A stretch of DNA of 64,000 nt from Obrimoposthia wandeli. Lineage: Eukaryota. The DNA is taken from the NCBI GenBank assembly GCA_977020255.1, contig CDROCS010003157.1, forward strand, positions 1 through 64,000. The letters run 5' to 3'. The notes under the pieces were generated by a model, which was not told where the DNA came from, did no database searches, and saw only the letters and a list, made by a program, of their open reading frames with translations. Shown piece by piece: positions 1-64,000 of this stretch. The position numbers and the translations under genes are program-made. Positions within the stretch are counted from its first letter, which is position 1. The number at the start of each line of letters is the position of its first letter.

Positions 1-71
1 AGAAAACTCAGAAATAGATGGAGATAATGAATGTGTGGTTCCATTATAAGAAGATCACTAGATGATGAGGC

Positions 72-667
72 AGTAGTAGATTGAATGTGTACCCCCTCCT
101 CTACCTTGTCCTTCGGAAGCCGTGCATGTGTGTGGAGTCACAAAATTTCGTGTAGGTGTGTGGGTGAAATTTCCTCCACACACATGGTTTAAAGACAGAG
201 GGGCCACAAAGTTTTCCTTATCGGCGCGGGGCGTCAGGACAAACATTGGTCTGGGGCCAGAAAGCTTGGCGATGTACGGATGTCTCGCTCACACCCACAC
301 CCACACACNNNNNNNNNNNNNNNNNNNNNNNNNNNNNNNNNNNNNNNNNNNNNNNNNNNNNNNNNNNNNNNNNNNNNNNNNNNNNNNNNNNNNNNNNNNN
401 NNNNNNNNNNNNNNNNNNNNNNNNNNNNNNNNNNNNNNNNNNNNNNNNNNNNNNNNNNNNNNNNNNNNNNNNNNNNNNNNNNNNNNNNNNNNNNNNNNNN
501 NNNNNNNNNNNNNNNNNNNNNNNNNNNNNNNNNNNNNNNNNNNNNNNNNNNNNNNNNNNNNNNNNNNNNNNNNNNNNNNNNNNNNNNNNNNNNNNNNNNN
601 NNNNNNNNNNNNNCACACCACATCACCGAAACACTCACCCTCCGCCCGCCTCTTCGGGGCGGGCTTC
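72..667 (+). repeat. Left terminal inverted repeat of the Maverick (interrupted by N gap 309-613)
   Basis: 104-203 matches the reverse complement of 16601-16709 with indels. 264-289 matches the 46-bp right-TIR unit. 640-667 matches the reverse complement of 16008-16030 and 16133-16155. Confidence 0.8.
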
Positions 668-1992
668 GTCTCCCACAGGCACGAAAACATCAGTCAGATC
701 TATATAATTTAGAGCAAAACAAAATACTGAGACAAAATTATTTTTCCAAAATATTTATTAAACATAAAACAACATATTGGCTTCACTCAAAGTCCAGAAG
801 CTGCATTGTGTCCGTCATCAGTAAAATAATATCCCATTCAGACGTATTGAGATATTCCATAGTTCTTCATCTAGAATTGGAAACTTCAAATATCCTAGAT
901 CATCTTTAAAATCCAGACTTTGATCAGTTTCAAGCTCAGAAACAATTTCTTTCATATACATAATCAGAATGTAAATCCCAAATATTTTTCAGTTGATCCA
1001 AAATCAGTTGTTGTTAAATTTCGATGATATTTTTCTCCTACTTTTGATATTTTCACAGGATTCATAACTCGTATAATTTGATGCCTCTTTGTCTCTTACA
1101 GTTTTTTCCTTTTGAAATTCTTTCTGGATAATAAAATTTGCTACACATCTTTTTATCCATTTCAAAATAAAAGGAAACTGATTAAAAACAATGTTTATAA
1201 AAAATACACATAAGATACAAATAAGATACAAATAAAACTGATTATTAAATAGAAAAGAAACATAGTAAAACCGACACAATTTATTACACACAAAAGTTAA
1301 AACATAGAAATGTAAGGCACGTTCAATTTTCCCACATAGGCAACTTTGTTTCCCATTTCATCTTTCTTGTAACCATAAGTCGAATTGTTAGAGTCCATTG
1401 CTTCTTTTCGAGAAACGCATCAATATCAACACTTATATCTTCCATAGTCATCTAAATGCTTCATCGGCTCCTCGAATATAAAATTCGTTCTTATTGAAAG
1501 TAAAATTTGGAACTGCCTTTTCTATTTTCCTGTTTAAGATATTGAAAATCAGGTTTGATACCTGATGATAGATAGTAGCTGAACTTTCTTCTTTCAATTG
1601 TCACAAATTACTAAAACTAAACAGGCTGACTATTCAAGAATCTGACTTTGTATTTGGTATGTTTCACTTCTTCATACATATCCTTATTCGATTCTTCAAA
1701 CATTTCTACGTCATCGCTTAATACCCGTTGGCTATCTCCATCGTTGATAATTGTCTTTGATATGAATGCATTTACTGTGATTTGTCCTCCAATGGCACAC
1801 ATTCTTTTATACTAATTTCTAACAAAACATGAATCTCATTGGTTAATATAGCAAAAGCATTGAATTTGATTGGACTAAATATATCATCCAATTATAATAG
1901 GTTGCAAGATAATTACAAGAAACATTGTGCAATAAAAAGCAGAGTTCCAGACATATATAAAGAAAGATTTTGCAAAATACATTTTCAGTCTA

Positions 1993-2451
1993 ATGAAACT
2001 CGTAAATTAAATTATAAAAGGTAGAACAGAAGATGATGTTTCGTACTTACCATTCAATGAATGGAAACCGAGACAATAATAACAGAAAAGTTTGACAATT
2101 TCAAAGTTGTTGTTTTCCAACAGGTTAGTTTTTATTTTATTTTCATATTGAATTCTTTAGAAATTGTCGTGTTATGGGATGCAAAATACCAATGCCCATT
2201 CAATTTACCATTTGGAATTCAAATCACTGCAATATTACAATCAATTTCAGCTAATCTCGGGAAACAGATAAATTTTTTTTTAAAACTGCAGAGAAAATGA
2301 AAGAAAAATGCATGTTTGAACCAGAAATTTTTCCTGCTCTCAGTTATTTGAAGTTTAAACCGCTATGTGTAAATATATATTTTCCAGTGGTAAAGTTATG
2401 ATATTGGGATTGAAAAACTTTGATTATCCAGACATAGTTGATTTGATTTAG
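1993..2451 (+). pseudogene. TATA-binding-protein-like gene in the Maverick, frameshifted, probable intron 2124-2160
   Basis: Reconstructed C-half FEPEIFPALSYLKFKPLCVNIFSSGKVMILG (2315-2409, after removing a 2-nt AT slip) parallels TBP repeat 2 [32 protein letters not shown]. N-half FKVVVF..NCRVMGCK parallels repeat 1. Confidence 0.6.
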
Positions 2452-2829
2452 AAAAATATATCTTATTACATCTTGTTATCTTTTCTATAAACAAACCCGT
2501 TTAAACTTATTTTTTTCAATGAATAATACTATAAATAGAGACAATGAAGTGGATCGGCTTGCCGATGAAATATTTTCTAGAAAAATTAGGGGTAAAGAAA
2601 TTTTAGCAGAATTAAAAATAATGATATAACAAGAGATAACATTGAAATATTAGTTAGATCACACACGTTATTAGAGAATTTAGAAATCGTACACAAATAA
2701 ATAAAATTATAGACAAATATTCATTATTTAATTTTTGTATTTCATCTACAATAGCTCTAACATTGTACATTTCAATAAGGAAACTTCTATGATAATATAA
2801 ACAATATTAAAAATGAAAGAGTATATGCA

Positions 2830-3483
2830 ATGGAGCTAAATAATAATGCTGTATTTCAAATAGTTGTGGCCCCAAGTGGAAGTGGAAAGACACACACATT
2901 TCGTCTATAAATTGTTGCAAAACGAATCTCTTTTCAAATCTAGTTTCAAAAATATTTATGGCATCATGGTGGAGGAGGGGAAAGCGGGTTAACCAAAACA
3001 GAATTTTGCAAGTTGAAGGGTATTAAATTTATTGAAGGATTTGATGCAAATTGGTGTGAAAGATTGAAAAAAGAAGATATAATAATAATTGATGATTTGT
3101 TTGAGGAGGCTAACAAGGAAACGGACTTTAATAATTTATTTACAAAGATTGCAAGACATCGTGAAGTAACAGTTATATTTATCACTCAAAATCTGTTTCA
3201 CCAAGGAGGTCACCATAGAACAAGAAATCTTAATGTACATTACTTAGTTTTATTTAAAAATCCTAGAGATCAAACAGTTGTTGATTTTGTGGCCAGACAG
3301 GCATTTCCTCAAAATAAGAACTTTCTAGTTGATTCATTCCACGATGCTGCTAAACAAGCACATGGGTATATATTTATTTACTTAACACAAGCTTGCCCAG
3401 ATGATTTACGTGTTTTAACAGACATATTTAATTCTAAGGGAGTAACTGTTTATAAACAAATAGAGAACAATTATAAAAAATAA
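2830..3483 (+). pseudogene. Packaging ATPase (A32/FtsK-like)
   Basis: Walker A APSGSGKT (2869-2892), Walker B IIIIDDLF, and the downstream ITQNLF..RTRNLNVHYLVLFKNPRD motif. Compensating frameshifts between 2895 and 2960. Confidence 0.9.
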
Positions 3484-3490
3484 ATTCCCA

Positions 3491-3633
3491 ATGCCTTTTA
3501 CAAAGTTGATAGTAAAACGTAAAGTAAAATCTAAGAAATCAACAAAAAGAAAAAAGAAGTGAAAAAAGAAGTGAAAAAATTAATCAAATCTGTAGTTAAA
3601 AATAAAAAAAAACTTAAATGGCTTCGAATATAA
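3491..3633 (+). pseudogene. Tiny Lys/Arg-rich ORF, candidate DNA-condensing core protein
   Basis: MPFTKLIVKRKVKSKKSTKRKKK then, after a slip in a duplicated A-rich 12-mer, KKEVKKLIKSVVKNKKKLKWLRI*. Lies inside the structural module. Confidence 0.35.
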
Positions 3634-3665
3634 ACAATATTTAAATTGTACCTATTTTTATTAAA

Positions 3666-3995
3666 ATGAAGAAAATACAAAGAAGCATACCCTATTTTAA
3701 AGCTTTAGTCAAAGCCTCTTCTAATAAGAGAATGATTATTCTTAAATCATTTCCATCCTTTGTTGTAGATGATTTATTGGAAGTTTTATATAATATAGTT
3801 TTGGGTCGAGTAAAAGTTGGAAATCGGAAAAATATATTAAAGAAATATAGAAAAACTCTTCTAGATATTGCTAATGTAAAAAGTCAAAAAAGGAAACGAA
3901 ATATTATTCTTAAACATAATGGTGGTTTCATAGGGGCTGTTATTCCAGTTGTTGCTTCAATTATCAGTAGTATTATAGCTGCGACACGTTCATAA
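3666..3995 (+). CDS. Small basic Maverick virion protein with C-terminal GG|F hydrophobic peptide (adenovirus protein X/core-like)
   Basis: Intact 109-aa ORF with a basic body ending NGG-FIGAVIPVVASIISSII, a protease-site-plus-hydrophobic-tail pattern typical of Polinton core proteins. Confidence 0.65.
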   Translation: MKKIQRSIPYFKALVKASSNKRMIILKSFPSFVVDDLLEVLYNIVLGRVKVGNRKNILKKYRKTLLDIANVKSQKRKRNIILKHNGGFIGAVIPVVASIISSIIAATRS

Positions 3996-4081
3996 ACAAT
4001 TATTTATAAAATCAGTTAAAGATATGGGTGCTAACCCTTCTTTGGCTAAATTTAAATTTTCTTTCTATTCAAATTGTTTTA

Positions 4082-5098
4082 ATGGAGAAGATATGGTTCA
4101 ATCCAAAAGATCCAATTGGAGTTTCAAAATTAGCAAAAAGAACAAAACAAAATTACAAGAAAACGCAGAAATGGCTGAGCGCTAGTTAGCCTACAGTCTG
4201 AACAAGCTGATGAGAAGAAGGTTTCCAACTAGAGCTTACAAAACCAGCGGTCCTAATAATTTATGGCAAATGGATTTGATGGAGATGATCCCATATTCTT
4301 CCATTAATAAGGGATATCGATATATTTTAACATGTATTGATGTATTTAGCAGGTTTGCTCGTGCAATTCCAGTTAAAGCAAAGTCTTCAATAGCTATGCT
4401 TGAAGCCATTAAAGAAATATTAAAAGAGGACATTCCCCAAAATGTGCAAACTGATTTAGGAAAAGAATTTTATAATAAGCAAGTTCAATCTTTATTTAAG
4501 CAAAATAATATAAATCATTACTCTGTGTTTTCACAATACAAAGCAGCAGTAGTAGAAAGATTTAATCGTACTCTAAGAGATCGAATAAAAAAGTATTTCA
4601 CAAAAGAAGGAAATAAAAAATGGATCCAAGTTTTACCTAAAATAATACATGCATATAATCACTCTGAACATAGAGGTCTCAAGGGAATGAGACCTGTTGA
4701 TGTTACTAATAAAAACTCTATGGACATTTGGATGAACAGGAATAAAAAAGATAAAATTAAAAAAGCTAAATATAAGAAAAACGAATATGTTCGAATTTCG
4801 AAAATGAGCTTTACTCCATTTATTAAAAACTTTGATCAGAATTGAGCGATGAAATATTTTGTATAAGTAAAATTGATCAAAAGAGTAATCCAATAATGTA
4901 TACTATTAAAGATGCTGACAATAATATCGTTCACGGTAAATTTTACGAGCAAGAACTACAAGTATATCAAATAAACCTAGCGTTTTCCGTATTCAAAAAA
5001 TATTAAAATCTAAGGGTACAGGTAAACATAAACAATACTTTGTTAAATGGCATGGTTATTCAGACCCAACTTGGATATCAGCATCTAATATAATATGA
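4082..5098 (+). pseudogene. Retroviral-like (rve) integrase with C-terminal chromodomain
   Basis: DDE motifs WQMDL, VQTDLGKEF and VVERFNRTL. Chromodomain VFRIQKILKSKGTGKHKQYFVKWHGYSDPTWI at 4982-5098. Frameshifts near 4185 and 4843. Confidence 0.93.
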
Positions 5099-6153
5099 AT
5101 TCTATGTATATGGTTTTACCAAGTAACGGATGTCCGAAGACTCAACCAGATAATGACGCTAGTAGCTTTATTATCGATTGGGAAAATTTTATAAATCTCC
5201 AAGGAGAATGGGAAGCGGCTTTAACAGAATTTTCTTTTTAGTATTCTCCAATTACTATCAAAAAAAACTCACATATTTCGTTTACAAAAGAAGTTGATCA
5301 TGAAAAAACAACTGAAGTTGTGATCGGGTTTGATAGTAAAGGACAATTCTATTACAATTGTATAGATAAAGAAGTGAAAGTAGTATTTGAAAATAACAAA
5401 TTCAGATTTAAAAATCGATTAAAATTTCTTCAAGTTATTAAAATTAATTTTGAATCTAAAAAAGAAGCTCTTTATTTCAGTTTTGATAGTGAACAAACAG
5501 TAGCTCGTAATAAACGGGATATTATCTCATCTAATTCGGTTAGAAATGTTCCTGGTAGAGTAGCAAAAGTGTTGTTACTTGAAACGAGAACAAAGGCTGT
5601 AGTGGAACTGAAAACGTTTTCAAAAGATTATAAAATAGATAGTGAAGTGAATTTCTGTAAATTAATACAGAAGGAATGTAGTGAATATTTGGATAAATGT
5701 GAAACATTAAATGGTAAATTAACGTTTACAGTAAAGAGCAATATAAAACGAGTTTCATTTGATGATAAACTCGCTAAAAACCTCGGTTTAAACAGAAATA
5801 CCTTTGAAACCCATACAATAAAAACCATAAAAGCTAAAAATAAGGCAAAACTTTTAAATGCTGTTAATCATTTATATATTTATACTAATTTAATAGAACC
5901 AACGCTTGTAGGAGAACAGCGAGTTCCACTTTTGAGAACAATATGGATATCTAAAAATGAAACTAGAGATGGTGACACTGTCGGTATGTGTATAGATCAA
6001 CCAATGTATCTTCCAGTTTCTCTCTTTTCTATAAACAATATTGAAGTAAATATTAGAGATGATTCCGGACAACTAATAGATTTCACGTACGGGGCCAAGA
6101 CAAGTTTAACAATACATTTAAGAAAACAAAATGGCGAATCCAGCAATAATTGA
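5095..6153 (+). pseudogene. Minor capsid protein (penton-like)
   Basis: ATG overlaps the integrase stop (ATGA). N-terminus MYMVLPSN..PDNDASSF..LQGEWEAALTEF and C-terminal LYIYTNLIEPTLVG..PLLR are typical of Polinton pentons. In-frame TAG at 5239-5241. Confidence 0.85.
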
Positions 6154-6472
6154 AGCTTATAGTCAAAGCCAACAAGGTGGAGAATTACCATATTTTGTTG
6201 GTAAACAATACGGATCTGGCTGGCTTAGAACATTAGGTAGATTTGCCTTTCCTCTTTTAAAGAGACTCGGGCGATTTAGATCAAAATTAGGAAAGGATTA
6301 CCTTTCATCTAATGACAATAAACTAATACCAACTTTTAAGAAGCATGCGCTTGATGAACTTGATAATGTTTTACCTGAAGTTGCTAATTTGATTAGAAAA
6401 CGTAAATCAAATAAAAGCCAAGGAGGTAGTGGATTTAAAAGTAAAAAGAAGCTAAAAATTAATATAAACTAA
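6131..6472 (+). CDS. Maverick core/cement protein with QxGxG motifs
   Basis: QQGG, QYGSGWLRTLGRFAFPLLKRLG and SQGGSGF match the conserved small Polinton protein found upstream of the capsid gene. Confidence 0.7.
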   Translation: MANPAIIEAYSQSQQGGELPYFVGKQYGSGWLRTLGRFAFPLLKRLGRFRSKLGKDYLSSNDNKLIPTFKKHALDELDNVLPEVANLIRKRKSNKSQGGSGFKSKKKLKININ

Positions 6473-6504
6473 CGTAAGAAAGTTGAAGGAACAATATTTG
6501 CAAA

Positions 6505-7734
6505 ATGAGTTGCGCCAAAACTGAATTATGTATTTTTGATAAACCGCTTCCACAAGTAGTTGTAGATAATGCTTCCTTTGAAGAAATATTCCTTGTTAAC
6601 TCAGTTTCAGGAACCACTTTAACCGATTTAGAATTTAATATTAATGGTTCCAATAGCGAGTATTTAGATTTGAATGATACTTTGCTTTATGTTCAAATAA
6701 AAGTATTAAATCGGGATGGTACTAATTTAGATGAAAATGCCGATGTAACACCTGTAAATTATCTATTTAATTTTTTATTTAATGATGCCATTGTTACTCT
6801 TAATAATGTCAAAATTGAAGGTGGAAATTCTTCCTATGCTCATAAAGCTTTGATTGAAAGTCTTTTGAATTATAGTACTGATACTCAAAATACTAATTTG
6901 GCAACTATTGGTTATGATAAAACGGTCGCAACTCGCAAAGAATGGATTGCAGGTTCTAAAGCTTACGAAATGTGTGGGTCTTTGAGATTGAATTTCTTTG
7001 AACAACCGAAATATTTAATTCCCTGTGTTAATGTACATCTTCGTTTGAAACGTAATAAATGGAAATTTTCTTTGATAAGCACGGACATTCTAAAACCTAG
7101 ACTTGATATTTTGGATGCAAAATTGTATGTTCGAAGAGTTAAAACCGAGCAATCAGTTTTAATGGCACATAATATATGAATGGAAAAAAATAATGCTTGT
7201 TATCCTATTAGAGAAACTAAACTTATATCTTATTCTTTAGGTACGGGTACACAAGCTTTTAATAAAGATCAAATTTTTGGTGATGTAAGAATACCGAAAT
7301 TTATTTTAATTTCTTTTCAAAAAACTGCAAAGTTTCTAGGAAATTATACGACAGATGCAACTCAATTTGACAATCTTAATGTTGGTTCAGTGACACTTTC
7401 AAGAAATACTGATTATCGTGAAACATATAAAACAGATTTCGAAGGTAACGCTTATGCTTTGGCTTATACCCAATATATTATTCGAAATTTGGGTCAACTA
7501 GATAAAAATATAAACAATGGTATTTCTTTCACTGACTTTAAAAACAGCTGCCCGTTCTTCACATTTGTTTTGGCACCAGACTTTGATATAAACCAATGCC
7601 AACTACCAAAGGATGGAAATTTACGACTAGAAATTAAGTTCAATGCAGCTTTAACAAATCCTACTACAGTGCTTATTTACGGAGTATTTGATTCGGAAAT
7701 ACAAATCAATAAAAACAGAACTGTCATATTATAG
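6505..7734 (+). pseudogene. Major capsid protein (hexon-like double jelly roll)
   Basis: CAKTELCIF..PQVVV..LEFNI.G..EYLDLNDTLLYV, plus YPIRETK and GNLRLEIKF motifs. Two track ORFs are in one frame, split by TGA at 7177-7179. Confidence 0.9.
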
Positions 7735-7735
7735 A

Positions 7736-8116
7736 ATGGAGTAAGACATATTTTAAATTTATATTTATTAATTTTTATTTAGTTCAAAACAAGTAAAAGA
7801 ATCAGCAGAGAAGGTCCTGGGTGATAAATTCAATGGAGTTTATCCTATTGATATGATTCCATTTTTTCAATCTGGAGGTTACATTATCAATACTCATACT
7901 TCGAATTTACCAGGAGAACATTGGATAGCTATTTATGTTAGAGAGTGGACAATACATGTATTTGATCCACTTGCAATGAATTATCCACACAAACTTGTTT
8001 CAACTATTCAAAAAGGACGAAGAAGAGTATTTTACAACAAGATACAATATCAGGATCGTGAGACGAGAAACTGTGGACATTTATGTATTTTATGGTTATC
8101 GTTGCAAAACGATTAG
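7736..8116 (+). CDS. Adenain-like cysteine protease, spliced: join(7736..7740,7783..8116)
   Basis: Splicing a 42-nt GTAAGA..TTTAG intron gives MDSKQVKESAEKVLGDKFNGVYPIDMIP..GEHW..FDP..Q..CGHLC with catalytic H, D, Q and C. Confidence 0.85.
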
Positions 8117-8391
8117 TTTGTTATAAAAATAAAAATTTTAAATGTTTTATTTTGAATTATTTTTTAAATCTCTAAAAATTTAAGGGTAAAATAATAAAAG
8201 ACATAAGACAATTTTTTTTAATACATTTATTAATCACAACATCACAATGAGATATGTCAGCAAAGATAAGGCATAATAAATAAGGTCCGTCCTAAAAAGG
8301 TATTGAAATAACAAATAAGTTAGAGTCTAGGTGCCATAGGGATCTAAAATTTTAAAAAACTAAACTAAAAAAATCAAAAAATGAAAACCGT

Positions 8392-11300
8392 TTAAATTCT
8401 GAAGTGTCCATAAGCCAGGCTAGCGTTCTTTTCTACCCAAAAGCGCTTGTCGTCATTACTACTCAATGCGATTTCGGTTGATTTATGGGAATACAGTTGA
8501 TGGGCTCTTGAAATAAATCTAGTTTGCTCAACACTTTCAATACACCCAGTATCATAAACTTTCCGGTAGGCCTCATGTGTAAGATTGTTTCTTCCCACAC
8601 CCTTTGCTCTCATTGAACATGTATTATTAGATGCATGTAAACTGTAGCATTTAGGGCGTAGGAAAATACAATCATCATACGAAACCTGTCCCTCGCTTTC
8701 ATCCTTAAATTTCCCGATAATGTCCTTTAAACTCATAGAGTGTAGAGGATGGTTAGTGGGATATTTATGGGTATCTAGTAAGTTGTCCCTAAACATTGCT
8801 GGTAATAATTGATTATTTAAACTAACATTCCTACATTCTAAAAAGAAAGAGTCAGTGTCCCCAGCTGCGATTTTAATCTCACAATTAAATTCTTGTCGGT
8901 ATTTCTCCAATTCTATGTATTGAAGCTCATACATTCTGAGTTTAGAAATGTCTAAAACCGTTTGTCCTATATAACTCGGTCGATCGAGACAAATACTCTG
9001 TTTTCCTAATAACACTGCTACCAAGTCATCTGCAATTGTAAAACTACGCTTGAAGTTGTACTTGCTAGTATATGTTATTAGTTTACGCTCATCATTGCAA
9101 AACCGTAGACAAATACGTTTCCGCAAGTCCTCTACAGTTTTTCCAAAGAGACTATTAATTTTTTAACTTGTAAAAATCTCGATCGAATTTGCTAGTGGCC
9201 AAATTACGTTTTCTTGAATTCTTCTCAATATAGTCTTTAAACACAAAGTTTTGACTGAAGCTTATAGCACGATGAATTCGAGTAACTTTCGCTCCCAACT
9301 TTAAGTAGAATTGAAGAAGCCACCAATGCACAACATAATTCAACTTGTCTTCATGGGTTAACAATAATTTCTTAACCTTTGAATTAGGTGGGCATTGATG
9401 AACAGGCGCTACTGGAAGATCATCTAATTTATCATGTACATTGGGAGGGATTTTTATGTCCACCTCAACCAAATAGCCGATGTCGGATGAAACTGTATCA
9501 ACAGTAGCCAAATCTGTCATCAACTTATTCAACTGATCCACATCATAAACCCACTTAAAGTTGGCATGAGGTAGAGGTTGAGTAAGCGCCCACCCATACA
9601 AATTATTAATATTGATGTACAGAATCTCCGTGGATTGATTTTTGACAACATGATGTTTGTTGACAAAAGTCATTCCACCGCGTATACCATAATCATACAT
9701 TTGATACATCGCGGGATCTTGCAGTAACTCGATATTAATTTTAAGAGTTTTTATTGCTGAAAGACCAGGTAAACTAAAGAAATGCATGGGATCTAGCCCA
9801 TCTTCTGCTGAAGACTTTACACGAAAGGACTCAAAAACATCAGCTAAAAGATAAATGTCTAACTTCATATAATAAAGCATATATTCTAAAAGATTTCGAC
9901 AATTATTCACCCAAAATGTACGGGCCTCATTATAGTCTTGAAGACTTACACCCTCAAATTCAGTTATAGGTGGGATTTCAGTTGTATTTTCTAAATCTGC
10001 GAAAGTTTTCGCAAATTTATACGGAAAAATCCCCTTATCGTTAACCGAAGCTGGGAACACTGACTGTGTAATTGGCCATGCATTTAAAGATGCCGTTAAA
10101 TTTTTTAAAGACCCGCTCAAAAACTGCAGAGAATCTATGAATCTTAAACTGCAGAATTCAGTATATGCAGTTAAAGATAAATATTTCTCTGAAGTTTGAG
10201 GTATACATGAAATTTCCCAAGAGCTTAATGTACCCAACGCGTATTTAAGTATATGATGCAAATCATATCCTTTGAGGTTATGAAACACGATGGGAATGCG
10301 TGGTTTTTTAGGGAGACGACGGCCAAGGTTACAAAGGTTGCACGCCGCTCCCAAGTATCGCCCCGTAACATGATCGTGATCTCTGACTAACTTAGACTGG
10401 GTTCCACACAAATAACATAATCTACAAGAATTAAAATTAACCCAGTCTATGCCTGTCATGATCATTGCTTGATGAGCATTGAGATCATACCACGGTTTGA
10501 CAATTGTTGTTCCTAATTCCTCTAATTTTAACATAAAATCTAAAATACAATTTGGACCGGAAAATTTATGATACTGGATAATATTGGGGCCTAAGAATAG
10601 TAGTCCTGCCGAAGCCGGTAGGTGAATACTCTCATACTGGTCGTGCAATGCTAAAATTGACTCAAAATCTGCATACACCCTGAATTCCACGGGTATGCAT
10701 TTTTCCCAATCCCTGAATTTTAAATCCTTATCCTTAGGCATGCTATATAGCGTATTGTCATCAGGATTCAGTGAACATAATGTCAGATGTTTGCTGTAAG
10801 AGAGCTCGGATCGGAACCCATGCAAACATCTATGACACCACTTACACCTTATCCTAACCGGTAAGGCTCCATTATCTAAATTTAGAAGACGATCTAAACT
10901 GGGAATTGCAGCATAATGGAATTTATTATTATGTTCGAGCAAAATTAAGTTGACCTGAGTCCCCTCATTTTTGCTCCTATAAATTACATCTACAAAAGGA
11001 TTTTTAAAAATTTCTTCATCTGTTACATTAACTGGGATATCAGTATTATATTTGAATACATTAATATTCAAGTTATTAAGATGTTCAAATCTTGATATCG
11101 CAGTTAATTTAACAGGAAAATCTATTCCATGATACTGCAATTCATTTAAAAAAGGGGTATATTTACTGACACGCTCTCTATGCTCAGTAATTACATCCCT
11201 TTTGAGGATGACCAACACGCTATACAGAAAGCAAAGGTTATCACTGTTTTGTACGTTAACAATGGAACGTGAAAGTTGAAGAGATCTAGGTGAAGGAATG

Positions 11301-12034
11301 TATGAACTCCCCGAAAGATATATCATGTCAGTGAACTTTGTTAGAACAAAGCTAACATCGTGAATTCTAACTAGAGTCCATCCACTACTCAACTCGCTAT
11401 AATTAGCAATTTTTTCATCCAGGTTTCTTCCAATTTCAGTTACAAAATTATCATAAAAAACAGTTGCTTTATGTGAAATTACCCAAGTTTTAGTTTCCTC
11501 ATTGACATTTTTAAACTGCACTGTTGCGCAAAATTGAACCTTAGCCTGTCCTAATTTAGTCACTTCTGATTTTAAAATATTTTCAATATTTGAATCTACA
11601 CCTACGTTTAATAAAATTTCATTTCCTAATGGCACCTTAACTATAACATATTTATTATTTAGGTGATACTCTATAGTAGCACCGTTTTCTCTACGTTTTT
11701 TGGGTGGGACCTTATTAAGAAATTGGCCTCGCCTCTTTCTTCCGTTTGTCGCTGACAAACCTCCCCCTAATTGAACAGGAAGAAAACTATTTATATTAAT
11801 AGTTGAGACAATCGCAGCTGAGGTTGAAGGTGCTGCTATTGGACATGCTGCCTATGTTGAGGCAATCGCAGCTGGTGTAGACGATGCTGCTGGAATAGAT
11901 GCTGCCGCAGATGTAGAGGCTGCATTTGAAGCTGACCTTGCCGATGAAGAAGCGGCTGTTGTAGAGGTTAGTGCTGCTGAAATATAATAAAAAATAAATA
12001 TTTTTTAAAAATTACCTCTAAGGCGTGCTAACAT
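8392..12034 (-). pseudogene. polB: Protein-primed DNA polymerase B with endonuclease-VII-like insert; probable 5' exon 12034-12016, intron 12015-11977
   Basis: Exo motifs YADFES, FHNLKGYD and YMKLDIYLL. Pol motifs YININNLYG (catalytic D to N), KLK-NSLFGKT (+1 frameshift near 9158) and GDTDS. CYLC..RDHDH..GAACNLCN endonuclease VII motif. Premature TAG at 11854-11852. Confidence 0.95.
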
Positions 12035-12752
12035 CGATGTAGGCACTCGAGATGGGGAGGCATAGCTGTCCTATCGGATGACGGCTGTATCATGGTACTT
12101 CCTGAATAAAAAACAAAAAATAAAAAATATATAATAAAAATAAAATATATAATTTAAAAATAATAATAAAAAATACCTAATGAATGCAATCCAAGTTGAG
12201 CTGGAATGAAGTCCTCTTCATTGACGAAATCCATCCAGCTGTCGTCCGTTGACTCGACGAAATCGGATTCATCTATGGTCTCCAACCATGAGTTATCGCT
12301 CCACTGCTCTATCTCGAAATCTGACTGGGATATGTCATTCATCCACTCATTGTTAGACATTTGAGTGGATGGGTCAGAATCAGGAGCCGGGAGACTAATC
12401 GCAGGACCGTAAAAGGGTTGATCGACTGCAACTGGAATTGGAGGTGGAGCGACCTGCGAATCGCGCACCAATTGCATGATATCCCTCTTCTTGTTGTTGG
12501 CCGTGAAACACGATAGATGAGCTCGATGTTCACTGAAGAAGTCTCGAAACTCCTTCTCCTCCATTGTTCTACAGAAGGGGCAGACAAAGAAGTGAAGCCC
12601 GCGAGACTTTGTCCGGTAGTATGCAGACATTGTCTCCATGCAGGTCTCTCCTCCATGTGGAGCCGAAGCACCACAATACGCAGGGAATAGGTTACAAGTA
12701 ATCTGAAATAATAAATATTAATAAGGAAATAATAAAAATAAATTCTTACCAT
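12028..12752 (-). CDS. Spliced Maverick accessory gene (about 200 aa): join(12752..12750,12702..12177,12101..12028); Cys-rich N-terminus, acidic-aromatic repeats
   Basis: An ATG-only first exon followed by GTAAG; 47- and 75-nt introns keep the frame. CNLFPAYC..H..C..CPFC, then repeated DxSW(L/M)(D/E)xxxExDF. A homologue is present at 46500-46920. Confidence 0.7.
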
Positions 12753-12957
12753 AGGCATTATTTCAAATTGTCGGGGATTTAAATGAAGAAAGTGTTTGCT
12801 TATATACTAAAATTTATGCACACATGCTCTTTTCCTATTGGATTAAAAAATTGAGAAGGTTTGTTTATCTGTTAAATGGTCAAAAAAATATTTTTTTATT
12901 CCTCCAATCAAAAGATTTAATTGTAATTGAATGAAAATTATGAATTAGAAGAATTGT

Positions 12958-13437
12958 TTATCTACATGTCAAGTAATAATAAGATAGACTTAAACATTTT
13001 TATACGCGCAATGGTCACCATGATTACGATATGGACAGCAAATATTTCGTGGAATTTTTAATATATGAATATATTTAAAGTATTCACCTCAATTTGGGAA
13101 AATATTTTTTTAAAGTCTTATACTTTTTACCATCCATTTCATCTAAAACATAAAAAAATCCATTTTCAATATCAAAATTAGATTTTATTGTATCGAAAAT
13201 ACATATTTCACAAAAAGCCTTATGTCCATCTTTCCATTTTAATAAATGAAAATAATTAGTTAGATATAAATTAGTAAATTTTTTCTTATAATCTAAACTT
13301 TTAAACGGGATATCTTTTTGAAATATGAAATGCAATGGATGAAAAACGTCGCATACCTCCATAATACATAATTCTTTTATAATATAATCCCCATTTTTGT
13401 TAATGAAAGCCTCAAAATCTATGATATATTCCTGCAT
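12958..13437 (-). pseudogene. RNase H/DEDD-like protein with C-terminal Cys/His cluster
   Basis: YIIDFEAF..YIIKELCI resembles an Exo I-type motif. After a frameshift near 13085 it continues KIPRNICCPYRNHGDHCAYKKCL*. Confidence 0.5.
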
Positions 13438-13518
13438 AATTATCTAAATTTGTAGCAAATACCGTTGTTTATAACGAAGTACTTTCATGTTAAGATTGGA
13501 ATATTTTGTCAATTCTCC

Positions 13519-13880
13519 TATGTAACATAATCAATAAAGACAAAATAATAATCAAAAAAAATTTTTTTTGTAGAAGGACTCTCTTCCGGTTTAATCTGGA
13601 GGATTCTCTTTCTTGCTGCTCGCCGAACATCCTCCATCTATTCTCTTCTTTTTTCATCCACCTTCCTTTTTTCAAATTCGATCTTCTTATTCCACTCCAC
13701 GATTCGACGGCGTTCTGCTAGCCTCCTATCCTGTATCTCCACCCGATGATTCCATTCTGTCGCGACAGCAGTATACAAATTCTGGTTGAGGACCCTCTTT
13801 CTTAAGTCCCCTTTCTTCTCATTTATTCTGATGTTTGCTTCAATCTTCGTCACCAGACTCTTCATTTTAATGAATTCCAT
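13519..13880 (-). pseudogene. Charged coiled-coil-like hypothetical protein
   Basis: 80-aa track ORF whose frame continues past the TAG at 13638-13640; TATA-like sequence upstream. No family recognised. Confidence 0.4.
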
Positions 13881-14105
13881 TTTTTTTTAATTATGAAGAG
13901 GTTAATAAATTTGAACCTATATATATAAATTAAAGATATTTTTAATCCAATTAAATGATATATTTTTATTTATCAAATGAGTGTTTAATAAATCTATAAC
14001 TTATCATTGCAAATAAACTTAAAGATAGTATTTCTACATTTAAAAAAATAAATATTAAGAAGAAAACATATGAAACTAAGTTTTATAAATTATATTTTTA
14101 AACAT

Positions 14106-15871
14106 CTATACGAAGTCATCATTGGGATCATTCGGGTCGTAATCCCTCCGACTAAGTATTATAGGAGAAAGCGGTACTGGTTCCTTCTTTTTTGGCCGGC
14201 CCGGTTTCTTTTTCGGCTTCACCGGTTACTTTGTAGCAATTGTCCTTCCCTCAGGTTTTGGCAATAGTTGTTGATGTTAATAATAGCCGATGTTGATGGT
14301 TCCGACGTAGAAGTCCTCTTCCTCTTCTGCGGAGCTTTCTTCTGTTTCTCCTCCTTCTCACGCTGAAGCTGGCGTGAGACGGCATCCTGTTGCCCACGCG
14401 AATCTGGAAGCATTGCCGGTGAATCCAGTTCCGCCAGGAATTCATCCAATCCAGCGTCATCCCTCTTCAAGTTCTGGCTGGTTGTTGGATGAGAAGAAGC
14501 AGTCTCCTGCAGGCGTCGTTGACTTGAGGGCGGACTTATCTCAATCGGCGAGACTGGGATCCTCTCATATAGGATTGGTCCGTCGTCCACTGGAGATTGG
14601 AGAATCTCCTGCTGGCCAATCACCGTCTCAGAATAATGACCAATTGAGGTTTTACATTTTCTCGAGCGCCTCGTCTTCTTCACCTCTGCCCTCTTCGTCC
14701 GTTTCCGCGAGAAAGGAGTAACTTCTCCCCAAGTCTCCTCAAATATCTGGACGGGTTCCTGCAAAATATTAATAAAATTTAAACATATAAATAATTTACC
14801 TCAATGATGGGCAGGTTAGCCTGTTTCACCAACTTGGCCTTCTTCCGAGTGAGGGTTTTGACCCGATGGCGTTGCGGTTTCTTAACTGCCGCTTGCTTCC
14901 TATCCACCGGTTGAATAGACGTCGCCTCTTCGTGAATGTTCTCCATCTATGTGAATTATTAAATTTAATATCTAAATAATTTACCTTAAAATTATCTGGA
15001 GACGCTAGGTATCGGAGCTGACTCCTGGGCAGCTCCTGGCTGCATTGACTCGCCAAGTATTGCGTTTCAATTAGCCTCTCCGTCATGGTCACTGACGGTG
15101 CCAAATCCAGTTGAAGTTTCTGAAAATGAAATTAAAAAACATTTAAAATAAATGATGTCTAACCTCATTCGTTGCTTTTATTCTCCTAACAGGAGATTTC
15201 GGCCTTTTGAATGGTTAAGGCATTGTATTATCTGCTTTCGGAGTAGCAGAGGGAGTGAGACCATCCCAATCGTCGGTGAACAGGTGCCACTCGTCCTCGT
15301 CCAATTCTGCTACCATTGACTCGTTGGCTCCTGGGGCTCCGATACTTGGCTGTATCCATTCGTCGATGAATGGAGTAAAGTCCTCCTCCCAATCCGAAGG
15401 TACATAATCAGTAAACAGCTCCTCGTCTGAGTCTGGTGCGAGGACTTTCTCCGGTTGAGACAGCGGGATCAATTTCCAGGGGTATTTGATTGCCGCCTCA
15501 AAATTGTCGAAGAGATTGGATCTAGCTGCTGCTACTGCTGAAGTTGCCGGACGATTGGGTTTTTTGTTTTGTCTGGGAGTACAGTCTTCCCAATTCTCAA
15601 TCGAATCCTGACTAGTCAGATCGATATATTGAGATCTCTGTACCCCACCTCTCACGTCTATTGGTTCTTCTCTTGGAGTTGAGCTGGCCAATGAGGCTTC
15701 CAACAGGTTCGCTCTTGCTGCTGCTTCTCCTTCGCTCACCACCGATGACTCTTGACTATCTAAGTCAATGTATTGCGACGGTGGTGGCGTTCGCTGCTGC
15801 ACTGGAGAGAGATCCTCATAGAGTTGAACCTCCGTCTCTTCGTCTAGGTCAACGTTGTTGTAGAATGGCAT
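14106..15871 (-). pseudogene. Multi-exon acidic/low-complexity Maverick accessory gene: exons 15871-15164, 15119-14985, 14946-14800, 14758-14106
   Basis: Three phase-0 GT-AG introns (44, 38, 41 nt) join otherwise separate ORFs in frame. One premature TAA (15217-15215) and a frameshift near 14225. C-terminus KPGRPKK..PLSPI..DPNDDFV is conserved at 49240-49320. Confidence 0.6.
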
Positions 15872-16007
15872 TGTTGATTTATGAAAAATAATGAACGGAG
15901 GTGTCTTTATATACACAAACATCTTACTAACCCTCTTTTATTGTCCAATGAGAGCCTCTTATTCAAATAATTTTTGTAATGTTTTTTTGTGCCTGTAGAT
16001 CAAGAAT

Positions 16008-16747
16008 GAAGCCCGCCCCGAAGGGGCGGGTGGTGTATGTTAGGGTATGACACGGGTCGTTTACATTTGTAGTTGTGAGAGGTAAAGTGATACTGTAGCG
16101 CATGTTTTGTAGTTATTTTCGTGAGAATAGAGACCGCCCGAAGGGGCGGGCGGAGNNNNNNNNNNNNNNNNNNNNNNNNNNNNNNNNNNNNNNNNNNNNN
16201 NNNNNNNNNNNNNNNNNNNNNNNNNNNNNNNNNNNNNNNNNNNNNNNNNNNNNNNNNNNNNNNNNNNNNNNNNNNNNNNNNNNNNNNNNNNNNNNNNNNN
16301 NNNNNNNNNNNNNNNNNNNNNNNNNNNNNNNNNNNNNNNNNNNNNNNNNNNNNNNNNNNNNNNNNNNNNNNNNNNNNNNNNNNNNNNNNNNNNNNNGTAC
16401 ATCGCCAAGCTAGTCTGTGACCTATATGAGATCGAGATATCCGTACATTACAGGGCTAGTCTGTGACCTATATGAGAGCGAGATATCCGTACATCGCAGG
16501 GCTAGTCTGTGACCTATATGAGAGCGAGATATCCGTACATCGCAGGACTAGTCTGTGACCAATGTCGGTCCCGAGCCCTTCGCGAAATATTTTTAGCCCC
16601 CCCCCCTTGTCCTTTAAAACCGTGCATGTGTGTGGAGTGAAATTTCACTCCACACACCTACACGAAATTTCACTCCACACACATGCACGGTTTTAAAGGA
16701 CAAGGGGGGAGGGGGTGTGTGGATTAGACCGGACACATCCACCTACT
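16008..16747 (-). repeat. Right terminal inverted repeat of the Maverick (gap 16156-16396)
   Basis: GC hairpins at 16012-16030 and 16134-16149, a 46-bp tandem array at 16397-16560, a perfect 46-bp-stem palindrome at 16601-16709, and terminal CTACT. Confidence 0.8.
16397..16560. repeat. 46-bp tandem repeat (about 3.5 units visible) inside the right TIR
   Basis: ctagtctgtgacc recurs at 16410, 16456, 16502 and 16548; the array runs into the N gap. Confidence 0.95.
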
Positions 16748-17700
16748 GGCGTGCCAGTTGAGTGCAAATATCCGATAGGAAACGAATTAGACGAAAAGAT
16801 TGATGTCATCACTGTAGGACGTCAGGAGTTAGTAGATAATGAAGGATTGGCTGAGATATTGAATTCTGCGTTAGATATGATAACAACGCCTATAGAAATT
16901 CTAGGCAGTTCAAGCGAAAGCAGAAATAATGATGTAGCTGAAACTTGGAACAAGACGTCCACACCTGAACCAAACGTAGCTGAACCACAGGACGTGGAAC
17001 CAACAAATGAGTTGACGAATCTGGTAGTTGAAGTACCACCAGAGCAAGAGATAATTCAAACCGGACAAGATGAAGTCACGGATATAGCTAACCAAGTGAG
17101 AGAAAGCGAAAACGTATCCGAACTAGTTGGAGAAGACGACTTCTCCGAGATTGTAGATTTAGATTCACCAATTTGGCATGCCGCATACAGAGATGGACAA
17201 GCGGAGCAGACGATGCGACAAAACGAGGAGATTGGTCATGTAGCAGGACCAAGCCAAGAGGTACGGTATAATGATGAACCGTATGATCCAGATGAGAATC
17301 AAACTGAGTATCAGTATTTTTGAAGAGGACCTGGAAGACCTAGAAAGGACGGAAGTATATTACGAAATGTTCTAACTGCACTTCAAACTGATGAAGAGAG
17401 ACATCAAAGCATTGGACAGTTAGCAGCGTCATTAGAGCAGTATAGTGCAGAGAGGAATGAAGATATCAGAGGTAATATGAATTCGGAAGCTCTAAGTAGT
17501 AAAGATATACTTACGGGAATTCTCAAGCAAGTAAAGCCGTAGTTGTTCAAAATGTACAAAGATGAAACAACAGATATAACAGACAATTTGACTAGAGCAG
17601 TTAGATCACAAATGTCTGCAGTAAAGAGAATGACTGCGAATCATGGATACCATGTATCAATAGACAGATTTTAGAAAGAGATTAGTTTTAATAAAATAAA
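16748..17700 (+). pseudogene. Acidic low-complexity ORF and continuation (possible gag N-terminal remnant)
   Basis: E/D-rich ORF to 17323, then an AT-hook-like GPGRPRK near 17327-17347. No capsid motif recognised. Confidence 0.35.
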
Positions 17701-17785
17701 AGGGTTCCTGTATAATGAAGGTGGAGAAGGGTTCCTGTATAATAAAAAAGGAGAAGGATTTCATAACAAAACAAGACCAATTCCT

Positions 17786-18880
17786 ATGACGCCGACACCT
17801 ACACTGTTAATGGTGGAATCAGTCGAAGAAGGTCTGATATTTATTAAAAAAGATGATAAGGTGCGATGTGGGATGTCTATTAGTACCACAAACTATCCTG
17901 GAATAGTTATATCGAGAGAATTAATCGCAATGGCGAGAAACAAGATAGAACCGAAAAAAATCCAGCTACACACCTATTTCAACAATAAGATCGATTTCTA
18001 CTATCATAAAGGATTGATACAAACGAAAGAGTTATACCAGATAATGGTTGAGAGAGACTGCCAATTAAATAAAGAGATAATCAGAACCAATTTAGCACTA
18101 GCTGTTACAAATCCAGACATGGTAGCACCACTATTACCCTTAGATGAAGGAGTATTTGCTACAACCATGGGAGAAGTACTGTATACTTACAAGTGTAAAA
18201 TAGTAGTAATACAGTTGAGAAAAACAGATCGATGCACGAGCGAATTGGCAGTAACGTATAATTTAAAAGAGCTCTTTGTAGAACCAATCACGAGAATGAT
18301 ACTTCCAAAAGACACTCCAACTAAAGAAATCAGTTGCTCTAATATAATGGCACCTGAATATAAAATGATGAACGATCTATGGATAACTCTACCTGACCGG
18401 AAGCAGACAACAACTCCAACGATGATAAAAATGACCACTCTTAAAGGAAAAATGAAATTCGAAGCGGTAAAGAATATGGAAAATGCAGGTTTGTACAATG
18501 AGAAAGATTTAAAAGCGGCCTGGAACGAAATAATGTTTCCAGTAAGAAGGGCCAGAGTACTTACGGAGATGGTACATCGTGCATTACCGCCAGGAGCTAT
18601 ATATGCGAATTTTGATATGTTATTGTCGCCAAGTCATTTCAAGGAAGCAGCACATCAGACACTTAGAAAGATGTGGGGGAAATTCCTTGTTTTAGGACAG
18701 TTATTTTCAGGTATCATAGGTATTTATGTTATAATTAAATTTGTGCAGGTAATTATAGCCTAGGTGTTGTCTACGTATAGTTTATACAGGATAACCGGAA
18801 TCATCTGGCAGCTTATAATTGGATGTTTTCCATTTTTAGCGAAATATCTAATGCACCATCATCACGAGAACGAGTTGTGA
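17786..18880 (+). pseudogene. Class III (herpes gB / chuvirus G-like) envelope glycoprotein, C-terminal half with TM region
   Basis: CQL..LAV.NP....GEVLYTYKC..V..R.TDRC..EL.V....LFVEP.TR..C pattern and a WGKFLVLGQLFSGIIGIYVI membrane region, as in chuvirus-type glycoproteins. In-frame TAG at 18761. Confidence 0.8.
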
Positions 18881-19189
18881 GCCCTCAAGAAGGAGCAACA
18901 TCAAACGAGAACCATGATACGAGAACCAATAACTTACCGAGACGACAACGACGACGATAACGATAGTCCAGGAGACTATGCAAAGATACCAAATACAGGA
19001 CAATCAAAGATTCCATTACAAGACAAGGAAGAAGTGGCGCCAAACCTATATCCAATGAAGGAATTAAAAGAAGAGAAGGAAAAGTTCAAGAGAAGCATTT
19101 TAATGATAAGATGGCCTAGAGTGAACTATAGTGAGATTCCACAAGCAGAGGAAAGAGACAAAAAAGATAATTCCAGAAGAATTCTGTAG

Positions 19190-19560
19190 TCTAGGATATC
19201 CAATGAGAATCCGAATGCTCCACCACAAGTAGCAGTAACACTGAACGGAAGAGAATATCTTGTCGAAGTTGATACTGGATCTGCAGTATCAGTGCTGAGT
19301 AAAAAAATCTTGTCATCAAAAGAATTAGGAGAAGTATGTCCTAGAAAACAGACATTTGTTAACGTAAATGGTACAGATGTAGTATCAGAAGGAACACTGA
19401 AATGTAAATAAACTATCGATGGAAGAGCATTGCAGTTAAATGCTAGAATATTAACAGATTGTGGTAGTCCAGTCATGATTGGGATGGACGTAATACGAAT
19501 GTTTAAAGGAATAATAATATTACCAAACAACAAGAGTTCAAATAACAACAGTTCAGTGAG
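19190..19560 (+). pseudogene. Retroviral-type aspartic protease 1
   Basis: YLVEVDTGSAVSVL (DTG at 19271-19279) and IGMDVI; same reading frame as the env fragment. Confidence 0.88.
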
Positions 19561-19759
19561 AGAGATAAAGATGTTGAGAGGACATACAGTTGAAAAGGAA
19601 AAATACACTAGGTTCCGTATGGGAAACCCGTACCGTAACAGGAAACAGGAAGTGTTAGTAAAGTTGATACTTCACTACAAAGGAGTAGACAACGGACCAC
19701 AAGCCATGGGGAGGAGGAAAATAACATATGAGAGTATAGGAGAAACATATCCTTTTAGA

Positions 19760-19935
19760 ATCGAGAGGAATAGACGAAGGTCACTAGAACCGTACTATTC
19801 AAAAGAAATGTCACGCAAAATGGCGAGAATGGGTTTACTAATGTTAAACGGAGATTAAAGTTTAGAAATTGGGAAAACAATGATAACCCAATGAAACGTC
19901 ATAAAAGAGAAGCCCCAACATGTCGATTCCTCCTG
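19760..19935 (+). pseudogene. Degenerate BIR (baculovirus IAP repeat) domain
   Basis: RRRSL..MARMGL..GD followed by FRNWENNDNPMKRHKREAPTCRFL, matching BIR WExxDxPxxEHxxxxPxCxF. The CxxC segment is deleted at a frameshift near 19858. Confidence 0.7.
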
Positions 19936-20474
19936 AAATTCAGAACTGCAAACGAACCAGAAATTCAAACTGGGAAAGCACCCGATTTCGACAACAGTGA
20001 TGAGATTCAGAAGGAGAAACAACTCAAATAATAGGCAGGGTAATAACAAATAGTCGAATTGAAGACATATTCGAAGTAATGCGAGAAGTAAACGAATGTG
20101 ACGAACAATATTGAGAAGTAACTTTTGAAGATCCAAGACTTAAAAAATTGGCAAAAAAGGGACTTTTTGCTATAAAAAAGAATGGTAAAGAAGTGATTAA
20201 ATGCCACAAGTGTAAAAAAGAACGAATTATTGACAGATATACTCTTGAGTTACCTAAGAAAACCTTACATCATGAATTTTGCGAGTTTTGTATTTTTAAA
20301 AACAAAATAAAGCAAAAAGAACAGAAAACTGAATGTATAGTCAATACCAAATCACACGGAAAGAGATTTTCGCTCAACAAGACACACTGGTAGTGTCATT
20401 CGTAAGAAGACTATATCCAAAAGAAGCAGAGAGAATCAGAGATTTGGTGGAATTAAAAATAAAAACTACGCGAA

Positions 20475-21240
20475 ATGGATACGGATCAATTTTTTGAATT
20501 ACTACGAGATAAAGATGACAGTACAATTGAAACAAAAGAGAAAGAGTACATAAATGAACTAGAATACATACTAGAAGATCCGGAATGCGCAGTTTGTATG
20601 GTCAACAAAGTAGAAGTTGCCTTTTTACCATGTGGACATGTGAGAACATGCCGAAGATGTGCAAAGGAAATGGTAACATGTCCGATTTGTAGAAAGATAA
20701 TAGATCGACAAGTGAGAAATATAAGATTTCACTATCCAAACAAAGGAAGTGGACCGACAAAATGTAATAATTCGATAAATACGATATGCCATATGGGAAA
20801 TATAAATGGAGCACAGCGACCAGCAGCTATCATTAGAGTAAATAATTTAAAAGTAAAAGCCTTAATTGATACAGGTGCTGTAGCTTCGATAGTAAGTGAG
20901 AATTGTTTGACAGAGGAACAGAAACAAACAATGGCAGAACCAGATTAATTCTTGGTATCGGTCAATGGAGATCCTGTAAAAGTGACGGGAATATTACCAT
21001 GTACATTTATAATTGGACGTAATACGATCACTATACCAGATCACTATACCAGAATCATGAGAAAATGTCCTGAACCTACAATTTTAGGAATGGATGTACT
21101 ATCACAACTCAAAGGGATAAGTATTGATATACAAGATCCAAGATTGAAAGATAGTACATCAAACAGACAAATAAACCAAATTGATGTAATTATAGAAAAT
21201 CCTATAAAAATCGGTAAAAGATCACAATTTCTTATTTAAG
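20475..21240 (+). pseudogene. IAP-type RING finger fused in frame to aspartic protease 2
   Basis: CAVCM..VAFLPCGHVRTCRRCA..CPICR at 20586-20717, then ALIDTGAVASI (DTG at 20868) and ILGMDVL. Confidence 0.9.
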
Positions 21241-21544
21241 GTCACACATTATCAGAAGATAAAGAACCAGTTGTGTTCGAACCATCACGGGATTTCATAG
21301 AGAAATACGAATTACCAATTGTGAGTACAGTATGTCTGATTGAAAACCACAAAATACCAGTTAGACTGATGAATACAACCAACAATGACATCCTGCTATA
21401 CAGAGGAATGAGGTTGGGAAAGATAGCACAGATGGAGAATTCCACTGTGTGTGCTATGAAACTCGATAAAGATACGAATGATTACGAATAAATAGTAATC
21501 CAATCAGAAAGACTGACAACCAGAGAAAAGAAACAATTACATAG

Positions 21545-22860
21545 GAGAAACACCTGTCATAAAACACACAATACCGCTGACAGAAGACAAAGTAGTCAGA
21601 AGAAGACCATATCGAGTACCTTTACAGTTACAAGATGAAATCAAAAGTCAGATTGAAGATATGTCTAGAACAGGAGTAATTAGACCGAGTTTTTCACCAT
21701 TTCAGCACCTGTAGTGTTAGTAAAAAAGAAGGATGGAAAAATGAGATTCTGTATAGATTTCAGAGAACTGAACAAGATCACAAGAAAATATGTGTATCCA
21801 TTACCTAGAATTGAAGAGATGCTCGATAAATTAGGTAATTAAGATTATTTTACGACATTGAATTTGCAGAGTGGATACTGGCAAATCGAGATAGAGGAAG
21901 AGGATAAACACAAAACAGCCTTTTCCTGCAGAGATGGATTGTACGAATGCGAAAAAATGCCATTCAGACTGACAGGAGCGCCAGCAACATTTCAGCGTTG
22001 CATGAATTTTGTACTCGCATCATGTGCAAATACGATGGTTTATATCGATGACATAATTATATTTTCTAAGACGTTCGAGGAACATCTAAAAAATCTTGAA
22101 GTTGTATTTAAAAGACTGGAAAACGCTAAATTAAAAGTTAAACCTACAAAATGCGAATGAGCTAAAGAGCGAGTAACATTTTTTAGGACATATAGTATTG
22201 AAAGAAGGCATCCGACCTGATCCAGCAAAGATCGAGAAAGTAAAAGCGCATCTAGCGCCAAAGACTGTTAAGGAAATACAGAGTTTTTTAGGTCTTGCGA
22301 ACTATTATAGACGATTTGTTGAACATTTTTCAGATAAAAAAACACCATTGAGAAAGTTGACGAGGAAAGATGAGAAGTTCATATGGAGAAAAGAAGCACA
22401 ACAAGCGTTCGAGCATTTAAAGGGAAGACTGATAAAAGCACCAATATTAGCGTTTCCAGATATAAACCGACAATTCATACTAATGACGGATACAAGTAAC
22501 TATGCTGTATGAGCAGTATTGGGACAAGAGGATGACGAAGGAAGAGAACACGTCATCGCGTATGCGAGTAGAGGGTTAAACAGAGCCTAAAGAGAATACC
22601 CTGTTATTGAAAAGGAATGTCTAGCCATAGTATATTCATGTAGACAGTACAGACACTACTTGCTAGGACAAAATGTATTCCTGTATACAGATCACAAACC
22701 ACTACAGTTCTTGTATAAACATAGAGACGATATGAGTAGATTAAACAGATGGTTTCTGAAATTGGCCGAATTTGATCTAGAAATCCGTTATAGAACCGGA
22801 AAGTCGAATGGCAACACAGATTGTTTGTCGAGATTGATAAATGTAGACGAGAAAGGAAAC
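21545..22860 (+). pseudogene. Reverse transcriptase and RNase H
   Basis: [51 protein letters not shown]. RNase H TDTSNYAV, EKECLA, YTDHKPL and NTDCLSR. Multiple stops and frameshifts. Confidence 0.95.
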
Positions 22861-23099
22861 ATAATTCCAGAAGAAGGTCAAGATGAAGCCAATGACCAAA
22901 AAGGAGAAGCAAATCTACTAACGATTTTGCTGAAGACGGGTAAAATAGACAAAGAGATCATCAAGGAACAAAAAGAAGATGAAGAACTGAGTCTAATCAA
23001 AGAACTGTTAGTGAAAGGAGATCTAAACGATGAAATGACGAAGAAATACTCGATAAAAGAAGGAATGTTGTATATTGTCAACAATGTCGGAAAGATAGT

Positions 23100-24150
23100 A
23101 GTAGTAATTCCGAAGTCATTGAAAACAGTAGTGATGATCCAATACCACGATGGAACACTGGGAGGACATCTGTCAGGACGAAAGACAATAGCCAGAATCA
23201 AAGAGAAGTACCATTGGGATGGTATGGAAGATGACATAAAACAATGGTGTAAACAATATAAAGTATATTTAACCAGAAAAGACACAGGAACTCGTACTAA
23301 AGTTCCTCTGAAACCGATGCCAGTTCCTTTGGCACCAATGGAATTCACAGCGATGGATATATTGGGACCATTGAGAGAATCGAGTAAAGGAAACAAGTAC
23401 GTTATAGTATTTACGGACTACATGACGAGATGGGTAGAAGCATATCCCATGCAAAACCAGAAGGCTGAAACAATAGCGCAGATCTTAGTTGAAGATATAA
23501 TATTTCGATACGGAGTACCTAGAAAGTTATTAACGGATCAAGGCAAGAACTTCACTGGAGAAGTAATAAAAGCAGTATCGAAGATATTCGGAATCATGAA
23601 GTTACAAACTTCACCATATCACCCACAAACCGATGGTCTAGTAGAGAGGTTTAATAAAACTTTATGTATGATAGTACAATCTTATTGCTCCGATAAGCAA
23701 GTGGATTGGGATAAGTATTTACCTTCATGTTTATATGCTTACAGGAATTCAGTTCGAGAGGCGACGGGTCACACACCATTCTATCTGATGTATCTCAGAC
23801 AGAACAATATGCCAATGGATCTGGAGTGGACCGAACCAACATCTCAGTACCTAGAAACTGAACAATACATTGTCGTTATGAAAGAAAGACTACAAGATGC
23901 TTGGACTAAAGCAGGATTGAAGTTGAAATTCAATCAAGAAGGTTACAAGGAACAATATGACAAAAAGGCAAAACCACATTAATTTAGAGTCGGAGATCAA
24001 GTGATGATATTTTACCCAGTCATCGAACCAGGTCTATCGTTTAAACTTCACAGACCATACAAAGGACCATACAAGGTGATACAGACAATCTCAACGAACT
24101 TGATAGTAATCAACGAGGAGAACCGGAACAAGGAACCAATGATTGTACAT
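23100..24150 (+). pseudogene. Gypsy integrase with GPY/F motif
   Basis: HDG..GH zinc motif, AMDILGP, LTDQGKNF, LVERFNKTL and YKGPY. In-frame TAA at 23980. Confidence 0.95.
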
Positions 24151-24299
24151 GCAAATCGATGTAAACTGGTACCGAATAGAGATAATGCGTCACGATATGA
24201 GCTAAGATCACAGAAATTAAAGCTGAATACCAATACCATTAAACTTACACGAATGGTAAATGATCGAAACCACATAAATACGATGACAAGTGGTAACGA

Positions 24300-25340
24300 T
24301 GAAAAACCAGCAAGAATTTGCATGCTCAGAATGAAGCACCAAGAGGAAAAAGAAGTAATCCGACACATCCTACCACAAGAGATATTAGAAGAAGACAAAG
24401 AGATCATAGTCGTTTTCGAAAGAACACAATCAACAGATTTGGCGAAAGAAGTCATTGTGAAAGATGCACTAACAAACGAATTTCTGTGCGAACTTAAATT
24501 TCGATGAAAATACACTAGTCGCAGAACTGCATCAAAAACTCCAATGTGTTTACGACTGAGAAAGTGATAATAGAAATCACATTGATACCAAACATAGTTG
24601 TATGGCAGAACTATGACAGTACCGAAGCAGGACTAGCCAGTCAGGAAGGAAAAGAACCGGCCAGTGGTCATATACTTCATGGCACACCAAAAAGACTCAA
24701 ACAGGAATACCATGATGTAATAATGGTATTACGCAATTCACACGAGAAAAAAGATATATTGAGAGTTCATTTAATCGACGCCGAGACAAAAAAGGTAATA
24801 TATCAGATGGTCACAAAATACTTTGATGGAAAGACCATTGTATGTAATATACCGGTATCTCACCAATTAAAAACAGATCAAACAGAAGTATCTGTAAGAT
24901 TGAGTGTAATAGAAGGATTCCATTCGCCAACCCAACCGGAAGTAACAAACAATAAAATCGTTAAAGCAACGGCAGAGTTACGTATTAACCGATACGTGGA
25001 TACCGAAAGTTGGAAGCTAAAAATAAACCACAAAGAATCAATATGATCAGAGAACAAGCGACAAACTCAATCCAGCCAAAATATCATGCTGAAATAATAT
25101 CATCCGCGCCAAGTGTGATTACATCGATAAACGACGAAATTATAATTTTACTAAAAAATCGATGGCCATCATCAACCGAGATACGAGTAAATTTAGTGAA
25201 TTATGCAAAAACACCGATATCTAAGTTGAATGTCACCTATTTTGATGGATTGTCCATTATGGGTAAATTGGAAACAAGTGTCATGTGCTATGGAGCACAG
25301 TTCCAAGTTGAGATACTTAAGGATAGTGTAATACCGTATC
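24300..25340 (+). pseudogene. Post-integrase extension with three approximately 100-aa beta-rich repeats
   Basis: Repeats PQEILEEDKEIIVVF, PKRLKQEYHDVIMVL..YFDG and PSVITSINDEIIILL..YFDG align with each other. The fold is not established. Confidence 0.45.
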
Positions 25341-25789
25341 CGAATTATAGAGACTCAGGACCAGTCAATCCAATTATTCTAACCCCTTCATTAATTTCAG
25401 TTCAAACTGACATACCAGAACACCCTTCGAGCGAGTCTAGTCAAGACAGTGAACCTGAAAGCAGCAATCCAGAGTCAACAGAATCCGAAGATAACATAAT
25501 AGAGCGATTCGGAAGAACCATGGAAGTTGAATTCGCTAAAGAGAGCAAAAAAAGACGAAACATAGACTTCGTGAAGCAGATTATACAAGAAAGACGAATT
25601 AAATCCGCAGAAGAAACCGAGTCGGAAGAGGAACTAACAAAGGAACAGACTTCAGAGACAAATATGAATATATCTCCAGCGATACGAATGCTGAGAGGAA
25701 AGAAACTGGCGAAATTATCCATCGTCGATGAACAAATAGAGAAGCGATTAGAAAGACTAAAACTTGAGGAGTCAGAATTGATGCCACCA

Positions 25790-26210
25790 ATGAGTGAGAT
25801 AATTCCAGATATGTTATACCTCGGAAATGTGGAAGACGCTACAGACGAAAATAAACTGTTGGAAAAAGGGATAACATATGTGATCAATGTTACAATGAAT
25901 CACGAATAGCAATACCAGACAATCAGAGCTATGACATTAAGAGTGAAAGACTCAATGGAGTCTAATCTTCTCGAATAATTCGGAGAAACAAACGAGATAA
26001 TTTACAAAGAACTCCAAAACCAAGGAAAAGTGTTGGTACATTGTCAGAAAGAAATCTCTAGATCAGCAACCTTGGTATTAGCATATCTAATAAAGAGTAA
26101 ACGAATGCAGGTACTAGAAGCACTGAATTATCTACAAGAAAGACGAAGTATTGCGAACCCAAATCTTAATTTTTTGGGACAATTGTCAAATTACCAACTC
26201 ATGTTACAAG
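25790..26210 (+). pseudogene. Dual-specificity protein phosphatase domain
   Basis: MSEIIPDMLYLGN..GITYVINVT..D..VLVHCQKEISRSATLVLAYL..AL.Y...RR.IANPNLNFLGQL. The P-loop HCxxGxSRS has G to E; two in-frame stops. Confidence 0.92.
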
Positions 26211-26299
26211 AACGGAGACGGATGAATGACATTCCCGAAGATCCAAAGGAAAAGAATTTCCTCCAATCACTATCGTTGACCGGATTATTCTTAGCAAGA

Positions 26300-26740
26300 G
26301 TCGACAAAATCACCCAGATAATGCCGAAAGTATTTTTATGTCACCCAGGAGATATAGATACTGCTGGATTAAAGTTCCACACTATCAACCGAGTAATTAA
26401 CATTGTTGAAGTCGAAAACGAGATAATCAGTATATGTCAAAATACTGAAGATGATACTACACGATATATACATGCTTCAAATAGGGAGGTAAACGACGCA
26501 CAACAACACCTGAGGAAGTTGACTCAAACAATCCAAGTCGAAGTCACAGAAGGAAGCAGCGTTCTGATATATCAGAAAAAAGGTACAATGTTAGCACCTA
26601 CCATAGGTGTATCCTTGTTGGTAGAGTACCATTGTCATACACCAGAGGAAGCGATGGTCTACATCAAACAGAATAGACCAGATACGGAATTCAAACCGTT
26701 ACTCGTTCGAGAAATAGAGAAATACTTTGAAAGAAGGAAG
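26300..26740 (+). pseudogene. Second, catalytically dead DSP-like domain, followed by hydrophobic/TM segments to about 26990
   Basis: ITQIMPKVFL..INRVINI..VLIYQKKGTMLAPTIGVSLL..EEAM.YIKQNRP keeps the DSP scaffold but lacks the catalytic Cys and Arg. Downstream LLALGLLSCLM and ALMMLLVLIGLIDVWLI are hydrophobic. Confidence 0.65.
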
Positions 26741-29737
26741 CAACAACGAGAAATGAATGAGGTTACAACAACAGTGCCCAGCTATCAGTACCGAAGATTG
26801 CTAGCACTAGGTTTGTTAAGTTGTCTAATGCCAACAACGGGAGCACAAGAGATAGGCTCCAACCACGGAAATAGTTCCTGGTTCAAAGAAATCAACAGAT
26901 ACATCATGCAGTACCATACGCCGGCACTGATGATGCTATTAGTGTTGATAGGACTGATCGATGTTTGGCTAATCAGAAAATTTTTTCGATCCATAAGAAC
27001 CGACAGAGAAAGATTCCAGTTTGTAAAAATGAAGAGACCAAATGGACCAACAAACCAGGTACTTGTTTATCTAGACGAAAGGATCGAGGAGAACATAGTG
27101 AATGAAGCGATATATTATCCACAAAACAGAATACTGAATCAATTCCGAATGGACTACGAAGCTGGCCGACAGCGCACACTTGACCGAATATCAGCAACAT
27201 TCGCTGGATGCGGGCGAAGAAAGCGAATTGTAAAGGAAATACAAAAAGAGGCGGATACAAAAGGCACGACGTATACGATACAGCAATACTAATACAAAAA
27301 TATTTTCCCGAAAACAATATATTTAAATTCGAAATTCGGAATTTTATTATATTCAATATTATGGGACTTAGTAAGAAAAAATTATCGTGCATTCTTTTTT
27401 ACAGTGATACGGTACAATACATTTTTATTAAGCTATAATAAAGTTTAAATAATATACACATTAATTTTTTAGATATTGTAACTATGCCTAGAGTCTTAGT
27501 TGTGTAAAAACTGACTTGGCAGCCAATGATTTTTTTGAAAAAAACATTTCTATGATAAATACTTTAAAATTTTTAAATTCTCGGTTTTTTAAAAGGTTTT
27601 TGCACAGAGACCCCCTCTTGTTAGTTACGATCTGATTGGAAGAACCAAATGACAGTCAATTGGATATTTTTATGATATTGCATTTGTAATTTCTGCTGAT
27701 TCTCAAAATCTCGACAGAGATAACCTGTACTCGAAAATAAGTAAATATAATTCTGAGAATTATTAGTTCATTTGACGATTTTCTGCGTTATTCATTAACG
27801 CATTGGCCCAATTTGTCTTTCTTAAGGGCATTACTTTATCGCATGAAAAAAATGGTAAATATGTTTATAAAAGGGTACACTCATTTTTATTGTAATTTAA
27901 TAAGTATTCGAACTCTGTTGCTAAGAAGGTTTCATTGGAAATTATCAATGGTGTATATTAGAAATATATGATGTCCATGCACCAATGAGTTGAAGATGGG
28001 GTTACGTTAAGCCCATCTAGAGCTGATAACATCATAATTTAGTTCACTTACATTATCTTTAAATACAGTAATTCGGAAGTTTGTATGGCGATTTATTATT
28101 TATTATGATTTTGATAGCATAATGTTATATTTTTAAGAGATTTTGACAACTCTCCACTAAAATTCCTGGACAAATCGGTCAATCCATACAAAAAATGGGG
28201 TCAAGTGCTCGTTTTTTAAAATAACTTGTAGTTTATAGAATGAATGAGAGAGAAAAATTTATTAAAACCCTTAATTTTTTGATTTAAAGATATTTAATAT
28301 TGACAAAATAAATTTTAAAAATAATTCGTTTGAGGAATAGGCAAAAAATTTAAGCAATTTACAATGTTCCACTGATTCGATGTTACAAAAATTGTAAAAG
28401 GAAAATTAACCGAAAAAGATGCTACCGAATTTTGTATACTACATAATTAATTCTTCTATTACTTGAAATTAAATGAAAATAAAATGTTTGAAAACTGAGT
28501 ATATTTCATATTTTATTTATACTATACGGAACCTCCACTTAATTAATTTAAGACAAAATTAATACGGATACATTCAAAAATATTCCTTAGCGATTAATTT
28601 ATCGGTATATGTAAAATTATGCAATAGAAATTTCATGGCAATTAATTTGTGAAAAATACGCCCAAAAAAAAAAATTCTTAAGCCATTTCAATTTTATAGT
28701 TTAATGTTATAAAAATAAGAACTAATAAACAAAATCTCTTTTAATTATCGAATATAGATTACTCCAACAAAAAACGCAACATCTTTCGATTTGAATCCAT
28801 TTTGAAATTATGGTAAAAATAAGATTGGAAATTAACTCGTTTGAATTTTAATTTTAAAAATAAATTTTACATTACAAATTATTGATTGAAAATATCGTTA
28901 ATGAATATACCTAATAATACCTAACTATTAATCAAGTACCATTATGAAGTGATATTTTGGATTTTTATATGGACAAGATTGTAGTAATCTGATTTTTGGC
29001 CTGTATGTTACATGCCGCACGAACGATGTGGAGGTAACTTTCATAACGTTTTGCATATTGAAGTGAAGTTGCTATCGGACAGTGTAGTGACATGCCAATT
29101 TTGATATCGGCCCTGGTGACTGCGCCCAGTCGGTTTATGCATATCTATCATATACATATATAGCACACATACTCAGACACACAAGTCGGAAGTGATGACC
29201 GTCTATCGGCATTTTACTGATAATTGCATCACACTGCGTCTTACGTCACTGGGTAATAAAATTAATTTAAACTCCAATAAATTAAACTGTATACAGCAAT
29301 CATGTAATTGAAATCAATAAAAGTCCAGTAAAATTTTCATCAGACACTAGAAATGCCGTCCAATGAGAAACTGAGTCAGTCTGGTAACTAATGACTGATT
29401 TTATTGATTGGCTCTAACGCGAACAGTAAAGTAATTTTATTGGTTCCGTCATTGCATAATAATTGAAATATTTCATATTTAGGTCTTTACAATCGGGACG
29501 AGTAGCATTTTGAACCAGTCCAGAAGTGGAAGATAAACACGATTAGATTGTCAAGAAACGAGAAGCATTGTCAAACGAAACTAAATTTATTGAATTGCCA
29601 ATTCCCAGAGGTGAGATAAGTTGATGTTGCTTGATGGACTGAGATTGTTTATGATGCTGCGTAAATTTTGACAGTTAGATCATAATAAAAATAGTTGTGC
29701 GCAGAGTGTTCATTTTGGTTTATTGCAGACTATAAAC

Positions 29738-32700
29738 ATGATCGCTAAGAAGACGGAGAAGCAGATGAGCCGAGTGAAGAGGCAGCTGCATCGGGTACGG
29801 CAGCAGAGACACGCTCTGATTTTGGTGGAGGCCCGAGCTAGGAGACAGCGAATGAAGTTGGATGGGGAGCGGGCGAAGTTGATGCAGACACTTAATCACG
29901 ATGAGGATAATGTCGTGGTTCCTCGTCGTAAGGAGGAGGAGGTTGTGGTGGATGTCGTGGATGTGGATGAGAAGGCGCATGAAGATCTGATGGTGTCACA
30001 GGATGATCTGGATGGAGAACAACAACTGGAGAGCCTGGATTCCGGGCTGGGTGCGAGTCTCTCCAAGACTGGTAAGTTGGGAACCCCATATACATTTCTG
30101 TGGTTGCTGTGAGCATAAGACCGTACTGATACGGCAGCGTGTAAAGTTAGGATCTGGGAATACAAATATACTAAGATATATCAGAAATAATTTTGGTATA
30201 TTCTATATATACATCACATAATTATTGCCTTTCATCACAGCCTTATATTGCTGTATTCATTAAACTAGCAAAGATTTTCAATACAGGAATTTCAATACAG
30301 AACAAAAAATTATTATACAATTAACTAAACACCTAAAATAAGTCATTAAAACTTATTTTTATATTATCAACTTTTGATCTTATTCATTATGTTTTTATTA
30401 GTGATTTTTGGAAATCGAGCTTCATTTTGTATTTATACCAACATTTAATTAAAACAAACCAACAAAAAATATATTTAGATATCAGGATTTTATTAAATAT
30501 GCTTATAACTATGAAATTTGTATTGTTATCAATAATTTAATTCGAGTGTTCAATACAGAAGTTTATCGAAGTGATAATCTAGCAACGAAGTTCAATTTTT
30601 GACAATTTAGTTTATATTCAGAGAAATGTATCTAAAATCGGTAGTTTTAATTTATTTGTCGATCTTGTACCGATATATGATATTTAATATCTGGAATTTT
30701 ATGTAACAGAATATTTTTTATAATAAAACAAACTGTAAAAATTCCAAATTTAAATTAGAAAATTTCGCTGAATATGTGTACTGTATATCTGATTTTGGGT
30801 ACCTTTTTTTCCAGAAAGTAAAAAAATAACCAATTTTAAATTGAGAGCAACAAATAATTTATTTGTTTTACTTGATTAAAATGATTTATATTCAATTAAA
30901 TTTGTAAAAGATATGAGTGAATTTTACTGAAGAAGTTTCACAATTATAGCATTTAAAATCGTACTGTTGTCTTGATCGAATACTTAGCTATGTGTAGATT
31001 CTACGGTATGCAAATTCTAAGAATAAACATAAATTGTTTTCGTTTATTGAATTTGCGATAAACAACAGTGCTTGCTTGGTGAAGGAGTAAAGTAGTTCTG
31101 ACACCAAATCGTGGCGAGTAATGGTAGTTTGCATAAGTCATTACCATACGACACCGTGACTGGTTTAGAATGTGCTAATAATAATCCATTGTGATGCACC
31201 ACAGAATGATGGTGGTGGCGATGTCGTTGTTTATGTGTAAACTAATATCAATTATTGTTATCAGTTATCGTCGTTGTGACACAACAGAGTTACATCTTTC
31301 ATAATCATATGCGAAGGTGACGGATGGTGGTGGAATTTGTAGAGATGGTGTAAAGTTAATGTCACTAGCATTAATTTCGAGACTATTTTGGGGTTTCGGA
31401 AAGGTGTGTTGTTCCGACTTTTGTTTAAATAAATGGCTCAAGCTAACATAGAAATAAGATTACATCTGATGAAGAGGTAATTATATAATTTTTTTAAAAT
31501 AAATTTCGTATTTAGAATTAAATAAGTAAAAATAGAATGTTTTCATATATAAATAGATATTCATACATATGTTAGTCTTATATTGTAATTAGTTGAAATA
31601 AATCTCTATTTTTAAATATACAATTTAATAGGGGTTTTCGAGGTTGATAAATGTAAATATTTATGGGACACGCACAGTTACTTGACAGTCTCTTTTACAT
31701 ATTGCATCGTTATTGTATGGTGTGCTCAAACTAAAATAATGACTCCTAAATTCATGATATGCAGATGTGACTCCGATCGATTTGTCGCACTCTAGCAGTG
31801 GCGGAATTGCCCCGCACTCGGTGAGCACCTTCCTGTCTCCGGTCCCGCCCCACCAGCAGCACCATCACATGCTCCAACAACGAAACCACACTCCTCCATG
31901 TAGAACCCCATTCGGACAGCAGTCGCACCATGGGCCACTTGCTACCAGCACCCCCATCTCTAGCGGTCTGCCATCCCGGCGAAGTGCTGATGACCATCTG
32001 GAGCAGTTCATGCAGGTAGACCCCACCCAGAACGTCAAGTGGCGGCAGCTAGCCGACAAGTACAACAAGGAGCTCGGTCCCAATGTGTGCGGCGTCTGTC
32101 ACAAGACCCTCAGTTGCAAGAGCGCCCTCACAATGCACTACCGCGTGCACACAGGTTCGTAGAGGATATATGAATAGTATTTTTAGTCCTTATTATTATC
32201 ATTATGACTTATTTAATATCATATTCCTATTTAGAAGAGCGGCCATTTGTTTGTGCGATCTGCCAAAAGCGTTTCTCTACAAAAGGAAACCTCAAAACGC
32301 ATCTGGGGGTAAGTTCGAGTATTTCTTGTTTTAAGTTTTGATGAATGTAATTTTAAAAGCAACATTCAAATATTTAAAGTTGGTTGCGTACAATTTATTG
32401 TAGTAATAACTCTCAAAATGCTTTTTAAATAGAAAAGTATTTATATTCTTACAATTGCTTATACAAAAAGAAGCAGAATAAGGTTTAAAATTTATATATA
32501 CTCATACAAAATACAATATATCGGCTATGTAAATGTAACTTGATTCGAATGTTGAACCAAGATGATTTAAAAGTATGATGATTTTGGTTTATTCTATGAA
32601 TGTTTCTTAACCTTAAATGAAATTTTCTATACATATTGATTTTGTAAATGATTGTGGTTTCTCTTGCAGCAGCACGCCGATGTCACTGACCAATACTGTT

Positions 32701-33703
32701 TGCCACAAGCACCTCCTCCCCCACAGCAGCAGCCGCAGCAATCCCAGACCAATAAAGCCCATTTAGCGGGCTCAATGATGGGGTTGCCTCCGCGTCTATT
32801 CCGACCGACGGATGAGGAAATGCAGCAGCAGCAGCAGCTCCAGTGCCGACAGTGTGGGGCTCGCCTACCCAATCGTGCGGCGCTGGAAGCTCACATGCAT
32901 ATGCATCTAGCGGCTGAGCATGCCCATAAGCAGCAGCACCCCTTGTGGCGTCTGCCGCCGATGCTGCCTCACCTAGCCCCACCGCCACCATTGCATCCAT
33001 CCGACAGCGATGACAAGATGGAGCCACAGCACCCGCTAGGCATCCACATCCCGGCCCCTCGGCCTCCGCAGCAGGTATGACCGACCTTGACAACTTGGGT
33101 ACTGTCTGGAATCGAAAATTAATGAATGCTTTCCCCCCAAAAAACGCTAAATGATGACATTGTATGCAACTTAATTATTGTCCAATAAAAATAAGTGTTC
33201 ACAGTAGTAACCATTCTTAGGTAGCTGTTGACTACTATTAATTTGTATAATAGATTAAGGAAGTCGATGCTTTCATATTTTTATAAACGAAAATCTCAAA
33301 TTCGGTTCCACTGTGTTGATCGATGAGTTATCCAACTGTTTCTATTTATTCAGGTTTTTTCAGACGTTCACACATAATTTTATTAATACAACTCTACTTT
33401 GACATGAACTTACTGATATTATTTTGTTGGCTTGACGAATAAATAATAGCCTAGTCTGCAACCGTGTAGTCGATGCAGCTGACCCAGGAGAAGATACAGG
33501 CACAACTGATAGGAATTATGGCCAGCAGTGGCCTCAACCCGACCCTGGCCTTGCAGTTCCTCCAGCACCACCACATCTTGCAGCAACAGCATCACGCCTT
33601 TAATATGCAGCAGCAACAGCTGGCCAACAAGCCCCCTCAGTTCGTGGTCAATGGCGGCGGGGGAGCACCGAGACCCAACTCCATCGGGAGTGACCACAAG
33701 TAG
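29738..33703 (+). CDS. SALL: Spalt/SALL-family C2H2 transcription factor: join(29738..30071,31765..32154,32235..32308,32670..33074,33470..33703)
   Basis: [57 protein letters not shown] is a SAL-box double finger. A single finger follows, plus Q-rich tracts and PIDLS. GT-AG junctions keep the frame; first and last exon boundaries are less certain. Confidence 0.85.
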
Positions 33704-36700
33704 CCTCCTCGAAGCGACATCTTCACACACACACACAGACACAGATTCCTTACTATTGAGATGTGATATTATTTAATAAAATGAAATGTTAAACGCTTCT
33801 TCAAGCTTTTTGTAGGATTCATTTTAAAAGATCGGTAAGGTAGTGTGTATCATAAGAGGATATTTTTGTTAAGATTTATCGATATTATTAACGAAATTTT
33901 ATTTGTCTATTTCAGGTTTTGAATGTTCTATGGAAACCTCAGGGGTCATTTTACATACGCAACGAAATTTAATTGAAAGAATTTCAAGATTTGAATATAT
34001 TTTATCTTTTTCATAATTCAATATTTTAAAAAAAAAAGTAAGGAATCTACAAGATTTAAAAAAACTAAATAATAATAAGTTTGATTTAATTTATTTATGA
34101 AATATTCAATCTCTCTCAATTGTAAGCGCTAAAAGATTTTCCAATTAAACAGTAGTTTTTACAAAAATCGACGAAAAAAAAATTCAAAGCTATATTTAAT
34201 TATAAAATTGACACTGAATTAAAAAGAAAAAAAATGTACATTTTCTAAATTAGTAGAATTTTTTTTTATTATTGGACGATTTGTCTAATTTAATTTTTGA
34301 AAATTAAATTTATTTAAAAAGTCTTTGGTTTAAAAAGAATAATGGAACGGATGAGATATGGCTGAGTCTTTGTAGTAAAAACTCCGAGTACCAGTTCGTA
34401 AATCAAAAGTAACAACAATATTGAAACATTCTGCTAAAATCATATCGCATTATGTAACTGGTATTTTAAAACAACTTGGATACTCAATGAATACTTGAAT
34501 TTTAATTTTTAGTCGGTGCAATTGTTATTTACCTTTAAGAAAATCACATATATTATAATTTATTTAAATGTCAACATACTTGAATACTTGAATAATCTTA
34601 AAATTATTTATTTGAATACATTTGGTCATTTTAAATATGGAAATTGTCATATACCAAAATATTTTAAAGAATTTTTTAACAAGTATTTTATTTTTATATG
34701 TTTATAATAAAATATTTTATTTTTTCTTCAAATATATATAGAAATTATTCTACCGAAAATGATATATACTAAATATGACAATTTATTTGCGTAAATACGA
34801 ACTTATTTTGAGCTAATAACGATTTTGCAATAAAAAATATTTACGAAACATATCTTGAAGAATTTTTGAAACCAAAGAACATTCATTCGGTAATTATGAC
34901 TAATTACATTTATATTCTATTTCTTTCTTTTTAAGTTATATATTGCATTTCATAACAATGACAGGTTTTAAGAATAATTTTGTTTCAAAAGTATTTCGTA
35001 CACAATTTCACTTATTTATCTGACCACTGGTGATGCAATTCCCTGACTATTACTATACGTCAGATTTTCATTTAAAACTATACATATACAAAGGAGTAAT
35101 CCCTAAAGGGTAAATCATCCATTCTTACTAATATTAATTTTACAGAATAAACATTAAATAGGCGACAATTCTATGCCACATATTTGTTATATATATATTG
35201 TAAAAGAGAAAATCAGTAATAATCGTTCTATTACTTATTTTAAGTTCGTAATATTTCAAATTAAATGATTATTTATGTTATTTAAAAAGGTTAAATATAA
35301 ATTACAGAACAAAAACATTTGAAAAACTATTTTAAAAGTTATTACATATTTAAATAAATATATGTTACGAAAAATAATTTGAATTTATTATTATTTTCGT
35401 TTTATTTATAAAAAACATTTATAAATCTTAGTTGTTTGTAAGACATATATTCAAAATTTATGACTATTTAAGTGCATTTAAACACAATTCATTTGATCGT
35501 TTAACTAGACATTTATCAGCTTTTAGCAGTTATGAATAATAAAAGGGTATCCTATGAATATTTATATATAATAACAATTGATTATTTTATTATTCAAATT
35601 TGGTCAAAGTCGGGAATATTCCCTTAAAAGTAAATTAGAAATAATTTTATGAAGAATTCTATTTTGTGAATTTTAATCTGTCATACTAAATAGAGTCTGA
35701 TTAACCACATTGACCAGACCACAAAACAACTGGAATCAGTGGGCCTCATAACAGGGATTAATAAGCGTCTGATATTCCACGACACTTATTAAAATTTCAT
35801 ACGGTACTCTTGTAAGTTGTGAGGCCAGTTTCAGCCGGATCTGATACACGGTCTATCAGAAGATTGTCCTCTGAATTCCTAATGAATTTATTAATTTTAA
35901 TGTTTCAGTTTCTTGTATAAATAATAACAATCAATTCAGCCTTGGCCTTTGTCCTGAGCATATCTGTATCTACATCTAATACATATGTACACCTACAATG
36001 GCGTTGTCTATCAGTTGTTTGTTTTCTTTCCTAAGCTTATCTTCTTCTCCCCATTTTCTTCCACAGTGACACCCTCCTCATCAATATCCATAACATCATC
36101 AATTCGATCATCATCATCTTCAAGCTATGATATAAATTTCATAACGATGTTTGACTTCAAGAGCCTTCTTGAACTAAACCTGGTGGGGTCTCAGCGGCGC
36201 CCTTGAGTTAATGAAGTGACCCAGCTCGAATTTACAGCTGTTGTAATAACCCTGGCGCGCCGTAATTGAGTTTGTCCGAATTACTAAGAAGAACATTATC
36301 AATTGGCCTCTCCCCATACACTGCAATAACCATAAGACTACCTCTTGATTATGAATCAGCTGGAACGCTCAAAAAATGTCCATCTAGATTCAATAGATAT
36401 TGAACTAGGCATGGTAATTAAAAAAAAAATTTACCGTGACAAATTAATCACGTTGAAAGAAAAACGTTAAAAAGTTATTATATATCTATTCTCAAAAATG
36501 CGAATTGAATTCGAATTGGGAATCAGATTACACCATTTTTGTTTAAGAAAGACTTATTTCAGCTGAACTGTAACTATAAAGACAGACAAAATTTTGCTTA
36601 ATAACGTAGCACAGCATATATTGTATTCAAAGAGTTAATAATTACATTTTAATTCATACTCTTGCAAATTTAAAATTTGATATAGTCGGAATTCTCATGC

Positions 36701-37056
36701 AAATATTAACACATTTTATTTTTCTAATTTTACATATTTTATTGTTCCTTTTGCTTGACACTTTCAGACACTATTTAATCGTTTATTTTTGAAAATATAA
36801 TTGTTTAAGCTTATCCACTACTTTTTATTATTATCTGATAACGGTTAGACAATACATGTGATCGTTTTAAAATAAATGCATAAATTCGATATATTTCGTC
36901 TTTTGTAAGATTAGATGGAAGAAACTGAGTAGAATAATACAGTGAAAATATTTATCGTTCTAAGCAGTTTAAAGCATTTTATAAGCGTATTGAATCTATA
37001 TATATATATTTAATCAAACGGTAAAAGATTGGAATTTAATTTAATATTATTAATAT

Positions 37057-37477
37057 CAGGCCCGGTTCTAGGCGTAGGCGACGTCGGCGATAGCCGACGG
37101 CGGCACTTTTCTGAAATTTTTTAGGGCGGCATTTTCTTAATTTTATTTTTGATACTTTTTCAAAACGAAACGAAATAAATTTCAAAATCCATGTAAATCC
37201 ATGGAAGAATTAGTCAAAGATTTTGCAGAATTAAAAGCAAGGAAAATTCACTTTTAATTATGATTTGTTTGCGTTATGTTTTATTTTGGTATAAATTGAA
37301 TTTATTTATGTTTATTTTTGTTTTTATATAATGTTTCTAATTAAATAAATATATATACATAATTAAGTTTAGGTTATATTGTTTTTCTATTTTTCTTCAA
37401 TTTTAAAATAATTGAATTTTTTTGGGCGGCAAATATACATCTCGCCTACACACATAAAAGTTCTAGAACCGGGCCTG
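37057..37477 (+). mobile_element. hAT-derived MITE, copy 1 (421 bp)
   Basis: TIR CAGGCCCGGTTCTAG; 8-bp TSD attaatat/attaatac; internal EELVKDFAELKARKIHF* resembles a hAT transposase C-terminus. Confidence 0.9.
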
Positions 37478-37489
37478 ATTAATACCTCC

Positions 37490-38320
37490 AAGAAAATTGT
37501 TGAAAGCCTTAAATATCATCGTTGATATATATCACCTAAATGTTGTACGCATTAAAAGAGATGCCAGAAAAATAAAATGTCTCAAAAGACAATTTAACAT
37601 AGAGATTTTGGTACAATAGACCATGCAGTTCAACTAAATGCTGATGAAGTTTGGTCCAAATTTAAGAAAAGACCACCGATTTCTAACAAAAATCGTTTTA
37701 AATGTAATGACGAATAATTTATAAAAATGTAATTTTTTCTGATGAAGACATACTACTTAGATAGATTTGTGTAAAATGGAAATTTTTGGTCTGATACACT
37801 TAACATATATACTCTGCGAAAAAGATAATCCAGGCGAGGCTCTATAATGATATGATGAGCAGTCAAGATAAAAATGTGCTCTCTGGATAAATATGTAGAT
37901 ATATTACGGAATAATTTCTAGCAATTATCCACACTAATAACCATTGTCAGCAAGAAAATATTCCTTCACAGATTAAAGAGCGAGTTAAAAGTATCTGATA
38001 ATGTTTTTAGTTGGCCCACACAAAGCCTAGACCTCAATTTGGTTTAGAAAATATGTGGCTGGGTAGCAAATAAAGATTTTGAGAGAAATAAAAATTTTAA
38101 TTAAATTTGGAGACTTGTTTAACTTTAGATATCAAAACATAATATCTACAAAGGTCCAGACAATTAATGAAATGCCTAAATAAAAATGCAATCTAAGTAA
38201 TAGTCGAAAATACGTTTGGTATATTAAATACCGTTTCTTTGAGAGATTTTATGAAGAATTCACTATTTCAATTTTAAAATATATAAAATTGTGTTCCCTA
38301 TTTTTATTGACGTACTACAG
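37490..38320 (+). mobile_element. Degenerate Tc1-like transposase fragment
   Basis: IFSDE near 37735 and WPTQSLDLN..ENMW near 38010-38060; many stops. Confidence 0.5.
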
Positions 38321-40856
38321 TTGAATTTTAGTTGCTAAATTAACATTAATTATATTTCAGGTGAATTTCATTTATTATTAGTTAAATCTGGTGTAAATTA
38401 AATCAGGTTTTTATCATTTCTACTTTAATTCGTTTCTCCCAATAAAATAAAAATTATCCATAATAATCGATAAATACTTCCTGGAGTTTTTCAATATTTT
38501 AAAACATAAAAAGAAAGTTTCAGAATTGTTTTAAAAAATTTATTTACATCAACAATTTATTGAAGTTAGTTAAAGCATTTTCCATCTTTAATTGGTGAAC
38601 ATAAACACAATTAAATGAGCAGTAAGAATGGAGATCAATTCAGATTGTATGAAACAATTGAATTAAAACTGATAGTTAACTTTGGCGTGCCTTTTTAAAC
38701 AATGCTGATTATTTAACTCAATCTGTAATTCCCTAAATCTGTGCACACCCGTAATTACTACTAGGATCACCATCAGCGGTATCAGCATGAGAAGTTGAGC
38801 ATATACAGTATAAATACTACGTCTTTCATTAGGCCAATCCTTGACCCAACCAGCCGGAGAATCAATGAGATTATTAGGAATAATTAGTTTTCTGTTTCAA
38901 CTTTATTGACACACGCATAAATTAGAAACCCACCGAAAGCTACTGGCTGGGTTTGATGACTAGATAGAAACTGTTATTAATATCATTATTGGCCAAAAGG
39001 CTGCAATAGAAACATCGTCAAATTATAGTCCTGTCAAAATGTACAATTTTCACGTAAAATAATCATTTTCTCTGTCCCCGTTTTTTCTTTCCTTTCTTCA
39101 ATTCAAAAAAGATAATTTGACATGATTTGATCGGCTTGAATAAAAAATGATGACTTAATTTACAAAGTTTCTGCTAAATTGAGCGCTGTATTGGTTTGTC
39201 CGTCTTCATTCTACATTGTTTTCATTAATCCCTGATGTCACTTGATGATATAGAGTGTTAAGATGGAACGGTCACCCGGGATTAATGCATCAATGAATTT
39301 CAAAGTTATAATTATATTTTTCAACTGTTGTAAGCTTCTTTCTTTGTTGTGGTTTTACTTTAAAATTTTCAAACATATTTTTTATTATAAATAAGGAATC
39401 ATTAAACAACAAAAATGTATGATAATCTTTTACACAAACTAATATAATAAATGTCATCTTCATTAAATTTTGTGTAGTTAAATTTTAATTTTCAAATGAT
39501 TTTTTTAAAATTTACGTTCGAATTTTTAGAAAAATTGAAAAGAAATGGGAAAAATAATTCATTAACATAATTATAATAAAATGTTTAATACAATTGATTA
39601 ATTATCTTTTGGCTGACCTATTTATCACGTTTCAAACATTCTACAACTCAATCAAGAGTCTTCATATAACAATTAAGCGAAACACAAAATGCTGAGAAAT
39701 CTGAAATATATTGAATGTCGAAATAATTACGCTAACTTCTAAATTTTAAATTCCATTATTCGAGAAACTTTCTAATGCATCCATATTATTAAATATATTG
39801 AAATTTAAATTGTATTTAACAGCAATATTAGAAATGAATTTGACCAGTAATTGTAATCGATTCAGTGGATCTCAATATCATGTTGAGTATTGTAGAGGGG
39901 TTCTGGATTGAATTATGAATCCGACTGACTCAGTTGCGAAGTTCTGATCATCAGGCACGCTCACAAGTGTCCAGCGAGAATATCCACGTCAGCTGCTGCC
40001 AAGATTGTGTGCCAATAACCCAATTAGGGACGGCTAGGCCCGTGGAACCTCTAGATTCCGCCTCAACTGCGTTGCGCATGCCGAGCTACCTCCTAGCTAC
40101 CTCCGGTCTTCCTCCTACCATTCGGGGATGGCCACAAGCACGCGCTCCATTGGGCCCCGAGTGTTGGCAGCTCATAACTCATAACAAGGGCCTCTGAAGT
40201 ACATCGTTGTAGTGGAACTTATATATCTGGGATTTCCTCTTTTTGCCAGTTCTCACTGACCTTTCGAATTTCAAATTTTAATAAAATTTCATTGGTAATC
40301 AACACTTTTGGTTAAAACGACAATATTAAACAAAAATTAAAATAAAAGGATATTTCAATTAAATAAGTATGATGTTAAAATGTTAATTATGATAATGTTA
40401 ATGTTTTGCCGTCGTCAAATGTAAAATTATTTCGTTTTACTTTTAATATTCACTATAACAAATCTATAAACATAATTCATTTATAATTTATATTAAATAA
40501 TAAATTGATAATTCAATATATAGGTGATTGTTTTATTAAAAGGGTAAACCATGATTGTATCGCATCATATTACGAAATTACGAAATTTCCACCTTATGTT
40601 TTATGAATTTCACAAGTTAGTGAACGCTTTATTTATAAGAGGATTCCTGACATTTTTGCGAATGTTTCCTTATTTTAATTTAGAATAAAGACACGTTTTT
40701 AATTGAAATTCTAAAAAACAATTCTAAAATTTATGACACTCAATTTAAATAGAAGAAAAAACTCATATAAATTCAAATTTAATGTATACATTTTGTGGCC
40801 TACAGCCGTATATACATTTTAATTTTTAGTCGGTGCAATTGTTATTTACCTTTAAG

Positions 40857-41277
40857 CAGGCCCGGTTCTAGAACTTTTATGTGTGTAGGCGAGATGTATA
40901 TTTGCCGCCCAAAAAAATTCAATTATTTTAAAATTGAAGAAAAATAGAAAAACAATATAACCTAAACTTAATTATGTATATATATTTATTTAATTAGAAA
41001 CATTATATAAAAACAAAAATAAACATAAATAAATTCAATTTATACCAAAATAAAACATAACGCAAACAAATCATAATTAAAAGTGAATTTTCCTTGCTTT
41101 TAATTCTGCAAAATCTTTGACTAATTCTTCCATGGATTTACATGGATTTTGAAATTTATTTCGTTTCGTTTTGAAAAAGTATCAAAAATAAAATTAAGAA
41201 AATGCCGCCCTAAAAAATTTCGGAAAAGTGCCGCCGTCGGCTATCGCCGACGTCGCCTACGCCTTGAACCGGGCCTG
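40857..41277 (-). mobile_element. hAT-derived MITE, copy 2 (inverted, near-identical to copy 1)
   Basis: Same TIRs; perfect 8-bp TSD cctttaag; a matching empty site lies at 34501-34577. Confidence 0.93.
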
Positions 41278-41651
41278 CCTTTAAGAAAATCACATATATT
41301 ATAATTTATTTAAATGTCAACATATTTATCAATATAAATTATAAATGAATAATGTCGATAGATTTGTCCTGGTGCAGAACAATAGGTTTAATAACACCCA
41401 GCGAATTTCTATAAGTGCCAGTAGTCATTTAAACAAGTGACGTATACTGAAGTTATCATATGCAAAAAATGCTGTGACTCTTAACCAACATGGATTTTCT
41501 GATTCTGCGTAGCCTCCAGAATTCCAGGACTATTGGTAAGTCTCGGGCAGCTCTATTCTCGCACATTTATTTTCAGTCACTTATTCAATTTTTAAAAAAA
41601 TGGTCCTCAGTTTATAGAGAATATTATTTTAAGTGTTAGAATTAATTAGTT

Positions 41652-43912
41652 TAGTGTGCGCCAAGTATTGTGAACAATTTTTAAATTTGATTTTTACGGA
41701 CATTTTAATTATTTGATTACTAAAGTATAATATCTATGTCAGTTTAGTTACTATGTACTTTTGTATTTCAATTAAACTTTTAACATAAATCGATTTCTTT
41801 ATTGACTCAATTAATTATAGTTTATAGAAACATTTTTGAAATAAATAATTGCGATAAGTTTTGTGAACAATTAGAAAAACGTTTGTTTTAAGTCGTTTTA
41901 GTAACTACAATTTTATATGTACAGTATATTTAGGTAATCAAATTCCGAAGGATATATCAGAAAGGATCAGATCTTTAGCTGTATCGAAATAAAATCAAAG
42001 ATTTACAGTAGCAGAAGTTTTTGAAATTTGTGAAATAACTAGAAACTCGGTTTACAAAGTTAAAAAAACCATATTATCGAAGCAAAAGGACCTAGATCAA
42101 TAATAGAATCGCCTTAAGTAATACCACAAGTGAAAAGCGCAATAAGAAAATTAAAAAAGTATAAAATGAAGGTTACTGCCTCTAAGATAAAGGCAAATAT
42201 TCCAGAAATTTTATTCCGTCGGTCCATCCAAAGATGCTTAAAGGTAAATTTTGAATTCATTTTAAAGTCTATACAATTATTTTTTTAAATTAAAGTCAAA
42301 AATAATATCTGTGTGAAGCAATTTTTTATATGATTTACACAATCTATTGATTTAAATTTTTTTAGTGATGAGGTTCGTTTCTCTTTAGATGGACCTGACA
42401 ATTGTATGTCATGGGAACAGGGGCGTGCCAAACTTTTCTGCTGCCCAGGGCGAGTTTATGATAATGATGCCCCTTAGGCCTATACAGGTGCCCCTTAGAC
42501 CTTACCTTAATTAATTAACAATTTTATTATATATATTTACATAGTATAATTCGGGCATGTATACGGTAGTGTCTTCAGTTTGATATACCTAACTTCAAAA
42601 ATAATTCAGGGATAAACAAATTACAGGTGTTGTTAGTTATACATGAGAATGAATAAATCAAAGCTCAAGCAAAAGTGGGATGCTTGTATTATATAGAAAT
42701 CAAGAAATCAAAACCGAAGACTGTAGTAAGTAAAACCAACCGTCGTGTTCGGCAGTAATCGTCATAACAAAGAAAGCGTCATCGAGTGCGCGCTAAATCA
42801 CGCGATGACCAGACGAGCACATTGCACTGGCGGGGAAGAGCAGTTAGTCATTGCTGACTCACCACAATCAGTCCTATGAATCAGTCACACAAGAAATGGA
42901 CTTCTAAAAATAGCACCCTATTTAGTCGGATGCGCGGTTGCTCTATTTCCCGAGTTCCGCGCACAAGACTATATCAGCTTTTACATAAATGAAAACACAT
43001 CGAGAAAAACTTATGTAAAAACCGAACTCTATAGCTTGGATCTGCTGCCCCCTACAGCGTGCTGCCCGGGGCGGCTGCCCCTATGGTCCCCCACCCCCCT
43101 AGGCCCGCCCCTGCATGGGAAATACATAAAGAGTATGAACCTGGTTATCGACGAAAAAGGAAAATGGGTGGTGGCTCAATTATGGTATATGCAGCATTAA
43201 GTAGAGAAGGTTTAATTATATCTAAAAGATTGGAAGGATCACTTAATATTAAAATATGTAGATATTTTAAAAAATGATGTAATTCCAGTTCTAAGAGCCA
43301 AATACAATGGCAGTTTTATCTTACAACAAGACAATGCAAGGCCCCTTGTAAATACGTGTAAGAACGCCACCAACATTTTGAGTCAAAGCGGATTAGTTCC
43401 ATTAAAATGGCCTCCATACAGTCCATACTTATCATTAATAGAGAATGCTTTCAAATTAATGAAGGACTTGGTATATGAAACATCTTATTTTAATGAAAAG
43501 AGACGTTATGGGCCAAAATATAAGATGTAGTTTCAGAGATAAACTCTAGTTTTATTGACGTTGTTCTTGACATGTTTGATAATATTAGTGATAGATATCT
43601 TAATGTTCTTATGAGGAATGGTAATAATAAATAAATAAATATTAAATTATGTTAAATGTGTTTTTATTTCATTTGTAAAATATGAAAATATTAGTGTTCA
43701 CCAAACCTGTCGCGAAATATAATATGAAATAAATTATTTTTTTGTAAATATATGAATATTTTACTTCATGAATAAATATAAATCAATATTTAATTGTATT
43801 TAAAAATAAAACATTTAGTTGGTGTTAAGAGTTAACTTTCATTATTATATTTTATGATTTCAGAAAGATGTGACAATATTTAAAAGTTGTTCATAAAACC
43901 TGGCGCGGACTA
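41652..43912 (+). mobile_element. Tc1-like DD34E transposon, decayed
   Basis: SDEVRF (about 42364), GGGSIMVYA, QQDNARP (about 43324) and WPPYSP.LSLIEN. Imperfect TIRs near 41652 and 43885-43912. Confidence 0.7.
42418..43113. mobile_element. Second hAT-type MITE family nested in the Tc1 transposase
   Basis: TIR CAGGGGCG(T/G)GCC; perfect 8-bp TSD catgggaa; it splits the transposase at CMSWE|IHKE. Confidence 0.9.
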
Positions 43913-45049
43913 TATCGAATCATTTTCTATACATTTTAAATATTTTATTCTATACAGTCAAAGACAGACAAATTTCAATATTATCATAAAACTTCCTATT
44001 TAATTTACCCATTATGTGTACAGGGACAACGCATAATGCGGCAGGTTCCCTTAATAATTTTAAAGGGTTTATGTCTTTATGGATCGATATTTTAAAGTAC
44101 ATGCGCTTTAGTTTCATATTAAAGTGACGTTTTTGAAACATTTTAGTTAAATAAATAATTTACTTATACATTTTTATACAATCTCGCTGAAATTTACGAA
44201 CCAAAAGAGTGCAAAATGACTATTGTAAAACACAAAGAATAATAATTACATTTAGCCAAAAATTTCGAATCCAACTAGAAATTCGTTTCAAATTGAAATA
44301 AAACTGAAAAAGGAAAATAAGCACTTTCTAAGTTATATAAATGATCTTTGAAGCCTTAAAGAAAAGATGTGCTAGCAAAATCGATGTCGCAGCTCATTGA
44401 TGCTAGATTACGGTGACCAAGACAAAGGTCAGCCTGGATCCGAGAACAGAGTATAAACTTTATTCCGGAGAGGGAGCCGACACGCGCCAACAAGGAGTCG
44501 AAGAAAGACATTATCGCCGAGAATCGCCGCAGAACTAATGACCCGGAGATCCCCTGGGTAGCGCCATTCGCAAATTGGCGACTGCGCCCTCGGTGATGTG
44601 GATGATGACGGTGGCAGCAGGAACATATTAATTATGATGTCCATCCTTCACTAGAAAGGGTCACGCTGATTTGCATAACCGAATTTTGCCGGGTCTTCTT
44701 CTTGAACAACAAAAAAACAGATCCTCTCACATTCCCCTTTTCCCCGCCACACACCCTCTACTCACTCTAATGACCGCTGGAATGCATACATATGCATGCG
44801 GGATATCGGTCCTGGAAATTCGTTCTGTCTCTTCGACTTTCCCTTCACAATACACTGCCAAGTTATTCCCGCTAAAATAATGAGCGCATTAACAGAATTT
44901 CTTCTCCTCTCTGTCTCTCATCTTCTTGATCGTCCCGGCGTTGATCTTCTCTGCTAATTGGGACAATTTATTCATATGGTTATCAATCACTAGGGATCGC
45001 CGCCAAGATTAGTATATTTTAATATTGTAATTGAAATTCCCTTTATTTC

Positions 45050-46430
45050 ATTGGCCTTCAATTAATGAATTATTCATTTCCGAATATCATAGTGGAAAGT
45101 TCATGACTTATGGAGATATCATTATGTATAGCTATACAATTGGCCGTTATTTCCCAGTATAAAATATAACTTCAACTTCCAATTCTGGTAATATTCTTCT
45201 GAAGATTTACTTCCGATTTTTTAGATTACCCAAGGAACGGTTTCAAAACCAAATTATTAAAAATTACAATAAATCAAAACAGGGACCATCATTTTTTAAA
45301 ATTAACTGAAGTAGACCTACAATTAAAACAAGGAAACAAAGAGTAAATGTTAAGTAAAGGAATGCTAGGAAAGCGTTTATTAAAGACACAATTCACGAAA
45401 AGGGGTATACAAAGAAGTTAAGATAAAGTTATGAGGAATATTATGCAAATATAAATGAAGAGCTAAGCAAACTATAGCAAATAGAGAGTTGGAGGGAAAG
45501 ACAGAAAAGAGGAGCTAAAAAGATATTTAGATGAGATTGAAAAATTACAGGAGGCGATAAGTCACCCAAATAAACAACACGCATAAATAGAAATTGAAAG
45601 TCAGAGAGTGTCTATTAGTTTAAGTAAAAAGATAATTTAACAGATAATCCTATGAAAATTCAAAGTTGAAAAGATGCTTTAAAAGTAAAGATTAGGAATG
45701 TGGTGGTGGCCTGTTTATCTGCATCATTATTTCGAACTTGATCCTTTCAAGTTAATGGAAAATTGGGATTTTCGGAAAAGGTATAAAACGTGATAATAGG
45801 TAGATTGGAAAGAAGATATGGCGGAATGAAAAGACAGTATCAAAATTTGTTGGACGATGTTTAAAAAAGCAAATATTTTGCTATGTAGATGATAAAAACT
45901 TCGAAAGGTTAACTGAGTTAGTAAAAGATTTTAATAACATTAACACAACTTGGAATAAGATATTACTTAGGAAGCAGTTGTTTATATAAGACGTTGCTAA
46001 AAAGGTTACCTCGAATATCAATTCTAGTTTATAGAGTAGAAACGAAGAAAAAACAGGGAGATTATATTGAAATATTGCGGAAACGAGGCAGCAAAGTACA
46101 GAAGATTAAATAGACACTAATGAAATAGTACGTCGGAAAGATGGATAAACAAATCAAGATTTTTACAAACATAACCCAAGCCAATGTGGTGGACAAAAAT
46201 AAGTTGATCTGAAGAAAGTATTGCCAAAATTGTAAAGAAGAACTTTTCCTTGATTAGTGCACTGCGTTAATAAAATTTTCCGAGAGAGACCGAAAGAAAA
46301 TGATAAAATACAAAAGGTTGTGTAATAAATGCTTAAAGAAAGGTCAATAGCAAAAGATTGTGAGTATGAACAATTATGTTATATGATCGATGTAGTCAAG
46401 TATACCATTGGCTTTTATACATTGAAATAC
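45050..46430 (+). mobile_element. Possible degenerate BEL/Pao gag fragment
   Basis: Purine-rich decayed coding strand with LCNKCLKKGQ..KDC..C near 46315-46380, resembling a BEL zinc knuckle. Confidence 0.3.
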
Positions 46431-46499
46431 AAACGAAAGATCAATGCAGTATAGGAAGACAGACTAATTCGATGGACCAGACGCATTTGGAGGTACAAC

Positions 46500-48317
46500 A
46501 GGTTCGGATTCTGGAGCCGACTCATCCACTCAACTGACTAACAATAAGTGGATGAACGTCATCATCCAAGCACACTTCGAGGACTTTGTGCGACTACTCT
46601 CAAACAATGAATGTATGGATAAAATCACTCAGTCAGATTTTGAAATGGAGCAGCCTCAGTAGAGCGACAATAGCTGGTTGGAGACCATCGAAGAATCCGA
46701 ATTCGAGTTAACAGACGACAGCTGGATGGATGCTGTCAATGAAAATGACTTCCAACCTGCTACAGTTGGATCAACTTCATCAGGTAATTGTTCTCATGAT
46801 TTTTTAAAATTATAAATTAAATATTATATATGATTTATTTTATATTATTTATTTAAATCAGGAATTTTCTTGAGACAAGCGATGCTGTCGTCTACTACGG
46901 CAGCTATGCTCCCCCCAGTGATAGTGCCTACATCAATGTATGCCCGCTTTAGAGGTAATGATTTAAATAAATATAATTTGTTTAATATATTTCTTTCAGC
47001 AGATGCATAATCGGCCTTCCCCGACTGCAATACCCCATTCTTCGATGGCGGCACCATGATCAACTTTGCATGAATTAAGAGGTTAATTATAAATTATATA
47101 AAATATTTATATTATTTTTATCATCTTCGTCTTCAACGTTATCGGCATCCGCTACTGGATACCGCATGGACCAACCAATTCTTCGTCTACAGCCTCTACA
47201 AGCGCTATCGCCTCCTCATCTGTAGCATCACCATCATTCGATGTTGCCACAGCAGCACCATCTACAACAGTCACCGTATACTCAACGGTACAATCAGTCG
47301 TTTAGCCTCAACGTCTACAGCACCATCAACAAATGGAACAGGAATATTTAATATAAATAGTTGTCTTCCCATTCAATCAGAGGGAGGTTTGTCGGCTATA
47401 GTAGGAAGAAAGAGGCGAGACCAATTTCTTAACGAGGTCCTACAAAAAAGTAGAGAAAACTGTTCTACTATAGAGTATCACCTAAATAAAAAATATCCCA
47501 TGGCAAATAAAATGTTATTAAATGTAGGTGTTTTTTCAAATATTGAAAGTTTTTTAAAATCAAAAGTGACTAAATTAGGACAGGCGAAGATTCAGTTTTG
47601 TGCAACAGTGCAGTTACAAATGTCAATGATGAAACTAAAACTTGGGTATTTCACACAAAGCAACTGTTTTCTTTGATAATTTTGAATCCGAGATTGGAAG
47701 AAATTTAGATAAAAAATTGCTATTATAGCGAGTTAAGTAGTGACTGGACTAATTAGAATTCACGATGTTAGCTTTGTTTTAACAAAGTTCACTGACATGA
47801 TTTATCTTTCAAGGAGTTAATACATTCCTTCACTTAGATCTCTTCAATTCTCACGTTCCATTGTTAACGTAAAAAACAGTGATAACCTTTGTTTCCTGTA
47901 TAGTGTTTGTCTGTCCTCAAAATAGATGTTATTACTGTGCACAGAGAGCGTGTCAGTAAATATATCCCTTTTTTAAATGAATTGCAGTATAACGGAATAG
48001 ATTTCCCTGTTAAAGTAACTGCGATATCAAGATTTGAACATCTTAATAACTTGAGTAATTATGTGTTCAAATATAATACTATTATCTCAGTTAATGTAAT
48101 AGAAAATAAATTTAAAAAATAATTTTGTAGATGTGATTTGTAGGAGCAAAAATGAGGGTATTTCGGTCAACTTAACTTTGCTCGAACATAATAATAAATT
48201 CCGCCATAATGCAATTCCCAATTTAAATCGTCTTCTTAGGTTAGGATAAGGTGTAAGTAGTGTCATAGATGTTTGCATGGATTCAGATTCGAGTTCTCTT
48301 ACAGCAAACATCTGACA
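46500..48317 (+). mobile_element. Second, diverged Maverick fragment (accessory gene 3' end plus pPolB 5' part)
   Basis: Homologous to 10780-12400 (SWLETIEESEF; GRKRRDQFLNEV; CHRCLHGFR). Introns at 46784-46861 and 46955-46999 sit at the same positions as in copy 1. Confidence 0.9.
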
Positions 48318-49200
48318 TTATATACACCGATATTGACCGTTGTCTCATTTCATTGCATTATTTTGGTGTCGGTAATCATGTTGTTGATTAATACGATGCT
48401 TTTGATAAGGTGTTCCGACAAACCATTGTTGTTGTGGTCTTCTTTCTGCTGCGTTTGCATAACTCCTTCTTATTTTGATAGCAGCTAGTTCTTCAATTGA
48501 ATTCAAATCCTTTCTGATCGTGTCCATCCGAGAAATAGTTTCTTTTATTTCCTTCAAATCCTGAACATTGCGTAGCTTCAATTCTTTCAATGCATCTGAA
48601 CTGATCGAGTTATCCAAAATGCATTTAATGATACTTTCTTTAGTAATATCATGCTCCATAATCTTTGTCAAATTCTCTAATTTTTTAAAATATGCATCAA
48701 CATTTTCTGTAGTTCTTTTGTAACTCATAGCTTCTGATAAAAACTGGAACAATGTATTCTTCTGTAGAAAGCCTTTTCTGAATCGTTCTTTAAAACTGCC
48801 ATCTTTTTTACTCGTCTTCTCGTATTCATTGTTGGCTTCATTTGACAGGAACGTCTTTATGAATGTCACTTGTAAATTTTCTGGAGTTTGGGAAATTTTA
48901 AAAAAACGCGTTATTCCGATTAAAAATTATTCTATGTCGTAACCAATTATATAAATCTGTGGACTTATAATAAAAGCACTTAAGTGTCCTGGCGTGGTCG
49001 CCATGTTAGAAGACCAAAGTTCAGGCATAATTCCATTTATAAATAAATAGCATTCATTGTTGTGCTGAGGATATATATCGGTCATTATTGAGCAAATCAA
49101 ACAAACCACACAATTACACATTCACCAGCATACATATTACCTAAAGACCCGTAGGTCCGTAAACCACAGTTTACACAATCTATTAAAATATAAACAGAAT
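48318..49200 (-). mobile_element. LTR retrotransposon 5' fragment: LTR (about 49004-49200), tRNA-Arg-like PBS, gag remnant
   Basis: On the minus strand ..AACA is followed directly by TGGCGACCACGCCAGGAC (49003-48986), complementary to a tRNA-Arg-type 3' end. Gag-like ORF at 48869-48345. The outer LTR end is uncertain. Confidence 0.6.
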
Positions 49201-49239
49201 ACATAGGATTATTTTTTATAAATTAAATTGTTCCGGAAA

Positions 49240-49330
49240 CCCTTCACAAAGTCATTATTGGGATCATCTTCATCGATATCCCTCTGACTTAGTGGTATTG
49301 GAGTAAGCGGCACATGCTCATCCAGGAAAC
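49240..49330 (-). mobile_element. Further Maverick fragment homologous to 14106-14185
   Basis: VPLTPIPLSQRDIDEDDPNNDFV versus VPLSPIILSRRDYDPNDPNDDFV. Confidence 0.7.
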
Positions 49331-52300
49331 TGGAGAGAAGAAGCTGGACGGAATCTTTGGACGTAAAAAATCACCTTATATTTATCAAACCTCCTTCCTG
49401 ATGAGCCTGGCCAAGGCAAAACGGGGTTTTTACCTCGTCGGAGGCTAAGCAAACAAAATACCTCCCCGATTGTGGACATTTCGAATTTTATGAAAATGTC
49501 AATTTAAATGAATTGACAAAAATGTTTAATTAATTTAATTAATTTCCAAAACCCAAAATATATGTATATATATATACTTAGTTTCAATTGCAGCTGAAGA
49601 TAATATTTCCCAAAACTTGTGTTGTCTAAGATCAGGCTGATTTTTAATCGGTTAGGGCATTAATTCAATTCCTTTCAAAACTATTCTGGCTAAGCCTAGA
49701 ACAACAAAACTGCAATTTATGAACCACTTGACTCTGATACGAAATGATTATTCCGATAGACAGCATGGATAGTGTTGCGGCAGTTTGAATCTCAGCCCTC
49801 TTTTATAAGCAGTTTGTTTATACTAACATATTTCCACAGCATCTAAATTATTTTGAGAATTCGGTTTATTAACATATTAGATCTCTTAATGTTCAAACAA
49901 ATTTCATTTTAATACACCATTTTAGCTACTGCATGATGGTTACAATTTTTCATTAATGTAGATAAAATGATTCACAATGTTCAAATAAACTTGTGTATAG
50001 CAGCGACACTAATGGGACTGTTATGAAATTCCAAGTTCCTTCGAATTATGTTAAACCTTGTTTGAGTCTAAACCCCACAAATACTATTTGTTTATGTAAA
50101 AATAACAATTGATGAAAATTGATCATTTTACGCTTCTTTGCAAATGGTGACACTGAATTCAATTGGCTAAATTATAATAGTACAAACTATTCAATGAATT
50201 TTAATCAAATGAACAAATTTGCAATTGTATAAAATGGTAAATTAGCATACAAGTTGGAGGTTTCGAATGGAATGGCTTGTCAGCTTCATACTGATACCGC
50301 ATCTGTAAAGTCGTACGACGCCGTATCTGAATCCCTGATTCTGTAATGGCGGTAGATTTATGACTATTTTTAGATACGGTTGTTATAGATTCCTGGAAAT
50401 CATTTCTTCTCGCTGACAATTTGCTGGTTGCAATCAGGTCTCTTTCTACGTTCGTTGCTCTGATCGACAATTATGTTGACAATTTATATAGTTGGTCGGA
50501 ATCCCTTCACCATGTTTGACAATTATCTGCATCTTCTTTATTATATTTTTCCAGTGGACACTAAATTCTGAGATTTCTTGCACAACATCCCCACAATTCA
50601 ACTCACATTTCGTTTTCCCCTTTCACACTTTATCTGATGTTTCTTCTTGTTCAGAAGAAAACAGATTGCTATGGATAACAATTAACTACTTAAGATTTTA
50701 TCGCTCAATGTTCTTGTGTAAGCAATAAACCTAAATCAGTGGTACATTTCTGCAAATGAAAGAAAGGTACAAATTCAATTAGTATGGTTCAACCAAAGAA
50801 AGGAATTGTATGCGTTTATAAATATATGAATGTGTTAGAATAGGAAAATTAGTAAAAATGTAAATAAATAAAATATTATTTATAGTAGAAGTTAACCTAA
50901 AAAAATATAAGGTTAAATTAAAAATAAATTAAAATACAAAAATAAATAAAATTCGAGTATATTAAATTAAAAATAAAATGGGGTCTTGAAGAAGTCATGA
51001 AATGTGTATAAGAATATTGGGACCAGAGTTGAAATTCTTCTTATGGAAGCCTCTGGTTCGTGAGTTCTTTAGAGTGATATATCTTGTATGGACGGCCTAC
51101 TCATTTAATTTCAGAAGTTATTAGAAGGCGTATGTTTTTATTTGCCACAATTCTAATTTCTAATGTTTGCTTACTCAGTGAGTCTATGACTTCTAGAAAC
51201 TGTATGCTTTCAGTTAAATGTGGGACTACTCTCTATTTTCTCTTATTGTATGTGGTCAAACTCCTTTGAAAATGCAATTTTATTCAAAACAAATAATTTA
51301 TTCAAATCAAATTGAACTAAAATACGTTAGCTTACAATATAAATACTAAAAAGAACCTAGTGCTCTCTGTCCAAGTTATCCAGAAGTGTCTGGGAAAATA
51401 TTCTAAAAGTCCGTGTTCAGGACAACTAATAATAATAATTGATTTTAGATTTTAATACATAAATTGAAATTCACTCGCCGTAAAATTCTAGAAGCTTGCA
51501 TCTGTTGCAAATTTGTCCTCTTTTTGATGAATGATTCTTGCTTTTTCAAATTTTCCTCTGGTGAGAAAATTTGGTATCTTCTACTTGAATATACTTGTCG
51601 TGATTCAAGTTTCCTGTCGTGGGAAAGCTCGGTTTGGCTGGATTTATTCGAATTCTGTCAGAAAATATATGTTTGTATTCCTGCTGCTTCTTCTGTTAAA
51701 TAACTGCTGTCCACCAATGAGCGTTGCTTCTTTTTGGAATTTCGAAAAATCTGCGATCACGATCCGCTGGGACTCTTCTCATCCAAAATCCATTTTTTTG
51801 TGTTTTTCTTGACTGCTTTCTTACTTACTTAATTACTGACTGACAAGTTGTGGTGTCTCATATGACTATTTAAACTGTTGAATCAGCGGTCACATGAGAT
51901 CAATTAATTTTTATATTCTTGTAAATTTCCAATTGTTCCCGTTTTAGTAATTTTAATTTAATTTAATTTAATCTTTAAGGTTACGAAATGTCCTTGTCGA
52001 GGACTATACATATAGCCAATTATTTAATTATTTTTATTAAATTTTTCCGATTCTGGACCACAAAAAGAAGATTAAAACGATGTACAACGGATCGTGGAGA
52101 GAACAAGATTTCATGTAAACAGTTTTCATAGGAAAGATATTATCGATTGAACAATATTCCAATCAGACCAGATTCAACTAAGTGTAAACAGTAATCAACC
52201 TCGCAAATTCCGACGATATCCGGCCACCGTAACTAGAAGATAACGAGGAGGTAATTAACTTTGTGGACAGGAAATTATTATCCATCAACAGGAATCGTCG

Positions 52301-53728
52301 TCATAAAATCGATCAGTGTACCCAGAATCGTCATATATAAAGATGAAATCGGAGCGATCGGCGCACAACAATTAGTAGAAGAAGCCAGTTCTATAGACTT
52401 TATAATTTATATTGAAATAGAATAATATAAAAACCTATTTCGTGCTGTACAGAAGTGGTACGAAAAAAACAACAGACGCTGAATCTGAGAACCAAAGAGG
52501 GGTCAGTTGAATAACAAAGCAGTGCATAATTTGGACAACTCCAAGGATTCAATTGATGGAAACTAACGGTGAGATAAACCAAGCAAGAAGAGGAAAATAC
52601 ATTCAGATTCGGAATTCAAACATCTGGAAGTGGAGTAGTTTATTGGTGAGAACCCTAATTGTGTCGTAATCAAATTAAGTATCATTTTTGAGTAAAAATT
52701 GTGAAAGTAGTATTTCAAAGTAATACTTATTAGTAATCAAAATAAGTATTATTTATGAGAAGAAGTTGTGAAAGTAGTATTTCAAAGTTATATATCGTGT
52801 AAAATCTTGAAATTAATATTGAAGTTATTTACTTACGTAATTTTAGGAATAACGTTAGGAATTGAACTGAGTTTAGAGTGTAGACCTACTTTCTAGAAGT
52901 TTGAATAATCCCATAATCAATTTTTGTCTCTTTTTAATTTTGTGTTATAGAATATAAGTAGTGATTTAGATAATTCTACTATTTCATAATTGCGAGACGC
53001 ACCCTACTAGAGAGCCAGCCAACTAACATATTAGTTAGTAGTGAGTTAAATCACATAGTTAGTGTTCCAAGCTCTGATCCGTTCAGATTATCATAGCTAA
53101 TGTTGTTTGGCTTCGAATCAGCTTTCATTGATTTAAGTCTTGGTTTTACCAGACCCTGTTTCGTACTAAACTCGAAATAACCAGCTAACCCCGTAAGCTC
53201 ACATCACACAACAGTAGTTTTTGGGTTCCTCTTAGCTAGCCTTGTAAACAAGTCCTTGAACATACCACAACACAATAAGACATAAAACATTGAAAATTTA
53301 ACTATTATTAGCAAGTCGCGCATTGTACTGCTTAAATATAGTAGCCTGTAATCTCTCCCGATAACCAAATTAATTTTTTTTTAATGGAGATTATTTCTTT
53401 TTAAGTAGCTGAAACTTATCAAATATTTATCTTCTGTGTTTTTAACAGAAATGATTTCTTTTATCAAATATGTCTTTTAAAAAACCATTTTATTTTTTGT
53501 TGATGCTTAAGTTATGTTGTAAAAATAAACAACTGAGTTTCTATAATTTGATATAATTATAACTTATAAAAATCTTAGATTAAATTGACAAAATTTAATT
53601 TTAATAATCATAACCCGAAATTGGTTATAATATTTATTTAACAGTGAAGTTGTTTATTTATTCATTATATTTGGGTGATATTTTAAAATTGTAACTACTG
53701 TAAATAATCATAAATTTAAAAAAAATAT

Positions 53729-56700
53729 ATGGCATTTTTATTGGGTAGTGAATATTGTCTTCAGAGCCTTTCTAATGATTTAGCTGACTTAAATTCTTCA
53801 TTAAAAGATGTAATTAGTAAAACAGGAAAAATAAATTCAATTTCGTGGAAATTTCCAGATAAAATTGCGTGCGATATAAATATCGATGAATTGTTGAATA
53901 GCTATAAATATGATCCGGAAGATACGGAGAACAATCAAGTAGCACATATTGTTTTGCTTGAGCTGATAATAGACAGGTGAGATTCGACAATAGGTTAAAT
54001 ATTACCAACTGTAGAATTTGTTTGATGTTGCAACTGGACTGTGAGTTCTTCGATACAATGACTGTAAGTGGGAAAAAAGTCGTCGAGAAGAAGGAGGAGC
54101 GCAAGTCAGCTGGAAAAGTAGTTTCACCGTGTTTGGGATTGACTTCGAAGAAACGATGGAACAAATTGCAGCAGCTTTCTCTGTTCCTGGAGAATGTACA
54201 GAAAGACGTAATAATTTGGATATAAATACGTTTAATGATTTTTTTTCTGGGTTATAAACATCCATAAACAATAAGTTTAAGAAATTCGTAAAAATGTCTT
54301 TGTTTTCCAGCCGCTATTTCTGTGATTTTCTCCGATTTCAAAGACCTGATTTAAATAAAACTTAACTAATAAGTAGTTATAAAGGTCATTGGTGTGTTTT
54401 CAAAGTTTCAACATTATACAGTCGGAACTTTCAGAGATATTTCAACTGACAGTCGACATGACCAGAAATTTTGAAATTTATCTAAGAAAATGTCGAAATT
54501 CCGATTTCCAGCTCAATCTGCGCACTTCAAATTCAGACAGCAACTAAGTATGGATGTTCTGGTCACACATACCAAGTTTGAACTACATAAAATACGGATT
54601 TGCAGGGATATTTAAGCGGAAAGTCGACCAGGAATGTATTAAATTTCCAATTTAATTTGAGTGGATTTCAAGTAATCCATCCTATACATGTATGTTTATA
54701 GTGTACGTGCTGAAACTCAGTATCTATGGTGAGAACATCCATAACTAGTTGCCTTCCAAATTTAAAGAGTAGTATGTCGTTGTGTAAATGTCCAGGTCTT
54801 TGGCTGTGCCGACTTTCAGCTGAGATATCTGTTCAAGTTCTGAACGTATTTTGTTGAAACTTCAAAAGTAAGTCGAGAACATTCATAACGACATTTTTGC
54901 TAATTGCAATTTAAATACCACATTTGTGCTTCAAGAAATCCTCTTTTAAAATCCGAGTTGGAAAGGTTTATGTAACAACCCTAATAAAAACATAGGTTGT
55001 CAATTTACAAACTCGGACTTCATTGTGTCCATAGAAGTCTGAAGAGGTAGGTCCCGCGACATAGAAGATGCAGTCTTTATAATATGAAAATATAATCACC
55101 GATTGTCACGAAATGTGCGGTTGATTTCAATTTTAGAACAGAAGAACTGAAACAATCGATAATACCGAGTATGATAAAAATATCACATATAATTTTCTAA
55201 AATCAATTATAATGGATAACTAGTAGTCAATTCTTCATATGGTAAGAAGAACATGTGTAGATTTACAGCTTCACGCCGTCGAGGGGTTGTAGAGTATTAG
55301 ATGGGAACTGAAGCTGGTTTTCTAGTGGTGCTCCGCTGTGTTGGTTTGCTGCAGCTGGGTTATGTACAATTTGTTGCTAACGGCAGCTGCAGCAGAGTCG
55401 CAAAATGGGCAAGGAGATCGCAGTTGAGCTACAGCAAGTAAGGAAGGAGAAGGAGCCAGTGACCAAGACTACAGTGGAAGAGAATCTGAGCAAAGAGAAG
55501 CTGTCTGTACAGGCGGTGCAGTGGCTGGAGACACTTGAGGCCGAGGGGCGAGAAGCCAGTAACAAGCTGCGAGCCCCGGTTGGTCAGATATCACGGGACT
55601 TCGGTTGCAAGTCGAGCCAGACTCTGGAGACGGCCTTCAAACCGTGTGAAGCTTGTCATGTCTCGCAGACGTGTCTGAAGGTGAGATGGCGAGTTTATGT
55701 TCTGACTCAGACTGTCACTATCATCCAGGAAAGCTGCAGCCTCGTGATGAGGACTCTGCAGTCGCATCAGCTGCCGTCAGTGCTGTCGAGAAACCACCAC
55801 CGTGACACAACTGGACTGGACTGGCTAGGTGAGCGACAGCTGCTACTACTGCGGGATGGGCTGAACAAGGACCTCGCAAGGCTGATGCATCATGGGACTG
55901 GAAGTGGGATTAAACTGACTGAGGCTCAGGGCCAAGTGAGAGAGATGCAAGACAAGGAGCGCCAATTGAAGGAGGCCAGTGATATTAACAAGGTCAGTGT
56001 GTACATCACACTGCGTCACAATTTGCACCACATCACACTACACCACGCTTTCTGACACTCACTGACACTACAATTCACTCTCTCACACTACACCATACTT
56101 CGTCACAATCTGGCACCACAACATGTTACATTACACTCCTCCACACTTCCCGACACTACATTACACTTCCTGACACTGCATAACAATCGGGAACCTCATC
56201 ACACTGCACTACACTTCTTTACATTGCACCACACTGCACCACACTGTGTCACAATCTGGCATCATACTACATTACACTGTGTAACAATCAGGCACCACAG
56301 CATGTTTCATCACACAACACCACGCTTTCCGACACTCCCTGACACTAGATTACACTGTCACAATCTGGCACCACAGAACATTACATCATACTGCTCCACA
56401 TTTCCTGACACTACATTACACTTCCTGACACTGCATAACAAGCTGGCACCACATCACACTGCACTACACCTCACCACTCTGCACCAAACTTCCCCACACC
56501 ATACTACATTTCTTTTGTTCCAGAAATTGTACGAGAAAGAAAAGACGAATATGACAGAAGAAAAGACGGAGCTGTTGACGAAGATAGATAAACTGACTAG
56601 AAGTCTTGGCGGGAGTCGGAAAGAGTTGGAACAATCTCGAGCTGAGTTTGATGTCAGTCTGAAGAAAATGCAGAGTTGTCTAGAAGAGACGAGGCGAAAA

Positions 56701-56734
56701 TTGGATGACTTGGAGACAATCGTCAAACAGCACG
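53729..56734 (+). CDS. CCDC157: CCDC157 orthologue, 5' exons: 53729..53976, 54015..54207, 55387..55680, 55729..55992, 56524..56734; 3' part not seen
   Basis: MAFLLGSEYCLQSL..DL..SWKFPDKIACD..AHIVLLELIIDR matches the CCDC157 N-terminus as I recall it. Coiled-coil exons follow, and splice junctions are frame-consistent. Confidence 0.85.
54380..54960. repeat. Intronic repeat with internal inverted sub-repeats (MITE-like)
   Basis: caactaagtatggatgttct (54541) and agaacatccataactagttg (about 54733) are inverted partners; several similar motifs nearby. Confidence 0.4.
56000..56510. repeat. C/A-rich degenerate tandem repeat in a CCDC157 intron
   Basis: Recurring cacaatctggcaccaca, cctgacactacattacacttcctgacactgcataaca and catcacactgcactacac. 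Confidence 0.85.
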
Positions 56735-58379
56735 GTAATAGAAGATTTGGTCTCGTTGGGCATTTTGCTGTTGACAATCGAGGTCATAATACATAGTACT
56801 CCAATAATCAATTACGCTGTCAAAATCTATTCACCTGCAAAAGTTCATCAAAGAGAAATTATTTTCTTAGTATTCAAATGGTTACCTCACTCGGTATTGG
56901 AACCTATATTAAACCGGTAAATTGGGAGAATGAACAATTGAAACAAACCGCGATGCTATTTATTTGGGAATTTATGGTAAAATTGTGGGATTTTTATAAT
57001 TTAATTAATATAATATTTTTTAAATTAAAGGTAAACATAAACATACTTTTTTACACTTTTCTTCCTTAGAAAATCTACTGTCATGATTTCGATGAGGAAC
57101 TCATTCCAAGCAGATTATGCAGTACATACTCTTACATAATTTCCTAACTTAGGGAAAAATCTAAACGAGTTTTCGGCTATCAGGCGTCAAGTTAGCAGGT
57201 TTGGAAAAAAGATTCATTAATTAGTTTATTGGCTACTATTTATTTGATTAAAATAATTTTTGAACGTGTTTCATATGTGAGCTTTTTGGAATCTATCCTT
57301 GTCAGTGTATCGTTAGTGCTGTAAAATAAAATGTTGAATATACAGATTGTTTGTGAAGTATCTGTAGTTTATTCCACATCGCCAGTTCTGCTTACCTAAT
57401 ATTTCCCACTAGGAATTCGTATTGAATCGTGATGCTCCACTGAAGAAAGCCACACATCGTATCCATTAGAAGTTTGAAAATAATTGTAGGACGTTACATC
57501 AGCTGTACTTTTAATCATTCGCTTTACCAAATACAACTACAATCCAAATGCCAGATACCCAGAAGGAAACTTCAGATGGATCTCGATAAGTCTCTCGCCC
57601 ACTAAAGCGTTTCTGACGATCATTTTGCACGTCTGGCTTGAAATGGCACACATTAAGGTCATCATCATTCTATGAACGTTTTCAGCTCGTCAAGATATCT
57701 TGGATTTCTGGCGTACGCATTATCATAACCCTATAAGAAATAGTTATCACTTTTTTCTCTTATTTTTCACGGAAAAATTGTTTTAGTCTCAAGAAGGCAT
57801 GAAAGTTGAAAAGAAAAAGTGTATGGCAACAAATTGATTTCAAAGTAATAAAAAGTTAAGCTTAAGTTATACGAAAATATATTACTTATAAGTAAAAGTA
57901 GGAAAATATACAAATATATTTACAACTTTATTATTACGGTCGATACTGACGATATATTTCCAGCTAGTTTCAACTCTTTATTTTATTTCAGTTCGGTTTG
58001 AGTTAGAAAATTATTCAAATTTGTTGTGATGAAGATGGATATAAATATTATTAAATTGATATACGGTTAAAGCTCAGCCAAATTATTTAAATTGATATCC
58101 AGATAACAAAATTCATATATCAAATGTTCACTTCAATTTTATCATAGCCCGACTACACTGGACTATTTCAGCTGGAATTTGGCTATTAGAGACTGCGGCT
58201 GATGCCCACAGGTTTGATTATTGAATTACGGGGATTCCGAGCCAGTTCTCAGTATGGGAGAGATAGTAGTAATCCAATCATCGATGATCATTCCATATCG
58301 GTCGTTCAGCCCCGACACGTACCGAAATATCAGCTTCGTAATCGTCTGACTGACAAATAACATTATTCTTCGTAATAGT

Positions 58380-59230
58380 AAATAGTTTTAGCTGTTTCTT
58401 GATTATTTTAATATTGCTCGAGTTTCTTATATTCATCGAAAAATAGTTGTAGAGATTCGGAGCATAAATTGTCAAATATTCCATCACTTTGTTTGTTATT
58501 TTAGAATTTCTTGGCCAATCTGCAGTTGTCAATGTTGGTTCGAAGATACATATACATGCTCACTGCACCAGGCTCGATAAGTCCATAAGAATATTTGGGA
58601 TTTTGTGAGAGAATACATTGTTTGATAATAAGTAGGATCTTGAATTCAATTATGGCATTGATCGAAACTGGATTAAATATTCATTTTTCTTGATTTGAAT
58701 ATAGTTCTGACGGCTTCTTTTAAAGGAGGACTTGTATTAACATAATTGTTCTGAATATTTCGATGCGTGCGACAAGTTGTTTGAGAAAATCTCTATATTC
58801 CTTACGATCATTCAATGTGCCGTTTATTTATTGACCGTTTTATAAAGTCTGAAAGCAGCGTTATTGCTTAGTGGAAATCGTGTTTTCATTCTAAAAGTTT
58901 CTATAAACAGCCGTGAGATCCACATATACCTGTCCCAGAATATTATGAATCAGAGTTATTGATACATGTGATAGGATTGGTTCAATTGTACATATTTGGT
59001 ACCAAATTGGAAACATTCTTTCTTTCAAATAGTTGAAAAATTAATCAACTTCCATTTCTCTTAAGTTCTTTTCTTCTGAAATTTGCTTTACTAGGTATAT
59101 GCAGGTTTCATGTTAACAAAAACCCTTTACAATGTTTGATGATCATTATTTGATAATTTATTCTTTCACAAGCAAGGTCCAGACTCATGCATTTTTTAAA
59201 GTAAAAGTTTAGACGAAGGAGATTTTTTAA
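58380..59230 (-). mobile_element. Possible 3' end of a CR1/L2-type LINE, highly decayed
   Basis: YAPNLYNYFSMNIRNSSNIKIIKKQLKLF resembles the AP.LWN.LP..IR.S.S...FK..LK C-terminal motif. No RT core recognised. Confidence 0.3.
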
Positions 59231-60399
59231 AATGATTTAAATTTCCAATCTAATACACAACTTATATTTCTGTCTGAAGTACACATGGGATTATTGTTTT
59301 TGATTACAAAATTTCAAGTAAACATGTTTAATTTCTAAATACATCTTTAGTATCTAGTTTATACAAAAAGAACTTCCACCGTAACATAAATGTATTTCTA
59401 GGTATTTACAATTACATTTTTATGAAGAGAATTAAAACATGGCCTTTGCCATTTCTATATTTCACTATTAAATTAAAATAATCATATTTCACGAAGGGTT
59501 TCTATGTTTATTTATTACTGACTGTTAACATTATGTAAAGGTTCAACCTTTGTATTCTCATGATTAACATATTTATATTTTAAAAATTGAGTGTGAAAAT
59601 TGCTGGATAGTCTCTCACTTCTCATTCATTATATTATAATTTTGATGTTTTTGTTGAGTTTTATTACATCAGGAGTCGAGTTTTCACTGACAACTTTTTG
59701 ATGTGAAATGGGTCATATTAAAATTAATACAAAAATATCAGTTATCATATGAATATTATTTTATTTAAATTTATGAAAGTTGACATATATTTAAAATATT
59801 TAGTATAAAAATGTAACTATTGTTAATCAAAATTATTTGTATAATTTAATTATTTTTTTAAACAAATATTGAGATACAAATAAGCAGTTAAAACAACGTT
59901 TTATTATAAATAATATATATTATATATTAGCAAACATTATTAATTTAATATTAAACTTTGAATATATTTTCAAATAATATTAAATCTGTAATCTAATCTA
60001 TAAAAATCCTTTTGAACTAAATAGTTTACTTTTCATACATATATATTGTTCATATATTGTTCATAACATGTAAACGCCATCAAAAGCCATTTCTAAAATT
60101 ATTGAAAGATTATTTTTTGATTCAATTTAAGATTATATTTATTGACAATGTCTGATAATTGATATAACATGATGTTTTCTTGAAAATTATTTTGACATTT
60201 ACTTTAGTTGTTATTAGAACTTAAAATTAAACTCTATATTAAAAAAATATATATATTTTCGAACGTCACTATATTTTATTTATAAAAGTTTTTCAATATT
60301 TCCTTATAAAGCTATTAGACTTTTTTTGCATTGAGGTACGAAAATCGAATTGAATACGCATAGATCAACAAAATCGAGTGAAGTCTCATTATTATATAT

Positions 60400-60618
60400 T
60401 TTCTAAATTTTCATTATATAGATTTCTAAATATCTCTATAAATAAACTTATTTAAACTATAAAATGCTCAGAAACACTTGTCCCATACTAGCCAATTCTA
60501 ATTAAACTATTTGCATTTGATATAACAGAAACCTTAAGGAGATATTCCGTTTCAAAGTGCACTTTACCATTTATTTTTCCTAAAATAAGATATATTTTCT
60601 AAATTTTCATTATATAGT
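60400..60618 (-). repeat. Single inverted copy (about 1.1 unit) of the 196-bp repeat
   Basis: Reverse complement of the 63131-63330 unit, nearly identical. Confidence 0.92.
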
Positions 60619-61629
60619 CTCATATTCTACTAATGAGTGAGGAAAAAGAATGAGAGAAAGAAATAGTAGAAATCATAAGAAATTAGACACTTTATATTTA
60701 TTTTAAAAAACCAAAATGTATCTTTGGTTTCGGAAGTTCGGTTAAATTTTTGTCTACCATCGTTTACAAAGTATATTTGTTAATAAATCAAGGTAATTTT
60801 GGTACTTTTTCCGCAGCGATATCGAATGTAATAGAAAATAAACCATTACGATGTAAAGGATCTTATTTTATTTCTTTTGCAGATCATTGTATATATCGTT
60901 TCAAATCCGAAGTTCACAAGTTCGTAGGAAAATTAAAATCTGGAATCATTTCGGGATCTTGTTTAAAATAAGTATGTTTTTCTGAAATACGAATAAACAC
61001 TCCAATTGAATTTTCTATATTCGAGAGTGGGGTGGACGGCTGCAGAGGCCAAAGTCTCCAAATTGGTACGCATCAACGATTTATCAGCCGATGAGATCAG
61101 CAAGTACAAAGCCCGACGTGCTAGCACCTCCCGTGACAGGGGACGGTTTCCAAGTCGTGGTTACAACACGCACCGAGGCAGTGGACGCTTGACGTTTGCT
61201 AGAGGAGCTGGTCTCCCATTGTGACCCGGCCTATTTGCGATGGTAGCGGGACTATTTGTTTATCACAATAATGTCGGTGGACGTTTACAACAACGTAACA
61301 CGACCACAATTGAGCGCGATCACAATCGAAGAGTTCATTCACAGCCCCCAGAGTGCACAACTGTATGTAACTCAAGTCTCGCCAGTCAGTAATGCAGAAA
61401 CAGATGGTTCCCAATCAACACAACCTGCATACTTCAATGATTCGAGTGGTTGTAAAGCTTTCCACAGTAACAAAAGAGATGTGGCCAAAAAACCGGATCA
61501 ACCGTCGCTCCTTACCGTCACATCACTCTCAGCCTACCAACAACAATTCCAGGCGTGATGTGATTGGTGGGAGTTTATTATATAACATATGGCAAAATAC
61601 ATAGAGATGCCAGAATCTCTGTTAGTTTT

Positions 61630-62400
61630 AAATATCATATATCATCGCCTGAAAGGCCTGAGTCGAATCCTCTTCCGGTTCTGGCTTGTCTGCAGGATTC
61701 CGCTCTGACATAATGTATTGTATTTTTATCCATTTGATAGTTACCAAGATCTGCAGCGCTATCACGATCCACCACTCACTCATGGCACTCGGAATCCTCT
61801 TGGTCTTTGAGGTCCAAATGAGGCTTTGGTTGGCTTCTTGTATGTAAATATTTCTTTCTGGAATCTTGAGCGTCATGTGTATGTGTCACGTAGGTCGCAA
61901 CTGTACTACTGCCACTGAAATCTGGGTGGCGTCTGTAGCCCATACCTCGTTGTCCTGTAACTCGTCCCATTGCCATGTAGGAGCCTGATTCTGTAGGAAG
62001 AGGAAACAACTGCAACGGAGATCAGTGTGTAGATAATTAATCGCATATGGCCATTCCAAGACTTGGGCTACGTAGTTTGCAAAACCAAGCGTGGCTAAAG
62101 CATGTACCCAGGCGCCGAAATCGACGCTGTCCCCGTCATCTTCCGGCACTGTGAAGTTTCCCAATAGTAGGTTACGCCTATAGGCTTCAAGCAGCGACGG
62201 TTGATCCGGTTTCTTGTGTACATCTCTTTTTCGCTATGGGAGACCAGCTCCTTTAACAACCGCTGGGCGTCCACGGCCTCGGTGCGTGTTGTAACCACGA
62301 CTTGGAAACCGTCCGTCACTGGAGGTGCTATATGCTCGCTGAGCTTATACAGGCCTTCTGCCTCGTGCAGAGAACGTTTGTCTTTATCTGCGAGCATCCT
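61630..62400 (-). mobile_element. Degenerate retroelement RNase H-like fragment (DIRS-like or Gypsy)
   Basis: VWATDAT, RNIYIQEA and IKIQYIMSERNPAD resemble the TDAS / HIN.LE / I.HI.G..N.AD motifs. A partial inverted homologue lies at 61440-61510. Confidence 0.35.
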
Positions 62401-63074
62401 CTTGTAACATTTGTAGCTTGATGGGTCCTGCCTCAAAGTGTTCAGGTAATACTGTAGGAGCAGGAGTATTATCCGGTAAACGTCAGTACATGTCCATGCC
62501 ATGCAATAGCTGGAGTATTTTACCCAATGCCGGGTCTTGTGGCCTTGCCATGTGGTCTTGTTCAATGTCGATTCGATTACTATGAGGTTGTCCTCTGTCG
62601 TCCGTTGATTTGCTTCTCGTGAAGTACCCATTGTTGTTGTCTTCGGATTCCAGGTTGCACGATGGTGAACTTTCTGTGCTGTCACTAAAATAATGATCAA
62701 TATTGTCTTGAATTGCGTTGTTATTGTTGTACTGCCACAGGTCTCTTCTTCTTATCACGGAACGATCGCCGTATGAAATTTTATCTAAAATGAAATCCTC
62801 AATTGTGAGGGCTAAACCAGAATTCGCAAAAATATTTGTGACTTTATATTATAAAACGTCTCCTCTATTGACTTTTGGATAAAATTCAAAATAAAACTAA
62901 CAGAGAGAGACTGCATTTTTTATATTGAGATCTATATGATGAAAAATCTGAAAATATATTAAATCTTTGGTCAAATTAATGATAGAACCACCGTTGGAAA
63001 AGAATATTTCCGTACTTTTTGTGAAATATGAAGTGCAAATAGTTTTATTGGAATCATCTAATCGGACAGGATGA

Positions 63075-63710
63075 TTTCTGAGCATTATATGTTTTAATTG
63101 TGTTTATTTATAAAGATATTTAGATATCTATATAATGAAAATTTAGAAAATATATCTTATTTTAGGAAAAATAAATGGTAAAGTGCACTTTGAAACGGAA
63201 TATCTCCTTAAGGTTTCTGTTATATCAAATGTAAATAGTTTTATTAGAATTGGCTAGTATGGGCCAAGTGTTTCTGAGCATTTTATAGTTTAAATAAGTT
63301 TATTTATAGAGATATTTAGAAATCTATATAATGAAAATTTAGAAAATATATCTTATTTTAGGAAAAATAAATGGTAAAGTTCACTTTCAAACGGAATATC
63401 TCCTTACGGTTTCTGTTATATCAAATGCAAATAGTTTTATTAGAATTGGCTAGTATGGGACAAGTGTTTCTGAGCATTTTATAGTTTAAATAAGTTTATT
63501 TATAGAGATATTTAGAAATCTATATAATGAAAATTTAGAAAATATATCTTATTTTAGGAAAAATAAATGGTAAAGTTCACTTTGAAACGGAATATCTCCT
63601 TAAGGTTTCTGTTATATCAAATGCAAATAGTTTTATTAGAATTGGCTAGTATGGGACAAGTGTTTCTGAGCATTATATGTTTTAAATGTGTTTATTTATA
63701 AAGATATTTG
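63075..63710 (+). repeat. 196-bp tandem repeat (about 3.2 units)
   Basis: tataatgaaaatttag recurs at 63131, 63327 and 63523. Confidence 0.95.
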
Positions 63711-64000
63711 TATATGTATATCTAGTTTATCTATATTATCATGTGGCTTTATTTAGACTAATCATTTTGTCCAGTGAAAACTCGAGTCCTGTATTACATC
63801 GAAAGTTTTTTAACTTTTTGAATTTAATTTCAAACTTAAAATTAAGATTTAAAAAAAAAAAATGTAAAAATTAGATTTGAAGAAAATATTTTTGAAATTA
63901 GCAATACAAAATATATCTACTGTTTTTCTGTATAATTAGGAATGTTTTCATTTACTCTTTTCAATTTTTTATCTGAAAAAACTTATTAAAATTTCGGTAT

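Follow-up and report, generated by a model that had tools for sequence, protein, structure and literature searches.

The window, meaning the whole stretch of 64,000 nucleotides analysed here, raises the question of whether a retroelement polyprotein has taken in an IAP and, if so, what the captured protein would do for its carrier and where it came from. To our knowledge, LTR retrotransposons seldom fix whole host-manipulation genes. A sequence-only reading of the window had proposed an embedded IAP with a BIR and a RING, which upon proteolytic release could keep host cells alive, IAPs being known for caspase inhibition and E3 ligase activity.

An IAP module in a giant Ty3/Gypsy polyprotein

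Both motifs were confirmed. The BIR signature WENNDNPMKRHKREAPTCRFL lies at window 19774-20028 (+) and matches Pfam BIR (PF00653) with E 9.3e-6 and 26.5 bits (cut-off 22.9 bits) over profile positions 44-69, and the RING matches zf-C3HC4_3 with E 3.6e-13 within window 20463-20948. The spacing of about 650 nt between them also holds, with the BIR ending at 19932 and the RING starting at 20580. One continuous frame is not found in the window copy, where the two motifs are in different frames. The extent proposed was right for BIR and RING, but the module is larger and comprises an N-terminal extension, an atypical second BIR, a UBA-like domain and two flanking aspartyl proteases (Table 1). Set against a sister copy, the window copy has a 52-nt deletion at about 19856, which removes the CxxC of BIR1 and with it the canonical C-x2-C-x16-H-x6-C pattern; it also has 1-nt indels near 20009, 20343 and 20495, and stop codons at 20112 (the start of BIR2) and in each protease. 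Judged by these lesions, the window copy of the IAP-bearing element is dead and decayed. In sister copies the BIR zinc ligands are present and the RING is of the IAP family.

Table 1. Features of the IAP module and its neighbours, in window coordinates.
Feature	Position	Strand	Remark
Polinton (ATPase, integrase, capsid, pPolB) inside the element's ORF	73..16748	.	copy without an IAP gene
Giant LTR element remnant, both LTRs absent	16750..27275	+	upstream continuation at window 1 to ~70
Env-like fusion glycoprotein, C-terminal part	17786..18757	+	PF24664, E 9.7e-61
Aspartyl protease 1 (DTGS)	19229..19492	+	stop at 19409
N-terminal extension of IAP module (HY...R-K-x-x-Y)	19655..19759	+	aligns with start of standalone Polinton IAP genes
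BIR1, type-I-like	19760..19932	+	CxxC knuckle deleted, frameshift in window copy
BIR2, atypical spacing C-x2-C-x18-H-x3-C	20112..20285	+	Pfam E 0.005 alone, below cut-off
UBA-like three-helix domain	20375..20513	+	frameshifted in window copy; XIAP UBA 2kna structural match
IAP-class RING ending VRNIRFHY, then Pro (candidate protease site)	20580..20735	+	
Aspartyl protease 2 (DTGA)	20823..21116	+	stop at 20946
RT, RNase H, integrase; Ty3/Gypsy order, broken	21720..23625	+	
Two dual-specificity-phosphatase (DSP) domains, further polyprotein cargo	25793..26720 (limits approximate)	+	

The proposal that an IAP was captured into a polyprotein stands on its colinearity with fish cIAP1, its matches to IAP structures and a frame shared with env, RT, IN and DSP domains. 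The profile of the module is colinear with BIR2-BIR3-UBA-RING of fish cIAP1 (BIRC2), the CARD lacking, with an hhalign probability of 99.7%, and its best PDB matches are cIAP1, cIAP2, NAIP and XIAP, headed by cIAP1 3t6p. For the RING, cIAP1, cIAP2 and XIAP rank above MIB1 and MYLIP. PF00653 scores 46-59 bits in all five long sister-copy frames scanned. BIR1 has canonical spacing. An AF2 model of the module, built on an alignment of ten rows, is weak overall (pLDDT 56.6, pTM 0.34, the RING below 50 pLDDT), with both BIRs at a pLDDT of about 63-87 per block of ten. As modelled, the module appears to match solved BIR folds (Z up to 9.0); residues 163-306 match cIAP1 BIR3-UBA, and the top match of residues 257-310 is XIAP UBA 2kna, with a middling Z of 5.7 and an rmsd of 1.7 A over 53 residues. 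The UBA profile PF21290 had no match in the genome search. Compared with the XIAP/cIAP-type RING IAPs (BIRC2/3/4), the module thus differs in the missing CARD, the type-I-like first BIR, the x18-H-x3-C spacing of the second, and a longer RING tail with Ile at the F616 position. Two word-based searches for homologues of the module came back without a scored match, in contrast to a HMMER library search that matched 5,141 proteins; a search in phages found nothing, and an Atlas search gave general animal IAP clusters only.

As far as its sequence tells, the carrier is an env-bearing Ty3/Gypsy element of about 22 kb, a length taken from one measured copy, and is Burro-like. The PR-RT-RH-IN order of Ty3/Gypsy is found in the element, and sister copies hold the complete N-extension-BIR1-BIR2-UBA-RING module in frame between the two proteases. 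A single natural frame of 2,945 aa covers the env C-terminus, protease, BIR, RING, protease, RT, RH, IN and two DSP domains; frames running through the IAP module reach 4,985 codons, and the CCHC knuckle is joined to env in one frame of 1,631 aa. In one sister copy, direct repeats some 1.4 kb long (in pieces 95.6% and 86.5% identical) lie about 21.8 kb apart, with Gag, the CCHC knuckle and env upstream; the 3' repeat starts with TG, and neither a CA end nor an exact TSD came to light in that copy. A weak ubiquitin-like match (E 0.0085) came from two other copies. The genome search with the element returned 4,470 first-look candidates, a figure not equal to copy number, and the 40 scored show 85-96% identity, the window itself aside. 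The nearest RH/IN relatives stand at 50-52%, and those named Gypsy Pol proteins that align over most of the query at about 33-39%. BCL2, MATH, ankyrin and dUTPase-like domains have no Pfam or PDB match in the element, and the idea of a dUTPase-like domain in the stretch from protease 2 to RT was set aside accordingly.

In the window, the element's ORF is split by the Polinton listed in Table 1, and window 26-68 matches the upstream continuation in six of six sister loci; about 1.4 kb upstream of the env part is missing relative to sister copies. The two proteases that bracket the module are 29% identical to each other and both have catalytic motifs. Such unlike proteases could pair within one chain or mark recombination between two elements. 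Behind the DSP domains the polyprotein continues for more than 800 aa, with hydrophobic stretches and no Pfam match (L081:7580-10000; window 24500-27275).

The likeness to Burro/GYPSM1, the giant Gypsy-like LTR elements of planarians, is drawn from their published description. According to the available text of PMC6431247, Burro likewise has one ORF of about 5,000 codons, a Gag with a CCHC knuckle, a ubiquitin-like domain, a mononegavirus-type env lying in frame after gag and ahead of the protease, and BIR cargo. Both are abundant, with thousands of search candidates here. In contrast to the present element (about 22 kb in the one copy measured), Burro is described in the same text as longer than 30 kb and as carrying MATH, BCL2, ankyrin and dUTPase-like domains, some of them recognised by HHpred only, for which there is no Pfam match here, whereas two DSP domains are present here.

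Conservation and selection across copies

DNA similarity yielded 11 sister loci, every one of which keeps the C-C-H-C ligands of BIR1. An unbiased set of 20 copies was picked by RH/IN similarity; part of the module is found in 19 of them and its full span in 17, and in this set all zinc ligands are intact in BIR1 of 14/17 copies, BIR2 of 15/17 and the RING of 15/18. The modules of different subfamilies are about 80-87% identical, with frame and ligands kept across them.

Net dN/dS was calculated between two subfamilies (19 versus 13 loci, 95% codon bootstrap), leaving out 18 of 50 loci as intermediate (10) or unassigned (8); eight of the 13 subfamily-B loci had been chosen by protein similarity. 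The values are 0.06 [0-0.48] for BIR2, 0.17 [0-0.72] for UBA, 0.16 [0.03-0.57] for RING and 0.14 for the linker, its interval also below 1. For comparison, RT and RH gave 0.02 and 0.01, and protease 2 gave 0.42 with a wide interval. From these ratios, BIR2, UBA and RING are under purifying selection. BIR1 (0.66 [0.27-2.12]) and the N-extension (1.08 [0.35-5.35]) are not different from neutrality; BIR1 is fast-evolving, yet its zinc ligands are kept. Around BIR1, synonymous divergence is raised as well (0.19-0.39, against 0.02-0.16 in other parts), suggesting that this stretch has recombined or holds older alleles, so positive selection cannot be claimed.

Predicted function and release of the module

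Caspase inhibition, one of the IAP activities named at the outset, is not borne out by the groove residues of BIR1. The E/Q319 position holds Arg in 41 of 49 loci and Glu or Gln in none, the W323 position holds Glu or Asp in 44/49 and an aromatic residue in none, and Lys occupies the G306 position in 47/49; the acid at D/E314 is kept in 45 loci and W310 in 42. Lys or Arg at E/Q319 together with the loss of the aromatic at W323 marks a type I BIR, which does not bind IBMs (available part of PMC6360406). BIR1 therefore looks type I, and direct caspase binding or inhibition is unlikely, which makes a released E3 ligase or adaptor the better guess. BIR2 departs from the canonical zinc spacing, and no groove motif can be made out in it.

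The RING tail bears on both activity and release. IAP RINGs need their C-terminal tail, and F616 of cIAP1 is required for ubiquitin transfer, according to the accessible sections of PMC6349121. In the module the equivalent of R614 is kept, Ile aligns with F616 and a Phe follows two residues further on, a pattern common to the LTR module and the Polinton genes described below; given the Ile, E3 activity of the module is not assured. For the tail to form a free C-terminus, the polyprotein would have to be cut. Position by position, the tail reads NIRFHY-P in 46-47 of 49 loci (two without data), and the HY-P end is kept in 46/49. Retroviral proteases prefer to cleave between an aromatic residue and Pro. 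The flanking proteases could thus cut at a candidate Tyr-Pro site directly after the RING tail and free the IAP as a separate protein, with a tail of about the same length as in the free Polinton proteins. The kept tail, the candidate HY-P site and this match in length suggest release as an E3 ligase or adaptor. We lean towards the reading that the element carries a whole IAP gene, the product of which, freed by the proteases, would act as a predicted ubiquitin ligase and signalling adaptor and keep the host cell alive or permissive by means other than blocking caspases directly. Expression, cleavage, E3 activity, targets and a benefit to the element are inferences.

Other roles are less probable. 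A classical anti-apoptotic IAP, binding caspases or IBM antagonists through its BIRs after release as baculovirus IAP3 or XIAP do, would agree with the kept D/E314 acid and W310, with XIAP-BIR2 at the head of the Foldseek PDB list for the model, and with the best BFVD matches, which are viral IAPs combining two BIRs with a RING; the Arg, Glu/Asp and Lys at the three other groove positions, and the zinc spacing and unrecognisable groove of BIR2, speak against it, and we consider it improbable. It is also unlikely that the module acts in cis, attached to or packaged with Gag, Env or Pol and ubiquitinating proteins of the element itself or restriction factors close by, in the service of assembly, budding or polyprotein turnover, with cell survival beside the point. 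The strongest selection does fall on BIR2, UBA and RING, and the polyprotein into which the module is fused also has the weak ubiquitin-like match, but the same type of protein stands alone in Polintons, which have no structural proteins in common with the LTR element, and this suggests a host-directed role. That the module is a neutral passenger without function for the element would explain the near-neutral BIR1 and N-extension and the many broken copies. Such a passenger is very improbable, and is already largely refuted by the dN/dS intervals below 1 for BIR2, UBA, RING and linker; the maintenance of frame and ligands across subfamilies argues against it as well.

Standalone Polinton genes and the ancestry of the module

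Relatives of the module were found in a genome search with PF00653, in which 150 of 12,110 candidates were scored and 30 loci fetched. The two top-ranked loci fall outside the standalone IAP families and, by their motifs, are labelled a survivin-like and a Bruce-like BIR. The other 28 form two families of high-copy standalone IAP ORFs, of 300-341 aa where unbroken. In all three loci that were extended (L083-84, L085-86 and L087-88), Polinton genes for an A32-like ATPase, rve integrase, DJR capsid or pPolB adjoin the IAP. The Polinton IAPs align end to end with the LTR module (31% over 345 columns, E 4e-47), the ends of the module coincide with those of the standalone ORFs, and N-extension, CI(V/I)EY motif and tail are common to both; the atypical BIR2 also occurs in the 341-aa family. 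The best 150 of the 5,141 proteins matched in the library search were examined and include five further proteins of this IAP type (P0002, P0003, P0009, P0037 and P0100). A search for the genomic context of P0003 in viral and metagenome contigs gave nothing.

In a whole-module tree, the 12 rows of LTR module, Polinton IAPs and five library proteins form a clade (100/100) against eight cellular IAPs, and the same grouping appears in a quick tree of BIR+RING that includes 55 cellular IAPs (SH-aLRT 99). Because of the shared derived motifs, the grouping is supported, long branches notwithstanding. On the strength of these alignments and trees, the LTR module and the Polinton IAP genes are of shared ancestry and the link is old. 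A recent capture from today's Polintons was rejected, there being no DNA-level match, a protein identity of 31-46% and no nesting of the LTR module in the tree. Physical clustering of the element with Polintons was likewise rejected: Polinton genes occur in 5/18 flanks and in 8/18 arbitrary 10-kb control stretches (L133-L150; Fisher p 0.49), and since the controls hold them as well, Polintons are simply abundant and make up an unusually large share of the genome.

Shared ancestry would mean that a gene moved between virus-like elements of class I and class II, or that both took up one and the same gene in parallel. In the latter case, the LTR element and the Polintons would each have taken the gene from a divergent host IAP, with no exchange; this is a serious possibility, which we hold to be somewhat less probable than its opposite. 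It agrees with a tree whose inner branches are poorly separated and in which the Polinton IAPs are a clade by themselves (99/98), without the LTR module being nested in it. A clade of LTR module plus Polinton IAPs is absent from the best tree and not rejected (AU p 0.085); a grouping of the LTR module with P0003/P0009 is not rejected either (AU p 0.28). The five library proteins of the clade could, moreover, be host genes. Against independent capture, genome searches with P0002, P0100, the canonical IAP P0069 and PF00653, each scoring 88-150 of 12,000-20,000 candidates (<2%) matched exon by exon, turned up neither a clade member nor a canonical RING-IAP among host genes; their best rows reached only 30-43%, and the loci read were mobile copies. 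A more far-reaching scenario, which we regard as doubtful, is that the IAP clade exists only in mobile DNA, was passed between Polintons and the LTR element, in which the whole gene became a polyprotein domain released by protease, and supplies the host's only RING-IAPs, with the fast-evolving BIR1 as an arms-race surface. If true, the host lineage would have lost its own RING-IAPs and be left with the many mobile copies alone. RING-IAPs are near-completely lost in sampled platyhelminths, which would fit if the host is a flatworm; the available text of that report contains no mention of Polintons and no planarian name (PMC13159474).

The core observation is already known, as BIR cargo in Burro is published in the text available of PMC6431247, the only paper found that combines Burro, BIR and retrotransposon. 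There the cargo is proposed to meddle with apoptosis, and a role in apoptosis or ubiquitin is called an untested possibility. The same text describes a BIR and a separate AIR1 RING zinc-finger motif, and in the parts available no BIR-BIR-UBA-RING between proteases, no selection on the BIR cargo and no Polinton link. A paper on env-bearing Gypsy elements (PMC13524379) leaves Burro, BIR and planarians unmentioned. IAP homologues occur as accessory genes in Polintons/adintoviruses (PMC8502044, in excerpt), and baculoviruses, nudiviruses and other large DNA viruses have captured an IAP as well; all of these resemble the present case as captures into a mobile or viral genome, but here the IAP is a polyprotein domain of a retroelement. 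Available sections of two further papers report retroelement domains in some bivalve IAP gene models (PMC8917759) and, in a planarian, expression of Burro1 and control of LTR elements and Polintons by PIWI (PMC8532177). The literature search found no paper on an IAP clade common to Polintons and LTR elements, and the protease-IAP-protease layout is not in the literature found, although Jurka 2007, Grohme 2018, a figure of the review or adintovirus supplements may show it. Relative to the literature found, the full architecture, the type-I BIR1 and the Polinton connection are new. To the published account of Burro the analysis adds evidence that the module is under selection, an exact architecture bounded by natural ends, the expectation that caspases are not bound directly, and an ancestry shared with Polinton genes.

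Several minor observations concern the Polintons. An ORF with a DSP fold and without the HCx5R motif adjoins a Polinton-type IAP at L084:1542-2102 (G000:C5717); it is 31% identical to the first DSP of the LTR element and has at least 150 copies at 81-100% identity. It may be a second cargo common to LTR element and Polintons. The 341-aa IAP is often found in inward-facing pairs about 10.4 kb apart (L157/L158 in G000:C6785, also C4062, C609, C777 and C873), and in the one pair compared the two members share 99.8% identity across 3.3 kb, which suggests that long terminal inverted repeats contain the gene. At L021:191-595, next to a Polinton IAP, there is a TBP-fold ORF (PF00352, E 6.6e-7). Elsewhere in the window, part of a second Polinton, oppositely oriented, lies at 46500-48900 and resembles window 10768-12306 at 70-92%. 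Ordinary DNA transposons are represented by a 444-nt inverted repeat pair (98%) at 37039-41295 and a DDE_3 transposase fragment at 43216-43530. Tandem repeats of 196 nt with an inverted copy lie at 60394-63721, and a short CA-rich repeat array at 56024-56499.
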